64,000 nt of DNA from Lytechinus pictus (Eukaryota), in the NCBI RefSeq assembly GCF_037042905.1, contig NC_087245.1, positions 17,300,001 through 17,364,000 of the forward strand, in the 5' to 3' direction. Below, one piece after another: positions 1 to 64,000 of the stretch. Numbering within the stretch: the stretch's first letter is position 1; the number at the start of each line of letters is the position of its first letter. The notes under the pieces were generated by a model. The model was not told where the DNA came from. It ran no database searches and saw only the letters and a list, made by a program, of their open reading frames with translations. A program made the position numbers and the translations under genes.

Positions 1-103
1 AATCGTTATTATTAAATTCTTCGAAAATGTTTAAACTATCATTTTCGAGAGAATAATTAGCACGGAAAATCACCATCCTGCATGTATGTCTATATTTGTA
101 AAG
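1..103 (+). repeat. Direct copy of 1979-2081 (end of a further partial duplication entering from upstream)
   Basis: Sequence reads identical by eye from aatcgttattattaaattc to atatttgtaaag. Confidence 0.85.
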
Positions 104-337
104 GGAAGTTGAAATTATTTTTATTATTAACACAGATTTTGTAGTTTAAATTGTGTAATTTGTTTGAAAATACATCATAATTTCTTGTCAGGATGGCTTG
201 CGTGTGAAGTCTGCGTTCGCGGAGCAGGGGTCACCGCACTATCAGAGATGGTTCTCAAAAGGCTGTGCTGTCTCATGTACCAGTTGTTTAATTGTGTTAA
301 TGACATAAAACTTTCACAGAGGTAACTGGTTTGGAAT

Positions 338-862
338 CCGGGGGGGGGGGGCACTTCCATTGAAGAGTGGATACCATGCGCGACCATGGGGTCTCGAAAA
401 GCACCCTAAACAAGTATGTTCCATATTCTGAAAATGCACCCCTTAACAAGTAATGGCGTGTGAAACCCTACCCTTAACAAGTATTGGAAACAAAACTATA
501 CCCTTTGCAAGTATTTCCTGAATTGAACCCCTAATATTTTAATTGTTATGTCACGGGCCCGTCGTGGCGGTCGTCAGTTTTATTTTATTTCATCTCGTGC
601 AAATCGGACTCTAAATACGTAGTGTTGGGGCAAAAAGGACGTCCTTTATAAAACCTTTTAGTCTTTCTTATACCCTCGCAAATTTTACCCTAAACACGTA
701 GCTTTCCTAGCGAAATAGATACCCTTTTTTTCATTATTTTAGTGTTTTTGACAGCCTTATTACGTTACGTACGTAACGTGCCCTATCTTGAAAAAGACAT
801 CTTTCTACGAGTTATTTTGGTCGCGCATGGTATCCACTCATCAATGTAAGTGGCCCCCCGGG
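338..862. mobile_element. MITE of the CCCGGG-terminated family
   Basis: TIRs ccgg(g)n-cacttccattgaagagtggataccatgcgcgacca and tggtcgcgcatggtatccactcatcaatgtaagtggccccccggg. Paralogous copy at ~8705-9265. Confidence 0.8.
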
Positions 863-899
863 TTCGAAATACTACTCAACGGTCTTTCGTGAAGAACAC

Positions 900-2150
900 C
901 CCCCCCCCCCACGCCGGCTGCGAAATTATTTTTCCTTCGAACTTTTTGTTCATTGCACATCTGCACTATGATCATTTTACAGATATCATAAATATTCATT
1001 AACATCTCTACCGATGATCGGCAAGATGGTCATTTTCCGTGATAATTTGTTTCTCGAAAATGATAGTTTCGACATTTTGAAACAAAATTGAGTACGCAGG
1101 CTCTTCACCGAGGTCGTAATTCATTTTGTCTTCACTTTAGTCCAATTCATGTGACGTGGGTAGACATGTGCATTTCCTGTGTGTTGTTCAGCTTGATGTA
1201 TCGCGTGATTGTTTCCAATCATGGACTAGTTTAGTAGGTCCATGCCCCAATCAACAAACTTCAAATATACTTAAGATTTTTTTAATTGCAAATTACATTA
1301 TCTCTTACAATGATATCTCTCTTTCTCTTTGTTTTAATTCTTTCTTCTTCTTTTTCTCCCATTGCCGCATACATGGCATAGGCCTACATTCTCGCTTTCA
1401 TATGGGTGTCGATCGGTGTTCGAGCATATATAGGGGGGGGGGGTGACTGATAAACATATTGTTCTCTGTGAGGGATTTTTTAGGGGGTGGTCATTGGCTT
1501 TATGAATCTAAATTTCTTAGGGGGCAGACATGGCATGATGATTTTTGTTTAATGTTTATTGCTATTTGATGAAACTATTCCTTTAAGAAACCATAAGAAA
1601 CCTATGGATGGAGATAGAAAGTAAAAATCCAGGATAAATGGGAATGTTCATATTTATGTGGGGTTTTTTACATTATCTTTTCGAAATTAACCCCCTCCAC
1701 AGCCCATCTCCATCGAGTATCGATCTCTGATTTATCTTTTTTTTTTCAGTTTTCTTCATTCAGCTTCATGATGTAAAATAGTTGAACATACAAAAGTTGA
1801 TCGTTGATTTCCGCTCAACAACACACAAATGAGCATGCACATGCACTCACATCGCATTTTTAGTAGTAGATCTACATTGTTCAGTTGGACTAAAGACAAA
1901 ATGAATTAGAACTCGGTGGTAAGTATACTCAATTTTGTTTCAAATTACGTCTTTGACGCTTGATCGAAATGTCATTTAAATCGTTATTATTAAATTCTTC
2001 GAAAATGTTTAAACTATCATTTTCGAGAGAATAATTAGCACGGAAAATCACCATCCTGCATGTATGTCTATATTTGTAAAGTGATCATAGTGCTCGTGTT
2101 CAACAAACCAAAGGTTCGTAGGAAAAATATGTTGTTCCCCCCCCCCCCCG
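900..2150. mobile_element. Old MITE with long degenerate TIRs (~300 bp); paralogous copy at ~9260-10540
   Basis: 925-1200 is the degenerate reverse complement of 1810-2135, e.g. attttccgtg..ctcgaaaatgatagttt versus aaactatcattttcgag..cacggaaaat. Confidence 0.65.
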
Positions 2151-2560
2151 GCTATGTCGAAATGGTGCTGGCGGTGCCGGCACCACAAACCTTTAAGGGT
2201 GATTTTAGTCAGGCCCCCAAAAAAACATAAGAACATATTGACAGTGAAAGAGAGAAAGAAAGATGGAGAATTGCAAAATAAGAGAGAGGAAGAAAACGAA
2301 GAAGAGTAGAGGGAAAAAAACAGATCGAAAAATAGAGAGAAGGAAAAATATTTATGAAAAAACGAAGAAAAGAAAAAAACCCGGAACAGTCTCGAAAAGT
2401 CTAAAATTTTGTTTCAAATTATGTCCGTCAGAAAACCATCCGAATTTGCGGGGTTTTTTTCTTTTGCTCTCTCCTACACACAAACGGTAAGCAATCTAGC
2501 ACACAATGTGATGGGCATTATTTTTTACTTTCCCCCGAAATGGGGGATTAGATTCAAATT

Positions 2561-2903
2561 CCCGGGGGAGGGGGACCACTTCCATTGACGAGTGGATACC
2601 AGGCGCGAACATGGGGTTTCGAAAAGCACCCTAAATAAGGGAAGCAGGTCTTTTCCAGATTATGAAAATGCGTCCCTTAACAAGTTAACAAGTTAGTATT
2701 TGACGTGCGAAACCCTACCCTTAACAAGAAAGTATTGGAAATTTTCCCGAAAATACGTTGCTTTCCTAACAAAATATATCCCTTTTTTCAGTATTTTAAA
2801 TATCTGTTTTGACACCCTTATAACGTTACATATACGTAACGTGCCCACTCGTCGCGCCTGGTATTCACTCGTCAATGGAAGTGCCCACCCCCCCCCCCCC
2901 GGG
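2561..2903. mobile_element. Internally deleted CCCGGG-family MITE, present only in unit A
   Basis: TIRs cccggggg..cacttccattgacgagtggataccaggcgcga and tcgcgcctggtattcactcgtcaatggaagtg..cccggg. Confidence 0.8.
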
Positions 2904-3889
2904 CGGCCCCTCGAGCTCTGGGAGGAATCAAGTGTGGCTCTGGAAGCTCGTCCTAAATCGGATATATCGCTGTTACCATAGTAGCAACCAGAATTTTGCA
3001 TACGAAACGCAGATTGAATGTTTCCGTCGCGGATGCGAAACGTAAAAAAAAATTCTCATGTCACACAACTTGCATTGCAGGACAGTGTTTTGCGTCGGGC
3101 CCAAAAGTCTCTTCCAAAATCAATATACCGTCGTAAAGTCCGTCCGCGTTGCACAGCGAAAAGTGGGAAATGAGAACATATTGACGATCAGACAACTTTC
3201 TAATCTTGGCGATTCTGCTATTATCCGGGACCTATTCGTCTTTGATTCGGGGAGCTCCCCGGATCAGAGACGAATAGGTTCCAAATCCACCGAATAAGGC
3301 CATATTTGGGCAGAATCTGTACAAATCTATTCTGGAAAATTCGGTGTTGGTGTAACCCTGGATCTATGTAATACTGAATTCAATCAGAATCATTAAATGC
3401 CGATAGTTGATTAATTTATTTTTCAAGACCATATAACATGCAGTTAATTTTACATTTTAATTCGACAATGGGTATTTATATATTTTTCATACTGGAATCC
3501 ACATTTGCATTTTTATACAAATTTACATTATTCGTCAACATAACATCCTACAATTATTGTAGGTGTATATAATTCTATTCCAATATATTCATAATATGTT
3601 AAATTTTCCTGTATATTCGAAGTGTGTTTTAATATACATTCTCAGAGCGTTTGATATGTTTGGGCTCATTCGTCAGCCCAACGAGAACATGTTCATGCTT
3701 ATAACTTTTACTGCGTAATCTAAGAGATATATATTTTCCAACTGCAATCGAAAATTATTAACGTACTCCGAATCCAATACGCACAAAGGCCTCTGGAATT
3801 CGAACAAGATTGCGAACTAGAGTAATTGTGAATATATTCGGCAACCTCATGTATCTCCTACAAATTTCAGGTGGCTTAAAATAGGAAAA

Positions 3890-4706
3890 CAAGGCAAAAG
3901 CAATTTTGTGTCTCGCCCACTTGTGAAAATAACCAGAAATATCGTGATTTGCGAGGGCACTCAACAGAATTGTATCGAAACTTCATTGTGAAATGACTGG
4001 GATGGAATAAAACTTGTCATAAAAGTCTTGCAAGTAAACTTAAAGAACCTTTGACTTTACCATGTGACTTCTGACTGCAGCACAACATGCAGGTCGCCTA
4101 AGTCCATCTACCATTCAAGTTTGGTTGAAAAGTTACTTACGGTTGCGGATTTAGGTGTCGTAAGAGAGTATTGCATGTTAACTTTAACGTTTGCCTAAAA
4201 ATGACCTTTGACCTTACCATGTGACCTCAGACTGCAGCATAACATGCAGGTCTCCCAAGTCCATCTACCATCCAAGTTTGGTTGAAAAGTGACTTACGGT
4301 TGCAGAGTTAGGTGTCATAAGAGAGTCTTGCAAGTAAACCTCAACGTTGACCTGAAAATGACCTTTGACCTTACCATGTGGCCTCCGACTGAAGCATAAC
4401 ACGCAGGTCCCCCAAGTCCATCTACCATCTAAGTTTGGTTGAAAAGTGACTTACAGTTGCGGAGTTAGGTGTCATAAGAGAGTCTTGCATGTAAACTTTA
4501 ACGTTGACCTGAAAATGACCTTTGACCTTACCATGTGACCTCCGACTGTAGCATAACATGCAGGTCACCCAAGTCCATCTACCATCCAAGTTTGGTTGGA
4601 AAGTGAATTACGGTTGTGGAGTTATGTGTCATAAGGTTTGTGACGGACGGACGACAGACGACATTTGGATCCCTAAGTCTCGCCTTCACCTCTGGTGGGA
4701 GAGACA
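3890..4706 (-). mobile_element. Non-autonomous Helentron/DINE-like element with internal 157-bp tandem repeat (~4 copies, 4050-4640) and short (GACG)n microsatellite
   Basis: Subterminal inverted repeat tgtctcgcccac (3909) / gtgggagagaca (4695). Terminal hairpin gtctcgccttcacctctggtgggagagac. Inserted in an A/T run. Empty site in unit B at 13861-13880 (ataggaaaaaagtggg). Repeat starts at 4050, 4207, 4364, 4521. Confidence 0.8.
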
Positions 4707-5530
4707 AAAAGTGGGCTTGTATTGGATTAGTGAGAAAAGTTTATAAGAAAAGAGGGGAATCCCATTGGGATATTAATGTCAATAACAATCAAAGACGCTA
4801 TCAACATCAACAGTTATTTCAGCGATATTTCAGTACCACTTACCACCCCCACTACGAAGTCATATATTGGAAAGGGCTCAATTTTAATAAATTACATACA
4901 CTTGTTAAGGGATTGCTTTTTCTAGATACGCCACTGTATTGCTGGATGTTCAGTGGGTTCAAGGACTAGCCGAGTCAACTTCAAGGACATTCTTGCAATT
5001 TGAAATTCCCTCCCGAATATCGGCGGTGTTTCTGTTTATATTACGGCAACATCTCCTTGATTCTAGCTGATTTCGAATAAGTATAAAGGGCGTGATAATG
5101 TCATTCTTCCATTCTGATCTACATGAAGATCACAATGCCGTTGACTAGCAAAAGTCTTAGACAGCTGAGTAAAGTTTGTTTGCGTGCCATCAGCTATATA
5201 TTCCTTCCAAATAAATATACAAATATCGTTTCAGTATTCTTTAGTAGATATCATAAATTAATATACTATCACTAAAAGAATCCAGTAAGATGTAATCATT
5301 GTCGTGTGTGTCTAAAATGCACAGAAGGGCTGACCGGTAACTTGATCTCCCGGAGACTAATTGAAAGAGATTCATTCTCGTGTCCATGTAATAATAATAA
5401 TAATAATAGGCATTTATATAGCGCCATCTATCTATCTACATACTACAGCTGGTTACTAATTCATAGATACGTATTATTCTAATGTGTATCGGCGATTTAG
5501 ATTATTATGAATAATTAGATGTGTGTCGCT

Positions 5531-7267
5531 CTATAGTGACTCCCGGAAGATGTAGAGTCTGTCTGGAGTACAGAAAGCTATCTCCCCACTCTCGAATGTT
5601 TGGAGAAAGTACCACATTCTTTTCGAGATTTGAAAGTGAAAGTCACTGATGATGATTTTCATCATTTTGAGCTCACTTGTATAAAGACAGATGTTTGCAA
5701 CACCTTCCTTATGGTTAACCCATGCAATGAGAACCGTGTCATCAGTGCACAAACATGGGAATCCAGAGAGGTCTTCTTTGGTGACGCTATGCAGGATGGT
5801 TCCTGATATGCTGTCGACCACCCTTATTGCATTTAAGTCTCTAACCAAGATCTTGTTGCATGTCGAAAATGAGAAGATCTGCTGAGGTTCGTATTCATCA
5901 CACTTTATCTTTCTGATTGGCATCCCACCTTCTGCATCGAACACGTGTATCTCTTTTAGTTTCCTGTAACCGATGAAAATGTGACCATCTATATCCCGTG
6001 CAAAGCCACCCATGCCACCCTCCACATTATCCAGTGAGCCAAATATGAGGGCAAGTTTCTTACATTTTGGGGTATAGAGAGTGATAATGTTATTTTCACC
6101 TTTCCGTACAATATAGCAGCCATCTGGCCTATATTGTAAGCCCCGAACTAAAACATTCAGCAGAACTCTATCTTGTAATGTACCATTAGCAGAATATGTG
6201 ACTATTCCTCCTGCATGGCAACCAACGGATATGTCGTTGTTTGGAGATACTGCTAAACTATCCATACTATTAGATGTTGGTAGCTGCTTGTCTGCCACCA
6301 ATCTCCATTGTTTTCCTCGGCGAACGCAGCCCAGGATATTTCTGGCCGTTCGGTTGTCGCTTTCAAAGCGAATGCGTTCACTTTGGTGAGTCAATCTTCT
6401 TAGCCCTTCCTGATCAGGTTCTGATTCCTTCAAAAGCTTTTCCAGCTCTTCACAAATGGTTTCGTGTGCTTTCAGAAAAGAGGCTTTCTGCAGGAAACAT
6501 TTTAAACCCCCTCTTACTAGCTCACTAACCTTGTTGATATCTGTCACTTTATGATTAGTGATCTTTTCCATTTCTAGTAATGACGTTTTTATCTTCTTCA
6601 GTTCATTCACAACTTTGCTCTTAAGGAGCTCCTTACGCTCCATCAGCTCTGCAACAGATTTCTCAAAAGCTTGGTTGATGTCGTCATGGAGTTCCTTCTC
6701 TACCTTCTCACATGCTTCCCGTTGTTCAGCTATACAGGCAACGTATTTTTCGATGTCACATATCTTTGTCGCTGCTTTCGCCAACAGTTCATCAACATTG
6801 CTTTTCACGACATCTTTATGGTGTTCAGATTCCATGACCGTGTGTCCCTCCTGTACATGCTCACCAATGCCACACTTGTAGCATATGTACTTCCCGCAGT
6901 TGGCGCAGAAACATTCCTCATCACCATCCATATGTTCATCGCAAGTACAGGGTCTCTTCAATGTAACGTTAGCTCGTTGTAAATCATTGACATTAATTTC
7001 TTTATCGTTCTCAGCCGTTATTACCGCCACCATAGACTGGAATGCTTTGCTCATCGGCAATCCACCAACGTCACCATCTGGAATTGGTGTGGTTTCTCGG
7101 CATACTGGACAGGAGATGTTTTGTTTATCCCGTTGAGAGTTGAGTAGAAACTCTAGACAACCCCTGCAGAAGGTATGGGAGCATGACAGAATTCGATGAT
7201 CCTTCAGAAAGCCCAGGCAGACTGGACACTCTAGATTCCTACCAATAGATTCTCTGAGTGAAGCCAT
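5531..7267 (-). CDS. Tripartite-motif (TRIM/RBCC) E3 ligase-like protein with C-terminal NHL-like beta-propeller, copy A (578 aa, CDS in one exon)
   Basis: RING (CPVC..CSHTFCRGC..CPVC), B-box (CDEH..CFCANCGKYICYKC..EH..H), helical coiled coil at ~aa150-300, then propeller-type blades (SLAVSPNNDISV, FARDIDGHIFIG). Architecture resembles TRIM56/TRIM2/3-like proteins. A splice acceptor (TTCTGTTCCAG|G) lies 8 nt before the ATG. Confidence 0.93.
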   Translation of the reverse strand: MASLRESIGRNLECPVCLGFLKDHRILSCSHTFCRGCLEFLLNSQRDKQNISCPVCRETTPIPDGDVGGLPMSKAFQSMVAVITAENDKEINVNDLQRANVTLKRPCTCDEHMDGDEECFCANCGKYICYKCGIGEHVQEGHTVMESEHHKDVVKSNVDELLAKAATKICDIEKYVACIAEQREACEKVEKELHDDINQAFEKSVAELMERKELLKSKVVNELKKIKTSLLEMEKITNHKVTDINKVSELVRGGLKCFLQKASFLKAHETICEELEKLLKESEPDQEGLRRLTHQSERIRFESDNRTARNILGCVRRGKQWRLVADKQLPTSNSMDSLAVSPNNDISVGCHAGGIVTYSANGTLQDRVLLNVLVRGLQYRPDGCYIVRKGENNIITLYTPKCKKLALIFGSLDNVEGGMGGFARDIDGHIFIGYRKLKEIHVFDAEGGMPIRKIKCDEYEPQQIFSFSTCNKILVRDLNAIRVVDSISGTILHSVTKEDLSGFPCLCTDDTVLIAWVNHKEGVANICLYTSELKMMKIIISDFHFQISKRMWYFLQTFESGEIAFCTPDRLYIFRESL

Positions 7268-7275
7268 CTTGTACC

Positions 7276-7883
7276 CTGGAACAGAAATTTAAAACGATTT
7301 TGAAATAAAAATAGACAAAAACGTACAGCGACGAAATAGTAACAAAACTTGTAGAATATAAAGAGAAAATGAAAGAGAGAGGGGTTAAATATGATTTTAT
7401 TTCTGAATATTATGTCAAAATCTATCACAACATTGGACTTTTGAATAAAAAAAATAAAAAAGCTGAAACTTTTGCTCTCTCGCAACTTTTCATTAAATTT
7501 TCCCAATACGCCATATCTACCCCCTCAACTGCCCTAAAACACCCAGTATTTTCAATGATTCCTTCGGATTATTCCCAAAACTAACCCCCTAATAATCCGT
7601 AAAATCGGAAACACGCATGCGGTACAGATGACCATCTGAGTGGGAATTGGGAGAGGGTGTTGACCTAAATCTCATTTCTACCATTTGTTTAGTAAGTCGG
7701 TAGCTCTACCCCTATTAAAAACGTGATGCACAAGAGTTCCAGTGCGTTGAAACAACGAGGAAGATACTAAAGCATATTGATAGCATGCATGATAGAAAAA
7801 CTTCAAAATAATCTGCAATACCTATGAAATGAAGAAAACACGCATATCTGTTCAAGAGAGTCACCCAATCTGGTGTAGCTTAC
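7276..7883 (-). other. Predicted 5'-UTR intron of TRIM copy A; non-coding exon 1 lies from 7884 upward
   Basis: Minus-strand donor CCGAG|GTAAGC at 7884/7883. Polypyrimidine acceptor ...TTTCTGTTCCAG| at 7276. Both sites are present in copy B. Confidence 0.6.
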
Positions 7884-10744
7884 CTCGGAAACTTCTTTTG
7901 TTAAATGGGAGGAAAACCGAGTAAAAAATCCAACACTCGGGAATCTATAACTGTTCAGTCATGACACACGAATAAGTGTGCTAACATTGCTCAATACGGA
8001 AAACAGAAGCCAACATGATTGCGCAATGTTTTTTTTCTTTCTTTTTTTTCTTTTTGTTGTTTTGTTTATTTGATGTTCCCATGGCGAAGTGGATGATGAA
8101 TATGACAGTGACTCATGACCTACACTGTTTCCATTTCCTTCCTGGCTTGGATTATTTCAGCACATTTTCATAGGATGAGGAGAGTATAGATAGTATGGAT
8201 TAACATACTCCGTTGGTATATAATCTCTTCTCCTATATATGATATGATGGAGAACAGCGAGCTCAGTGGTTAAATTCCCAGTGCATCAATTAAAATCTTC
8301 ACCAAGATTGTACAAGCCCCCAACCTGGACCAAGGGGACGGTTCATTACATTAGTGTTTAGGAAGCTCTGAATGAACTTCAACCATCTTTACCAATGACT
8401 GCACTCAAGCAAGCCAACTGTGTTTAAGTTAAAATTGATATGTACGGATGTTGATATTATTTTACTTAATAGCACAGATTTTTTGGTTTAAATTGTGTAA
8501 TTTGTTTGAAAATACATCATCATATCTTGTCAGGACGGCTTTGCATGTGAAGACAGTCTGCGTTCGCGGAGCGGGGGGGGGGGGGGTCACCGCACTATTT
8601 CGAGACAATCAGAGATGGTTCTCAAAAGGCTGTGCTGTCTCATGTACCAGTTGTTTAATTGTGTTAGTGATATACAACTTTCACAGAAGTAACTGGTTCG
8701 GAATCCTGGGGGGGGGGGGGGCACTTCCATTGACGAGTGGATACCATGCGCGACCATGGGGTCTCGAAAAGCACCCTAAACAAGTATTTTCCATATTCAT
8801 TAAAATGCACTCCTTAACAAGTAATGGCGTGTGAAACCCTACCCTTAACAAGTATTGAAAACAAAACTATACCCTTTGCAAGTATTCCCTGAATTGAACC
8901 CCTAAACAATACAGCGATATTTTATTGTTAGGCTATGTCATGGGTCCGTCGGTCGTCGTTTTTACGTTTACACACCATTTGGTTTAGTACAGCCCCACCT
9001 TCCACACCTCGCGCAAATCGCACTCTAAACACGTAGTGTTGGGGAAAAAGGACATCCTTTATAAAACATTTTAGTCTTTTTTATACCCTCGCAAATTTGA
9101 CCTTAAACGCGTAGCTTTTCCTAGCGATTTTTTTCATCATTTTAGTGTTTTTGACACCCTTATTACGTTACGTACGTAACGTGCCCTATCTTGAAAAAGA
9201 CATCTTTTTACGTGTTATTTTGGTCGCGCATGGTATCCACTCATCAATGTAAGTGACACCCCCCACCCACGCCGGCTGCGAAATTATTTTTCCTTCGAAC
9301 TTTTTGTTCATTGCACATCCGCACTATGATCATTTTACAGATATCCTGAATATTCATTAACATCTCTACCGATGATCGGCAAGATGATGATTTTCCGTGA
9401 TGATTAGTTTCTCGAAAATGATAGTTGAGACATTTTGAAACAGAATTGAGTACGCAGACTCTTCACCGAGCCCCTCACCGAGGTCGTAATTCATTTTGTC
9501 TTCACTTTAGTCCAATTCGTGTGACGTGGGTAGGCATGTGCATTCCATGTGTGTTGTTCTGCTTGATGTATCGCGTGATGCAGATTGTTTGCAATCATAT
9601 ACCTACTAGTAGGTCCATTCCCCAATCGACAAACTTCAAATATACTTATGATTTTTTTTTAATTGCAAATTACAATATCTCTTGCAATGATATCTCTCTT
9701 TCTCTTTGTTTTAATTTTTTTTTCTTCTCCCAATGCCGCATACATGGCATAGGCCTACATTCTCCCTTTCATATGGATGTCGATCGGTATTCCAGCATGG
9801 GGGGGGGGGGGGTGACTGACACAAATATTGATCTCTGTGAGGGATTTTTTAGGGGGTGGCCATTGGCTTTATGAATCTAAATTTCTTAGGGGGCCAGACA
9901 TGGCATGATGATTTTTTTAAAATGTTTATTGCTAGTTGATGAAACTATTCCTTTAAGAAAACATAAGAAACCTATGGATAGAGATATAAAGTAAAAATCC
10001 AGGATAAATGGGAAAGTTCATATTTATGTGGGTTTTTTTTTTATTTACCCCCCTCCGCAGCCCATAAATGCATAGGGTTTTACTCCCTTTCGAGTATCGA
10101 TCTCTGATTTATCTTTTTTTTCAGTTTTCTTCATTCAGGTTCATGATGTAAAATAGTTGAACATACAAAAGTTGATTGTTGATTACCGCTGAACAACACA
10201 CAAATGAGCATGCACACCCACATCACATTATTAATAGTAGATCTACATTGTTCAATTGGACTGACGACAAAATGAATTAGAACTCGGTGGTAACTGTACT
10301 CAATTTTGTTTCAAATTACGTCTTTGACGCTTGATCGAAATGTCATTTAAATGGTTACTATTAAATTCTTCGATAATGTCTAAACTATCATTTTCGAGAG
10401 AATATTTAGCACGGAAAATCACCATCTTGCATGTATGTCTATATATTCATAATATTTATGATATTTGTAAAGTGATCATAGTGCTCGTTTTCAACGAGCC
10501 AAAAGTTCGTAGGAAAAATAATTTGTCCCCCCCCCCCCCCGCTATGTCGAAATGTGATACCTGTAAGGATGATTTTAGTCTGGCCCCCCAAAAAACATAA
10601 AAACATATTGACAGTGAAAGAGAAAAAGAAAGATGGAGAATTGAAAAGTAAGAGAGGGGAAGAAAACGAAGAAGAGTTAAAGGGAAAAGAACAGATCGAA
10701 AAATAGAGAGAAGGAAAAATATTATTTAAAAAAACGAAGAAAAT

Positions 10745-10940
10745 AAAAAAAACCGGGACAGTCTCGAAAAGTCAAAAATTTTGTTTCAAATTATGTCTAT
10801 ATTTTTATGTCAATAGATGTTCTGAAGTCTTATCTTTCAAATGCCATTAAAAATAAGTTTCGTTCATGCTTGAGCGCACATGGTACGTTTTTGTCAGGGG
10901 TTCAAAAAGAGGCTTGCGCCAAATGGCAGAAAATAGCGAG
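10745..10940 (+). mobile_element. Left-end fragment of the Tc1/mariner-type MITE seen intact at 43518-44509; a shorter remnant is at ~2380-2425
   Basis: Shares cgggacagt..ttgtttcaaattatg..tcttatctttcaaatgccatt..catgcttgagcg..ggggttcaaaaagaggcttgcgcc. Confidence 0.75.
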
Positions 10941-11587
10941 TTTTGCAAACCTCAGGAACGCGTCATTAGGGTCCGGTAACACAAAAGTTAACGATTTATC
11001 ATACACTCGATTTTTAGGATTGATTGTACATTGTAGTCAATCAAACGTAGAAAACTGTTCTACAATCATTGCTAAGCTTTGTGTTACAGGCACTATAGAT
11101 CTGCCTTTCGTGTGCAAAATTCTTTCATGCGACACCATGCCAGCCTGAGCCATCGGTGGGTCGCTACTCTGGCAGCTGGCTGGAGATATGCGAAAGGCTA
11201 GCGGCCTACATGGTAGATTATGACATGGATAAGAAAGTGGTTTTTCAAACAAATCGAGTACATATTGAGTGAGGAAAAACTTACTAAATTAAGGCTTAGA
11301 TATAGATCATTACAGTCTATCGAATCGATATTGCATCAAATGTGGATTATTGGTGGATCAATGGCAATTGATTCCATGGGTCAGATCACCTCTCCAGCCG
11401 AAACTATTTTGCATGCGTTGATATGCAAACAACGGCCCCTCGAGCTCTGGGAGGAACCAAGTGTGGCTCTGGAAGTTCGCCCGAAATCGGATATTTCGCT
11501 GTTACCATAGTAGCAACCAGAATTTTGCACACGAAACGCAGATTGAATGTTTCCGTCGCGGATGCGAAACGTAAAAAAAGTTATCAT

Positions 11588-13032
11588 TAGCCCAGTCATT
11601 TTAGCCCAAATTTTGACCAAACTTGGAACAAATTGCAACTTAATTTTTTTCACCACAATGCATTTCTGTAAGGTCCCTAGTACAACATACTAAAAGTCCC
11701 AAACTATCCGAATAGGGGAAAGGCATCTAATTTGCATAAATCCAAGATGGCTGCCAAAAATTAATTGATATGCCTTATCCTTAATATTTTTTGCACAGAT
11801 AATGTGAAAATCTTAAAATGAATACACAATTCACGATGATTAAGATATTATATATCGATTGCAATAGTTTTCGGGACTGTCCGGTTAATAGTTTTTAATC
11901 ACTCGGAAATTACAGAATTTGATTTTCCTCTATCAGCTACATACAAAGAAGTGCTGGCACAGCAAACCCTACCTCTAAAGGGTTTGGCGAAGTCACCCAA
12001 CCCTTTTCCATATTTTGCCTCCTAATTAATTTATTGGGAAAACCTGCCAATTTGGAGCCCCTATTGAGGCAAAACGTTATTTCTGCTCTATAGCAAACCT
12101 CTTTCATTTTTTTCTTAACCACTTGAATATAAAAAAGTAGATTTTCCTCTATCAGATACATATGAAGAAGTGCTGTCTCAACAAAGCCTACCCCCTTTGG
12201 CATGTCAGTGGTTCCCGAAGTCTCCCCACGATTTTGTCTATTTTCCCTCTTTATTTAAACAAAATCGTAGTTTTTTTTTTACCCCCCTCCCCATTAAGGC
12301 AAAAGGCATTTCTGCTATATGCATTTCTGCTATATGCTGTTTGCTTCTGCATTTCTGTCACTTTTATTATTTGAAACCACTTAAAGATGAATAGGTTTCG
12401 TCTATCAGCGCATCGACCCCTTCCTTCTTTAGGGGCTCCAAATTGACAGATTTTCCATAAATTGACAAAATACAGAAAAGGGGTGAGTGACATCGGTAGT
12501 ATAATAGTAGTATAATAAGATGTGGCAGGTCTAATAGCTACATTTCATTTTTCTTTTGAACTCTGAGATCGAGCAGGCAGAAAATGTCATTACTTGGTGT
12601 ACAACGCTATGTGACTAGCATATGCCTAGACCCTTTCATATTAAACAATTAATACAGTCCAAACATAATCGAATTTATGCATTTAATGTTAATAGTAACA
12701 GTTTTCTTGTAGTATAATTCTTTGCTTACTGATATTTATAATATAGCTATAGTTTGAGGAAGCCAATGTTTATAGTAGTATCGAAGCCGGAATTGATATC
12801 ATTTCCAATCGGGTCTGAGTACACAGTTTAGACTGGCGTCGTCTGCTACGTAAACTAAATGAGCGAATATGACCAAAACTAACCATTATGTTTATGCAAA
12901 TTAGAACACTTTCCCCTATTCGGATTTTTTGGGACTTTTAGTATGGTCTTCAATGGACCTCAAAGAAATGTTCTGCATTGGAATAAATTCTGTTGCAATT
13001 TGTTCCAAGTAAAAAGTTAAAATGACTGGACA
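11588..13032. mobile_element. Non-autonomous DNA transposon with ~150-bp TIRs starting TAG (Academ-like), specific to unit B
   Basis: tagcccagtcatttta..acttggaacaaattgcaac..ctaaaagtccc..tccgaataggggaaag..ctaatttgcataa is mirrored at 12890-13032. Empty site in unit A at ~3050-3065 (ttctcatgtcacac). Internal ~220-bp degenerate repeats at 11921 and 12140. Confidence 0.75.
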
Positions 13033-16000
13033 ATGTCACACAACTTGCATCGCAGGACACTGTTTTGCGACGGGCCCAAAAGTCTCTTCCAAAATCAATA
13101 TACCGTCGTCCGCGTTGCATAGCGAAAAGTGGGAAATGAGAACATATTGACGATCAGACAACTTTCTAATCTTGGCTATTCTGCTATTATTCTGCACCTA
13201 TTCGTCTTTGATTCGGGAAGCTCCCCGGATCAGAGACGAATAGGTTCCAAATCCACCGAATTAGACCACATTCGGGCAGAATCTGTACAAATCTATTCTG
13301 GAAAATTCGGTGTTGGTGTTACCCTGAATTTATATAATACTGAATTTAATCAGAATCATTAAATGCCGATAGTTGATTTATTTATTTTTCAAGACCATAT
13401 ATCATGCAGTTAATTTTACATTTTAATTCGACAAGGGGTATTGATATTTTTTTCATAATGGAATCCACATTTGCATTTGTATACAAATTTACATTATTCG
13501 TCAACATTACATCCTACAATTTGTAGGTGTATATAATTCTATTCCATAGACATTATATTCATAATAATTATGTTAAATTTTCCTGTATATTCGAAGTGTG
13601 TTTAAATATACATTCTCAGAGCGTTTGATATGTTTGGGCCCATTCGTCAGCCCAACGAAAACATGTTCATGCTTATAACTTTTACTACGTAATCTAAGTG
13701 AGATAATTTCCAACTGCAATCGAAAATTAACAACGTACTCCGAATCCAATACGCACAAAGGCCTCTGGAATTCGAACAAGATTTGAACCAAAATTGCGTT
13801 CTAGAGTAATTTTGAATATATTCGGCAACCTCATGTGTCTCCTACAAATTTCAGGTGGCTTAAAATAGGAAAAAAGTGGGCTTCGATTGGATTAGGGAGA
13901 AAAGAGGGGAGTCCCATCGGGATATTAATGTCAAGAACAATCAAAGAAACTATCAACATCAACAATTATTTCAGCGATATTTCAGCACCACTTACCACCC
14001 CTACTACGAAGTCATATTTTTGAAAGGGCTCGATTTTGATAAATTACACTGGTTTAGGGATTGCTTTTTCTAGATACGCCACTGTATTGCTGGATGTTCA
14101 GTGGGTTCAAGGACTAGCCGAGTCAACTTCAAGGACATTCTTGCAATTTGAAATTCCCTCCCGAATATCGGCGGTGTTTTTTTCTGTTTATATTCCGGCA
14201 ACATCTCCTTGATTCTCGCTGATTTCGAATAAGTATAAAGGGCGTGATAATGTCATTCTTCCATTCTGATCTACATGAAGATCACAATGCCGTTGACTAG
14301 CAAAAGTCTTAGACAGATGAGTAAAGTATTTTGCGGTGCCATCAGCTATATATTCATTCCAAAGAATAAGAAGAAAAAAAATAAGAATAAAAAATTCCCC
14401 CATACACAGTTACTTGCCTTTATAAATATACAAATATCGTTCGAGTATTCTTTAGTAGATATCATGAATTAATATATCACTAAAAGACTCCAGTAAGATG
14501 TAATCATTGTCGTGTGTGTCTGAAATGCACAGAAGGGCTGACCGGTAACTTGATCTCCCGGAGACTAATTGAAAGAGGTTCATTCTCGTGTCCATGTAAT
14601 AATAATAATAACTAGATTTTAATTCGTCATGCGGACGAATTAGGTGGTCTGTCATGATTTTTCATTCATTGTCGGCTAATGTTGTATAAAATGAATCCCG
14701 GGAATGAATCATTCAGATATGATTGATAATCTTGATCATAGACATCAAAGGAATAAATTTTGACCATTGCTAAATGTGATTATAAATGTAGTGATGACAA
14801 TCGTGATGATTATAATGATGGTGGTGATAATGCAATATGTTGAATACGAAATAAAGTTAGGAGCACGTAAAATGCCGGCTTAAAAACTCTCCAAAAATCT
14901 CAGACGATTTTACCGAAATTGGCTTTCCAAAATTGCGCAATGAAAGGCGCCTTAATTTTCACAGCAGCTAATTTTTAATCGACAGTTTGATGTTTTTTAT
15001 GCAAATTCTTGTTAAAAATTCTTTGTACTTTGAGCATTTTTTTTTTAATTTCACCCACTGACATTTCACAATGTCAGTGGGTATTAATTTCACAGAATAC
15101 TTGAAAATTCATAGGTGATACTTTTTAAAAGCTAAAATATCTTAAATATTTTTGTTCAAATTTTCTGCTACATTTCAATAGATTTTAATGAGAAGTTTCA
15201 TAATGCTATAATTTCACAGCATTCACCTCAAAACTCATGAGTGATGTATTTGATAAAAGAACCAGATTTTTTTGTAAATGTTTGCCAAATTTCTGAAAAT
15301 TTTTAAACATTTCAAATAATATTTTCCGTCAAAAATTTTCAATATCCATTTATTAATTGTGTATGACTTTGACATTTACTTGAAAATTCTTTCTTGATGA
15401 TTTTTACTGAAAAAAAGTCAGGTAAAAGATTCAAATACTGGCAATTTTCCCGCAAAATTTCGGGAACATGTGTAATTAACTAAATTGCACAATTTTTTCA
15501 TTTCACAGAAGGTACCTGAAAATTTGTTATATGTTATATTAAGTAAAAATGAACAAACAGAAAAAAATCCAGGAATTTCCGCAAAATGTCCGGAATGAAA
15601 ATTTTCAACCCAATAGCGTTTAAATATTGCAGCGATTACTAAAAAATACATAAATGATGTTTTACAATGTTAAAATTGCCCCTTAAAAAGTTCCGGCAAA
15701 ATTACAAAAATTGTCCTACATAAAAAAATGCAAGGCAAGTGGGCTTGAAATTTTCAGGAAGACTGTACAATTGGTTAATAAAACATTTCTCTAAAGAATT
15801 TCTCAAAAATTACGTCCAGAAAAAATTTGCAAAAATTTAAACACATCATAACACATTGATGCTGTGGTCAAAAGTCAAAATTATTCCACGTTATTTGTAG
15901 AGAATTGTCTTCACTATACGATATCAAAATTTGGAAGAAAACTGACCAGTAAAAACGAAGATACGGTCAAGTCATTGACGTTTGTTGCGGAAATATGTAA

Positions 16001-16074
16001 TTTTCACTAATAACTTAAAATTGACGTAATTACAAAATCTCCAAATGAAATATTGAATATATAAAAGAGTGAGA

Positions 16075-19000
16075 AAAAATTTGGGGTCAACGGACTCCCT
16101 GAAGAGCTACAGTGAATTTTATATAGGCATATTTTAGCCCATTTACGCGCGCGTAATGCAAATTTGAATGGACGCGCATTCCCGTATTATTGGTCGTAAG
16201 AGGCTGAATGAGGTATCAAATTAATCAGAAGATAATGAACAATGGAAAGACATGAAAGAAATGATGACTCGAAGATGCATAACGATGGTAGGTGCAAGAA
16301 CGCGCACGCATACCTGTGCGCGCGCAAATTCTTGACATGCTCAAAATGACCAGAAACGTACCCAAACTTGACCACGGTCGATTTGGGGAAATTTAAAATT
16401 TTGACGCGCGCGTACGTGCGCGTCGTGACCTTTGCATGACCTCTGATGATATGTCCTGATGACCTGTCACCTGAACTTGATATGATGCAAATATGGATGA
16501 TTTTTTATGATTAGTTGCGATGATATGATCAATCATTTAATTTTACAAAATGGCGCCTAGATGACGTCATCATGATTTGATAACCTTGAAAAGTTTCCAT
16601 TCCCATGTCCATAATGATGCCCATACATGACATGAAAATCAAGGAAATTGACATGCCCGATTTTGAGATAGAGGTGGACAAAGATTTGGCAATAAAAATA
16701 AAGAAAATTCTGACGAATATAATAGGTGATCTGTCATCTTAATGACAGACCACCTAAAAAGGACCAAAAAAAAAAAAAAAAAAAAAAGGGGGTCCAGCGA
16801 GGTTTGAACCACCGAACCCTGGTATACCAGTCAGGTGTGTTATCCAGTCGGCCACAGTGTGTTCGACAAGCACAGAGAGCAAAATAGGAAACATATTGTC
16901 AACTTGACATTGAATGTACATTCTTGCAATTCCAAATTGGCATGATGACAAAACTCTACAAATTCTAGTTTTGAGAATAGTACAAGCTTTAAAATGAAAC
17001 AGTGGAGATATTGTCTAAAGGATACATTCTAAGCTAAAACATATTGAAAATTTGGCGAGAACAGACCAAGATTTACGGAATTAAAATCAATTTAAATGAC
17101 TGTGGTGACATCATGAAACAGAAAACACTTGTTCTTAGTTCCGACGCCATTTTGATGACGTCACGATGTAATTAAGAGTCAAATGTGGCATGAAATCATA
17201 TCTCCTATTCATACTCTATTCGAATATGAAAAGAAAAATTGGGGTCAACGGACTCCCTGAAGAGCTACAGTGAATTTTATATAGGCATATTTTAGCCCAT
17301 TTACGCGCGCGTAATGCAAATTTGAATGGACGCGCATTCCCGTATTATTGGTCGTAAGAGGCTGAATGAGGTATCAAATTAATCAGAAGATAATGAACAA
17401 TGGAAAGACATGAAAGAAATGATGACTCGAAGATGCATAACGATGGTAGGTGCAAGAACGCGCACGCATACCTGTGCGCGCGCAAATTCTTGACATGCTC
17501 AAAATGACCAGAAACGTACCCAAACTTGACCACGGTCGATTTGGGGAAATTTAAAATTTTGACGCGCGCGTACGTGCGCGTCGTGACCTTTGCATGACCT
17601 CTGATGATATGTCCTGATGACCTGTCACCTGAACTTGATATGATGCAAATATGGATGATTTTTTATGATTAGTTGCGATGATATGATCAATCATTTAATT
17701 TTACAAAATGGCGCCTAGATGACGTCATCATGATTTGATAACCTTGAAAAGTTTCCATTCCCATGTCCATAATGATGCCCATACATGACATGAAAATCAA
17801 GGAAATTGACATGCCCGATTTTGAGATAGAGGTGGACAAAGATTTGGCAATAAAAATAAAGAAAATTCTGACGAATATAATAGGTGATCTGTCATCTTAA
17901 TGACAGACCACCTAAAAAGGACCAAAAAAAAAAAAAAAAAAAAAAGGGGGTCCAGCGAGGTTTGAACCACCGAACCCTGGTATACCAGTCAGGTGTGTTA
18001 TCCAGTCGGCCACAGTGTGTTCGACAAGCACAGAGAGCAAAATAGGAAACATATTGTCAACTTGACATTGAATGTACATTCTTGCAATTCCAAATTGGCA
18101 TGATGACAAAACTCTACAAATTCTAGTTTTGAGAATAGTACAAGCTTTAAAATGAAACAGTGGAGATATTGTCTAAAGGATACATTCTAAGCTAAAACAT
18201 ATTGAAAATTTGGCGAGAACAGACCAAGATTTACGGAATTAAAATCAATTTAAATGACTGTGGTGACATCATGAAACAGAAAACACTTGTTCTTAGTTCC
18301 GACGCCATTTTGATGACGTCACGATGTAATTAAGAGTCAAATGTGGCATGAAATCATATCTCCTATTCATACTCTATTCGAATATGAAAAGAAAAATTGG
18401 GGTCAACGGACTCCCTGAAGAGCTACAGTGAATTTTATATAGGCATATTTTAGCCCATTTACGCGCGCGTAATGCAAATTTGAATGGACGCGCATTCCCG
18501 TATTATTGGTCGTAAGAGGCTGAATGAGGTATCAAATTAATCAGAAGATAATGAACAATGGAAAGACATGAAAGAAATGATGACTCGAAGATGCATAACG
18601 ATGGTAGGTGCAAGAACGCGCACGCATACCTGTGCGCGCGCAAATTCTTGACATGCTCAAAATGACCAGAAACGTACCCAAACTTGACCACGGTCGATTT
18701 GGGGAAATTTAACATTTTGACGCGCGCGTACGTGCGCGTCGTGACCTTTGCATGACCTCTGATGATATGTCCTGATGACCTGTCACCTGAACTTGATATG
18801 ATGCAAATATGGATGATTTTTTATGATTAGTTGCGATGATATGATCAATCATTTAATTTTACAAAATGGCGCCTAGATGACGTCATCATGATTTGATAAC
18901 CTTGAAAAGTTTCCATTCCCATGTCCATAATGATGCCCATACATGACATGAAAATCAAGGAAATTGACATGCCCGATTTTGAGATAGAGGTGGACAAAGA

Positions 19001-22000
19001 TTTGGCAATAAAAATAAAGAAAATTCTGACGAATATAATAGGTGATCTGTCATCTTAATGACAGACCACCTAAAAAGGACCAAAAAAAAAAAAAAAAAAA
19101 AAAGGGGGTCCAGCGAGGTTTGAACCACCGAACCCTGGTATACCAGTCAGGTGTGTTATCCAGTCGGCCACAGTGTGTTCGACAAGCACAGAGAGCAAAA
19201 TAGGAAACATATTGTCAACTTGACATTGAATGTACATTCTTGCAATTCCAAATTGGCATGATGACAAAACTCTACAAATTCTAGTTTTGAGAATAGTACA
19301 AGCTTTAAAATGAAACAGTGGAGATATTGTCTAAAGGATACATTCTAAGCTAAAACATATTGAAAATTTGGCGAGAACAGACCAAGATTTACGGAATTAA
19401 AATCAATTTAAATGACTGTGGTGACATCATGAAACAGAAAACACTTGTTCTTAGTTCCGACGCCATTTTGATGACGTCACGATGTAATTAAGAGTCAAAT
19501 GTGGCATGAAATCATATCTCCTATTCATACTCTATTCGAATATGAAAAGAAAAATTGGGGTCAACGGACTCCCTGAAGAGCTACAGTGAATTTTATATAG
19601 GCATATTTTAGCCCATTTACGCGCGCGTAATGCAAATTTGAATGGACGCGCATTCCCGTATTATTGGTCGTAAGAGGCTGAATGAGGTATCAAATTAATC
19701 AGAAGATAATGAACAATGGAAAGACATGAAAGAAATGATGACTCGAAGATGCATAACGATGGTAGGTGCAAGAACGCGCACGCATACCTGTGCGCGCGCA
19801 AATTCTTGACATGCTCAAAATGACCAGAAACGTACCCAAACTTGACCACGGTCGATTTGGGGAAATTTAACATTTTGACGCGCGCGTACGTGCGCGTCGT
19901 GACCTTTGCATGACCTCTGATGATATGTCCTGATGACCTGTCACCTGAACTTGATATGATGCAAATATGGATGATTTTTTATGATTAGTTGCGATGATAT
20001 GATCAATCATTTAATTTTACAAAATGGCGCCTAGATGACGTCATCATGATTTGATAACCTTGAAAAGTTTCCATTCCCATGTCCATAATGATGCCCATAC
20101 ATGACATGAAAATCAAGGAAATTGACATGCCCGATTTTGAGATAGAGGTGGACAAAGATTTGGCAATAAAAATAAAGAAAATTCTGACGAATATAATAGG
20201 TGATCTGTCATCTTAATGACAGACCACCTAAAAAGGACCAAAAAAAAAAAAAAAAAAAAAAGGGGGTCCAGCGAGGTTTGAACCACCGAACCCTGGTATA
20301 CCAGTCAGGTGTGTTATCCAGTCGGCCACAGTGTATTCGACAAGCACAGAGAGCAAAATAGGAAACATATTGTCAACTTGACATTGAATGTACATTCTTG
20401 CAATTCCAAATTGGCATGATGACAAAACTCTACAAATTCTAGTTTTGAGAATAGTACAAGCTTTAAAATGAAACAGTGGAGATATTGTCTAAAGGATACA
20501 TTCTAAGCTAAAACATATTGAAAATTTGGCGAGAACAGACCAAGATTTACGGAATTAAAATCAATTTAAATGACTGTGGTGACATCATGAAACAGAAAAC
20601 ACTTGTTCTTAGTTCCGACGCCATTTTGATGACGTCACGATGTAATTAAGAGTCAAATGTGGCATGAAATCATATCTCCTATTCATACTCTATTCGAATA
20701 TGAAAAGAAAAATTGGGGTCAACGGACTCCCTGAAGAGCTACAGTGAATTTTATATAGGCATATTTTAGCCCATTTACACGCGCGTAATGCAAATTTGAA
20801 TGGACGCGCATTCCCGTATTATTGGTCGTAAGAGGCTGAATGAGGTATCAAATTAATCAGAAGATAATGAACAATGGAAAGACATGAAAGAAATGATGAC
20901 TCGAAGATGCATAACGATGGTAGGTGCAAGAACGCGCACGCATACCTGTGCGCGCGCAAATTCTTGACATGCTCAAAATGACCAGAAACGTACCCAAACT
21001 TGACCACGGTCGATTTGGGGAAATTTAAAATTTTGACGCGCGCGTACGTGCGCGTCGTGACCTTTGCATGACCTCTGATGATATGTCCTGATGACCTGTC
21101 ACCTGAACTTGATATGATGCAAATATGGATGATTTTTTATGATTAGTTGCGATGATATGATCAATCATTTAATTTTACAAAATGGCGCCTAGATGACGTC
21201 ATCATGATTTGATAACCTTGAAAAGTTTCCATTCCCATGTCCATAATGATGCCCATACATGACATGAAAATCAAGGAAATTGACATGCCCGATTTTGAGA
21301 TAGAGGTGGACAAAGATTTGGCAATAAAAATAAAGAAAATTCTGACGAATATAATAGGTGATCTGTCATCTTAATGACAGACCACCTAAAAAGGACCAAA
21401 AAAAAAAAAAAAAAAAAAAGGGGGTCCAGCGAGGTTTGAACCACCGAACCCTGGTATACCAGTCAGGTGTGTTATCCAGTCGGCCACAGTGTGTTCGACA
21501 AGCACAGAGAGCAAAATAGGAAACATATTGTCAACTTGACATTGAATGTACATTCTTGCAATTCCAAATTGGCATGATGACAAAACTCTACAAATTCTAG
21601 TTTTGAGAATAGTACAAGCTTTAAAATGAAACAGTGGAGATATTGTCTAAAGGATACATTCTAAGCTAAAACATATTGAAAATTTGGCGAGAACAGACCA
21701 AGATTTACGGAATTAAAATCAATTTAAATGACTGTGGTGACATCATGAAACAGAAAACACTTGTTCTTAGTTCCGACGCCATTTTGATGACGTCACGATG
21801 TAATTAAGAGTCAAATGTGGCATGAAATCATATCTCCTATTCATACTCTATTCGAATATGAAAAGAAAAATTGGGGTCAACGGACTCCCTGAAGAGCTAC
21901 AGTGAAATTTATATAGGCATATTTTAGCCCATTTACACGCGCGTAATGCAAATTTGAATGGACGCGCATTCCCGTATTATTGGTCGTAAGAGGCTGAATG

Positions 22001-24862
22001 AGGTATCAAATTAATCAGAAGATAATGAACAATGGAAAGACATGAAAGAAATGATGACTCGAAGATGCATAACGATGGTAGGTGCAAGAACGCGCACGCA
22101 TACCTGTGCGCGCGCAAATTCTTGACATGCTCAAAATGACCAGAAACGTACCCAAACTTGACCACGGTCGATTTGGGGAAATTTAAAATTTTGACGCGCG
22201 CGTACGTGCGCGTCGTGACCTTTGCATGACCTCTGATGATATGTCCTGATGACCTGTCACCTGAACTTGATATGATGCAAATATGGATGATTTTTTATGA
22301 TTAGTTGCGATGATATGATCAATCATTTAATTTTACAAAATGGCGCCTAGATGACGTCATCATGATTTGATAACCTTGAAAAGTTTCCATTCCCATGTCC
22401 ATAATGATGCCCATACATGACATGAAAATCAAGGAAATTGACATGCCCGATTTTGAGATAGAGGTGGACAAAGATTTGGCAATAAAAATAAAGAAAATTC
22501 TGACGAATATAATAGGTGATCTGTCATCTTAATGACAGACCACCTAAAAAGGACCAAAAAAAAAAAAAAAAAAAAAAAGGGGGTCCAGCGAGGTTTGAAC
22601 CACCGAACCCTGGTATACCAGTCAGGTGTGTTATCCAGTCGGCCACAGTGTGTTCGACAAGCACAGAGAGCAAAATAGGAAACATATTGTCAACTTGACA
22701 TTGAATGTACATTCTTGCAATTCCAAATTGGCATGATGACAAAACTCTACAAATTCTAGTTTTGAGAATAGTACAAGCTTTAAAATGAAACAGTGGAGAT
22801 ATTGTCTAAAGGATACATTCTAAGCTAAAACATATTGAAAATTTGGCGAGAACAGACCAAGATTTACGGAATTAAAATCAATTTAAATGACTGTGGTGAC
22901 ATCATGAAACAGAAAACACTTGTTCTTAGTTCCGACGCCATTTTGATGACGTCACGATGTAATTAAGAGTCAAATGTGGCATGAAATCATATCTCCTATT
23001 CATACTCTATTCGAATATGAAAAGAAAAATTGGGGTCAACGGACTCCCTGAAGAGCTACAGTGAAATTTATATAGGCATATTTTAGCCCATTTACACGCG
23101 CGTAATGCAAATTTGAATGGACGCGCATTCCCGTATTATTGGTCGTAAGAGGCTGAATGAGGTATCAAATTAATCAGAAGATAATGAACAATGGAAAGAC
23201 ATGAAAGAAATGATGACTCGAAGATGCATAACGATGGTAGGTGCAAGAACGCGCACGCATACCTGTGCGCGCGCAAATTCTTGACATGCTCAAAATGACC
23301 AGAAACGTACCCAAACTTGACCACGGTCGATTTGGGGAAATTTAAAATTTTGACGCGCGCGTACGTGCGCGTCGTGACCTTTGCATGACCTCTGATGATA
23401 TGTCCTGATGACCTGTCACCTGAACTTGATATGATGCAAATATGGATGATTTTTTATGATTAGTTGCGATGATATGATCAATCATTTAATTTTACAAAAT
23501 GGCGCCTAGATGACGTCATCATGATTTGATAACCTTGAAAAGTTTCCATTCCCATGTCCATAATGATGCCCATACATGACATGAAAATCAAGGAAATTGA
23601 CATGCCCGATTTTGAGATAGAGGTGGACAAAGATTTGGCAATAAAAATAAAGAAAATTCTGACGAATATAATAGGTGATCTGTCATCTTAATGACAGACC
23701 ACCTAAAAAGGACCAAAAAAAAAAAAAAAAAAAAAGGGGGTCCAGCGAGGTTTGAACCACCGAACCCTGGTATACCAGTCAGGTGTGTTATCCAGTCGGC
23801 CACAGTGTGTTCGACAAGCACAGAGAGCAAAATAGGAAACATATTGTCAACTTGACATTGAATGTACATTCTTGCAATTCCAAATTGGCATGATGACAAA
23901 ACTCTACAAATTCTAGTTTTGAGAATAGTACAAGCTTTAAAATGAAACAGTGGAGATATTGTCTAAAGGATACATTCTAAGCTAAAACATATTGAAAATT
24001 TGGCGAGAACAGACCAAGATTTACGGAATTAAAATCAATTTAAATGACTGTGGTGACATCATGAAACAGAAAACACTTGTTCTTAGTTCCGACGCCATTT
24101 TGATGACGTCACGATGTAATTAAGAGTCCAATGTGGCATGAAATCATATCTCCTATTCATACTCTATTCGAATATGAAAAGAAAAATTGGGGTCAACGGA
24201 CTCCCTGAAGAGCTACAGTGAAATTTATATAGGCATATTTTAGCCCATTTACACGCGCGTAATGCAAATTTGAATGGTCGCGCATTCCCGTATTATTGGT
24301 CGTAAGAGGCTGAATGAGGTATCAAATTAATCAGAAGATAATGAACAATGGAAAGACATGAAAGAAATGATGACTCGAAGATGCATAACGATGGTAGGTG
24401 CAAGAACGCGCACGCATACCTGTGCGCGCGCAAATTCTTGACATGCTCAAAATGACCAGAAACGTACCCAAACTTGACCACGGTCGATTTGGGGAAATTT
24501 AAAATTTTGACGCGCGCGTACGTGCGCGTCGTGACCTTTGCATGACCTCTGATGATATGTCCTGATGACCTGTCACCTGAACTTGATATGATGCAAATAT
24601 GGATGATTTTTTATGATTAGTTGCGATGATATGATCAATCATTTAATTTTACAAAATGGCGCCTAGATGACGTCATCATGATTTGATAACCTTGAAAAGT
24701 TTCCATTCCCATGTCCATATTGATGCCCATACATGACATGAAAATCAAGGAAATTGACATGCCCGATTTTGAGATAGAGGTGGACAAAGATTTGGCAATA
24801 AAAATAAAGAAAATTCTGACGAATATAATAGGTGATCTGTCATCTTAATGACAGACCACCTA
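16075..24862. repeat. Tandem array of 1158-bp units (7 full units plus a ~680-bp partial unit), nearly identical
   Basis: Same small ORFs recur at 16187, 17345, 18503, 19661, 20819, 21977, 23136 and 24293. Units differ only by poly-A length and a few SNPs. Confidence 0.97.
16766..16861 (-). ncRNA. tRNA-like Pol III cassette (A box, B box, oligo-T terminator); tRNA-like 3' end at 16788, repeated at ~17946, 19104, 20262, 21420, 22579 and 23736
   Basis: A box TGGCCGACTGG (16854-16844) and B box GGTTCAAACC (16810-16801) at tRNA spacing, followed by ~22 T. Acceptor, D and T stems do not pair, so this is not a functional tRNA. Confidence 0.6.
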
Positions 24863-24998
24863 ATAATGTTAGGCATTTATATAGCGCCATCTATCTATCT
24901 ACATACTACAGCTGGTTACTAATTCATAGATACGTATTATTCTCATGTGTATCGGCGATTTAGATACACAAATTATGAATAATTAGATGTGTATCACT

Positions 24999-26735
24999 CT
25001 ATAGTGACTCCCGGAAGATGTAGAGTCTGTCTGGAGTACAGAAAGCTATCTCCCCACTCTTGAATGTTTGGAGAAAGTACCACTTTCTTTCCGAGATTTG
25101 AAAGTGAAAGTCACTGATGATGGTTTTCATCATTTTGAGCTCACTTGTGTAAAGAGAGATGTTTGCCACACATTCCTTGTTGTTAACCCATGCAATGAGA
25201 ACCGTGTCATCAGTGCACAAACATGGGAATCCAGAGAGGGCTTCCTTGGTGACGCTATGCAGGATGGTTCCTGATATGCTGTCGACCACCCTTATTGCAT
25301 TTAAGTCTCTTACCAAGAGCTTGTTGCTTGTCGATAGTGAGAAGATCTGTTGAGGTTCGTATCCATCACACTTTATCTCTCTGATTGGTATCCCACCTTT
25401 TGCATTGAACACGTGTATCTCTTTTAGTTTCCTGTAACCGATGAAAATGTGGCCATCTCGACCCCGTGCTAAGCCACCAATGCCACCCTTCACATTATCC
25501 AGTGTGTCAAATGACAGGGCAAGTTTCTTACATTTTGGGGTATAGAGAGTGATAATGTTATTTTCACCTTTCCGTACAATATAGCAGCCATCTGGCCTAT
25601 ATTGTAAGCCCCGAACTAAAACATTCAGCAGAACTCTATCTTGTAATGTACCATTAGCAGAATATGTGACTATTCCTCCTGCATGGCAACCAACGGATAT
25701 GTCGTTGTTTGGAGATACTGCTAAACTATCCATGCTATTAGCTGATGGCAGCTGCTTGTCTGCCACCAATCTCCATTGTTTTCCTCGGCGAACGCAGTCC
25801 AAGAGATTTCTGGCTGTTCGGTTGTCGCTTTCAAAGCGAATGCGTTCACTTTGGTGAGTCAATCTTCTTAGCCCTTCCTGATCAGGTTCTGATTCCTTCA
25901 AAAGCTTTTCCAGCTCTTCACAAAGGGTTTCGTGTGCTTTCAGAAGAGAGGCTTTCTGCAGGAAACCTTTTAAACCCCCTCTTACTAGCTCACTAACCTT
26001 GTTGATATATGTCACTTGCTGATTAGTGATCTTTTCCATTTCTAGTAATGACGTTTTTATCTTCTTCAGTTCATTCACAACTTTGCTCTTAAGGAGCTCC
26101 TTACGCTCCATCAGCTCTGCAACAGATTTCTCAAAAGCTTGGTTGATGTCGTCATGGAGTTCCTTATCTACCTTCTCACATGTTTCCCATTGTTCAGCTA
26201 TACAGGCAATGTATTTTTCGATGTCACATTTCTTTGTAGCTGCTTTCGTCAACAGTTCATTAACATTGCTTTTCACGACATCTTTATGGCGTTCAACGTC
26301 CATGACCGTGTGTCCCTCCTGCACATGCTCACCAATGCCACACTTGTAGCATATGTACTTCCCGCAGTTGGCGCAGAAACATTCCTCATCACCATCCATA
26401 TGTTCATCGCACGTACAGGGTCTCTTCAATGCAACGTTAGCTCGTTGTAAATCATTGACATTAATTTCTTTATCGTTCTCAGCCGTTACTTCCGCTACCA
26501 TAGACTGGAATGCTTTGCTCATCGGCAATCCACCAGCGTCACCATCTGGAATTGGTGTGGTTTCTCGGCATACTGGACAGAATATGTTTTGTTTATCCTG
26601 TTGAGAGTTGAGTAGAAACTCAAGACAACCCCTGCAGAAGGTATGGGAGCATGACAGAATTCGGTGATCCTTCAGAAAGCCCAGGCAGACTGGACACTCT
26701 AGGTTCCTATCAATATATTCTCTTAGTGAAGCCAT
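24999..26735 (-). CDS. TRIM (RBCC + NHL-like beta-propeller) protein, copy B (578 aa)
   Basis: Colinear with copy A without indels. About 52 amino-acid differences by manual count (~91% identity). Zn ligands intact. Confidence 0.93.
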   Translation of the reverse strand: MASLREYIDRNLECPVCLGFLKDHRILSCSHTFCRGCLEFLLNSQQDKQNIFCPVCRETTPIPDGDAGGLPMSKAFQSMVAEVTAENDKEINVNDLQRANVALKRPCTCDEHMDGDEECFCANCGKYICYKCGIGEHVQEGHTVMDVERHKDVVKSNVNELLTKAATKKCDIEKYIACIAEQWETCEKVDKELHDDINQAFEKSVAELMERKELLKSKVVNELKKIKTSLLEMEKITNQQVTYINKVSELVRGGLKGFLQKASLLKAHETLCEELEKLLKESEPDQEGLRRLTHQSERIRFESDNRTARNLLDCVRRGKQWRLVADKQLPSANSMDSLAVSPNNDISVGCHAGGIVTYSANGTLQDRVLLNVLVRGLQYRPDGCYIVRKGENNIITLYTPKCKKLALSFDTLDNVKGGIGGLARGRDGHIFIGYRKLKEIHVFNAKGGIPIREIKCDGYEPQQIFSLSTSNKLLVRDLNAIRVVDSISGTILHSVTKEALSGFPCLCTDDTVLIAWVNNKECVANISLYTSELKMMKTIISDFHFQISERKWYFLQTFKSGEIAFCTPDRLYIFRESL

Positions 26736-26743
26736 CTTGTACC

Positions 26744-27303
26744 CTGGAACAGAGATTTCAAACGATTTTGAAATAAAAAATAGACAAAAAATACAACAAA
26801 TTACAACAGTAAAAATAAAAAAAAACTTGTAGAATATAAAGAGAAAGAGAGAGAGGGGTTAAATATGATTTTATTTCTGAATGTTGTGTCAAAATCTATC
26901 ACAACATTGGACTTTTCTTTTCCCAGTACGCCATATCTGCCCCCTCAACTGCCCTATAACACCCAGTATTTTCAATGATTCCTTCGGATAATTCCAAAAC
27001 TAACCCCCGAAAAATCCGTAAAATCGGAAAAACGCATGCGGTACAGATGACCATCTAAGTGGGAATTTGGGGAGGGGGGTGACCTCAATCTCATTTCTAC
27101 CATTTGTTTAGTAAGTCGGTAGCTCTACCCATATTACCAACGTAATGCACAAGAGTTCCAGTTGCGTTGAAACATTGAGGAAGATACTAAAGCATATTGA
27201 TAGCATGCATGATAGAAAAACTGCAAAATTATCTGCAATACCTATAAAATGAAGCAAACACCCATATTTTTTCAAGAGAGTCATCCAATCTGATGTAGAT
27301 TAC
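26744..27303 (-). other. Predicted 5'-UTR intron of TRIM copy B
   Basis: Donor CCGAG|GTAATC at 27304/27303 and acceptor TCTGTTCCAG| at 26744, paralogous to copy A. Confidence 0.55.
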
Positions 27304-27887
27304 CTCGGAAACTTCTTTTGTTAAATGGTAGAAAACCGAGTAAAAAATCCAACAATTTGATTTACAACACTCAATAATCTATAACTGTTCAGTCATGACA
27401 CACGAATAACTGTGCTAACATTGCTCAATACGGAAGACAGAAGCCAACATGATTGCGCAATGTTTTTTTTTAGTTTTGTTGTTTTATTTGATGTTTTGGT
27501 GTTCCCATGGCGAAGTGGATGATGAATGTGACAGTGACTCATGCCCTACACTGTTTCCATTTCCTTCCTGACATGGATTATTTCAGCACATTTTCATAGG
27601 ATGAGGAGAGTATAGATAGTATGGATTAACAGATTCTGTTGGTATATAATCTCTTCTCCTATATATGATATGATAGAGAACGGCGAGCTCAGTGGTTAAA
27701 TTCCCAGTGCATCACTTAAAATCTTCACCAAGATTGTACAAGCCCCCAACCTGGACAAAGGGGACGGTTCATTACATTAGTGTCTGGGAAGCTCTGAATG
27801 AACTTCAACCATCTTTACCAATGACTGCAATATAGCAAGCCAATTGTGTTTATCAATCACAATTGCTTAGGTTTATATTAATATGTA

Positions 27888-28631
27888 CCCGGGGGTAGTT
27901 CCATTGATGAGTGGATACCATGCGTGACCCCCAAAACACGTAGAAAGGATCCTTTTTTCAAGATAGGGCACGTTACGTACGTAACGTAATAGGGGTGTCT
28001 AAAACACTAAAATAATGAAAAAAGGTATATATTTCGATAGGAAAACTACGTGTTTACGGTTCAATTTTCGAGGGTACAAAAGGACTAAAATACTTTATAA
28101 AGAATGTACTTTTTGCCCCAACACTACGCGTTTAGGGTCCGATTTGAGCGAGGTGTGTGGGGTGGTACTAAACATAATGAAAGTAGAGGTAAAGCCGAAG
28201 TCCGTGATCACGTCAGTGACATAACATCGTTGTACTTGTTTAGGAGGTCAATTCAAGGAATCTTGTCAAGTGTTTATCAATCACAATTGCTTAAGTTATA
28301 ATTGATATATTACCTCGCGGGGGGTGCACTTCCATTGATGAGTGGATACCATGCGTGATCCCCAAAACACGTAAAAAGGATCTCTTTTTCAAGATAGGGC
28401 ACGTTACGTACGTAACGTAATAAGGGTGTCAAAAAAACTAAAATAATGAACAAAAGGTATATATTTCGCTATTGTTTCAAATACTTGTTAAGGGTAGGGT
28501 TTCACACGCCATTACTTGTTAAGGGTGCATTTTCAGAACATGGAAAATACTTGTTTATACTTGTTTAGGATGGTTTTTGAAAGCCCATGGTCACACATGG
28601 TATCCACTCGTCAATGGAAGTGGCCCCCGGG
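27888..28631. mobile_element. CCCGGG-family MITE in reverse orientation, 7-bp TSD ATATGTA, with an internal ~420-bp duplication of the left end and flank
   Basis: atatgta|cccggggg ... cccggg|atatgta. Single ATATGTA at the empty site 8438-8444. Left end and flank repeated at ~28270-28470. Confidence 0.8.
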
Positions 28632-28649
28632 ATATGTACGGATGTTAGT

Positions 28650-29260
28650 TAGTATTATTCTAATTATTAACACATATTTTTTTTAGTTGAAATTGTGTAA
28701 TTCATTTGAAAATACAATCATAATTTCTGGAGAAGACAGGATGGCTTGTGAAGACAGTCTGCGTTCGCGGAGCGGGGGTGGTTCGGGGGAGGGGGTGGGG
28801 GGGGGGGGGGGGGGGAGTCACCACACCATTTCGATACCACCGGGAGGAGGTTCTCAAAACGCTGTGCTGAGTTGTCTCCTGTACCAGATGTTTATTTGTG
28901 TACTTGTGTAAGCTTGTTTTGGGGGATCTAAAATCAAATGCAAGCTTGCCTTTTTTTCTCCTATTGATATATTTGTTGTTATTATTTGATACTTTCATAG
29001 AAATAATCGGTTCAGCATACTACTCGGGAGCCCCCACCCCTCACCCGGTTATGTCGAAAGGGTGCTGGCACCGCCAATTCATCCCAGCTCCGCGAACGCA
29101 GACTGTCCTCACAAACCTATTAAAAAAAATAGGGAAATATTGACAGAGAAAGAAAGAAAGGTGGAGAATCGGAAAATAAGAAGGGAAGAAAACAAAAGGA
29201 GAAAGAAAAGGAAGAAGAAGAAAAGTGGGAGGCGAATAAGAGATCAAAGTTGCAGAAGAA
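28650..29260. repeat. Diverged third copy of the start of the duplication unit, containing a small inverted-repeat element (arms ~28742-28780 and ~29082-29118)
   Basis: Matches 120-335 and 2150-2330 but lacks the nested MITEs. gacagtctgcgttcgcggagc is inverted as gctccgcgaacgcagactgtc. Confidence 0.7.
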
Positions 29261-30630
29261 ATAAAATTGATATCAAAGTAAGATTTAAAAGTTTATATTG
29301 AAGTTCTTATTATTTATCGTTATGTCTTCTTTTTGTATTTCTTGCGGCCAGCTTCTATCTTGGTTCGTTGGTTTGTTTAAGCTATTGTCGTTTATATATT
29401 AGTTTTATTTGGATCAGTGTCTTTTTAAACGATTTTTATCATCGTGGCGACGTTAACGTCCACATAATCTGACCTTTTCCACAATTTTTTTTAGGACTGT
29501 CTGGTTCATTGAAAAAAAAAAAACGGGAAATAATCATGTTCAGCCTGTGTATCCATTTGCCATACAAGAACTCACGGTTCTTGGGCCCATATGCGCGCGC
29601 TTGGTCCGTAAGGAGATGGAAAAGAGAGGGAGTGGTATTCCGGTACTTCCAGGGGCCCGTAGTCCGGAGGTACTTAGCAATGATCGTAGAACATTTTTAA
29701 CGATTGATTGCATAGTCTACAATGTACAATTACGGAACCCAGATCAATATCTCGCTTTATTATAATAACGTATCGCTATATCAAGAGGGCAGGCTTGTCA
29801 ATGTACGTCAGAATCAAATTGACTTTGGTAAACATGGTAAATGCGGGCATGCCTCGATAATTCCTTGAAAGCTCTTAATAAGACCATAATCATGAAGAAA
29901 CAACGTGTTTTTCGTACCATCCTGAATCAAATTCTAAGGTTTAATCAATAGACTTTAATTATCATTTCTTTTTATATTTCAGAAGTACAGAAATGTATTT
30001 TTGCTAGATTAAAAGAAAATCATTCAAATCCATTGTGTAACATTTAATATGCTACTTGAGTTCATCATTAACACTTCTTACAATGTTTACTTCATGTATG
30101 TCTTCAGTAGATCGACATGCACATTTATGATCATCATGGTGAATTAATGATGATAATAATTGCTCTATTTGGACGTGTTATATAGAAGGAAAAACAGAAA
30201 TCTAAGATAGTGGTCATTAAGAACACTAATTTTCTTTCAAGCCCGGACAGTAAACTATTTACTAGCCCTAATAATCTTTGATTGATCATTTTGAATAGAG
30301 CTTTACACTCTCTCCCATGAAAAGAGGGGATTTAAATTTGAGTATAAACTCATGATCACACCCTCCCTCAGACGCACATACAACCACACACCCTCCCAAC
30401 GTACCCTTATGCCCCCTCACACACACCCACAAACATCTCCAGCTCAAATAATTATGTACTTTCTGATCGAAAGTATTCTAGGAATTCCCTTCTTCAATAA
30501 TTAACATATTGAGGACAATATATGCATAATGATATCGAACAGAAGAACTGAAAGGAATGTCAATTGCAAGTTCAATATTGACTGGCTGTTTTAAACAGCT
30601 CACAGTTTAAGAGTACACCTACGCTAGAAA

Positions 30631-30851
30631 CACTAAGTAAAAATTTACCCAATATTGGGTAGAGAGGGAACATGCATGTTTGCTGGGTATTTTTTTTTAC
30701 TCCAAATTGGGCTATTTCAACGCAACATTGCGTAAAATTTACAAAATATTGGGTATCTTTTTACATTTTTTAATATCTTTTTATATCTTTTTACCCAACC
30801 AACATGCATATTCCCATTTTACAGAATATTTGGTAAACCTTTTTTAGAGTG
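30631..30851. mobile_element. Small CACT..AGTG palindromic MITE
   Basis: cactaagtaaaaatttacccaatatt..gggaacatgcatgtt is mirrored by aacatgcatattccc..aatatttggtaaa..agagtg. Confidence 0.55.
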
Positions 30852-31785
30852 TCATTTATTCTTTTTGTCTTCGATATGCTGTAGATACTCATATACTCAT
30901 AAGAAATTGGTAGGTATCTAACGCCATTTTTTTTAAAATATTTATATAACCAATATGCGAATCTGGCCTAGTGAACTATGAAGTAAGATGATAACAAAAA
31001 TATCCCCTTTGATGGGATGGTGTAATAATAATAAAAGAAACAGTATCAGTCACAGCCCAACCTCTAAGTCCCGTAGTTGCCACAGGTTATTATAATAACT
31101 ACTGAATATCAACATGACAAGAACTGTTTTTTTTTTTAAAGATCATTAAGCTTACACCCAACCTGTAATAGACTCGCAGCATTCTGGAACCAAAGATTTC
31201 CGCTAAGGGACTTTGCATGCAGTCTACTATAGTCTATACTCACTAACTAGTTTTAGTTTCATTTAGATCAGGGATGTGATACCTCACTCGTTTAAATTGA
31301 GGTTACAAATTAGGACATTGTGACAAGCGCCCTCTCAGGTAGAATATACCCATGACGTTATTTTGCTGGGCATCCTTCATGGCGTGTTTTTTTTTTTCAC
31401 ATGCTCTCTCTTTGCTGTGTATTCTACCACCCATTCCCATAAATGTCTGAGGGCTTTTTCGAGACTGATGACTTCTCATACGGAGGTGTGTGTGTTTGTT
31501 TGTTTTAAAGCTATATGATAGCGGCACATTCATATTTAACGCAGGCGAAAATCAAAATCTGAAAATTAGATAGGGGTGAAAAAAAATTACCAAATAAAAA
31601 TTGGTAAATGAAGGGGAAATCGTTTAGAATAAAGAATACGATTCCAGTCAGTAATATGGCAAATGAAATCGTTACGTTATTCCCGTGCCATTTATAAATC
31701 GAACCCGACCAACGGTGCTCCCATTGCCTGGCGTTGATTCGGGTGCTATGTTGAACTATATTTTTTTAGAGCGTACAATCAAGAA

Positions 31786-32090
31786 ATGACGTGGTATCAA
31801 CTGAGAACCGATATTCCCTGGGTGTTCCTGAGTGTACAAAACTAACGATGACGTGGTATCAACTGAGAAACGATAAAAGGTGCTGAGGTGATTTTTTTTC
31901 CTGAGTGTACAAACTAAGGACGGCGTTGTATCAAATGAGGACCGATAAAATGTGTTGGGGTTGTTTTTTTCTTGAGTGTACAAAGAAAGGATGACGTGTT
32001 ATCAACTGAGAACCGATGAAAGGTGCTGAGGTGATTTGTTTTTCCTGAGTATATAAACTAAGGTTGACGTGGTATCGAATGAGAACCAAC
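31786..32090 (+). repeat. Minisatellite, ~70-bp unit, ~4.4 copies
   Basis: atgacgtggtatcaactgagaaccgata..cctgagtgtacaaactaa recurs at 31786, 31848, 31920, 31991 and 32064. Confidence 0.85.
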
Positions 32091-33879
32091 CAATCGACAT
32101 TAGAAATAAGTGACTCGGATGGAATCCCATATCAATATAGTGCCATTAATAAGATAGATCTGACACCACGTAAACAATAATCTCAAATTTTTTAATTTTT
32201 TCTTAAATTCCCACCAGTCAGCCTTGGGTTTATGCAACCTTCTTTTCCTATTTTTCTTCCTGATATTTCTCTGGGTTCATTCAAATGAAATCAAATAGAA
32301 AAGGGAGATATAGAAAACGGGAAGACAGACATGCAGCCTAGATAAATATTAGATAGGCAGGTGACTTTATCGAGATACATATACATAAATATACATTACA
32401 TATATGTATGTATATATATATATATATAAGGAGAGGGGGAGGAGATAGACAAACATACATGAACATAGAGATACATAGATAGTTAGTGAGAAAGATACAT
32501 AAATATATATAATTTGTTTTTCTTTCTCTTTAAGTTTACCAAAATAACAAGAATATATTTTCAAAAATTAAAATTGTACAATTTCATTTGGTTTCCACGG
32601 AACCCCTCCCCCATTTACTCTTGTTTGTTTATGTATGGTTGTAAGTGTGGGGGAGGGTGGGTGGTGAGAGAGAGAGAGAGAGAGACAGACAGAGAGAGAG
32701 AGAGAGAGTGGGAATGGAAGCGAGGGGAGTGGATAATGTAACGCCATCCTCATTGACCACTTACATTCTCCGACTTAAATCAACTCTACTTTCAGTTTCT
32801 ATTTATTTAGACAATTCCGGCAAAACTACCTTTCTGCGATCAATTTACCGTTCAACCTTTACTATTGTCTTTTGATATCATTCTGTAACATATCGTATTA
32901 AACATATTTGCGTGCGTCGTTATTTTAGAAACAAGAGGAAATACTTGTTTATCTATTACAAATGTCATAATGGGTTTGGATTTCAACCAGGCAGTTGAGA
33001 TAAAAGTATTACTACCAATAAACTAGAATGGATGACAATGCTATCATTTAATGTATTTTCTTTACGAGATAAGTTGCACCATCCTGTTGTATTTTTACAA
33101 GGCACCATAGGAATCATAATCCGAAATATACGGAAGGAGAAAATCATGGTCATGTTTGTCAAAAATGATATGGTTGCTTCTTTTTAAAAGTTTCCAGACG
33201 ACCCAACTTATAGGACACGCAAGGGCCTATCTAGTGAGCTGGATCACGTGTTTCGTATCGAAGATTGGGTCTAATAATATATGGCTCATCCTACAGTCAC
33301 ACCAAGAAACCGACTCCAAACCGACCGATGGTATATCTTACTCAAAATAACGTGACAGCTTTGATCGGTCTGGAGTCGGTTTTCACGGTATGACGGTTCA
33401 AACTGTTCGCAGTGACCAAGGTTGTTTTATACGTTTTTGACTGAAAGATTGCCCTCTGAGTTGAGTCTGTATAACATTTAGGAACATCGTATTCGTCGCA
33501 TTACAAAAAAAATCAATGACATATTATATTATGTTATGCAGAATCTGTTTGTAGTGTAACCGATAGTCAGATTTACTATAATCTGCATGGAGAGATCTAT
33601 ACAACCTAGCCTATAAACCTTGTTACTGTTATTATCATCAACCCTGCAAGTGAACAACAGGAGAAGACTTATATTTCGAAGTTTTAATATCTTAATGTCA
33701 TCATTTCATTCTAGTTATCATGGTTATCATTACCATGAATACTGTCATAATAACCATTTAATCTCTAGAGTTATCATCCTCATTATCATCATTGTCGTCA
33801 TAGCCACGACCAGCTTCATACTCATCGTGTTGTATTTCAAATTATTTATCAATTTTGCTCAATGCTCTCTTGTTCTATC

Positions 33880-34020
33880 ATCATCACCACCACCACCATC
33901 ATCGTCATCATAATCGCCATCATCATTAACATCATCATCATCACGACAACCACCACACTGTCATCATCATCATCATCCTCATTATCATCATCATCATCTT
34001 TGTCGTCATTACCACTACCA
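33880..34020 (+). repeat. (ATC/ACC)n degenerate microsatellite
   Basis: Direct inspection. Confidence 0.85.
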
Positions 34021-34079
34021 GCTTCAGAGTAAAACCCATCGAGTCATATCTAAAATTATTATTAATAAAAAAAATATAA

Positions 34080-34119
<40 letters not shown>

Positions 34120-36170
34120 AAAGTAATCAAAATTATCGTATATGTACACATTTTCATGAAATATACGAAATTTCAAGAAATTCAAGGAAGATTGAAAAAT
34201 ACTGAAAGACCATGAACATGTTGATCATAATTACATAAAAAGATCAAAAGAGATGGATATTATAATAGCAATAACCAAGTTATGAATAAATCAGATTTAT
34301 ACATTTATAGTCCCCCTAAAGCGGGACAAAAAAGGTATAGTTCTTAAAGGGGGAGGAAAAGTAAATAATTTAGACTGATTAAATATAAAACGATCAGAAG
34401 GGTAATATGTAGTGGAAAAGTGACCTGCATATTCATATCAAAGGATGCTGAAAATGCAGTATAGATGAGTTTGCAACAAAAATAATCTGTCTAAATTATC
34501 TTTAATGAGATTTGACTCCTTCAGAGCGAGATTAATCAGGGTATAAAAGTTACCGTACATCGTGTATTATTTAAAGTGAATTCGATTGAATTGGAATAAG
34601 AAATTTAGTTAATCAATAAAATGATGCGATAAAAAGTAGCAGTATTAAATATATGAAATGACTGAGCAAGTATACAACCAGGCTCCATTGAAGGTATTCA
34701 CATATTATTAATATAATTTCCTTAATTCGGTAACATTTCAAGCAAAGTATCATCTAACTTTTCCGATAAATGCACCTCCCCGATTTCATTCTTTCTCCAA
34801 TCAGGCAAAGTTTCTATCATTTTCATATTCTCGGAATACAATCTAAACTCGGGTAACTTTAACCTTTAAGAATATCATAAAATTCGACTTACGATGGATT
34901 ACCTTTCAGATAATCGTGCTCGCGCTGCTTATGTTCCAGCAAATCGACGAAGAAAATATATTGATTTCTTAGTTGGGTTTTGATTTACGATAGAATAATT
35001 AACTCAAACTACATACAAGGAAGTGGTAAAATGGGTCAGGATTGAAATATGAATAAATGAAAATGTCAATATAAAGAGTTTAACATTTCCAAGGTGGCAG
35101 TATTATAAAGTATTTTGATTTGTATTTGTTTTTTTACTTTTTTTGAAGGAGGGGAGGGGGGGGGGGTAAGAAACAAAGCTGCAGACTAACCGCAAAACGA
35201 TGACAAAGATCAGAATGACACCAAAATCTGGAAGTTTTGTCACTGTGAAAAAATAATATTTCATCCTTTTTTACCTTTAGAATGTTTTGTATACCTTCAA
35301 GGAGAAAAACTCAGATCAGGAAATAGTGGTGACTGCATATCGCCCTCTGTAGATAGTGTTCAAAATAAAGAATCAGAAATTTCCAGATATTAAACTGTTT
35401 CCTGACACACATTTACCTTATCAAAATTGTGGTTTGCTCACAAGGCAATACCAAGGATAAATAAAATAAAAATAAACTGTAGAAAATATTCATCAAAATT
35501 TCGTGATATAACATAATTTGTTCGAAATCATTTTCTATTTCACAATAACAGAACATAAAGACAAAGATGTAAAAAATGATTTAAAATCTAGACTATATTG
35601 TAGTATTTACCATACCATACAGCATAATAGCAACACTTTGTGTGACAGAACGTTAAAAATGGTACATTGAGAAATAAATAACATGTATGAAAAAAAATAA
35701 AGATGACAGGGGAATGAAATTCAAACTTGTTTCATTTTCCTTTTAAGGCATATTTTTCTTGGATGTTAAAATTCCATATTCCCATCAAATAGCGGATACT
35801 TTTCCCGTTTATCAAAGATGTTTCCTTTTAAGAATTTAGCTTATCCTTTGTTTCTCCACTCGAGCAGAGATGGTCAGAAGAAAAAAGGGAAACAGAAAAG
35901 AGTAACAATGACGACGTTTTCATCAAATTCATCTGTTAATTAGTTTTTATTTGGTGAGCAGGATGTTAAAAGCCTATTTGAAGACACCAATGTACAGATC
36001 ATTTTATTTCTGATAAAGCAATGAAAATATACCTGCAATCTATTAAAAAACAAGAACGAACTAGTCTCATCCGAAACAAAAATGTCTATCATACAATTTC
36101 AGTTACCATGGTCACTCTAGAAGCTCAGATGTGTTGAAACTATCCAGGGTTTATTTTGATATGATATATG

Positions 36171-36328
36171 CACTCAGAAATATTTTAACCAACCTACCGA
36201 GTTGGTTAACATATGAACCTACCAACGGTTGGTTGAAAAAAAAAATCTCCATTCGTTTGACATGCAACTTTCTTTCAACCAACAGTTGGTAAGATCAGAT
36301 TAACCGACCTAACATTTTTCTGAGAGTG
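36171..36328. mobile_element. Small CACT..AGTG MITE
   Basis: cactcagaaa at the left end and tttctgagagtg at the right end, with internal aaccaac/gttggtt inverted motifs. Confidence 0.45.
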
Positions 36329-36647
36329 GTCGGTGAGAAATAATCGAGTATAGCAAAATGTCATCGTTATTGCCCTAGAGGGGATGATTTTTTTTGGGTA
36401 TGACTTCACATCCAATCAAGGAGGTGAAGTGGTATCACGTGGTTTCAATACACTTCTGGGGATCGGAGTTTCATCAATATATTTTGTCAGACATGTTGTC
36501 AGATCTGACAAGTTTCCTTTCATCTGATTGGCTGAAAAACACTTTTCTTTTGGTCGGATAAAACGTCCAAGTCCTTTCATGAAACACTTTCCCTCATGGC
36601 TGTACTTCCTGGCTTTTTTTAAAAAAAGTTATACGCTTTGCTATTTA

Positions 36648-37399
36648 TGTTGTGCGTCCCACAAAAAACGAAACCGAGATTTAGCGATGATTTATCATAA
36701 CTTAATCACATATACAATAGATAAATGACCTACCACTGTAAATCTCCTCTTTCATCTGAAGTTACTTGGATTATTCCTTATTCACGCATGGGTGAGAAAA
36801 AAACATTTGAAGACAGTATACCAAAAACTCATTTGACGGGGGTATCTGAATTTCAAAAAGAAAATCACATGACTAAAAAGTTCAATATTTGCTCTTTTAT
36901 TTGATACCGTCATCACAGAAAATGGTCTAGAAGTAAAAAAGTTATGTTCCCTCGAAACAATGCTTGTATTTCCATAATTTCATTAAATAAACGTGTTTTT
37001 ACGGTTTTCCACATAAGCCATCGCACGGTTAACAAAAGACTTAATGCATTGCTGATCGTAAACAAAACAGAGTGTCGACACTAGCCTGTAAAACCTCTTC
37101 ATTTTATGAAATTATTGAAATTCAAGCCTTACTTCAAATATCCAGATCTTTGTTATTTCTTGACCATTTTTTGTAATTGAGGTATCAAATTAAAGAGCAG
37201 ATATTGATTTTTGTTTTAATGTAGTTTTCGTTTTGAAACCCAGATACTCTGGTATCCCCTCTTCACATTGTTTTTCCTCACTCATGCATGAATTAGAATA
37301 ATCTTAGTAATTTCCGACGAAAGAGGTAATTTGTCTATTGTATTTGTGATTAAGTTATGATAAATCATCGATAAACCTCGGTTTTTGTGGGACTCACTG
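36648..37399. mobile_element. Tc1/mariner-type MITE
   Basis: gtgcgtcccacaaaaaac..ccgag..cgatgatttatcataacttaatcaca is mirrored by tgtgattaagttatgataaatcatcg..ctcgg..tttttgtgggactcactg|ta. Confidence 0.75.
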
Positions 37400-37539
37400 T
37401 ATATTTAGTTATATTGGTGATTTCATGTACCCTTTGTTTTGAAGGTCAAGTATAAACTGATACTAGAAACCTGCGAGCAGCCTGTTCTACTACAACCCCA
37501 AGCCGATGGTATGACACTTCACTCTCGCACTTTAATTAA

Positions 37540-38148
37540 AAGGGTAAACTTAAATGAGATTGAAACATTTAGAACAACATAGCTTTTGTGAAAACAGAAA
37601 AATCAAAGTAACAGATCAATGAAATTTTGAGAAAAAATTGGACAAATAATGAGAAGGTTATGAGCATTTGAATATTGCGATCACTAATGCTATGGAGATC
37701 CTCATGTTGGCGATGCGACAAAGATGTGTGATGTCACCTGTGAACAATTCCCCCCATTACTTCAATATATATTTCACTTAAATTGCCTTTTTTTATCACA
37801 TTTCTCTGTAGATCATGTGTTCTTTCTATACATGCTATAGGAGGGCATGTAATACAGTTTTTAAAGAATACATCATGGATAAAGAGTTTGTATCACCATA
37901 AGAAAAAGCAAAAAGAGACATTTTGGGGGTATTTTATAGTCCATCAATGGGAAAGTTGTTCACATGTGACATCACACATCCTTGTCGCATTGCCAATGGG
38001 AGGATCCCCATAGCATAAGTGATTGCAATATTCAAATGCTCATAACTTTCTCATTGTTTGTCTGATATTTCTCAAACTTTCGTTGATCTGTTTATTTGAT
38101 TTTTCTGTTTCAACAAAAGCGTACTCATTCCAAAGGTTTCATTCCCCT
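37540..38148. mobile_element. Kolobok-like MITE with TTAA flanks and ~200-bp TIRs
   Basis: ttaaaaggg at the left end and cccctttaa at the right end. gttatgagcatttgaatattgc..gatgtgtgatgtcac is mirrored by gtgacatcacacatc..gcaatattcaaatgctcataac. Confidence 0.75.
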
Positions 38149-39169
38149 TTAAATAAGCAAAACATGTAAAAAAAAATCAGCAAATGCGCGTGAAAAATAA
38201 CGAAATTATCGAAATGCAAATTGTTACTGTTGAAACAGTTACATTAATGTCATTATGGATATGGCTTTTAGCATATCCATATTCCTCTCGTTTTATTTTC
38301 TTACACCACATTTTGATTAATTCATTTCTTTTATACAAATGTGAAATGGGTATGAAAAATATATATCCATGGTATCCATTGACTTACAGCAGGGACGATA
38401 TCACACATTTTAAAGCGGAAGGTAATATCATACAATCTTTACGTTCTTGAAGCATAAATTAAGAACAGTGTTAATTTCATATGACAGTATAAAAATGAAA
38501 AGTGGGGAGATGATAACTGCTCGCTAATTGTACATTCATGATACCATGGATGTGCCTGCTTTTACACCAATAAATAAAAAACTTATTTTTCAATGACATT
38601 TTGATGAAATTGTCTATTTTACTATACTTATTTTAATTCATATTTTTATTTTCATGTTGAAGTAAAACTGTATTAAAGGATTGGTATTGAATGTAATTTA
38701 GGCAGCTAATCCATCAATTTCCATCTAGCAATAAGAACTTTAAAAAAATGTGGGGATATGAAGAAAAAGGTAATTGAACACGATAGAAATCATGGGCAAA
38801 ATTTTGAAGTCGTACGTGGTGAGTACCATCTCTTTACGGATTTGGGAGCACAAAGACAAGACATAGCACTTTTACTGCATGAGGAACGTTCGCTGTGTGA
38901 GATCTTCGTGCGGGCTATGGATTCATCCCCATTACGGGTGACGCGAGTGCCCTCTGCTGCCAACGTTTATCGCACCTGCACGTACTTACAACTTCCGAGT
39001 GAGTAAGGACACCATACGTGTAGAGCACGTGTAAGTAAAACCTCCGAACGATAGGATGGCAATCACACGGAGATCATACGTTGTAAGTGCGTTGTAATCA
39101 CGTTCAACTCTCTTACCACGTGCACAAAGTAGGATGCACGCAACCGCTCTCTTCGTAGATGAGACCAGA

Positions 39170-39348
39170 GACTGGGCGTTGTGGCGTGCGCCTGTAATCC
39201 AAGCTGTGGGGAAGTTACAAATTGATGCAGAGGATCGAGGTTCGAGCCCTGGTCACGTCTTTCGGATGGTGACGTTAAAGGTCGGTCCCAGACGTAAATA
39301 ATCATATCTGATTGATACACGTCTGACAAAACTCGAATACACACACAC
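39170..39348 (+). mobile_element. Putative 7SL-RNA-derived SINE (Alu-domain head, conserved SINE body, (CA)n tail)
   Basis: GACTGGGCGTTGTGGCGTGCGCCTGTAATCCAAGCT..TGATGCAGAGGATCG..TTCGAGCCCTGG aligns by eye with the 7SL 5' end (GCCGGGCGCGGTGGCGCGTGCCTGTAGTCCCAGCT..TGAGGCTGGAGGATCGCTTGAG). B box GGTTCGAGCC at 39239. Body GTCTTTCGGATGGTGACGTTAAAGGTCGGTCC. (AC)n tail. Confidence 0.75.
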
Positions 39349-40024
39349 GCTCTCGGTCGTAGGAGTGACGTGCGTTGACGTAATCCCTCCCTATTCTCGC
39401 CATTCTCTTCTCACCTTTTTTAAAGAAAAACATGGCGGCCGTGCCCCACCCCCAAAAAACACACACACTTACGGACTAAAAACACGCAAGATGGGTTGTG
39501 ACCAAGGCTTTACAGGTATATGTAACGTATTCTGTACGAGATATGAAGTGCTGAAAAGGAGTGTTTCGTATTTCTAATTTGAATTGAAATAAAACTCTGC
39601 TAATTTACATAATCATGTATAAAGAACCCGAAATACGAATATTTCACTAATCACTCGAGAAATATAGTTTCGATCAGTTGACAGTGTGTCTCGTAAGTTA
39701 TCAACAACGACAACAAAGCCCGGCAATGTAAAGTATAATACGAATAAATATGTCCCATATGAATTTGTTTAATGTTTATCATCAGGATTTCAAAATATAT
39801 TAATCATTTGGAATTATCACACAGAATATAAAGAGAAACTTATTGATCGACAAATACGTATCATCACACACACAACGTACATTACACACAACTCATAGTC
39901 TAGAGCGTGGCACAGCAGAAACGCATTCAAGCACGCACACCCACACACACCCTCTCAGACACACTCGCGCACACACCTTCACTGCTAGTCCATCACCATT
40001 ACCAAAACATGTACCGTAACTATA

Positions 40025-40272
40025 CACTGCAAAAACTCTGGTGTTGATTTAACACCAGCCCGGAATCTATATATGTCCACACCAGAGAAGTATTGAAACA
40101 ACACCAGTTTGGAATCAAACCGATGCTGTTTTGATACTAACTGGTGTTGTATAAACACCTATCTGGTGTTAAACCAAAACGAAACCGGTGTTGTTTAATA
40201 GTTCTCTGGTGTTGACATAGGCCTATATAGATTCCGGGCTGGTGTTAAATCAACACCAGAGGTTTTGCAGTG
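40025..40272. mobile_element. Palindromic CACTG..CAGTG MITE with TA flanks (EnSpm/CACTA-like termini)
   Basis: ta|cactgcaaaaactctggtgttgatttaacaccagcccggaatctatat and atatagattccgggctggtgttaaatcaacaccagaggttttgcagtg|ta. Confidence 0.85.
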
Positions 40273-42146
40273 TAGTGATCCTCACAAACCTACTAACCTT
40301 CCAAGTATATTTCTTGAAAAACTTTTATATTTTTACTGTGAATGATTTTTCATCGGAGCTGGAAGGGTGTTGCTTGGGAATTATTTTGAAGTTAATATCT
40401 TTTCAACAAAATGATGAAATGAAGAAAAAAATATATCTTTGCCAGTTAATGAATTCAACTAAATAAGTTTGCTTGACAAAATCTGTGGAACCTCTTTCCG
40501 TCATTTCCACATACTCACCTACCCTGGATGTGTAGACTACACTTACAAACACCGAGCAAAGTTCGCATGATATTCGTAGATTCGAAAATGCGAAGATGAG
40601 AGCTGGAATCAAGACCATGCCTTACAGCAGATTGCTACTTCACTTCCTTTCTTTTTTTCACCAAGCGCCAATTTCCCTTTTTTTTTCGTGTCAAAGGGAC
40701 GTCGACGATGTTGAATATGCCAATCAAGTAGAAAAAAATTATTCGGAACTGTTCAAACTCGTGGTTCGAAACGGTTGATATTGAAAAATATTGAAATTAT
40801 GGTTGTTGGTTATATTGCAAAGCATTTACACATCAAAGTAGATATATCTATAAACTTTGGGCGTACATGAATAAAAGTATTAGTTTGTAAGTTTCTGATA
40901 TTTTAATAAAACTCCATTGATAGTTATGAACAATTTGTTTATTTTTCTGGGTGATTCAACTTCTTGGCCCCTTAACAATCAGCACGATATACGCCTTTCA
41001 AACTTAAATTAATTTCATTTCCTTAAAATAAACGGCAAATGAAAATGGTTACACCCGTACAAAAGCAGCTATAGCTATATAAATTGGTCAAACATAAGGG
41101 ATTTACTTTTGTGACCTATCGACACATCTTACATTGTTCCAGATTCAAAACATATTCATACCTACTTTTATGAATATTTCTTTTATGTAAATCGAATTGA
41201 TTTTGAGCCTCGTCCATTGGATACTGTTCATGCTAAATTCTGTTTTTAGTGCAAATTTGTTCATTTGTCAATACATGAATATCACAAAATACAATAGGAA
41301 ATCAATCTTGCGTAGCTCCATCCCAATAAAGGCTGTAAATGTCCCCCAAATCACACTCCTGAGTGAAATATTGATAAACAAATGACTATCAAACAAAAAC
41401 AAATGAGCATAAGAGGAAATACCAACATCTCAGTGTTTTGGACGCATGATCACAATTTATATTGCTCGTTAGTCATCGTAAACCTGCTTTATAGGGTTGG
41501 TGTTTGAAATATATTCCTTTGGTTAGATCCAGAAATATTTCCATTGTCTTCAAGTGGCTGTTAGATGCCGATGAATGAATTGCAAACTCCCCTCATGCTG
41601 CGTGATACTCTTGGAATTCACGGAGTAGTCATATGCGAAGAACATCACTGAATCAATGGTATCCTTGGATATTAACATCATCTTCTGATTTCGCCTCACT
41701 CTATCTAATATCCCGATGCTTGAATAGGTATCTTCCAAAGTATGCCAAGACAGCACAATCAAAATGGTGTTCCAAAGCAATTCTCCTCGGATGAAATGCA
41801 ACTTTCTACATTCTGAACGAATGGAAGTAGCTAAAGCAAAGAGAAGCTCCTCGGTTGAAGCTAGCTTTTGGTCTGTGGGGCCTGGGAGCGCTGTGCGTGT
41901 ATTTTAGTTAATCACTCGAGCATGTATGTACACTTCCTCACTCGGACTAATTCCTCTCTCCTTTAACATGCTTACTCCATCTCTCTTACTGTTATCTGAC
42001 ACAGTACCCCCACAGTGCATCTACCTCCCTACATCCCCGCTCTTTACCCCTCTCTCCCTCCCTCACTCTCTTTTAGTTTGTCATTAGACCCCCATGTTAC
42101 ATGTAATGCTTGCGACGTTTCAAAGAGGACCGGGGTACCTGGTTAT

Positions 42147-42160
42147 GTCGCCATGACAAC
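42147..42160. promoter_or_regulatory. RFX X-box motif GTCGCCATGACAAC
   Basis: Matches the GTYNCC-AT-RRYAAC consensus, in non-repetitive GC-richer sequence. Confidence 0.35.
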
Positions 42161-43517
42161 ACATTTGCGTCAATGGTGGAGGTTGCGAAGGGGCTGATAT
42201 CCAGGATCCCGTTAACCATAAAAAAACTATCAGCTCCCGAGCAACTTTTATATCATTCAAAGTATCTATTTCAGCTGAAATCACATGCTAGGCGATTGTT
42301 GAACATACCTTTAGACCTCAGATTTATATGAAATATTAATCTCAAATATGTATGTGTACAGTTAAGGGGTTAGTTGCAATACATAGGTGAGTGGGATCTT
42401 GTCGTGGAGAAAGATGGATTATTGTTACTCCGATGACTTTCCATCAAAATCATGTACATTGTCTTTGTTGCTAAAATTTATTTATTCAATGAGCTTTATA
42501 TTCATCATTAATTCACATATATACATTTTTACATTTATATACTCAATGGTTTCAAATGGATCCTTGAAAATCGATCACAAATGTATACGGGTTAAAAAGA
42601 TACAGATAAAAATGCTACAATAAATATACTTAAGTATTAAAAAAAACCATTAAAGAAAAATCGCAAAATATCTCAACGCACAAAATGACTGAAAATCGGG
42701 GTACAATTAGAATACAGGTTATTGGTGGGATGTAACCCAATTTCATATAAAATAGTTTTATTGGTTCTAAAGACGTATCAAATAATAAGACCATGGGCCT
42801 ATGATTACAATTTGTTTATGTACAGTAAGATATAAAGAAGGCAGAGACGACAAACATAGAGCAGGGACTTTCCTATTTACCTGCATCTTTCTTAACATTT
42901 TTATGAAGTTTTCTGACACTTCTATTTTGCAAGTAACGTTGATTATTGAATATGTAAAGCATATAAGACCTATAGTAAAGGCTATAGTTCTCGAGTCTAT
43001 TAATGTTCTAAAATACAATTTTCCATCGTATATTGCAAGAGATGGTCCCAAACAAACATAAATAACAACAAAAGCAACAACACCAAGAACAGCAACCACA
43101 ATAAAGTTATATTTTAAGTAAAGCCATAGAAAATATTATATTACTTGGAAATAATATTTGCTGACGTATGCTGATAAGTTATCGTCACTTGGACGTGTAG
43201 AACCATTTTCCAAATGTCAGGTTATAATCAATGATAATACAAAAGGTATAATACAGACTAATAATCCTTCGACAATACGTCAAAGGAAATCATCTGGACA
43301 GGAGGACGTATCGGAAAGATAATAATATCATGATTCTCCTTATTTCTTGGTCCTTGTATTTGTATTGTATTTGGGGAATGCAAATTACGATGTATGATGA
43401 ACATTTGGACCATGATTTCCAACTTAAATGAAGATGGGCAAATATATAACTCAGAAACATTATTAAGTGTTCCTCTCTACTCTCCTTCCATTGATTTATA
43501 TTTCAAGAAACACACTA

Positions 43518-44509
43518 CAGTGCGTATAAAAAAAACGGGACAGTTTTGAAGTCTATAAAAAATTGTTTCAAATTATGATATCTATATTTTTATGTTAATA
43601 AATGCTCTGAAATCTTATCTTTGAAATGCCATTTAAATTAATAATTTTTTTTCATGCTTGAGCGAACATGGGACGTTTTTGTCGGGGGTTCAAAAAGAGG
43701 CTTGCGCCAGAATGGCAGAAATAAGAAATTTGATGATCAGACTTCTTAGTAATCAGCAGACTTCCTTTTAACCTTTTCATTATCTTTGCCATGATTTTTG
43801 AATTATGCTGTCAAATTTCATTTACAAATTTATTTACTTGAATTATTTTGTTTTTTCATTGAAACTTCTTTAACCTTTGAATTTTCCTTCATAAAGAAAA
43901 GAAGACTTTTTGTTAACCCAATCAAGAAGATTTGCATTATCAATTGGGAGAACTTGTAATTATTCAAATCGTAATTTATTATGTGAAACAAATTATGTTA
44001 TGGTACCTTTAATAAATATTAATCCTATTTGCAAGGGGTTATTGATTCCTTGACCAAGTTTAATTTGAAAAAAAAATACATGCTCTCCCATACTTCGGTT
44101 GAAAAAAACTTTGTTTTTGCTTAAAGAAGGAATCTTGAAAGCTAAAAGAGCATATTAAAAAGAAACAACAACAGAACAATTCAAGCAAACAGATTTGAAA
44201 ATGAATTTTGACCGTATAATTCGAAAATTATGGCAAAGATAATGAAAAGGTTAAGAGGAAGTCTGCTGATTAGCAAGAAGTCCGATCATCATATTTATAA
44301 GTTTATGCCATTTTGGCGCAAGCATCCTTTTTAACCCCAGACAAAAACATTCCGTGTTCACTCAAGCATGAACGAAACTAAATTTTTTTAATGGCATTTG
44401 AAAGATAAGACTTCAGAGCACCTATTAACACCCAAATATAGACATCATAATTTGAAACAAAAAATGTATAGACTTGTCAAATCTGTCCCGTTTTTTTTTA
44501 TACGCACTG
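43518..44509. mobile_element. Tc1/mariner-type MITE, ~990 bp, long TIRs, TA TSD
   Basis: ta|cagtgcgtataaaaaaaacgggacag ... ctgtcccgttttttttatacgcactg|ta. TIR similarity extends ~300 bp. Confidence 0.9.
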
Positions 44510-44593
44510 TATATACATACGTTTAGTATGACTTTGTTGAACATCTGTAATTGCACATGACAGGATATAGATAAGGATAGATATGGATAAAGG

Positions 44594-44947
44594 CCCGGGG
44601 GGGGGGGCAGTAAAATATATTGCTGTACACACGCGTGACCAAAAGGTTTTGAAAGACTGGCCAATGGTCAATCGCGGGGTCAAACGTATTTAGGGTATGT
44701 TTTTTTTCCCAAAGCTTTTTTTAAGACTAGGCAAACGTGTTTAGGGTATATTTCCCAAAGCTTTTCCCCCGAGGTCATATTTTGGCAACAACTTGTTTAG
44801 GGGCCAAAATGTGTAAATAAAGCCCGCGAAAAACTTATTTAGGGGGTTATTTTGCACACAGAGAAAAACTTGTTTAGGGGGTGTTTGGAAATTCCGTGGT
44901 CACGCGTGTGTACAGCAATATATTTGACTCCCCCCCCCCCCCCCGGG
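44594..44947. mobile_element. CCCGGG-terminated MITE (second subfamily) with 7-bp TSD ATAAAGG
   Basis: ataaagg|cccggg(g)n-cagtaaaatatattgctgtacacacgcgtgacca ... tggtcacgcgtgtgtacagcaatatatttgact(c)n-ggg|ataaagg. Confidence 0.88.
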
Positions 44948-45111
44948 ATAAAGGTAGATATTTTCCGCACACCCGAAGAGTTTATTTATCTTACTCTCCA
45001 TTCATTTGATTGAGTCTTACCTTAGAGTTGTTCATAGATTTGAGACAAAATAGGTAGTGTATGGCTTCATCTCATTTCAACATAACATCGTATTTACAGA
45101 GAGTGTATAGC

Positions 45112-45365
45112 AATGATGAGGATGATTTTGATTATGATGATAATGATGATGATGACGATAATAATAATGGTGATAATACTAACGATGATGATGATCATGA
45201 TGATAATGATCATGATGATGATGATCATGATGATGATGATCATGATGATGATGATCATGATGACGATGTTGATGATGGGTAATGGTGATGATGGCATTTA
45301 GTGATGATGATGGTAGTGATGATGATGGTGGTGGTGGTGGTGGTGATCGTCATCATCATCATCCT
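45112..45365 (+). repeat. (GAT)n/(GGT)n microsatellite
   Basis: Direct inspection; it explains the poly-D, poly-M and poly-I ORFs. Confidence 0.95.
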
Positions 45366-45629
45366 ATGGCCTTTGTCTACAAGATCAATGAGGATGCCAT
45401 ATGTCAGAAGGGATCAAAAGAAAGACTGTATATGATATTTATGTACGTGTATAAAGTCTGCACTTTTGAAGTTAGGCGAAATCCAAATGAATCCTAAAAT
45501 GGGTAATGGTTTCATCAGAACATCATTCAACACACCCCTCAATATAATAATAATAATATAATTTCATTCATCGCGTTCCATTAAGAAGAATAAATTTACG
45601 GAATTTATCCCTGCTAGAAATATTACATG

Positions 45630-46130
45630 TTATATCCTACATAGATTGAATCCTGTGTAGTGATTGGTTCAAATAACATCATGTGACCGAATATATTTCA
45701 ACTATGATGTTGCGTGACGTCAGACCTCGATATATATTTTTCGCTATACCAATATTCTGACGTCACTATTTCAGAAAACTGGATATTTAGCTAAACTCTC
45801 GGGCGCACCGGCCAGCGAGCTCTCTCTCCCGGGCAAGTCCCGCGATGCGTCGGCGCAGGCACTCAACTGCGTTCCGCTGAGCGCGGTGGCTCGGAGAAAA
45901 GTAGGTAATTCAAGGCAAGGAACCGGACTTTGCAAGCTCAGCGCATAGATTTTGGTTATAAATTATTAAAAGTAGGATATAAAACAAATATATCAGGCGT
46001 TTCATTCGAAAGCATAGTGGGAATTATTCATCCTCGGTTGGACTGGCAAAACTACCATATTTCCCTCGGGGAACCTCGGATAAATAATTCAACTATACTT
46101 TCTCAAAGCCTGATATATTTGTTTATTATA
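45630..46130 (+). mobile_element. Non-autonomous Crypton-like element (short 5' IR, matching subterminal IR, long 3' hairpin)
   Basis: ttatatcctac (45630) / gtaggatataa (45972), then palindrome aaacaaatatatcaggc..gcctgatatatttgttt. Empty site at 52750-52775 (atattacatggtatatgggg). Confidence 0.7.
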
Positions 46131-46703
46131 TGGGCGAGCTGCTCGTACATGACGTCGCAAATTAAAAGTTAAATTTTTTTTCTTCTTCTTTTGGAACAAA
46201 CTTATCATCGGTTGTAAACTTCCCCTTTAACGAGCTGGTTCCTAAAATACAAACAAAAAATGTATCTCCTTAGTTTTACCTAAATCGACGATAATCCTAG
46301 TTTTGAATGTTCTGTCATTGACTTTCATATCATTTAACAGGAAATCGCGATGATAGAGGTGGTTTTAAAAAAGTAACTTGGAATGTTAAATTATGGGTGT
46401 TTCGATTGACCAATTTGTAGCCAGTCAGCGCAAAATAGACATAGAATTGCTGAACATGAATTTAGAAAAACGATAACTAAGGTTCAATTATTTGGTTACA
46501 AAAACATAGAAACAAATTTGAATATAGACTGACAACACAGAGGTAAAGCATCATAATTATGACAATAATTAGGGCCTTATTAGATTCATTAGATGAAGCC
46601 ATATCTTTTGTAAACAATCTCTAAGTTGAATGACTATATCTATTACGTTCATTTCTGACGCACATTATATCATTGTTTACAAGGTAAGAAGCCATATTCA
46701 TAT

Positions 46704-46912
46704 TGGTGGTGGTGATTTTTTACCTGATTGCTAAGAAAGCATGAATGCTTGTAAGCAAGCAACCAGAGGACCGACGGCTTAAGGTCCTCTCCGAAGGACC
46801 TGGTACTGAGGATTAATGCCTTACCAAAGGGCACTAGCGCACCAAGTGAGAATCGAACCCGGGTCACCGGAATACGAGTCCCCCGCTCTACCGACTGAGC
46901 TATCGCGCCTCC
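46704..46912 (-). mobile_element. tRNA-derived SINE
   Basis: Minus strand GGAGGCGCGATAGCTCAGTCGGTAGAGCG..GGTTCGATTCTC (A and B boxes), body GTCCTTCGGAGAGGACCTTAAGCCGTCGGTCC, (CAC)n tail. Empty site at ~53368-53395. Confidence 0.88.
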
Positions 46913-47559
46913 TCATCATCAAGGAAATAAGTGAGGGAACTCTCCTTTAATATCCCCGTAGACAATGGATTCTCTTAATCAAAATATTGAAGGTATTCTA
47001 ACCTTTTACACAGATACATCCACAACATATGCTGGAAACAAGGCTCTTTCAATCGAAAAGTACAAAGATGTTGTGACGAGGGCTGCTCCCGATTATTTCT
47101 CATATCGATACATGTATCTCCATGAAGCCATATATATTTTCATCAGTTACGAAAGTTATCTTGTAAACAATACGGAAGGTGTGATGATTGTTGTTGGTAT
47201 TCCTCATGTTGTGTATATGTAACGAAACCATACTTAAATAATGCAGATATGTAACATGTACACATCATACAAGTCAGGCCATAACCCATAAAATTATATC
47301 AGACCCCGTAGCGTTTTGATTCCCTATAAAAAAAATCATGCATCTAGTTACGCAGCGAAAGATGAAATCAGTCACCCATTTGAGTGATAGAAGTGTTATT
47401 TCGTAATTCCGATATACCACGAGCTGACGAGCGAGACAGATTTAAGTAAATTTCATCGCATTGCTCTAATAAACATTTGCTTTCCTAACCTTTCTGTATC
47501 TACTGCGATAGCTGAATAACAGTGAGCATAGCGAATTATGAATTAATGCTGAAGGATAC

Positions 47560-47712
47560 ACTCTTAAAAAGGTTAGACAAAAAAGGCCTAATATTTAACC
47601 ATCACTGGGCAACATACTATCCACACAACTATTTGTTAAAATCTGTCCGAATCGGGTAATAAAAACTGATAATTGGGTAATAAATTTGCTCAATCGGATA
47701 GTAATTGCCCAG

Positions 47713-47755
<43 letters not shown>

Positions 47756-47810
47756 CCAATATACATTACCCAACACAGTGGACAGTATGTTGCCCAACAT
47801 TTTAGTGTGT
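47560..47810. mobile_element. CACT-type MITE containing a (TA)n tract, absent from the paralogous block at ~53780
   Basis: cactcttaaaaa..ctgggcaacatact is mirrored by agtatgttgcccaacattttagtgtg. Confidence 0.55.
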
Positions 47811-48012
47811 ATATTGTAAACAAAAAAAAAGTTGTGATTATAAGGAAGTGACAACAGGTGTACTCCCCTCGTTTTGTTAACAAAGCCATGAAACAGTAAA
47901 GTTACTTCAAAATGCTTCTTCTTTTAAACAAAAAGAGCTATTGGACAATTTTTGAAAGACTATTTTCCCTTTATCTATTCAAATCGACAACGGAATCAAC
48001 ACCAACAAATAA

Positions 48013-48733
48013 TATTATTACCTATACGAAGTGTTTCTCTGTGACAATCATTATCCATATTTTGCTTTCTCTGATTTCGCAGCGGTCAATATCGTGCCGT
48101 ATTTTCTCTCTTCCGGGTTTTCCCATTGACTTTGTGTGTAAATTTAACAGCGGGCAATATTCGCGAAATCCGGTTGGAACCAGTTTGTGAAGAGACCGCA
48201 GTTGTAGCGCAGCGCGGCTCTATACAGCGCAGCGCATAGTGCGATGCATGCCATGCACATAGATTAATAACTATGTGTATGCGCAGTGTGTACCGGTATG
48301 TGACGTGAGAAAATGGCTACTTCTAAGAGATTCGCTAGTTATGGTGCTGACGATTTTGAAAATATAGTGACAAACAAAGATGCTGAAAATACAAAAAAGT
48401 CTACGAAACAGGTCGTTGCTGTAATCCGTGAATATCTGCTTGAAAAATCTCTTCTGGGCGATTTCGAGACACTGGATAAAGAGACCCTTGGAAAGATTTT
48501 GGGGAAATATTATGTGTTAGATTTGGGGGAAATTTATTAACACAGATTTTGGGGAATTTTTTTTTATCAATTTACTATATAGGTAATAATACTAATATTA
48601 ACTGGCATAGAATGAGACACAAACCTATATTTCCCTCTCTGAATCCAATATTGCCCGCGCCTTCGGCTTGGGCAATATTGGATTCACGTCGGGCAATATA
48701 GGTTTGTATCTCATTCTATGCCAGTCAATATTA
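48013..48733 (+). mobile_element. Internally deleted Crypton (tyrosine-recombinase DNA transposon)
   Basis: IR tattattacctata (48013) / tataggtaataata (48578). ~140-bp terminal hairpin at 48593-48733. Carries a recombinase N-terminal remnant. Empty site at ~53990-54015. Confidence 0.75.
48313..48540 (+). pseudogene. Truncated N-terminus of a Crypton/DUF3504-type tyrosine recombinase (KCTD1/ZMYM/QRICH1-related)
   Basis: MATSKRFAS..NKDAENTKKSTKQVVAVIREYL..DFETLDKETLGKILGKYY matches the recalled RF...NT.K.T...V..F..Y....E.L...L..FY pattern. The catalytic part is missing. Confidence 0.65.
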
Positions 48734-49186
48734 TATAATTATTCAATGAAATTATTAGAGTATATTACAATATTATACATGTGCTATACATACAAAATTT
48801 TCAGGTTGTCTTTAACTTTGGAAATGATGGTATAATAGTAATGAGGTATATCGTATGGCCTTTAAACTGTCAAATCATATGTGATCGTGTTGATATACAT
48901 AATAGACCATTGAGCAAAATACTACTGTTGGATAAAGGGGTATGACAATTCATAGAAATAACGTTTTAAAGGGAGGCATATTCCATAAAAACTCTTGTTG
49001 GTGCAATTATCTAAATCAACTTATTATTGGGTGGACTCGGTCTTAAATGATGACAATAAAAGGGGTGATGCAGGTGGTGGTGATAGTGATGGTGATGAGG
49101 ATGAAACATGATGAAAAATTTCTCATTTTGTAACATTAATGTAGAATTTGAGCTTTTTGTTTTCAGTTCAACTTAGAAAAATTGTA

Positions 49187-49934
49187 ATATCCTACATAGA
49201 TTAAATCCTTTATAGTGATTGGTTTTCATAGCATCATGTGACCAAATATATTTTAAACATGATGTTGCGTGACGTCAGACCTATATATATTTTTCGCTAT
49301 ACCAATATTCTGACGTCATTATTTCAGAAAACTGGATATTCAGCTAAACTCTCGGGCGCCCCGGTCTTCGAGCTTTCTCTCCCGGGCAAATCCCGCGATG
49401 CGTCGGCGCAGGCACTTGTCCGCGTTCTGCTTGCGGAAAAGTCCGAAAAAGTGAACGCAAGTAACCGGACTCTGCAAGCTCAGCGTATAGATTTTGGCTC
49501 TAAATTATTAAAAGTGGGATATAAAACAAATATATCAGGCGTTTCGTTCGAAAGCAAAGTGGGAATTATTAATCCTCGGTTGGTCTGGCAACATAACTTT
49601 TTTCCTGGGGGCTTCGCCCCTTGGGAAAATAGTAATACCAGACCAACCTCGCTTAAGAATTCTACTATACTTTCTCAAAGCCTGATATATTTGTTTACTA
49701 TTCCGTGACGTCAATGATGGAATAGTGCACTATTCCATTACTGACGTCACAGATTATGTCGGCGAGAGCACTAATACGCGTTCCGCGCGCTGAGCGCGTG
49801 GCTTCAGGAAAAAGAGGTCAGTCAGCGCAGCTGCAATGTTATTTTGATTCAGATTAAAAAAAGGATGACCTACTAGTACAAGACCTAGGTTATCAAGATC
49901 TATTGATCTAACTTATTCAAGTAGGATATAAAAC
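49187..49934 (+). mobile_element. Crypton-like non-autonomous element (49187-49700) followed by a fragment of a sister subfamily (49700-49934)
   Basis: Homologous to 45630-46130 with the full hairpin. The second part matches 51418-51570 and ends gtaggatataaaac. Confidence 0.7.
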
Positions 49935-50762
49935 ACCTGGGGGCCGTTTCATAAAGCTGTTCGTAAGTTAAGAGCGACTTTAAGAACGACTGGTGATCCT
50001 TTCTTACGCGCTTAATCATTGCCAATTGTCATTTTATCTTTAAAATATTTTATTTTATCTCTTAAATTGAAATTGGTATTTTGAGATGACATTTTATCTC
50101 TCAGATAAAATTTTAAATTTTATCTTGCGTATCAATTTTGCTTATCTACAGATGATACGCAACAGAGCAGTGCCTGCGTAGACATACCAATCGCGTATCT
50201 GGCCATTGCAACGCGGATGATGTGCTTGCGCCCATGTTACTATGAAGAAAAAACAAATAAACTTAAGAGGGTAGGGGCTATTTTATCTCCACGACGTTGA
50301 TTTCATCATTATTTCTAGGTGAATTAACTCCAAATGTTGACATGAAAATGAAATTTTTTTAAAGATTTATTGAGAATAACACCTTAACGTTATTCCTGTA
50401 CAATCAGGAAGTATTTCATGACTTTTCTTACTTTTATTGCCTTTGAAATGATGCTTGAAAAGATGCGATATAAACTTCGAAAAAAAGATAGAGTATTGTC
50501 ATTTTTTTAAAGAAATCTCTGTAAAGACTCGCAAGCGTATTTGAAGTCAACACATTGACGCAATCTCACTCCTTTGCCACATCTGGCGGAATGGATTTCC
50601 ATAGGTTGAGTAATATGAGAGAGCTATAAAAGCACGTTTCTAATTGGATATCGATTAAAAAATAGGTGTGTCTTGCAGAGATAAAATGAAGATAAAATTG
50701 TTCTCAGAATAGCAATTCGGAGAAATTTTAAGGGTATTTTATCTCACTGATTTTAACGGAGA

Positions 50763-51294
50763 TAATAAACAAATATATCAGGCTTTGAGAAAGTATAGTG
50801 GAATTAATCATCCGAGGTTGGTCTGGCAATTACTATTTTTCCCGAGGGGCGACGCCCCGAGGGAAATATAGTAGTTTTGCCAGTCCAACCGAGGATTAAT
50901 AATTCCCACTATGCTTTCGAATGAAACGCCTGATATATTTGTTTTATATCCTACTTTTAATAATTTATAACCAAAATATATGCGCTGAGCTTGCAAAGTC
51001 CGGTTACTTGCGTTGAATTACCTACTTTTCTCTGAGCCACTGCGCTCAGCGGAACGCAGATTAGTGCCTGCGCCGATGCATCGCGGGACTTGCCCGGGAG
51101 AGAGAGAGAGCTGGCCGGTGCGCCCGAAAGTTTAGCTAGATATCCAGTTTTCTGTAATAATGACGTCAGAATATTGGTATAGCGAAAAATATATCAAGGT
51201 CTGACGTCACGCAACATCATAGTTGAAATATATTCGGTCACATGATGCTATTTGAACCAATCACTATACAGGATTCAATCTATGTAGGATATAA
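50763..51294 (-). mobile_element. Crypton-like non-autonomous element, full length, reverse orientation
   Basis: Reverse complement of 45630-46130 with the intact hairpin (loop ggggcgacgcccc). Confidence 0.75.
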
Positions 51295-51305
51295 AATATT
51301 TTATT

Positions 51306-51674
51306 TTATATCCTACATAGATTAAATCATGTATGCTGATTGGTTTAAATAGCATCATGTTACCAAACATATTCTCACTATTTTGTGATGATGAAACGCC
51401 CTCTGAAGAAAAATTGCTATTCCGTGACGTCACAGATGACGGCGCGTTCCGCGCTAGGTCATTCAGCGCAGCGGGTTACTTCGTTAAGATTTAAAAAAGG
51501 ATGAAATACGAGTACAAGAACTAGATTATCAAGATATATTGCTCAAACCTATTAAAGTAGGATATAAAACAAATACACCAGGCCTTTATAACGAAAGTAT
51601 AGTGGGAATTATTCATCCTCGGTTGTACTGGCAAAATCACTGTTTAGTAATGCCAGTCCAACCTCGGATGAACT

Positions 51675-51675
<1 letters not shown>
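51306..51675 (+). mobile_element. Crypton-like non-autonomous element, short subfamily, head-to-head with the previous copy
   Basis: ttatatcctacatagatt..gtaggatataaaacaaata..catcctcggttg..aacctcggatg, followed by (TA)n at 51676-51750. Confidence 0.65.
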
Positions 51676-51751
<76 letters not shown>

Positions 51752-54554
51752 TATTAACCTTTTAGGGTATTTTGTAAACAACCTAAAATGTGTGAGATTA
51801 GTAATGACGTCACATCATGTTTACTTCTTTCAGTTGTTTACAAGTGGCGAAGCCATACTTCTAATCATTGACGGCACTGTGACGCACCATGGATCATGTC
51901 ATTATGAAAGGATGAAAATCAAGATTAAAATTTTTGTGAGAAAATGTCCACACTTATTTAATTCAGAAAGTACAGCCCTTATATTCAACCAGATAAGTCA
52001 CATCAACTTATTTAAATGAGTAAATTTGGTTCGTATAACAAATCTGTCAAAATTTAAAAAAAAAGGGGATGTACATTTATGTTTTTAGTTGAATATCAGA
52101 TAAACCCGTTAAAATGCGAACCTGCGTCAAAATGATTATTCTCGTTCATAATTCCATTCAAACCTGAACAAGTTTAAGTTTGTGGATAACTCATATAAAA
52201 CTAGTTATTCAATTTATTTTTCAATATAACTGGTTTTCTAAGAATAGATACATTCTAACATTGACACGAGATCGAGTTTCTAAAATTGCCACATTTCTAT
52301 TTCACAAATATTGAATTTTGTTATGTCACATAAAAACATCTGGTCCACGCGTAACTAAACTGCACACTCATTTTATCACTTTGCTATTTGTATTTTAAAT
52401 GTCTGCATTAGAGAAGTAGAGCTATCAATCCATTAATAATGCTTCAAATTCGGTATAGATTTTCGCAAATTTCTTATTAGATTCATTGTTGATAACATTT
52501 CAACAAATTACCTAATAGGCTTAGAATATAATTATCGGTAAGCCTTAACAGTGTGAAATTGTAGTTCTTATTGTACACTAACTGTATGAAATGTCTCAAA
52601 GAAGCCTTATATTTTTATTTACCAGTGAAGCCCAAGTCTATGGTTTCTAAACTAATGAAATGCTCAAATTTAACAGTGTGAAAGTGATTGCATATTGTGT
52701 TTTACACTGAAAACACATTGTGGCACATACTTTGTGTTCTTCGCAGTAGGGATATTACATGGTATATGGGGGAGCTGCTCGTGTACCACGTCGCAAAATA
52801 ACACTTTAAAAATTTCCTTATTCTCATGAAACTTTCATCAATATTTGTATCTAATTTGTCTGCTTTTATTAGAACCAACCTATCATCGGGTGTAAACTAC
52901 CCCTTTAATACAATGGTTCCTGAAATAAAATTAAAAATTGTGTCTTCCTAGTTTTTACCTAAATTGAAACATATGATGATCCATGTTTGAAATGTTCTGT
53001 CATTGACTTTCATATCATTAACATAAAATCGCGATAACATGAGTGTTTTTTTTTAAAGGTTGACTTGGAAAGATATCATAGTCGTTTCGATTGACCAGTT
53101 TGAAGCCAGTCAGCACAATATATGCGTAGAATTACCGAACATGAACTGAAAAAACGATAAATAAGGTTCGAATATTTGGTTACAAAAAGATCATAGTAAC
53201 AACTTTGAATATAGACTGACAACACTGCGGAAAAGCATCGCAAGACAAGAATTCATTAGATGAAGCCATATCTTTTGCTGAATATTTAAACAATCTCGAC
53301 ATTACAAAGAATAAGTTTAATAACGTCATGTCTAACGCACACTATATATTATTGTTTACAAGCACAGAAGCCATATTCATATCATTAAGGAGATAAGTCA
53401 GGGAACACTTCCTCGATTTACTTGTAGACAATAGATCAGTCTTATAATGACGGTATTAATGACATTGGTATGGGTATTTTTTCGTTCATTTATCTCCATG
53501 AAGCCATATATATTTTCACCAGTTACGAAGGATATCATGTATACAATACGGAAGGTGTGAAGATTGTTGTTTTGTTGGTATTGTAACGATGCAATACTTA
53601 AATAATGCAGATATGTAACATGTTCACATTATACAAGTAGGCCTTAACCAATAAAATTAAGCCGTATATATCACATCCCGTAATGTTTTGATTCTCCATT
53701 AAATAACAAATTCTATCGCATTGCTCCAATACACATTTGATTCCTAACCTCTCTGTATAAGGTCGCTAAATAAGAGTGAGCAGAGATATTTTGTAAACAA
53801 TAAGAAAGGTGTGATTAATAATGAAGTGACCACAGACGTACTTCCATTCTTTTTGTTAAAGAAGCCATGAAAGAATGTATTTTTTACTTCAAAATGCTTC
53901 TTTTTTAACAAAAGAAGTCAAGCCATTTGACAATTTCTTTCAACTAATCTTTCTTAACCATTCAAATCAAACACAGAATCACCCTCAACACATAATATAT
54001 AGGTCAGTTTTTAATGAAATTTTTACAGTATATGCTATACACACAAAATGTTCAGGTGGTCTTTAACTGTTGGTAAAATAGTAATGAGGTATATCGTATG
54101 GCCTTTAAATTATCGAATAATTTCACATCATGTTATATCAGATATACTTATATAGATCATGAGCAAAATAGTACTGTTCGTTACAGGGATGTTACAATTC
54201 GTAGAAAAAACGTTTTAAAGGGAGGCATATTTCAAACAAACTCTGCATGTTAGTTGTCCCCTCCCTTCATTTCAATATCAGGCTTCATATTTCTTGTTGA
54301 TGTACGAAAGATGCATTTATTTGAATCAACTTATTATTGGGGTAGACTCGGCCTTTAATGATGAAAATGAAAGCGGCGATGTAGGAGGCGGTGATAGTGA
54401 TGGTGATGTCGGTGATGATGACGAAACATGATGGAAAAAATTATCAAACAATTTGTAACGATATTGCAGGATTGGAGCCTTTGTTTTGAATTGAAGTTGG
54501 TGATTTATGTTATTACCGTAATTAATATCAGTTGCGTATAGTAGATACATCACC

Positions 54555-55398
54555 TGAATTTGTAATATATATCTTTGCTCATTTCCAAATTTGAAAAAAT
54601 GCCACAAGAAGTCATATTCCTTATCAACCTTCAAGCATATTTTGTAAACAAGTTGGGAGGTGTGAGATTAATAATGACGTCACATCATATACTTCTTTCA
54701 GTTGTTTACAACTGGCGAAGCCATACTTCTAGTCAGTGACGGTACTGTGACGCACCATGCATCGTGTCATTATGAAACGGCTAGAACCAACATTAAAATA
54801 AATTATAAAACTTCTTAATAAAATTTAAAAAAAATCCTCATTTTTCAATGATTCATAAAGTACAGTCCTTATATTCAACCTAATTAAGTACCATGAACTT
54901 ATTCAAATGATTAAATTTGGTTCATAAAAAACAAATTTGTCAAAAGTACAAAAGAACGGGATGTAAATCTATGTTTTGAATTTGTAATATATATCTTTGC
55001 TCATTTCCAAATTTGAAAAAATGCCACAAGAAGTCATATTCCTTATCAACCTTCAAGCATATTTTGTAAACAAGTTGGGAGGTGTGAGATTAATAATGAC
55101 GTCACATCATATACTTCTTTCAGTTGTTTACAACTGGCGAAGCCATACTTCTAGTCAGTGACGGTACTGTGACGCACCATGCATCGTGTCATTATGAAAC
55201 GGCTAGAACCAACATTAAAATAAATTATAAAACTTCTTAATAAAATTTTAAAAAAATCCTCATTTTTCAATGATTCATAAAGTACAGTCCTTATATTCAA
55301 CCTAATTAAGTACCATGAACTTATTCAAATGATTAAATTTGGTTCATAAAAAACAAATTTGTCAAAAGTACAAAAGAACGGGATGTAAATCTATGTTT
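54555..55398 (+). repeat. Recent 422-bp tandem duplication (54555-54976 / 54977-55398)
   Basis: The two copies read identical except for about one position. Confidence 0.92.
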
Positions 55399-56316
55399 TC
55401 AGATAAATATCGGATACTTAAGCTCGTTAAAATGCAAACATGCGTCAAAATGGATCAATTAAATTCTTAGTATGTATTAATTGTATCAATGTCTAAAAGA
55501 AGCCTTATATTTTGAGTAACTAATGAAGCCCAAGTGTATGGTTTTCAAATTAATTCATTATCAGATTAAAATTCCATACAATGTCTAAGATATTACCTTT
55601 ATGTACAAAGGGTCGATTCGTCTCATTTACCCACTCCCTCCTACTTTTATCATATTAATCATAAGTTGTGGTAGTTTAATATTGATTAAAAAAAGACCAG
55701 CTATGATGCTACTGATTCGTTCATGGCGGTAAAATTTACAAAAGTCATACGCTCCGTTAGCTTTTGTTATCTTGCGTAGATGGCAATATAGGCCTAATGT
55801 ACATGTACATATCATTATATGGAATGATTCAGAGACAAAATTGAGGTAGATTTTTTTTATATCAAAAGAGAAAGATTTATCCTTTAAACTGATATTCCTT
55901 TTCTGGTTGTTTTTATCGCTTCTATTCTATGGACCAACGGTTAAAGAGGGGAAAGGCACGCTGTATTCTATTGAGAGAGTGTGTGTGTGGGGAGACAAAG
56001 AGGGTGATGATCTGATGGCCGAGGTGCTTAATATATTCCAGACTGACCTGGGAAAAGAGGAGCTGCATGGTGATTTCAGCGAGCTGCCGATGGTGCATCA
56101 TCGGGCTAGATCACGAACGTGGTTTGTTGCTTAGCAAATCTATAACCAGTCCCTACGTATGGGAACCTATATTGCTGAGTATCTAATATATGCTTCCTCT
56201 TGCCAATTAAACCCCTTCCTCTGTGCGTCAGTCTATAAATCCTGAATATTCATAACATGTGTATGGTGCTAAAAAGAAAAAAAAGAGGGGATATTTATAA
56301 TAGAATTCGAGCCTAT

Positions 56317-56760
56317 GCAACCATGGCAACCATTTCCCCGTGGGGTATACTATCTACCCCTTTTTAAAAAAACACTCTCTCGCTCTCTCTCTGCTCATAC
56401 ATTTGGATGTAGGCTTAAGCGTTGCTGTATGGGAAGGTGCATGCATTTCGCTGATTAATATGCGGGCGATGATTGCGGTGGGGTGTACGTTAGTACGGAG
56501 CTTATCGCCGAAGAACGGGCCGTCCGATATTAGATTACTGACGTCATTCGATGACGCGTTAGGCCCTAGGATACGGTAATATCAGGGTGAGGCTATCAGC
56601 TTGTGACGTAGTTTCTGACGCACACATGGCTGCTCCGACATCAGCATTTGTCGCAAAAAGCGATGGGCACACGTCAGTAGGCCGCGTCCACGGCGACGCA
56701 TACAACCCGTTTACGATTCTCTCCTGAAACACAGCGCTCGCTCTATATCCGGTCAGCTCT
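56317..56760 (+). promoter_or_regulatory. Putative promoter: CpG-richer island with X-box-like motif and clustered CRE sites
   Basis: GCAACCATGGCAAC at 56317. TGACGTCA at 56539. Half-CREs TGACG at 56552, 56604 and 56616, and CGTCA at ~56672. Followed by exon-like sequence ending in donor GAG|GTAAGC at 57040. Confidence 0.45.
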
Positions 56761-57769
56761 TTTTTAGTCTTTATTCGGTAAAGTTTTATTTAAAAAAATA
56801 TTCGTAAACAAGCTTTTATTCCTTTTACAGACATTTAACAAAAGGACTAGCTCGATCCCGCCCCTATACGACGTTATAGTAACTTTTTCATGTAACCACC
56901 ATTCACTGTCGACCAGCACAATAGTAGGACTGGACTCTTTCTGTCGTGGTACAAAACATCCAAGGAACTAGTCTTTTATTTACTAGAAAGGACTTTAAAT
57001 GGCGACAAAATATCTGCAAAGAAGTCATCATTCTTTAGAGGTAAGCAGAGCTTTCGATATATATCTATTCCCAATCTATTTACTCATGGGATGCTTACTA
57101 TGATTAATGCATGTGAGTGTATGCCTAGTATTGGCAGAGGAATGATGATGGTTGCTAGTAAAGAGGACTGTATTACAAATTATTGTAGCTCTCATAATTA
57201 CATTGAATGCATTATACACGATTTCCTTTGTTGCCATGTGATGACTGATACCTCGACGAGCCGTATCAGCTCAGAAAACCCGAACAAAAGCTAGCTTACG
57301 AGAACCGCACTCCTATTCACAGACGATGTGTGCGTGAGCGTGTGTGTGAGGTCGAGATGTACGAGTGTGAGGGAAAGAGCGAGAGTGTGAGTGATACTGA
57401 GACAGAGCTCATAAAACATCAGATCAATAAATACCATGTTAGTATCATACATCAGAAGAAATGATAAAAAAGGTAAAATTCTGTAAAAAAAAAAAAATCG
57501 GTATCAGGCGTGATACGAAGGTCACTGGGTTATCAAGCGCACGTGTGTGTAGGAGAATGAAGTCTACACTACCTCATCCTATATTTGATTTTTATTGAAA
57601 CTATCTTCACCCTTATTGTTTATCAACTGTCCGTATAAGTAATCTAGGGAGACAGCATAATGAAGTGATTTTTTTATCCGAAGAAATGTCTATGATGTTA
57701 TCACCACTACCATCAATAATACTACACCTACTAAAGCAATTACATCTACCTGAACCCTGACAATACTAA

Positions 57770-58555
57770 TACTATACTAGTACTACTACTATATACTTCT
57801 ACTTCTACTACTACTACTTCTACTCTCCGCTACTACTAGTACTTCTACTCTTATCTTTTCTACTTAGCCCACAACTACTAACGTTAGTTTCTAACTGCGG
57901 GTGCTACTTCCGCTGTATAGTTATTTAAACTTTGTTTTTATTTACAGAACCTTCAGTACTTAAATGCATGCTAGTACAAGTCCATTGAACTTCTTTATTT
58001 CAAACTGTCTAACTACCATTCTTTTTTCATCTGTGGTTATAGATCTGGTGGGTCCTATTATCCATACTACTGATGTTATTTTTTATATTATTACTACTAC
58101 TCCTACTTCTACTACTTATACTACTACCACCACCACCACTACTGCTACTACCACTTTAACACTGCTGCTGTTACTGCTACTACTACTATAACTATACTAT
58201 AACTACCACTTCGGTTTACAAATCATCCTTTTCATCTCGAGATCTACTATCACGGACTGATCATAAATTAAGTACAAGTATGCTGCCTCAGTGACTTTGA
58301 ACTAAAATATCGATAATTTTATACAACTTGATGTTGAAAAAATACTACGTGTAATTCTACTGGTACTGCTACTATTGCTATTCCTACTACTTTTTGTCCT
58401 ATTTCATCACTTGTACATCATATCACATCACCTAGTACTGCTACTAATTCTACTACCAATACTACTACCACCATCACAACCATAACGCCGACCACCTTTA
58501 CTACAGTATCTACTAATACTTCTTCTACTATCACTACTACTTATACTACTACTTA

Positions 58556-58611
<56 letters not shown>

Positions 58612-58720
58612 TTACTACTACTCTACTATTATTACTACTACTGCTACTACTACTATCGCTACTACTACTGCTTCTTTTACTACTTCAACCACCACTATCA
58701 CCACCACCACCATCACCACT
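57770..58720 (+). repeat. (TAC/CAC)n microsatellite-rich tract
   Basis: Direct inspection; the purest run is ~58555-58610. Confidence 0.9.
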
Positions 58721-60561
58721 GATATAACCAATTAATTTGTAAAACATATAAAACAAGACGATGTTAACTTAATCTTCTTTTTCTCTGCTATGACAAGCAA
58801 GTAAGTGATGGAGAGAATAAACATACTATATATATGTTTGAAAGAGCAGCTTAAACCGAAGGGAAAGTGAAGTCCTTTATCATAGTAAAAATTGTATCCA
58901 CTCTTCCTCGCTTTTAATCAAGTCGTGAAGATTTTTTGAATCCCACACACCAGCAGCTCAAAAATAATTAATTTTCATCAAAGATTATGGAATACACAAC
59001 CATGAAAACATAACATTTTTGCAGTCTAATCAACAGTATTAAATCTTATCGACAAAATAACAACTAGAAATATAACCTACTTGATTAGGAGGCAAAGAGT
59101 GCAACCCTTCTTTCTTTTAAATTTTCGTTACAAGAGATTTTGGGGGTATTTCCGTTCAAATTCATATTGATGGTCATATATATATCTATGGTTTGATATG
59201 GTTGAATGGTCTGGAGCTGAGTTTATACATGTCTAGCTCTGACTAATTGCATGACAAGTATAATTAAATATTGCATGTTCATTGAATGATGTTCAATTGG
59301 TACCCATCAAATATTTTTCAATTCCATGCAAGGTAGCACATAATAAGAAGGATAAAAAAGGAAGCCATTTCATAGTGACGTATGGACCTGGGCTTCTTCT
59401 TATATAAAACAACGAAAAAAATATAGTACATGACGTCATGACGACACTATTGAGCTCAATACATGTAAAAGGAAACCTTTTAAGTCTTCTTAAATTTCGA
59501 AATTTGGTATTAAACCAGAGACACATAAATGTAACTCGTCATTCTTACTTGGTTTTCAAACACCTTAAAACCTTGCAATATATTATCTAAGTTTCTTATG
59601 TGTTGAATACGGTTGCAAAGTTTCTCCATGTATTCTCGGATCCAAGAATCTAGCAGGACTTACTTCATGGTAATGAATTTATTAATTTATTTCAGTTTGA
59701 TTTTATGTAATAGGACCGATCTTTTCACATTATATATTGTCATACTAGAACCGATGTTTACATTATCTGTCAAAGTATTTTTACATGCATATGAATCTTC
59801 CTCTTTTGCGGAATAGGGCAAGAGGTTTTGACTTCTCAATTCGTGTTTATCATTATTGTTGGAATACGGAATGAGACAGTGACCCTGAAAGAAAGAACCT
59901 TTGCTGATTATGATTAAGATGGAAGTCATTTCATTGGCAACGTAACGGAAGGTGATGGGTAAGAAAATACTGATGCTCTTTCCAAAATGTCACAAAAGAT
60001 CACCCCACTGGCTTCTGGCATTTCAACGATCCTTACCCTTAACTAACATTCCTCGCTGCATCGCCATTTCGGTTTCTGACATTAAACCATCAGACCAGCT
60101 TGACTGTGCTCCCATCTCTGATGCCACGAGGGAATGCAATGCAGCTATGTGCATGGTGTGAGTTGTCGCTCGAGAAAGGTTTGGGAGCCATTCCGCTCCG
60201 ACTGTTTCCCCCTGGTGGCATTTTGGTAGAACGTTCTGGAGATATTTAGATCGTGACATGAGCCCAAAATTTTGACAAAGTAGATAGTATCAGATGCTTT
60301 ATAGCATCACTGTGCGTTCTTATTCAGTCCAGTCCAGGAGCAAAACCTGTACGGAATCACATGTCTACCAGTCTTCCAGGCTCCCTTCTTAGTATGGATG
60401 CAGGACAAGTCCCAGGTCTTAAAACGTGTAACTAGTTGATTGAAAAGTATAATGAATGTAGATCACACGTAAGTTAAAAGGATGAATTGATAAGTTCATT
60501 TCGTATTACTGCATTTTTGTATATTTTAACCTATTTTGTCTTATTTTCTTTTCTTTTTCAG

Positions 60562-61089
60562 GTACTCACTTGGAATATGACTAAACTAAATAAAATGGAA
60601 TACTATGGAACTTACGACGATCATGGTTAATTAATGGAACACTCTCTGGATGACATAGTGCAAGAGTGGGTTGATTGCCTCACGATTAAGAAAGAGCGAT
60701 CATGTGGAAAACGTGGATCTCCATTTTCTAGTCATGGATCTGACAGCCCGACATTGAAGTCCTAAAAATGATAATAAACAAAATGGAATATTTCTGAGGA
60801 ACGCACACCATGATTTCCATCTCCATTGCTATTGTTTTAATTATCGAATGGCGTCTCCTTGTCTGATTCATGCGCCTTCTTTTACTGGATTACAATACTT
60901 CCAAGACGAACCGGGCGTGGCTGTGTATTTATAGATTTACAACGGCCTACCATTCCTTCAAAACGATCACCAGAATCTTGACTTGTTATGAATGACTCTG
61001 GTAGACCAAGATATCATCAGTGACGTCACAATAGCCAATACTACCAAGGTCGTGCTTGCCTCGATGTGTATGAAATCCATTGTACGATG
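60562..61089 (+). other. Candidate exon of a plus-strand transcript (coding status unclear)
   Basis: Strong acceptor ttattttcttttctttttcag| at 60561 and donor ATG|GTAAGT at 61089/61090. Sequence is non-repetitive. Confidence 0.4.
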
Positions 61090-61930
61090 GTAAGTTAGAT
61101 TAAATTTCACCTTACATTTTAGATTGCTTACAGTGTTCAGAGGCTCATTCATTCATACTCAGAACATCTTGATGGATTTTTCTTTGCCATGGTACACACC
61201 CAGCATGTTGCATTCATATAGAGCTAAATAATACATACAGCTATCCATGTATTTACTGTGAATATTTTGGTTCAGAGCATTATTGTGTGTTTTGTACGCC
61301 TTGTTCTTGTTGTCTCTGCACAAAGAATTATAAGTTGGTTGATTGCATGATCCTTATTGCAGTTTCTGTGGGTAAATATATGATATGGCTGCATCACTTT
61401 AATTAATATCTCGTCTCTTCCTGTATGCAAATATATTGGAAAATATCTATTTATTTCAGTAACTCATCAATATTTTTCGATCTGGCCGGGAGATATTCAT
61501 CTGAAAAAGTGCATGACCTAACTACGATGAAAAAAACTTTTTTAAAATCTTGATATTCAGAAAAAAGGCATTGAGATAAAAATTGCACACACTAAACTCG
61601 TTATTTCAGCTGATTTGCCCTTGATACCCTTTGGGTGTTGAAAATTTGAATTCCACGTGGCCTTCAATATTCTATCGTATTTTCCATATGCCAAAGAGAT
61701 CAACTTTGAGATAAACCCAAATGTCATGAGTAGATCAAGTAAACCTAGGCAAATTCTTGCAGCCGTTTAAATCCTTCCTGAAATGGTGTAAGGGCAAAAA
61801 GCATAGTTATTTGAAAACTATCTTTGCATATTTACAGGACAACCAAATATTTTATGGGACTAACGTCTTCTACAGACATATCCTTTCAGTGTGAGAGCAC
61901 TTTTCATTTTATTCCCCAAAAAGCGCCTAA

Positions 61931-62493
61931 AAGATCAAGTCCATCCAAAAACAAGTTGCTTTTATACATACAGAAAAAATGAAAGCATATAACGTGACAT
62001 TCGTCAAAATGTAATGTGATATATACAGCATTTGAAATTTAAAAACAGTAACAAGCGATTTGAAAACGATAGAACCGTTGACGTCACCTACTCACTATTT
62101 ATTTTGTATTTCATTATACTGTTATATGAAACGTGAAAACATTCAGATCTTTCTTCTGAAAGTAAAAATAGAATGATTTTCACGCCACTTTAGGCATCAT
62201 ATGCAATCGAAGTAATAGTATCTCAAGTTTCAATCAACAGCTTTTTTATTATCGAACCTACAAACTCTGTAAACAATTGATCTTTCATATAATATGATAA
62301 AAAAGGAAAGTTGAGTGTTTGATATCATCGCTCCTCTTATTTAGATGTTGCCCGTAATATAAATGAGAGTCTTGTGATAAACTTTTTAGTGTCGTTGCTT
62401 ACTCTTATTCTTACTTTAAATCCAAGTTTGATTGCCTGTTGGATTTTTGTTTCTCTATTCAAATTGAAATGTAGTTTGGATGAACTTGACCTT
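61931..62493. mobile_element. Degenerate Kolobok-like MITE
   Basis: taaaagatcaagtccatcca is mirrored by tggatgaacttgaccttttaa. Confidence 0.55.
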
Positions 62494-64000
62494 TTAAGCA
62501 TTACAAATATGTTCAGCAGCTTCTAAGACAATGATAAAGAGTATACATGTAATTGCAGGAGTAACAGTTGTAGTATCAATTGCTGATTGTTGTGTTGTGT
62601 ATATAAATTAGTAAATCATGTTCACAATTAATATCGAACATATAAATCAATTAAATGCTAACATTGTTATCATTATCCTTTAATTATCGTGATTATGTTC
62701 ATCAGTTTTGTTATTCTTTACTATTGTGGATGACAAGATTTGGAAAAAATAATAATTAAAGATCAACAATTATTACCAAAACGAAGGAGCTCATTCGATG
62801 CTCGAATCCTTTGGAACATAGATAATCCGAGAAATCAAATAAATTAGAATATCTCTTCTTTTTTTTCTTTAAAAAATTTTCTTTCAGCATAAGAATTTTA
62901 AATTTCACTGCCATTCAGCAACGTTACGAAACCAACAAATCTGGCGAGGACTTGCTTGGTCATGGTGTATAATTTGAGGGGAAATTGTGAGCGAACGACG
63001 TGAGCGAGCCAAAATATAAGGCAACGTAATAAAATCAAAGATTAATTTCATAATTTAATCGCGGTAAGATATTTAGGAAAATTCGATGAAAATTATGACA
63101 CTGACAAATAAAATGAATTAACCCCCTCAAAATAGAATATGAGCGCCAGTAGCCTCCTCGAATTCCCACCAGTATTATTATTATCATTTTAATTGATTTT
63201 TTTTATTCAAGGGCACTTCACGTCTATCCCGTATACTCATTATGTAGTGATGTATTGGAATATCGTCACCTAAGCATTCTATGACTTCTTATAAGTTCAC
63301 ACATAATTCATTGTGTCTATTAATGTCGATTGTTTTAATTCGGTTGCTTTTTATCTGTTAACAGCGGATGTGGGGTTATGAACTGCCGGTATAATAGGCA
63401 CGAACTGATAATCGGATGTCCGATGTGGTTTAACATTACTAATCATTCCGCTGCATGCCCTTCTGGAATATTTACAGAAAATAAACAAATGACAAATCAT
63501 AAACAATGTTTCAGTTTGCTATAAAGTGTAATGGACTCCAGGTCTCCCCTCTATTGTAAACACCTAACGTGAGGGGGTGGTAGGTGATTCATTAAGTGGG
63601 ACAGCATGGACATGGTTTTATCATCATTACTACGCTCAAAAGGACAAAATGTTTCAACTTTGCACCTTTGAAATATGTATCCCGATGCCACACGGGGCAC
63701 TTTGCATGTTTCTGGTCTTGGTGCAAATATGCATCTTAGCAATCATACCCAAAAGGTGGGAAATTCCACCTGAAAAAAAAAAGACGTGCTCCCGGCACGG
63801 GGACATGTGCTCTTCATTGTTGGCATTAGCTCCCTGTCTGGTATATGTTCTCTCCGGTCTGGTGTTGGTTGCATATTTATATGTAGTGACTCTTGTATCT
63901 GTATGATCAATTGATCTTGTATCTATTGATCAGGCGCAGATCTTTATCCTAAAATCGGTCTGATGCAGTCAGTCCGCAAGCCCCTGTGTTAATGAGCAAA

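What the first reader, a model, noticed from the sequence alone, without database searches (positions are those of the whole stretch)
14612..24862. 10-kb Helentron-type element whose 5' terminus is reiterated eight times in a 1158-bp array
Seen in sequence: the insertion is absent from the paralogous site (5381-5420) and has Helitron2/Helentron-type ends (5' hairpin, asymmetric IR, 3' hairpin, CTAG, T-rich target). Every array unit contains the complete 5' terminal hairpin (taggtgatctgtcatcttaatgacagaccaccta), but there is only one CTAG 3' end, on the ~1.46 kb unique part. Each internal junction reads GGACCCCC-(T)~22-GGTCC-TTTT on the minus strand directly before the next 5' end, which could be an alternative hairpin-plus-T terminus. 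Established: Helitron-family elements can seed tandem arrays and satellite DNA. Inference: this is a young satellite arising from a rolling-circle element, either as a concatemer of a 1158-bp sub-element or by later unequal exchange.
Basis: partly seen in the sequence, partly recalled or inferred. Interest (0 to 1): 0.72.

Follow-up and report, generated by a model that had tools for sequence, protein, structure and literature searches.

The report
Composite Helentron with eight left ends
A young rolling-circle transposon beside an animal TRIM gene carries eight near-identical copies of its start end and one stop end, most likely because one element landed in or beside a relative and the repeat so formed then multiplied; this layout is already described in plants and fungi.

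Summary
A 10.25-kb non-autonomous Helentron-type (HLE2/HINE) insertion at 14612-24862 is absent from the paralogous site. It has eight 676-bp cores, each ending in the 5' hairpin, seven spacers and one 3' end. Contigs of an independent run show core and spacer at 9.3 times the depth of the unique part, so it is unlikely to be an assembly artefact.

Most of the 'spacer' is the family's normal internal sequence: diverged relatives read spacer-to-core. The only new junction is a decayed tRNA-like segment plus T22, followed by the next 5' end. The proposed junction hairpin is at chance level (z -0.26).

Best reading: a second element inserted into that T-tract. The pair moved from the outer 5' end to the first 3' end, and the two cores then seeded amplification. 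Variants shared by neighbouring units point to stepwise unequal exchange; an initial rolling-circle burst is not excluded.

Multiple-5'/single-3' arrays and self-insertion are published for plant Helitrons and Fusarium Helitron2. This is a clean new member of a known kind.

The parts
14612..24862 (-). whole composite non-autonomous HLE2 (HINE-like) insertion; both ends abut T on the minus strand
   Evidence: absent from paralogue 5398-5403
14612..14655 (-). single 3' end: 15-bp inverted repeat (14641-14655), 9-10-bp stem-loop, terminal CTAG
   Evidence: shared with other families that diverge at 14653
14656..14855 (-). family 3' subterminal region with a decayed ATG-type microsatellite near 14773-14832
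   Evidence: summed depth 107k and 32k in run X15 against 0.2-3k further in; TRF
14856..16080 (-). B-type internal segment: low-copy, with decayed ~130-bp central repeats and an orphan 13-bp-stem hairpin at 15053-15082
16081..16756 (-). core 1 (676 bp), the 5' part of the complete B-type element; 5' hairpin at 16723-16756
16757..16787 (-). internal junction: T22, GGTCC and a short T run directly before the next 5' end (x7); T-rich HLE2-type target
   Evidence: fold not significant
16789..16867 (-). decayed tRNA-like segment with A box (starts 16854) and B box 44 nt further, followed by the T-tract (x7)
   Evidence: 0 of 3000 shuffled units hold both boxes; ARAGORN calls it only at the 70% threshold; no Rfam tRNA match
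16876..17238 (-). A-type internal segment: native continuation of the core in diverged family members; its far boundary lies somewhere in 16876-16976 (x7)
   Evidence: depth profile and joints
17239..24862 (-). cores 2-8 with six further spacers; 5' hairpins end at 17914, 19072, 20230, 21388, 22546, 23705 and 24862 (outermost)
24999..26735 (-). TRIM-like gene (578 aa, N-terminal RING); its stop lies 137 bp before the element's outer 5' end, same strand
   Evidence: B-box, coiled coil and C-terminal repeats are read from the sequence, not hit by Pfam
5381..5420 (.). empty paralogous site, an AAT microsatellite downstream of the second TRIM-like gene (5531-7267)

Best explanation
A non-autonomous Helentron-type composite, built in three steps. 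Step 1 (inferred): at a donor site a complete B-type element inserted into a T-tract behind a decayed tRNA-like segment lying within, or just behind, the 5' kilobase of an A-type relative in the same orientation. Step 2 (inferred, with published precedent): a partner Rep-helicase started at the outer 5' end and stopped at the first 3' end, moving 'A 5' part + linker + B' as one unit with two 5' ends. Step 3 (partly shown): the two cores are 676-bp direct repeats 1158 bp apart, and recombination between them multiplied the unit, giving n+1 cores and n spacers (8 and 7). At least the later rounds were stepwise unequal exchange or serial duplication. The element has no ORF of 100 aa or more and needs a partner in trans.
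For: The ends match HINE/DINE-1 anatomy (against passages). Diverged copies read spacer-to-core: one X1 contig with 8+8 differences, several X15 contigs, and X23 reads, where 30 of 32 first-mate-plus reads at 17233 carry another base. X15 summed depth is high over the 3' end, core and 16977-17250 (66-327k) but low over the tRNA-like bin (605) and the B middle (0.2-3k). The junction looks like an ordinary 5' insertion junction in a T run. Three of five core variants are shared by contiguous units (6-8, 5-8, 3-4): 1152 of 40320 orders give this, and sequence distance follows array distance (r 0.63, 304 of 40320). Precedent for self-insertion giving several 5' ends and one 3' end: PMC5148889.
Against: No genome is held, so neither the donor site nor an unoccupied linker was seen, and the poly-A junction (16753-16798) was skipped by the read-laying tool. 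Core 1 (B side) is identical to core 2 (A side) over all 676 bp, so the two parents must have had identical cores or been homogenised to the edge. Two of the three shared variants lie 30 bp apart and could be one crossover or a haplotype switch in the assembly. The X1 array carries different alleles in all its laid contigs (16238, 16506, and a 4-base insertion at 16695), which a fresh rolling-circle burst explains at least as simply.
Confidence: 0.58

Rival explanations
1. Same two-5'-end precursor, but the array was made in one rolling-circle event. Recombination between the two cores removed the terminator, the 1158-nt circle was copied as a concatemer and integrated with the 3' part (the model of Xiong et al. 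2016), and only minor exchange followed.
For: The model as summarised in PMC12628747 and PMC8268682 predicts many 5' ends and one 3' end. The window array and the X1 array are each near-uniform for their own alleles, terminal cores included. X1 shows no contig for the left flank, and its word share of 0.81 is close to the 0.83 expected if the flank is absent, so its array may sit at another locus.
Against: One pass over one template gives private variants only, yet 3 of 5 core variants are shared by neighbours. The tool states that a hole in coverage proves nothing. The primary paper was not available.
Confidence: 0.25
2. One reading: the 1158-bp unit is a sub-element with its own cryptic hairpin-plus-T terminus. 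It circularised, rolled, and later gained a true 3' end by template switch to a B-type copy.
For: Each unit ends in a T run directly before the next 5' end. Helentron ends carry variable numbers of T. The tRNA-like arm 30 nt upstream folds weakly as DNA (-4.3 kcal/mol).
Against: The junction stem is at chance level (z -0.26). There is no subterminal repeat at the junction other than the next 5' end. An extra switch to B is needed, which the nested model gets for free.
Confidence: 0.12
3. The array, or its exact unit number and variant pattern, is an assembly artefact.
For: No spanning long read was seen. A left/right split of variants inside unit 5 could be a join of two haplotypes.
Against: X1, which differs from the window at fixed sites, has core and spacer at depth 126.8 and 127.4 against 13.6 for the unique part. 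X12, from another study, holds the spacer-to-core junction with 0 differences while most of the unique part is missing.
Confidence: 0.05

Closest known systems
HINE / DINE-1, non-autonomous Helentrons (HLE2); PMC4067079, PMC7492417, PMC11417382 (passages seen)
   Same: 5' subterminal repeat with nested inverted repeat, 3' copy plus stem-loop, T-rich target, no coding capacity, central tandem repeats (decayed in the B part).
   Different: The amplified unit includes the 5' terminus and not only the centre; the element ends in CTAG, and the microsatellite lies near the 3' end.
Plant Helitron arrays with multiple 5' ends and a single 3' end (Xiong, Dooner and Du 2016; seen only as summarised in PMC12628747 and PMC8268682)
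   Same: The same architecture, and the same proposed substrate of internally repeated 5' ends.
   Different: Described for plant Helitrons, with partly decayed units; here HLE2 ends, an animal host, units 99.7% identical, and signs of stepwise exchange.
Fusarium FoHeli (Helitron2) with multiple 5' termini by self-insertion; PMC5148889 (passages and section 10)
   Same: HLE2-type; several 5' ends with one 3' end; model of starting at the outer 5' end and stopping at the first 3' end.
   Different: Duplications there are typically under 200 bp and mostly repeated once; here 1158 bp, eight cores, with a tRNA-like linker.
HelenXT233 of Xenopus tropicalis; PMC11417382 (passages)
   Same: An animal HLE2 with two left termini in direct repeat.
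   Different: Autonomous, two non-identical termini, no array.
TE dimers expanding by unequal exchange; bioRxiv 10.1101/158386 (passages)
   Same: Double insertion, or shared direct repeats, give a substrate for expansion; n+1 repeats with n interiors as in LTR tandems.
   Different: The passages seen concern P, hobo, Bari1, R1 and LTR elements of Drosophila, not Helentrons.

Membership tests
HINE / non-autonomous HLE2 | short subterminal inverted repeats at both ends | tested here: met
   perfect 15-16-bp pair, 14640-14655 with each 5' end
HINE / non-autonomous HLE2 | 5' repeat palindromic or with a nearby complementary repeat | tested here: met
   15-bp stem, 4-nt loop, z -7.1
HINE / non-autonomous HLE2 | stem-loop after the 3' repeat | tested here: met
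   9-10-bp stem, z -4.0
HINE / non-autonomous HLE2 | insertion between T and T | tested here: met
   T on both sides on the minus strand, outer and internal junctions
HINE / non-autonomous HLE2 | no target-site duplication | tested here: inconclusive
   the target is an AAT microsatellite and the filled site has 3 extra bases against a paralogue about 5-8% diverged
HINE / non-autonomous HLE2 | no coding capacity | tested here: met
   no ATG-started ORF of 100 aa or more in 14612-24862
HINE / non-autonomous HLE2 | autonomous Rep-helicase partner with the same termini | not testable with these tools
   no genome held; Helentron proteins are reported from a sea urchin in PMC4067079
HINE / non-autonomous HLE2 | interspersed copies sharing the termini | tested here: met
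   reads and contigs sharing the 3' end and then diverging; thousands of family contigs in X15; their flanks were not seen
Rolling-circle concatemer (Xiong-type array) | multiple 5' ends, single 3' end | tested here: met
   8 and 1
Rolling-circle concatemer (Xiong-type array) | units copied from one template (private variants only) | tested here: not met
   3 of 5 core variants shared by adjacent units; later exchange could overlay an initial burst
Rolling-circle concatemer (Xiong-type array) | terminator-less circle exists | not testable with these tools
   a circle junction is the same sequence as the tandem junction
Functional tRNA gene (linker segment) | cloverleaf recognised at default thresholds | tested here: not met
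   ARAGORN 0 at default and down to 80%, 1 at 70%; Rfam none
Classical satellite DNA | long stand-alone array free of element ends | tested here: not met
   eight units bounded by intact element ends; about nine per unique part in X1

The most novel reading that the evidence does not exclude
The two-ended composite is active now and regenerates a fresh, uniform array of about 8-9 units at each jump, so that different individuals carry separately born arrays at different loci. This would be terminator-less rolling-circle amplification caught in the act in an animal HLE2, with a Pol III-type A/B-box unit placed just before every internal origin. The allele sets fixed in X1 and in the window, and the missing flank in X1, allow this reading.
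Probability: 0.2. Interest if true: 0.6.

Novelty: new member of a known kind. Interest (0 to 1): 0.32.

Why it matters
The two published routes from Helitron to tandem array (self-insertion followed by unequal exchange, or rolling of a terminator-less circle) are rarely separable in old, decayed arrays. This one is very young, has an empty paralogous site and diagnostic variants, and has a sister array in another data set, so population long reads could decide between the routes. It also places 10 kb and seven A/B-box units 137 bp behind a TRIM-like gene; any effect on that gene is untested. By itself it reveals no new mechanism.

Tried and rejected
Whole-genome BLAST of the parts could not be done: no genome is held.

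Pattern scans for family members found nothing usable: viral contigs 0 and 0, metagenome contigs 0 and 2 loci that share only a short hairpin and are judged chance, genome contigs 0 and 0, phage records none.

Rfam gave only sub-threshold chance hits. Homology between the B middle and the spacer was rejected: 55 of 300 and 211 of 300 shuffles score as well. No other copy of the element lies in the window; only microsatellite-type hits and one 30-bp hit were found.

Of 24 runs listed, 4 were laid; the other 20 are not used as evidence, and no RNA holder was listed. Earlier-findings look-ups by sequence, nearby place and words were blank.

Literature searches. None listed a kilobase-scale 5'-end array of an animal Helentron or a tRNA-like linker in one (0 papers), but the library lacks most subscription papers, including Xiong 2016. 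No supplements were read; those of PMC5148889 (Table S6) and PMC4067079 may hold closer cases.
Full report
Observation. The window holds two paralogous TRIM-like genes of 578 aa on the minus strand, at 5531-7267 and 24999-26735, differing at 77 of 1737 coding bases. Self-BLAST shows the flanks of 14612-24861 meeting at 5398-5403 in the paralogue, an AAT microsatellite. The insertion has eight 676-bp cores and seven spacers with a period of 1157-1159. On the minus strand each core begins with a 15-bp-stem hairpin (z -7.1). The single 3' end has the matching 15-bp repeat, a stem-loop (z -4.0) and CTAG. This is the HINE/DINE-1 layout of PMC4067079, PMC7492417 and PMC11417382 (passages only). No ORF of 100 aa lies inside. 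That the host is a sea urchin comes from earlier scan notes on this genome and was not checked here.

Reality of the array. No genome is held. Of 24 public runs listed I laid four on 14250-17250. In X1 the unique part is one 1490-base contig at depth 13.6 (4 differences, 1 gap), while core and spacer contigs stand at 126.8 and 127.4, a ratio of 9.3. The tool warns that summed depth is no copy number; these are single contigs of one run, so I take the ratio as rough support for about nine units per unique part. X1 differs from the window at fixed sites, so it is probably not the source of the assembly. X12, from another study, holds 610 bases across the spacer-to-core junction with 0 differences while most of the unique part is uncovered. 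No record spans the array, so the exact count of eight is unverified.

Corrected anatomy. The spacer is not one foreign module. Diverged family members read straight from spacer into core. These are one X1 contig (8 differences on each side), X15 contigs with joints at 17227, 17230, 17237 and 17241, and X23 RNA reads, where 30 of 32 first-mate-plus reads at 17233 carry a base other than the array's (the tool shows only the best-supported rows). In X15, whose listed pieces differ from the window by about 7-12%, summed depth is 272k and 107k over the 3' end, 66-327k over the core and 66-118k over 16977-17250. It is only 0.2-3k over 14856-16067 and 605 over 16775-16875. So the common family form is core plus 'A' segment. 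The 'unique' middle is a minor 'B' interior, also joined to the core in X15 (joints 15788 and 15875), with decayed ~130-bp repeats (19 recurrences at 120-140 bp against a maximum of 14 in 300 shuffles). B and spacer are not detectably homologous.

The linker. What remains is 120-200 bp. It holds a decayed tRNA-like segment (16789-16867, minus strand) with A and B boxes 44 nt apart; 0 of 3000 shuffled units hold both, using a recalled consensus applied after I had noticed the segment. ARAGORN calls it only at the 70% threshold and Rfam not at all. It is followed by T22, GGTCC and a short T run, then the next 5' end. In X1 no contig other than the array's covers it. The junction is what an HLE2 insertion into a T-rich target looks like.

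History of the units. Cores differ by 2.0 bases on average (0.30%). Of five variable sites, two are private to the outermost core and three are shared by contiguous units: 6-8, 5-8 and 3-4. Such contiguity arises in 1152 of 40320 unit orders, and sequence distance follows array distance (r 0.63; 304 of 40320). The seven spacers have two private substitutions and two T-tract length variants. A single rolling pass would leave only private variants, so some growth was stepwise. Two cautions apply. The first two shared sites are 30 bp apart and may be one crossover in unit 5 or an assembly haplotype switch. And X1's array is uniform for other alleles: the bases seen in the wider family at 16238 and 16506, and a 4-base insertion at 16695 in 2 of 2 contigs. 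Each array therefore expanded or was homogenised after the lineages split. X1 also shows no contig for the left flank, and its word share (0.81) is near the 0.83 expected without the flank. Its array may lie elsewhere, though the tool says a hole proves nothing.

Mechanism. Shown: ends, empty site, array, family continuity of spacer and core, clustered shared variants. Inferred: a B-type element inserted into the T-tract within or behind an A-type relative; mobilisation from the outer 5' end to the first 3' end; amplification between the two cores, giving n+1 cores and n spacers. I put this, with unequal exchange as the main engine, at 0.58; the same precursor with a rolling-circle burst at 0.25; a cryptic-terminus sub-element at 0.12; an artefact at 0.05. 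The weak point of the best reading is that the B-side and A-side cores are identical to the edge.

Comparison. PMC5148889 (passages and section 10) reports Helitron2 elements with several 5' ends and one 3' end and proposes this self-insertion route, with duplications typically under 200 bp. Xiong et al. 2016 (not held; seen only as summarised in PMC12628747 and PMC8268682) report plant arrays with multiple 5' ends and a single 3' end, made by loss of the terminator through recombination between repeated 5' ends. PMC11417382 describes a frog HLE2 with two left termini, and bioRxiv 10.1101/158386 describes TE dimers growing by unequal exchange (passages). Searches listed no kilobase-scale animal HLE2 case and none with a tRNA-like linker; coverage of subscription journals is poor and no supplements were read.

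Verdict. It works like, and passes every testable structural criterion of, a non-autonomous HLE2; the partner transposase could not be sought. It is a new member of a known kind, useful as an unusually young test case. Interest 0.32.

Noticed in passing
window 3890-4708: A second, unrelated insertion in the 3' flank of the other TRIM-like paralogue, absent at 13871-13873: a 157-bp central repeat x3.8, a GACG-type microsatellite and A/T-run ends, the usual HINE layout. Its end hairpins are not significant (z -0.8 and 0.2).
   Followed up: partly
window 15053-15082: Orphan perfect 13-bp-stem hairpin behind a T run inside the B segment (z -9.2), with no partner repeat in the window beyond chance; possibly the relic end of another element.
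   Followed up: partly
window 46800-46910, minus strand: A tRNA-derived SINE-like head with A and B boxes, only loosely similar to the array's tRNA-like segment.
   Followed up: partly
run X15 against window 14250-17250: 3343 contigs of the family laid in X15 against 48 in X1: the family seems far more amplified in that organism than in the one holding the near-identical array.
   Followed up: no
run X15, joints 16737 to 16700 and 14654 to 14611: Single contigs with short local reiterations of the 5' end and of the 3' end, resembling the short multiple termini of Fusarium elements.
   Followed up: no
window 24862-24999 and 24642: The element begins 137 bp behind the TRIM-like stop on the same strand. 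The first ATTAAA then lies inside core 8 (357 bp from the stop) against 648 bp in the empty paralogue, so the 3' end of the transcript may differ.
   Followed up: no
window 54555-55399: Young two-copy tandem duplication of 422 bp, 99.8% identical.
   Followed up: no
window 36652-38152, 40023-40274, 43516-44511, 45618-51381: Several long inverted-repeat (fold-back or MITE-like) elements and a family of about 550 bp in three copies.
   Followed up: no
window 104-2425 and 8446-10797; 3058-8426 and 13033-27852: The TRIM-like genes lie in a local segmental duplication, 84-95% identical, with several insertion differences.
   Followed up: partly

Follow-up and report, generated by a model that had tools for sequence, protein, structure and literature searches.

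The element at 39171..39348 (+) of the window (the whole 64,000-nt stretch of Lytechinus pictus DNA analyzed here), of which it is the sole copy there, is a member of a young SINE family with at least 1,000 copies. We put the probability at roughly 80% that this family is an independently arisen SINE1, formed by a head swap that placed the 5′ domain of the 7SL Alu fold on an older tRNA-type SINE. The first-pass annotation of the window had proposed a 7SL-derived SINE in an invertebrate, and both points hold: the host belongs to the sea urchin genus Lytechinus, and the head matches 7SL RNA in Rfam and in a host paralogue. The way in which the rest of the element was acquired had been read differently, as described below.

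The element is 178 nt long and begins at 39171, one base after the start (39170) first assigned to it. All of its parts lie on the plus strand. The 7SL-derived head (39171..39215) consists of the Alu 5′ domain only, with helices 2, 3, and 4, the U-turn, and both loops, and contains the 7SL A-box position at element nt 6-15 (position according to PMC7245038). It is followed by a tRNA-like 3′ half (39216..39255) with variable loop, T arm, and acceptor side, which has no match to host 7SL nt 46-120 and occurs in a long and a short form 7 nt apart (52 and 43 of 95 copies, respectively). The consensus type-2 Pol III B box reported earlier at 39239..39249 is present within this half, and its core positions are kept in 90-93 of the 95 copies. 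Next come a Deu/Nin(Inv)-like 5′ core (39256..39289), a 3′ stem-loop that is a predicted LINE recognition signal (39290..39325), and an A-rich linker with an (AC)n tail (39326..39348). The (AC)n tail and the absence of the 7SL S domain had both been noted correctly, and the tail is also found in the fetched copies. The element itself contains no T4 Pol III terminator; the first one lies at ~39416, at +68 for the window copy. The fold of the whole element is no better than that of shuffled sequences (z 0.49), and helices 2 and 4 are not recovered in its minimum-energy fold.

A genome search returned 1,606 candidates, and the 40 that were scored are all 99-100% identical; three tandem neighbors beside scored copies show 93-98% identity. 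Exact motifs from the B box, the body, and the tail gave 722, 1,022, and 1,128 genomic matches, which are lower bounds on the copy number, and the reversed controls gave 0. A common 5′ end is evident, since 110 of 134 distinct fetched copies begin at nt 1-3. Among 30 body matches sampled by position, 27 carry the 7SL-like head with the same junction, and the other three are 5′-truncated or decayed; this uniform chimeric structure argues against a plain 7SL retrocopy. The median divergence from the majority sequence is 1.2%, and 1.8% in 24 position-sampled copies, and older copies (~85% identical) are also present. The conservation across copies reflects youth and is not proof of selection. Target site duplications (TSDs) were assessed in 95 independent insertions, obtained from 126 full-length copies after removal of 31 that were tandem or duplicated. 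TSDs of 7-19 nt flank 19 of the 95, compared with 4 of 1,349 shuffled (mismatched) flank pairs, and the other 76 have no clear TSD. An earlier, looser test (25/113 versus 27/338) was blurred by tandem and duplicated loci. The family has these marks of the SINE class, being short, noncoding, and dispersed, with a common 5′ end, a simple-repeat tail, and TSDs.

These counts bear on the most trivial explanation, in which the locus is a one-off 7SL pseudogene beside a SINE fragment, or human Alu contamination. The Rfam score of the head is indeed under the gathering threshold, but more than 1,000 copies share the junction, the head equals the host's own 7SL at 29-30 of its first 30 nt, and the flanks are host repeats and genes, so that we consider this explanation practically negligible. 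The single genomic copy that was to overturn the first-pass annotation is likewise not what the genome holds. Head-to-tail arrays of 2-4 copies with 2-4-nt spacers were observed at several loci (L004, L039-L044, and L070); those of L039-L044 have common flanks on different contigs, indicating that the arrays ride inside a larger repeat. Two older copies (L063/L101 and L093) are interrupted just 3′ of the B box, each by a different short element with inverted repeats (~170 and 310 nt).

The window copy interrupts an older dispersed repeat (38787..39510, strand not assigned; 30 matches with 67-90% identity). The motif CGCTCTC stands on the plus strand both upstream (39145..39151, imperfect to 39158) and downstream of the element (39348..39354, the native copy). 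It must have been duplicated, because the nine fetched paralogues of the interrupted repeat carry it once. The degenerate flanking repeat described previously is therefore a true duplication, but not a plain TSD, as ~19 extra bases separate the upstream motif from the element. Elsewhere in the window, two intronless RING/TRIM-like genes on the minus strand (5531-7288 and 24999-26858) are 91% identical and part of an echinoid expansion; the best named relatives of a TRIM gene of the window are from L. pictus (90%), L. variegatus (84%), and S. purpuratus (61%).

The head was matched by Rfam RF00017 at 39171-39226 (31.1 bits and an E value of 3e-06 on 701 bases; the gathering score is 70 bits). 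The better match to a tRNA head that could have displaced this assignment did not appear, as there is no tRNA family among the five Rfam matches on the 701 bases around the element. The element has no complete tRNA-derived head with an A box of its own, and its tRNA-like part is the B-box half only. Compared with the 7SL paralogue L037, the head is identical at 42 of 45 positions, up to the end of helix 2. Its first 30 nt show 0 differences to L037 and one to each of the other six host 7SL genes, and the alignment scores are 70 (L037) and 59 (L031) against a background of 18+-3. A compensatory pair, U3-A43 in place of C3-G, is found in 85 of 92 SINE copies and in L037. With this pair and the 42 matching positions, the element has the 7SL-derived 5′ part by which SINE1 is defined (PMC7245038). 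From the common compensatory change we infer that the L037 lineage was probably the donor of the head; in another reading of the same change, L037 may have been converted by the SINE.

The secondary structure of the head is well kept among the copies. Its base pairs are retained in 75-95 of 92-95 copies, and the exceptions are two positions that are also non-pairing in host 7SL. G24 of the U-turn is present in 95/95 copies; it is the base whose mutation (G25C) lowers Alu retrotransposition by 88%, in the excerpted text of PMC11581171. The Rfam match and the copy alignment support the earlier statement that helix 3 and the U-turn of the SRP9/14-binding fold are intact. The second stem that had been described is real but is better read as helix 4 (nt 28-30/40-42) closed by helix 2 (nt 1-3/43-45). 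Loop 2 has 9-11 nt in the SINE and 8-9 in 7SL and varies between subfamilies, the 7SL-like form being in the minority of copies; the loop-loop contact may be weakened by this longer, variable loop. Within the head, common length changes affect loop 2 alone and spare the stems and the U-turn. The junction lies exactly at the end of helix 2, so the whole 5′ domain and nothing more was kept.

The resemblance to 7SL had been thought to extend over ~85 nt, but it ends at nt 45. Nucleotides 48-88 of three copies gave scores of 12-14 against host 7SL, and shuffled sequences gave 13-15 (p 0.60-0.75); the segment before the B box gave p 0.999. There is also no match in the element to the 3′ strand of the Alu domain (7SL nt 250-299; p 0.81), an absence that had been overlooked, and the complete Alu domain with both its 5′ and 3′ parts is thus not retained. 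Judged by these alignments, nt 1-45 are the sole 7SL-derived part of the element. The route suggested by the first-pass annotation, in which ~85 nt of 7SL were retained and the B box arose within them through a small insertion, is very improbable in the light of these values. A forced multiple alignment does run through 100 nt, and GGATCG before the B box of the window copy recalls 7SL; however, this look-alike is a minor variant, found in 5 of the 52 long-form copies, and the segment it belongs to continues into a body and tail that occur under non-7SL heads as well.

Of 6,077 candidates in the genome, 25 were scored, and these include at least seven complete 7SL genes (272-283 bits). Human and hagfish 7SL have an internal B box at nt 76-86 (PMC7245038). 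A consensus B box was found inside none of the seven sea urchin genes, with the strict consensus used here being one that might also miss an internal box of the human and hagfish type. In six of the seven (L031-L036), a perfect B box lies past the T-tract, 22-46 nt downstream of 7SL nt 295, and a common GGTGT motif follows within 15 nt on its 3′ side; three of the six form one tandem cluster. The downstream B box is a possible extragenic promoter element. The promoter of the yeast U6 gene (SNR6) has an internal A box and a B box past the terminator, and the six sea urchin genes appear to share this layout, a likeness that concerns the host genes and not the SINE. The literature searched contained no paper on a downstream B box for an animal 7SL gene. 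Should the downstream boxes prove functional, retrocopies of 7SL would be made without a B box, and further copying would be open only to a chimera that has one internally; the borrowed B box of the SINE would then be explained by the position of the host 7SL B boxes outside the transcript. The seventh gene, L037 (G000:C12:4895279-4895577, minus), retains the conserved motif upstream but lacks a B box over 4.5 kb, and may represent the donor lineage, a pseudogene, or a converted copy. In the tandem cluster (L031, L035, and L036; G000:C10, 7.91-7.92 Mb), a SINE copy ends ~33 nt upstream of each gene.

Two sources can be considered for the B-box half. Nucleotides 48-88 match the 3′ half of the heads of a resident tRNA-type SINE (p 0.001-0.015), and they match the 3′ flank of the 7SL gene L035 equally well (p 0.001 or lower; scores of 32-36 for both). 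The latter match, the box in the flank of six of seven genes, and the SINE copies upstream of the three clustered 7SL genes would fit a scenario in which a read-through or deleted 7SL gene brought its 5′ domain together with the B box downstream of the same gene, and another SINE supplied no more than the Deu-like core and the tail. When the B box is excluded, however, the match to the 7SL flank fades (p 0.06-0.10), and three of the four comparisons with tRNA-SINE heads keep it (p 0.001, 0.007, 0.008, and 0.088, the first two copies having been picked by a common motif). Moreover, the flank box is missing from L037, the gene most similar to the head, and in three outside relatives of the element the same body is already preceded by a B box at an equal distance, so that this scenario needs a second junction. 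We therefore regard an origin of the B-box segment from the 7SL locus itself as unlikely.

The three outside relatives are metagenome contigs (L241-L243) that match the body and tail at 73, 79, and 82 of 85 nt (86-96% identity), and in which a B-box-like motif is placed relative to the body as in the SINE. Each has a head of its own, and they end in (AC)n or (AACC)n. The heads are non-7SL (p 0.78, 0.30, and 0.077 in the 7SL test), and A-box-like motifs are visible by eye in two of them. No Rfam tRNA match was found in the three heads, and their match to SINE nt 46-84 is weak (p 0.84, 0.081, and 0.011). These relatives may reflect a wide spread of the body or horizontal transfer. A further match, on a viral contig (L244), was rejected as a chance 19-mer. 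Because the segment is unlike host 7SL and because body and tail occur under non-7SL heads, the most likely source of the B-box segment is a tRNA-type SINE.

The core that follows (nt 86-119) also has counterparts in the sea urchin genome: two further SINE types and a LINE 3′ UTR match it with scores of 30, 41, and 36 against ~17. By eye, this 34-nt core resembles the first part of the BivaMD-SINE1 Deu domain as far as given in the supplement alignment of PMC4824008. The window at ~46700-46912 (minus) contains a tRNA-headed SINE from a different family, again with a Deu-like core, which is also present in L073. An RNase-H LINE (L185; G000:C15:1597608-1599800) has a Deu-like core in its 3′ UTR (score 36 versus 16), which hints that LINE UTRs can harbor this domain of the SINE body.

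A tRNA-headed parent of the family was sought in the sea urchin genome with several patterns. None was present among the 30 position-sampled body matches, among 20 tail-only matches, which were all family copies, or among 30 matches to a divergent copy, which turned out to be an old copy interrupted by the insertion of another element. A Deu-variant pattern gave one genomic match, to another SINE. A pattern of A box, B box, and core gave 1,018 matches, and nearly all of the 100 listed belong to an unrelated CORE-like tRNA SINE. This abundant SINE (L162-L181 and L202-L226) has first bases that resemble the 7SL start, and many copies of the L162 type lie inside one larger repeat.

The tail of the element is predicted to fold into a stem of 6-7 bp, a 3x4 internal loop, and a stem of 6 bp. 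We examined 29 RNase-H LINE loci, taken from 150 scored of 257 candidates. The same 3′ geometry is predicted for four families among them (L146, L161, L186, and L189), the sequences of which differ. Several of these four have open frames of >1,200 aa, and L146/L227 has an intact 1,241-aa frame with APE, RT, and RNase H domains, a layout that we take to be that of the I group. The homologue search with the LINE named no clade. In the alignment of L146 with the SINE tail, 40 of 64 columns are identical, and the lower stem differs on both sides. The sequence test of the L146 3′ UTR gave p 0.007, a value uncorrected for the selection of this locus from those examined, and two of the four LINE UTRs tested by sequence gave no signal (p 0.80 and 0.62). 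No LINE with a near-identical tail was present among the 29 loci, and none of the four families ends in (AC)n; L146 and L161 end in (AACC)n, as does the metagenome relative L243. On the strength of the modeled geometry, the partner of the SINE is likely an RNase-H LINE of the I group.

Here, we propose the following course of events based on these comparisons. The first 45 bases would have been taken from a host 7SL gene of the L037 lineage, and a head swap would have placed this piece in front of the B-box half of an older tRNA-type SINE, which would also have contributed the body and the tail. The A box supplied by 7SL and the B box of the older SINE would together form a putative hybrid internal promoter, from which Pol III probably transcribes the element, and the transcripts would run on to the first T-tract in the flank, giving a predicted length of ~245 nt for the window copy rather than 180. 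By analogy with Alu, the 5′ domain is predicted to bind SRP9/14 and to park the RNA at ribosomes. The ORF2 protein of the LINE would recognize the 3′ stem-loop and prime on the (AC)n tail.

By the same analogy, we lean slightly toward a real role of SRP9/14 in the mobility of the element. The 7SL piece might instead serve as A box and start site only, with the Alu fold and SRP9/14 binding as passengers that have no role in mobility; the anatomy would be the same, and only the function would differ. The drift of loop 2 between subfamilies is consistent with such passengers, and a stem-loop tail can recruit the LINE RT by itself. Moreover, Alu, B1, Urop, and the hagfish element, as PMC13023118 (in part) and PMC7245038 describe them, retain the 3′ Alu strand that is missing here. 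On the other hand, the junction at the very end of helix 2, the sparing of stems and U-turn from length changes, and the fact that the 7SL-headed form alone has spread in this genome all speak for a function of the fold. We consider the passenger role a serious contender, if a rather doubtful one.

The sea urchin SINE breaks the SINE1 pattern in its invertebrate host, the lack of the 3′ Alu strand, the probably borrowed B box, and the likely different class of LINE. In its full form our interpretation is tentative, with a chance somewhat short of even: a new SINE1 plan and fourth independent origin, the first 7SL-derived SINE of an invertebrate, in which the bare 45-nt SRP9/14-binding domain would suffice for a ribosome-targeting advantage even when paired with a stem-loop-reading I-group LINE, and in which a tRNA-type B box would be needed since the 7SL box lies downstream. 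A 2006 paper reportedly called an amphioxus SINE an Alu element, which bears on the claim to be the first in invertebrates. For the question of whether SRP9/14 and the Alu 5′ domain promote retrotransposition by themselves, the SINE offers a natural minimal construct in an animal that is tractable in the laboratory. A possible reason for the rarity of SINE1 is suggested as well: where 7SL genes rely on outside elements, a copy would become mobile only after gaining an internal B box.

Published surveys place 7SL-derived SINEs in few hosts. They are listed only from supraprimates, hagfish, and shrew mole, with nearly the same central deletion in all, in the excerpted text of PMC13023118 (2026); in the portions at hand, PMC10886601 lists SINE1 only from primates, rodents, and hagfish and PMC5786205 only from Euarchontoglires. 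The literature searched, as distinct from repeat databases, holds no report of a 7SL-derived SINE from an echinoderm. Alu, B1, and Tu of Euarchontoglires and Urop of the shrew mole resemble the sea urchin SINE in having the 7SL 5′ domain with the U-turn and in the loss of the S domain. Unlike it, they have a ~183-nt central deletion, retain the 3′ Alu strand, and use poly(A) and L1 (PMC13023118, in part). Their full Alu domain is not found here, as the element matches neither 7SL nt 250-299 nor nt 46-120, and instead of a poly(A) tail and an L1 partner it shows an (AC)n tail after a stem-loop. The absence of a central deletion that keeps both Alu strands agrees with the origin proposed at first sight, independent of Alu/B1 and of the hagfish element.

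The DeuSINEs and the SINEs with Nin and Inv domains, such as SINE2-3_SP of sea urchin and BivaMD-SINE1, likewise have a Deu-like 5′ core directly 3′ of a tRNA-like T arm. Exchanges of the head have precedents in the superfamily, where 5S rRNA was fused to a partial tRNA head. The sea urchin SINE differs in having only ~34 nt of core and in the swapped-in head, which is 7SL, a type that the parts of the three sources at hand do not list (PMC4824008, PMC5804259, and PMC4758252 in part, for all of these points). A close parallel is hagfish SINE1-1_EBu (PMC7245038), which also combines an independent 7SL head with the tail of an older tRNA SINE, is young, has a microsatellite tail and, as is likely here, a non-L1 partner, and reached a similar copy number (2,363). 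The hagfish element, however, retains the 5′ 96 nt and the 3′ end of 7SL, and hence the full Alu domain with its own A and B boxes, as well as bipartite RTE parts and regular TSDs of ~17 bp, whereas the sea urchin SINE combines 45 nt of 7SL, a probably borrowed B box, a Deu-like core, and an I-group-like stem-loop, with TSDs in a fifth of its copies.
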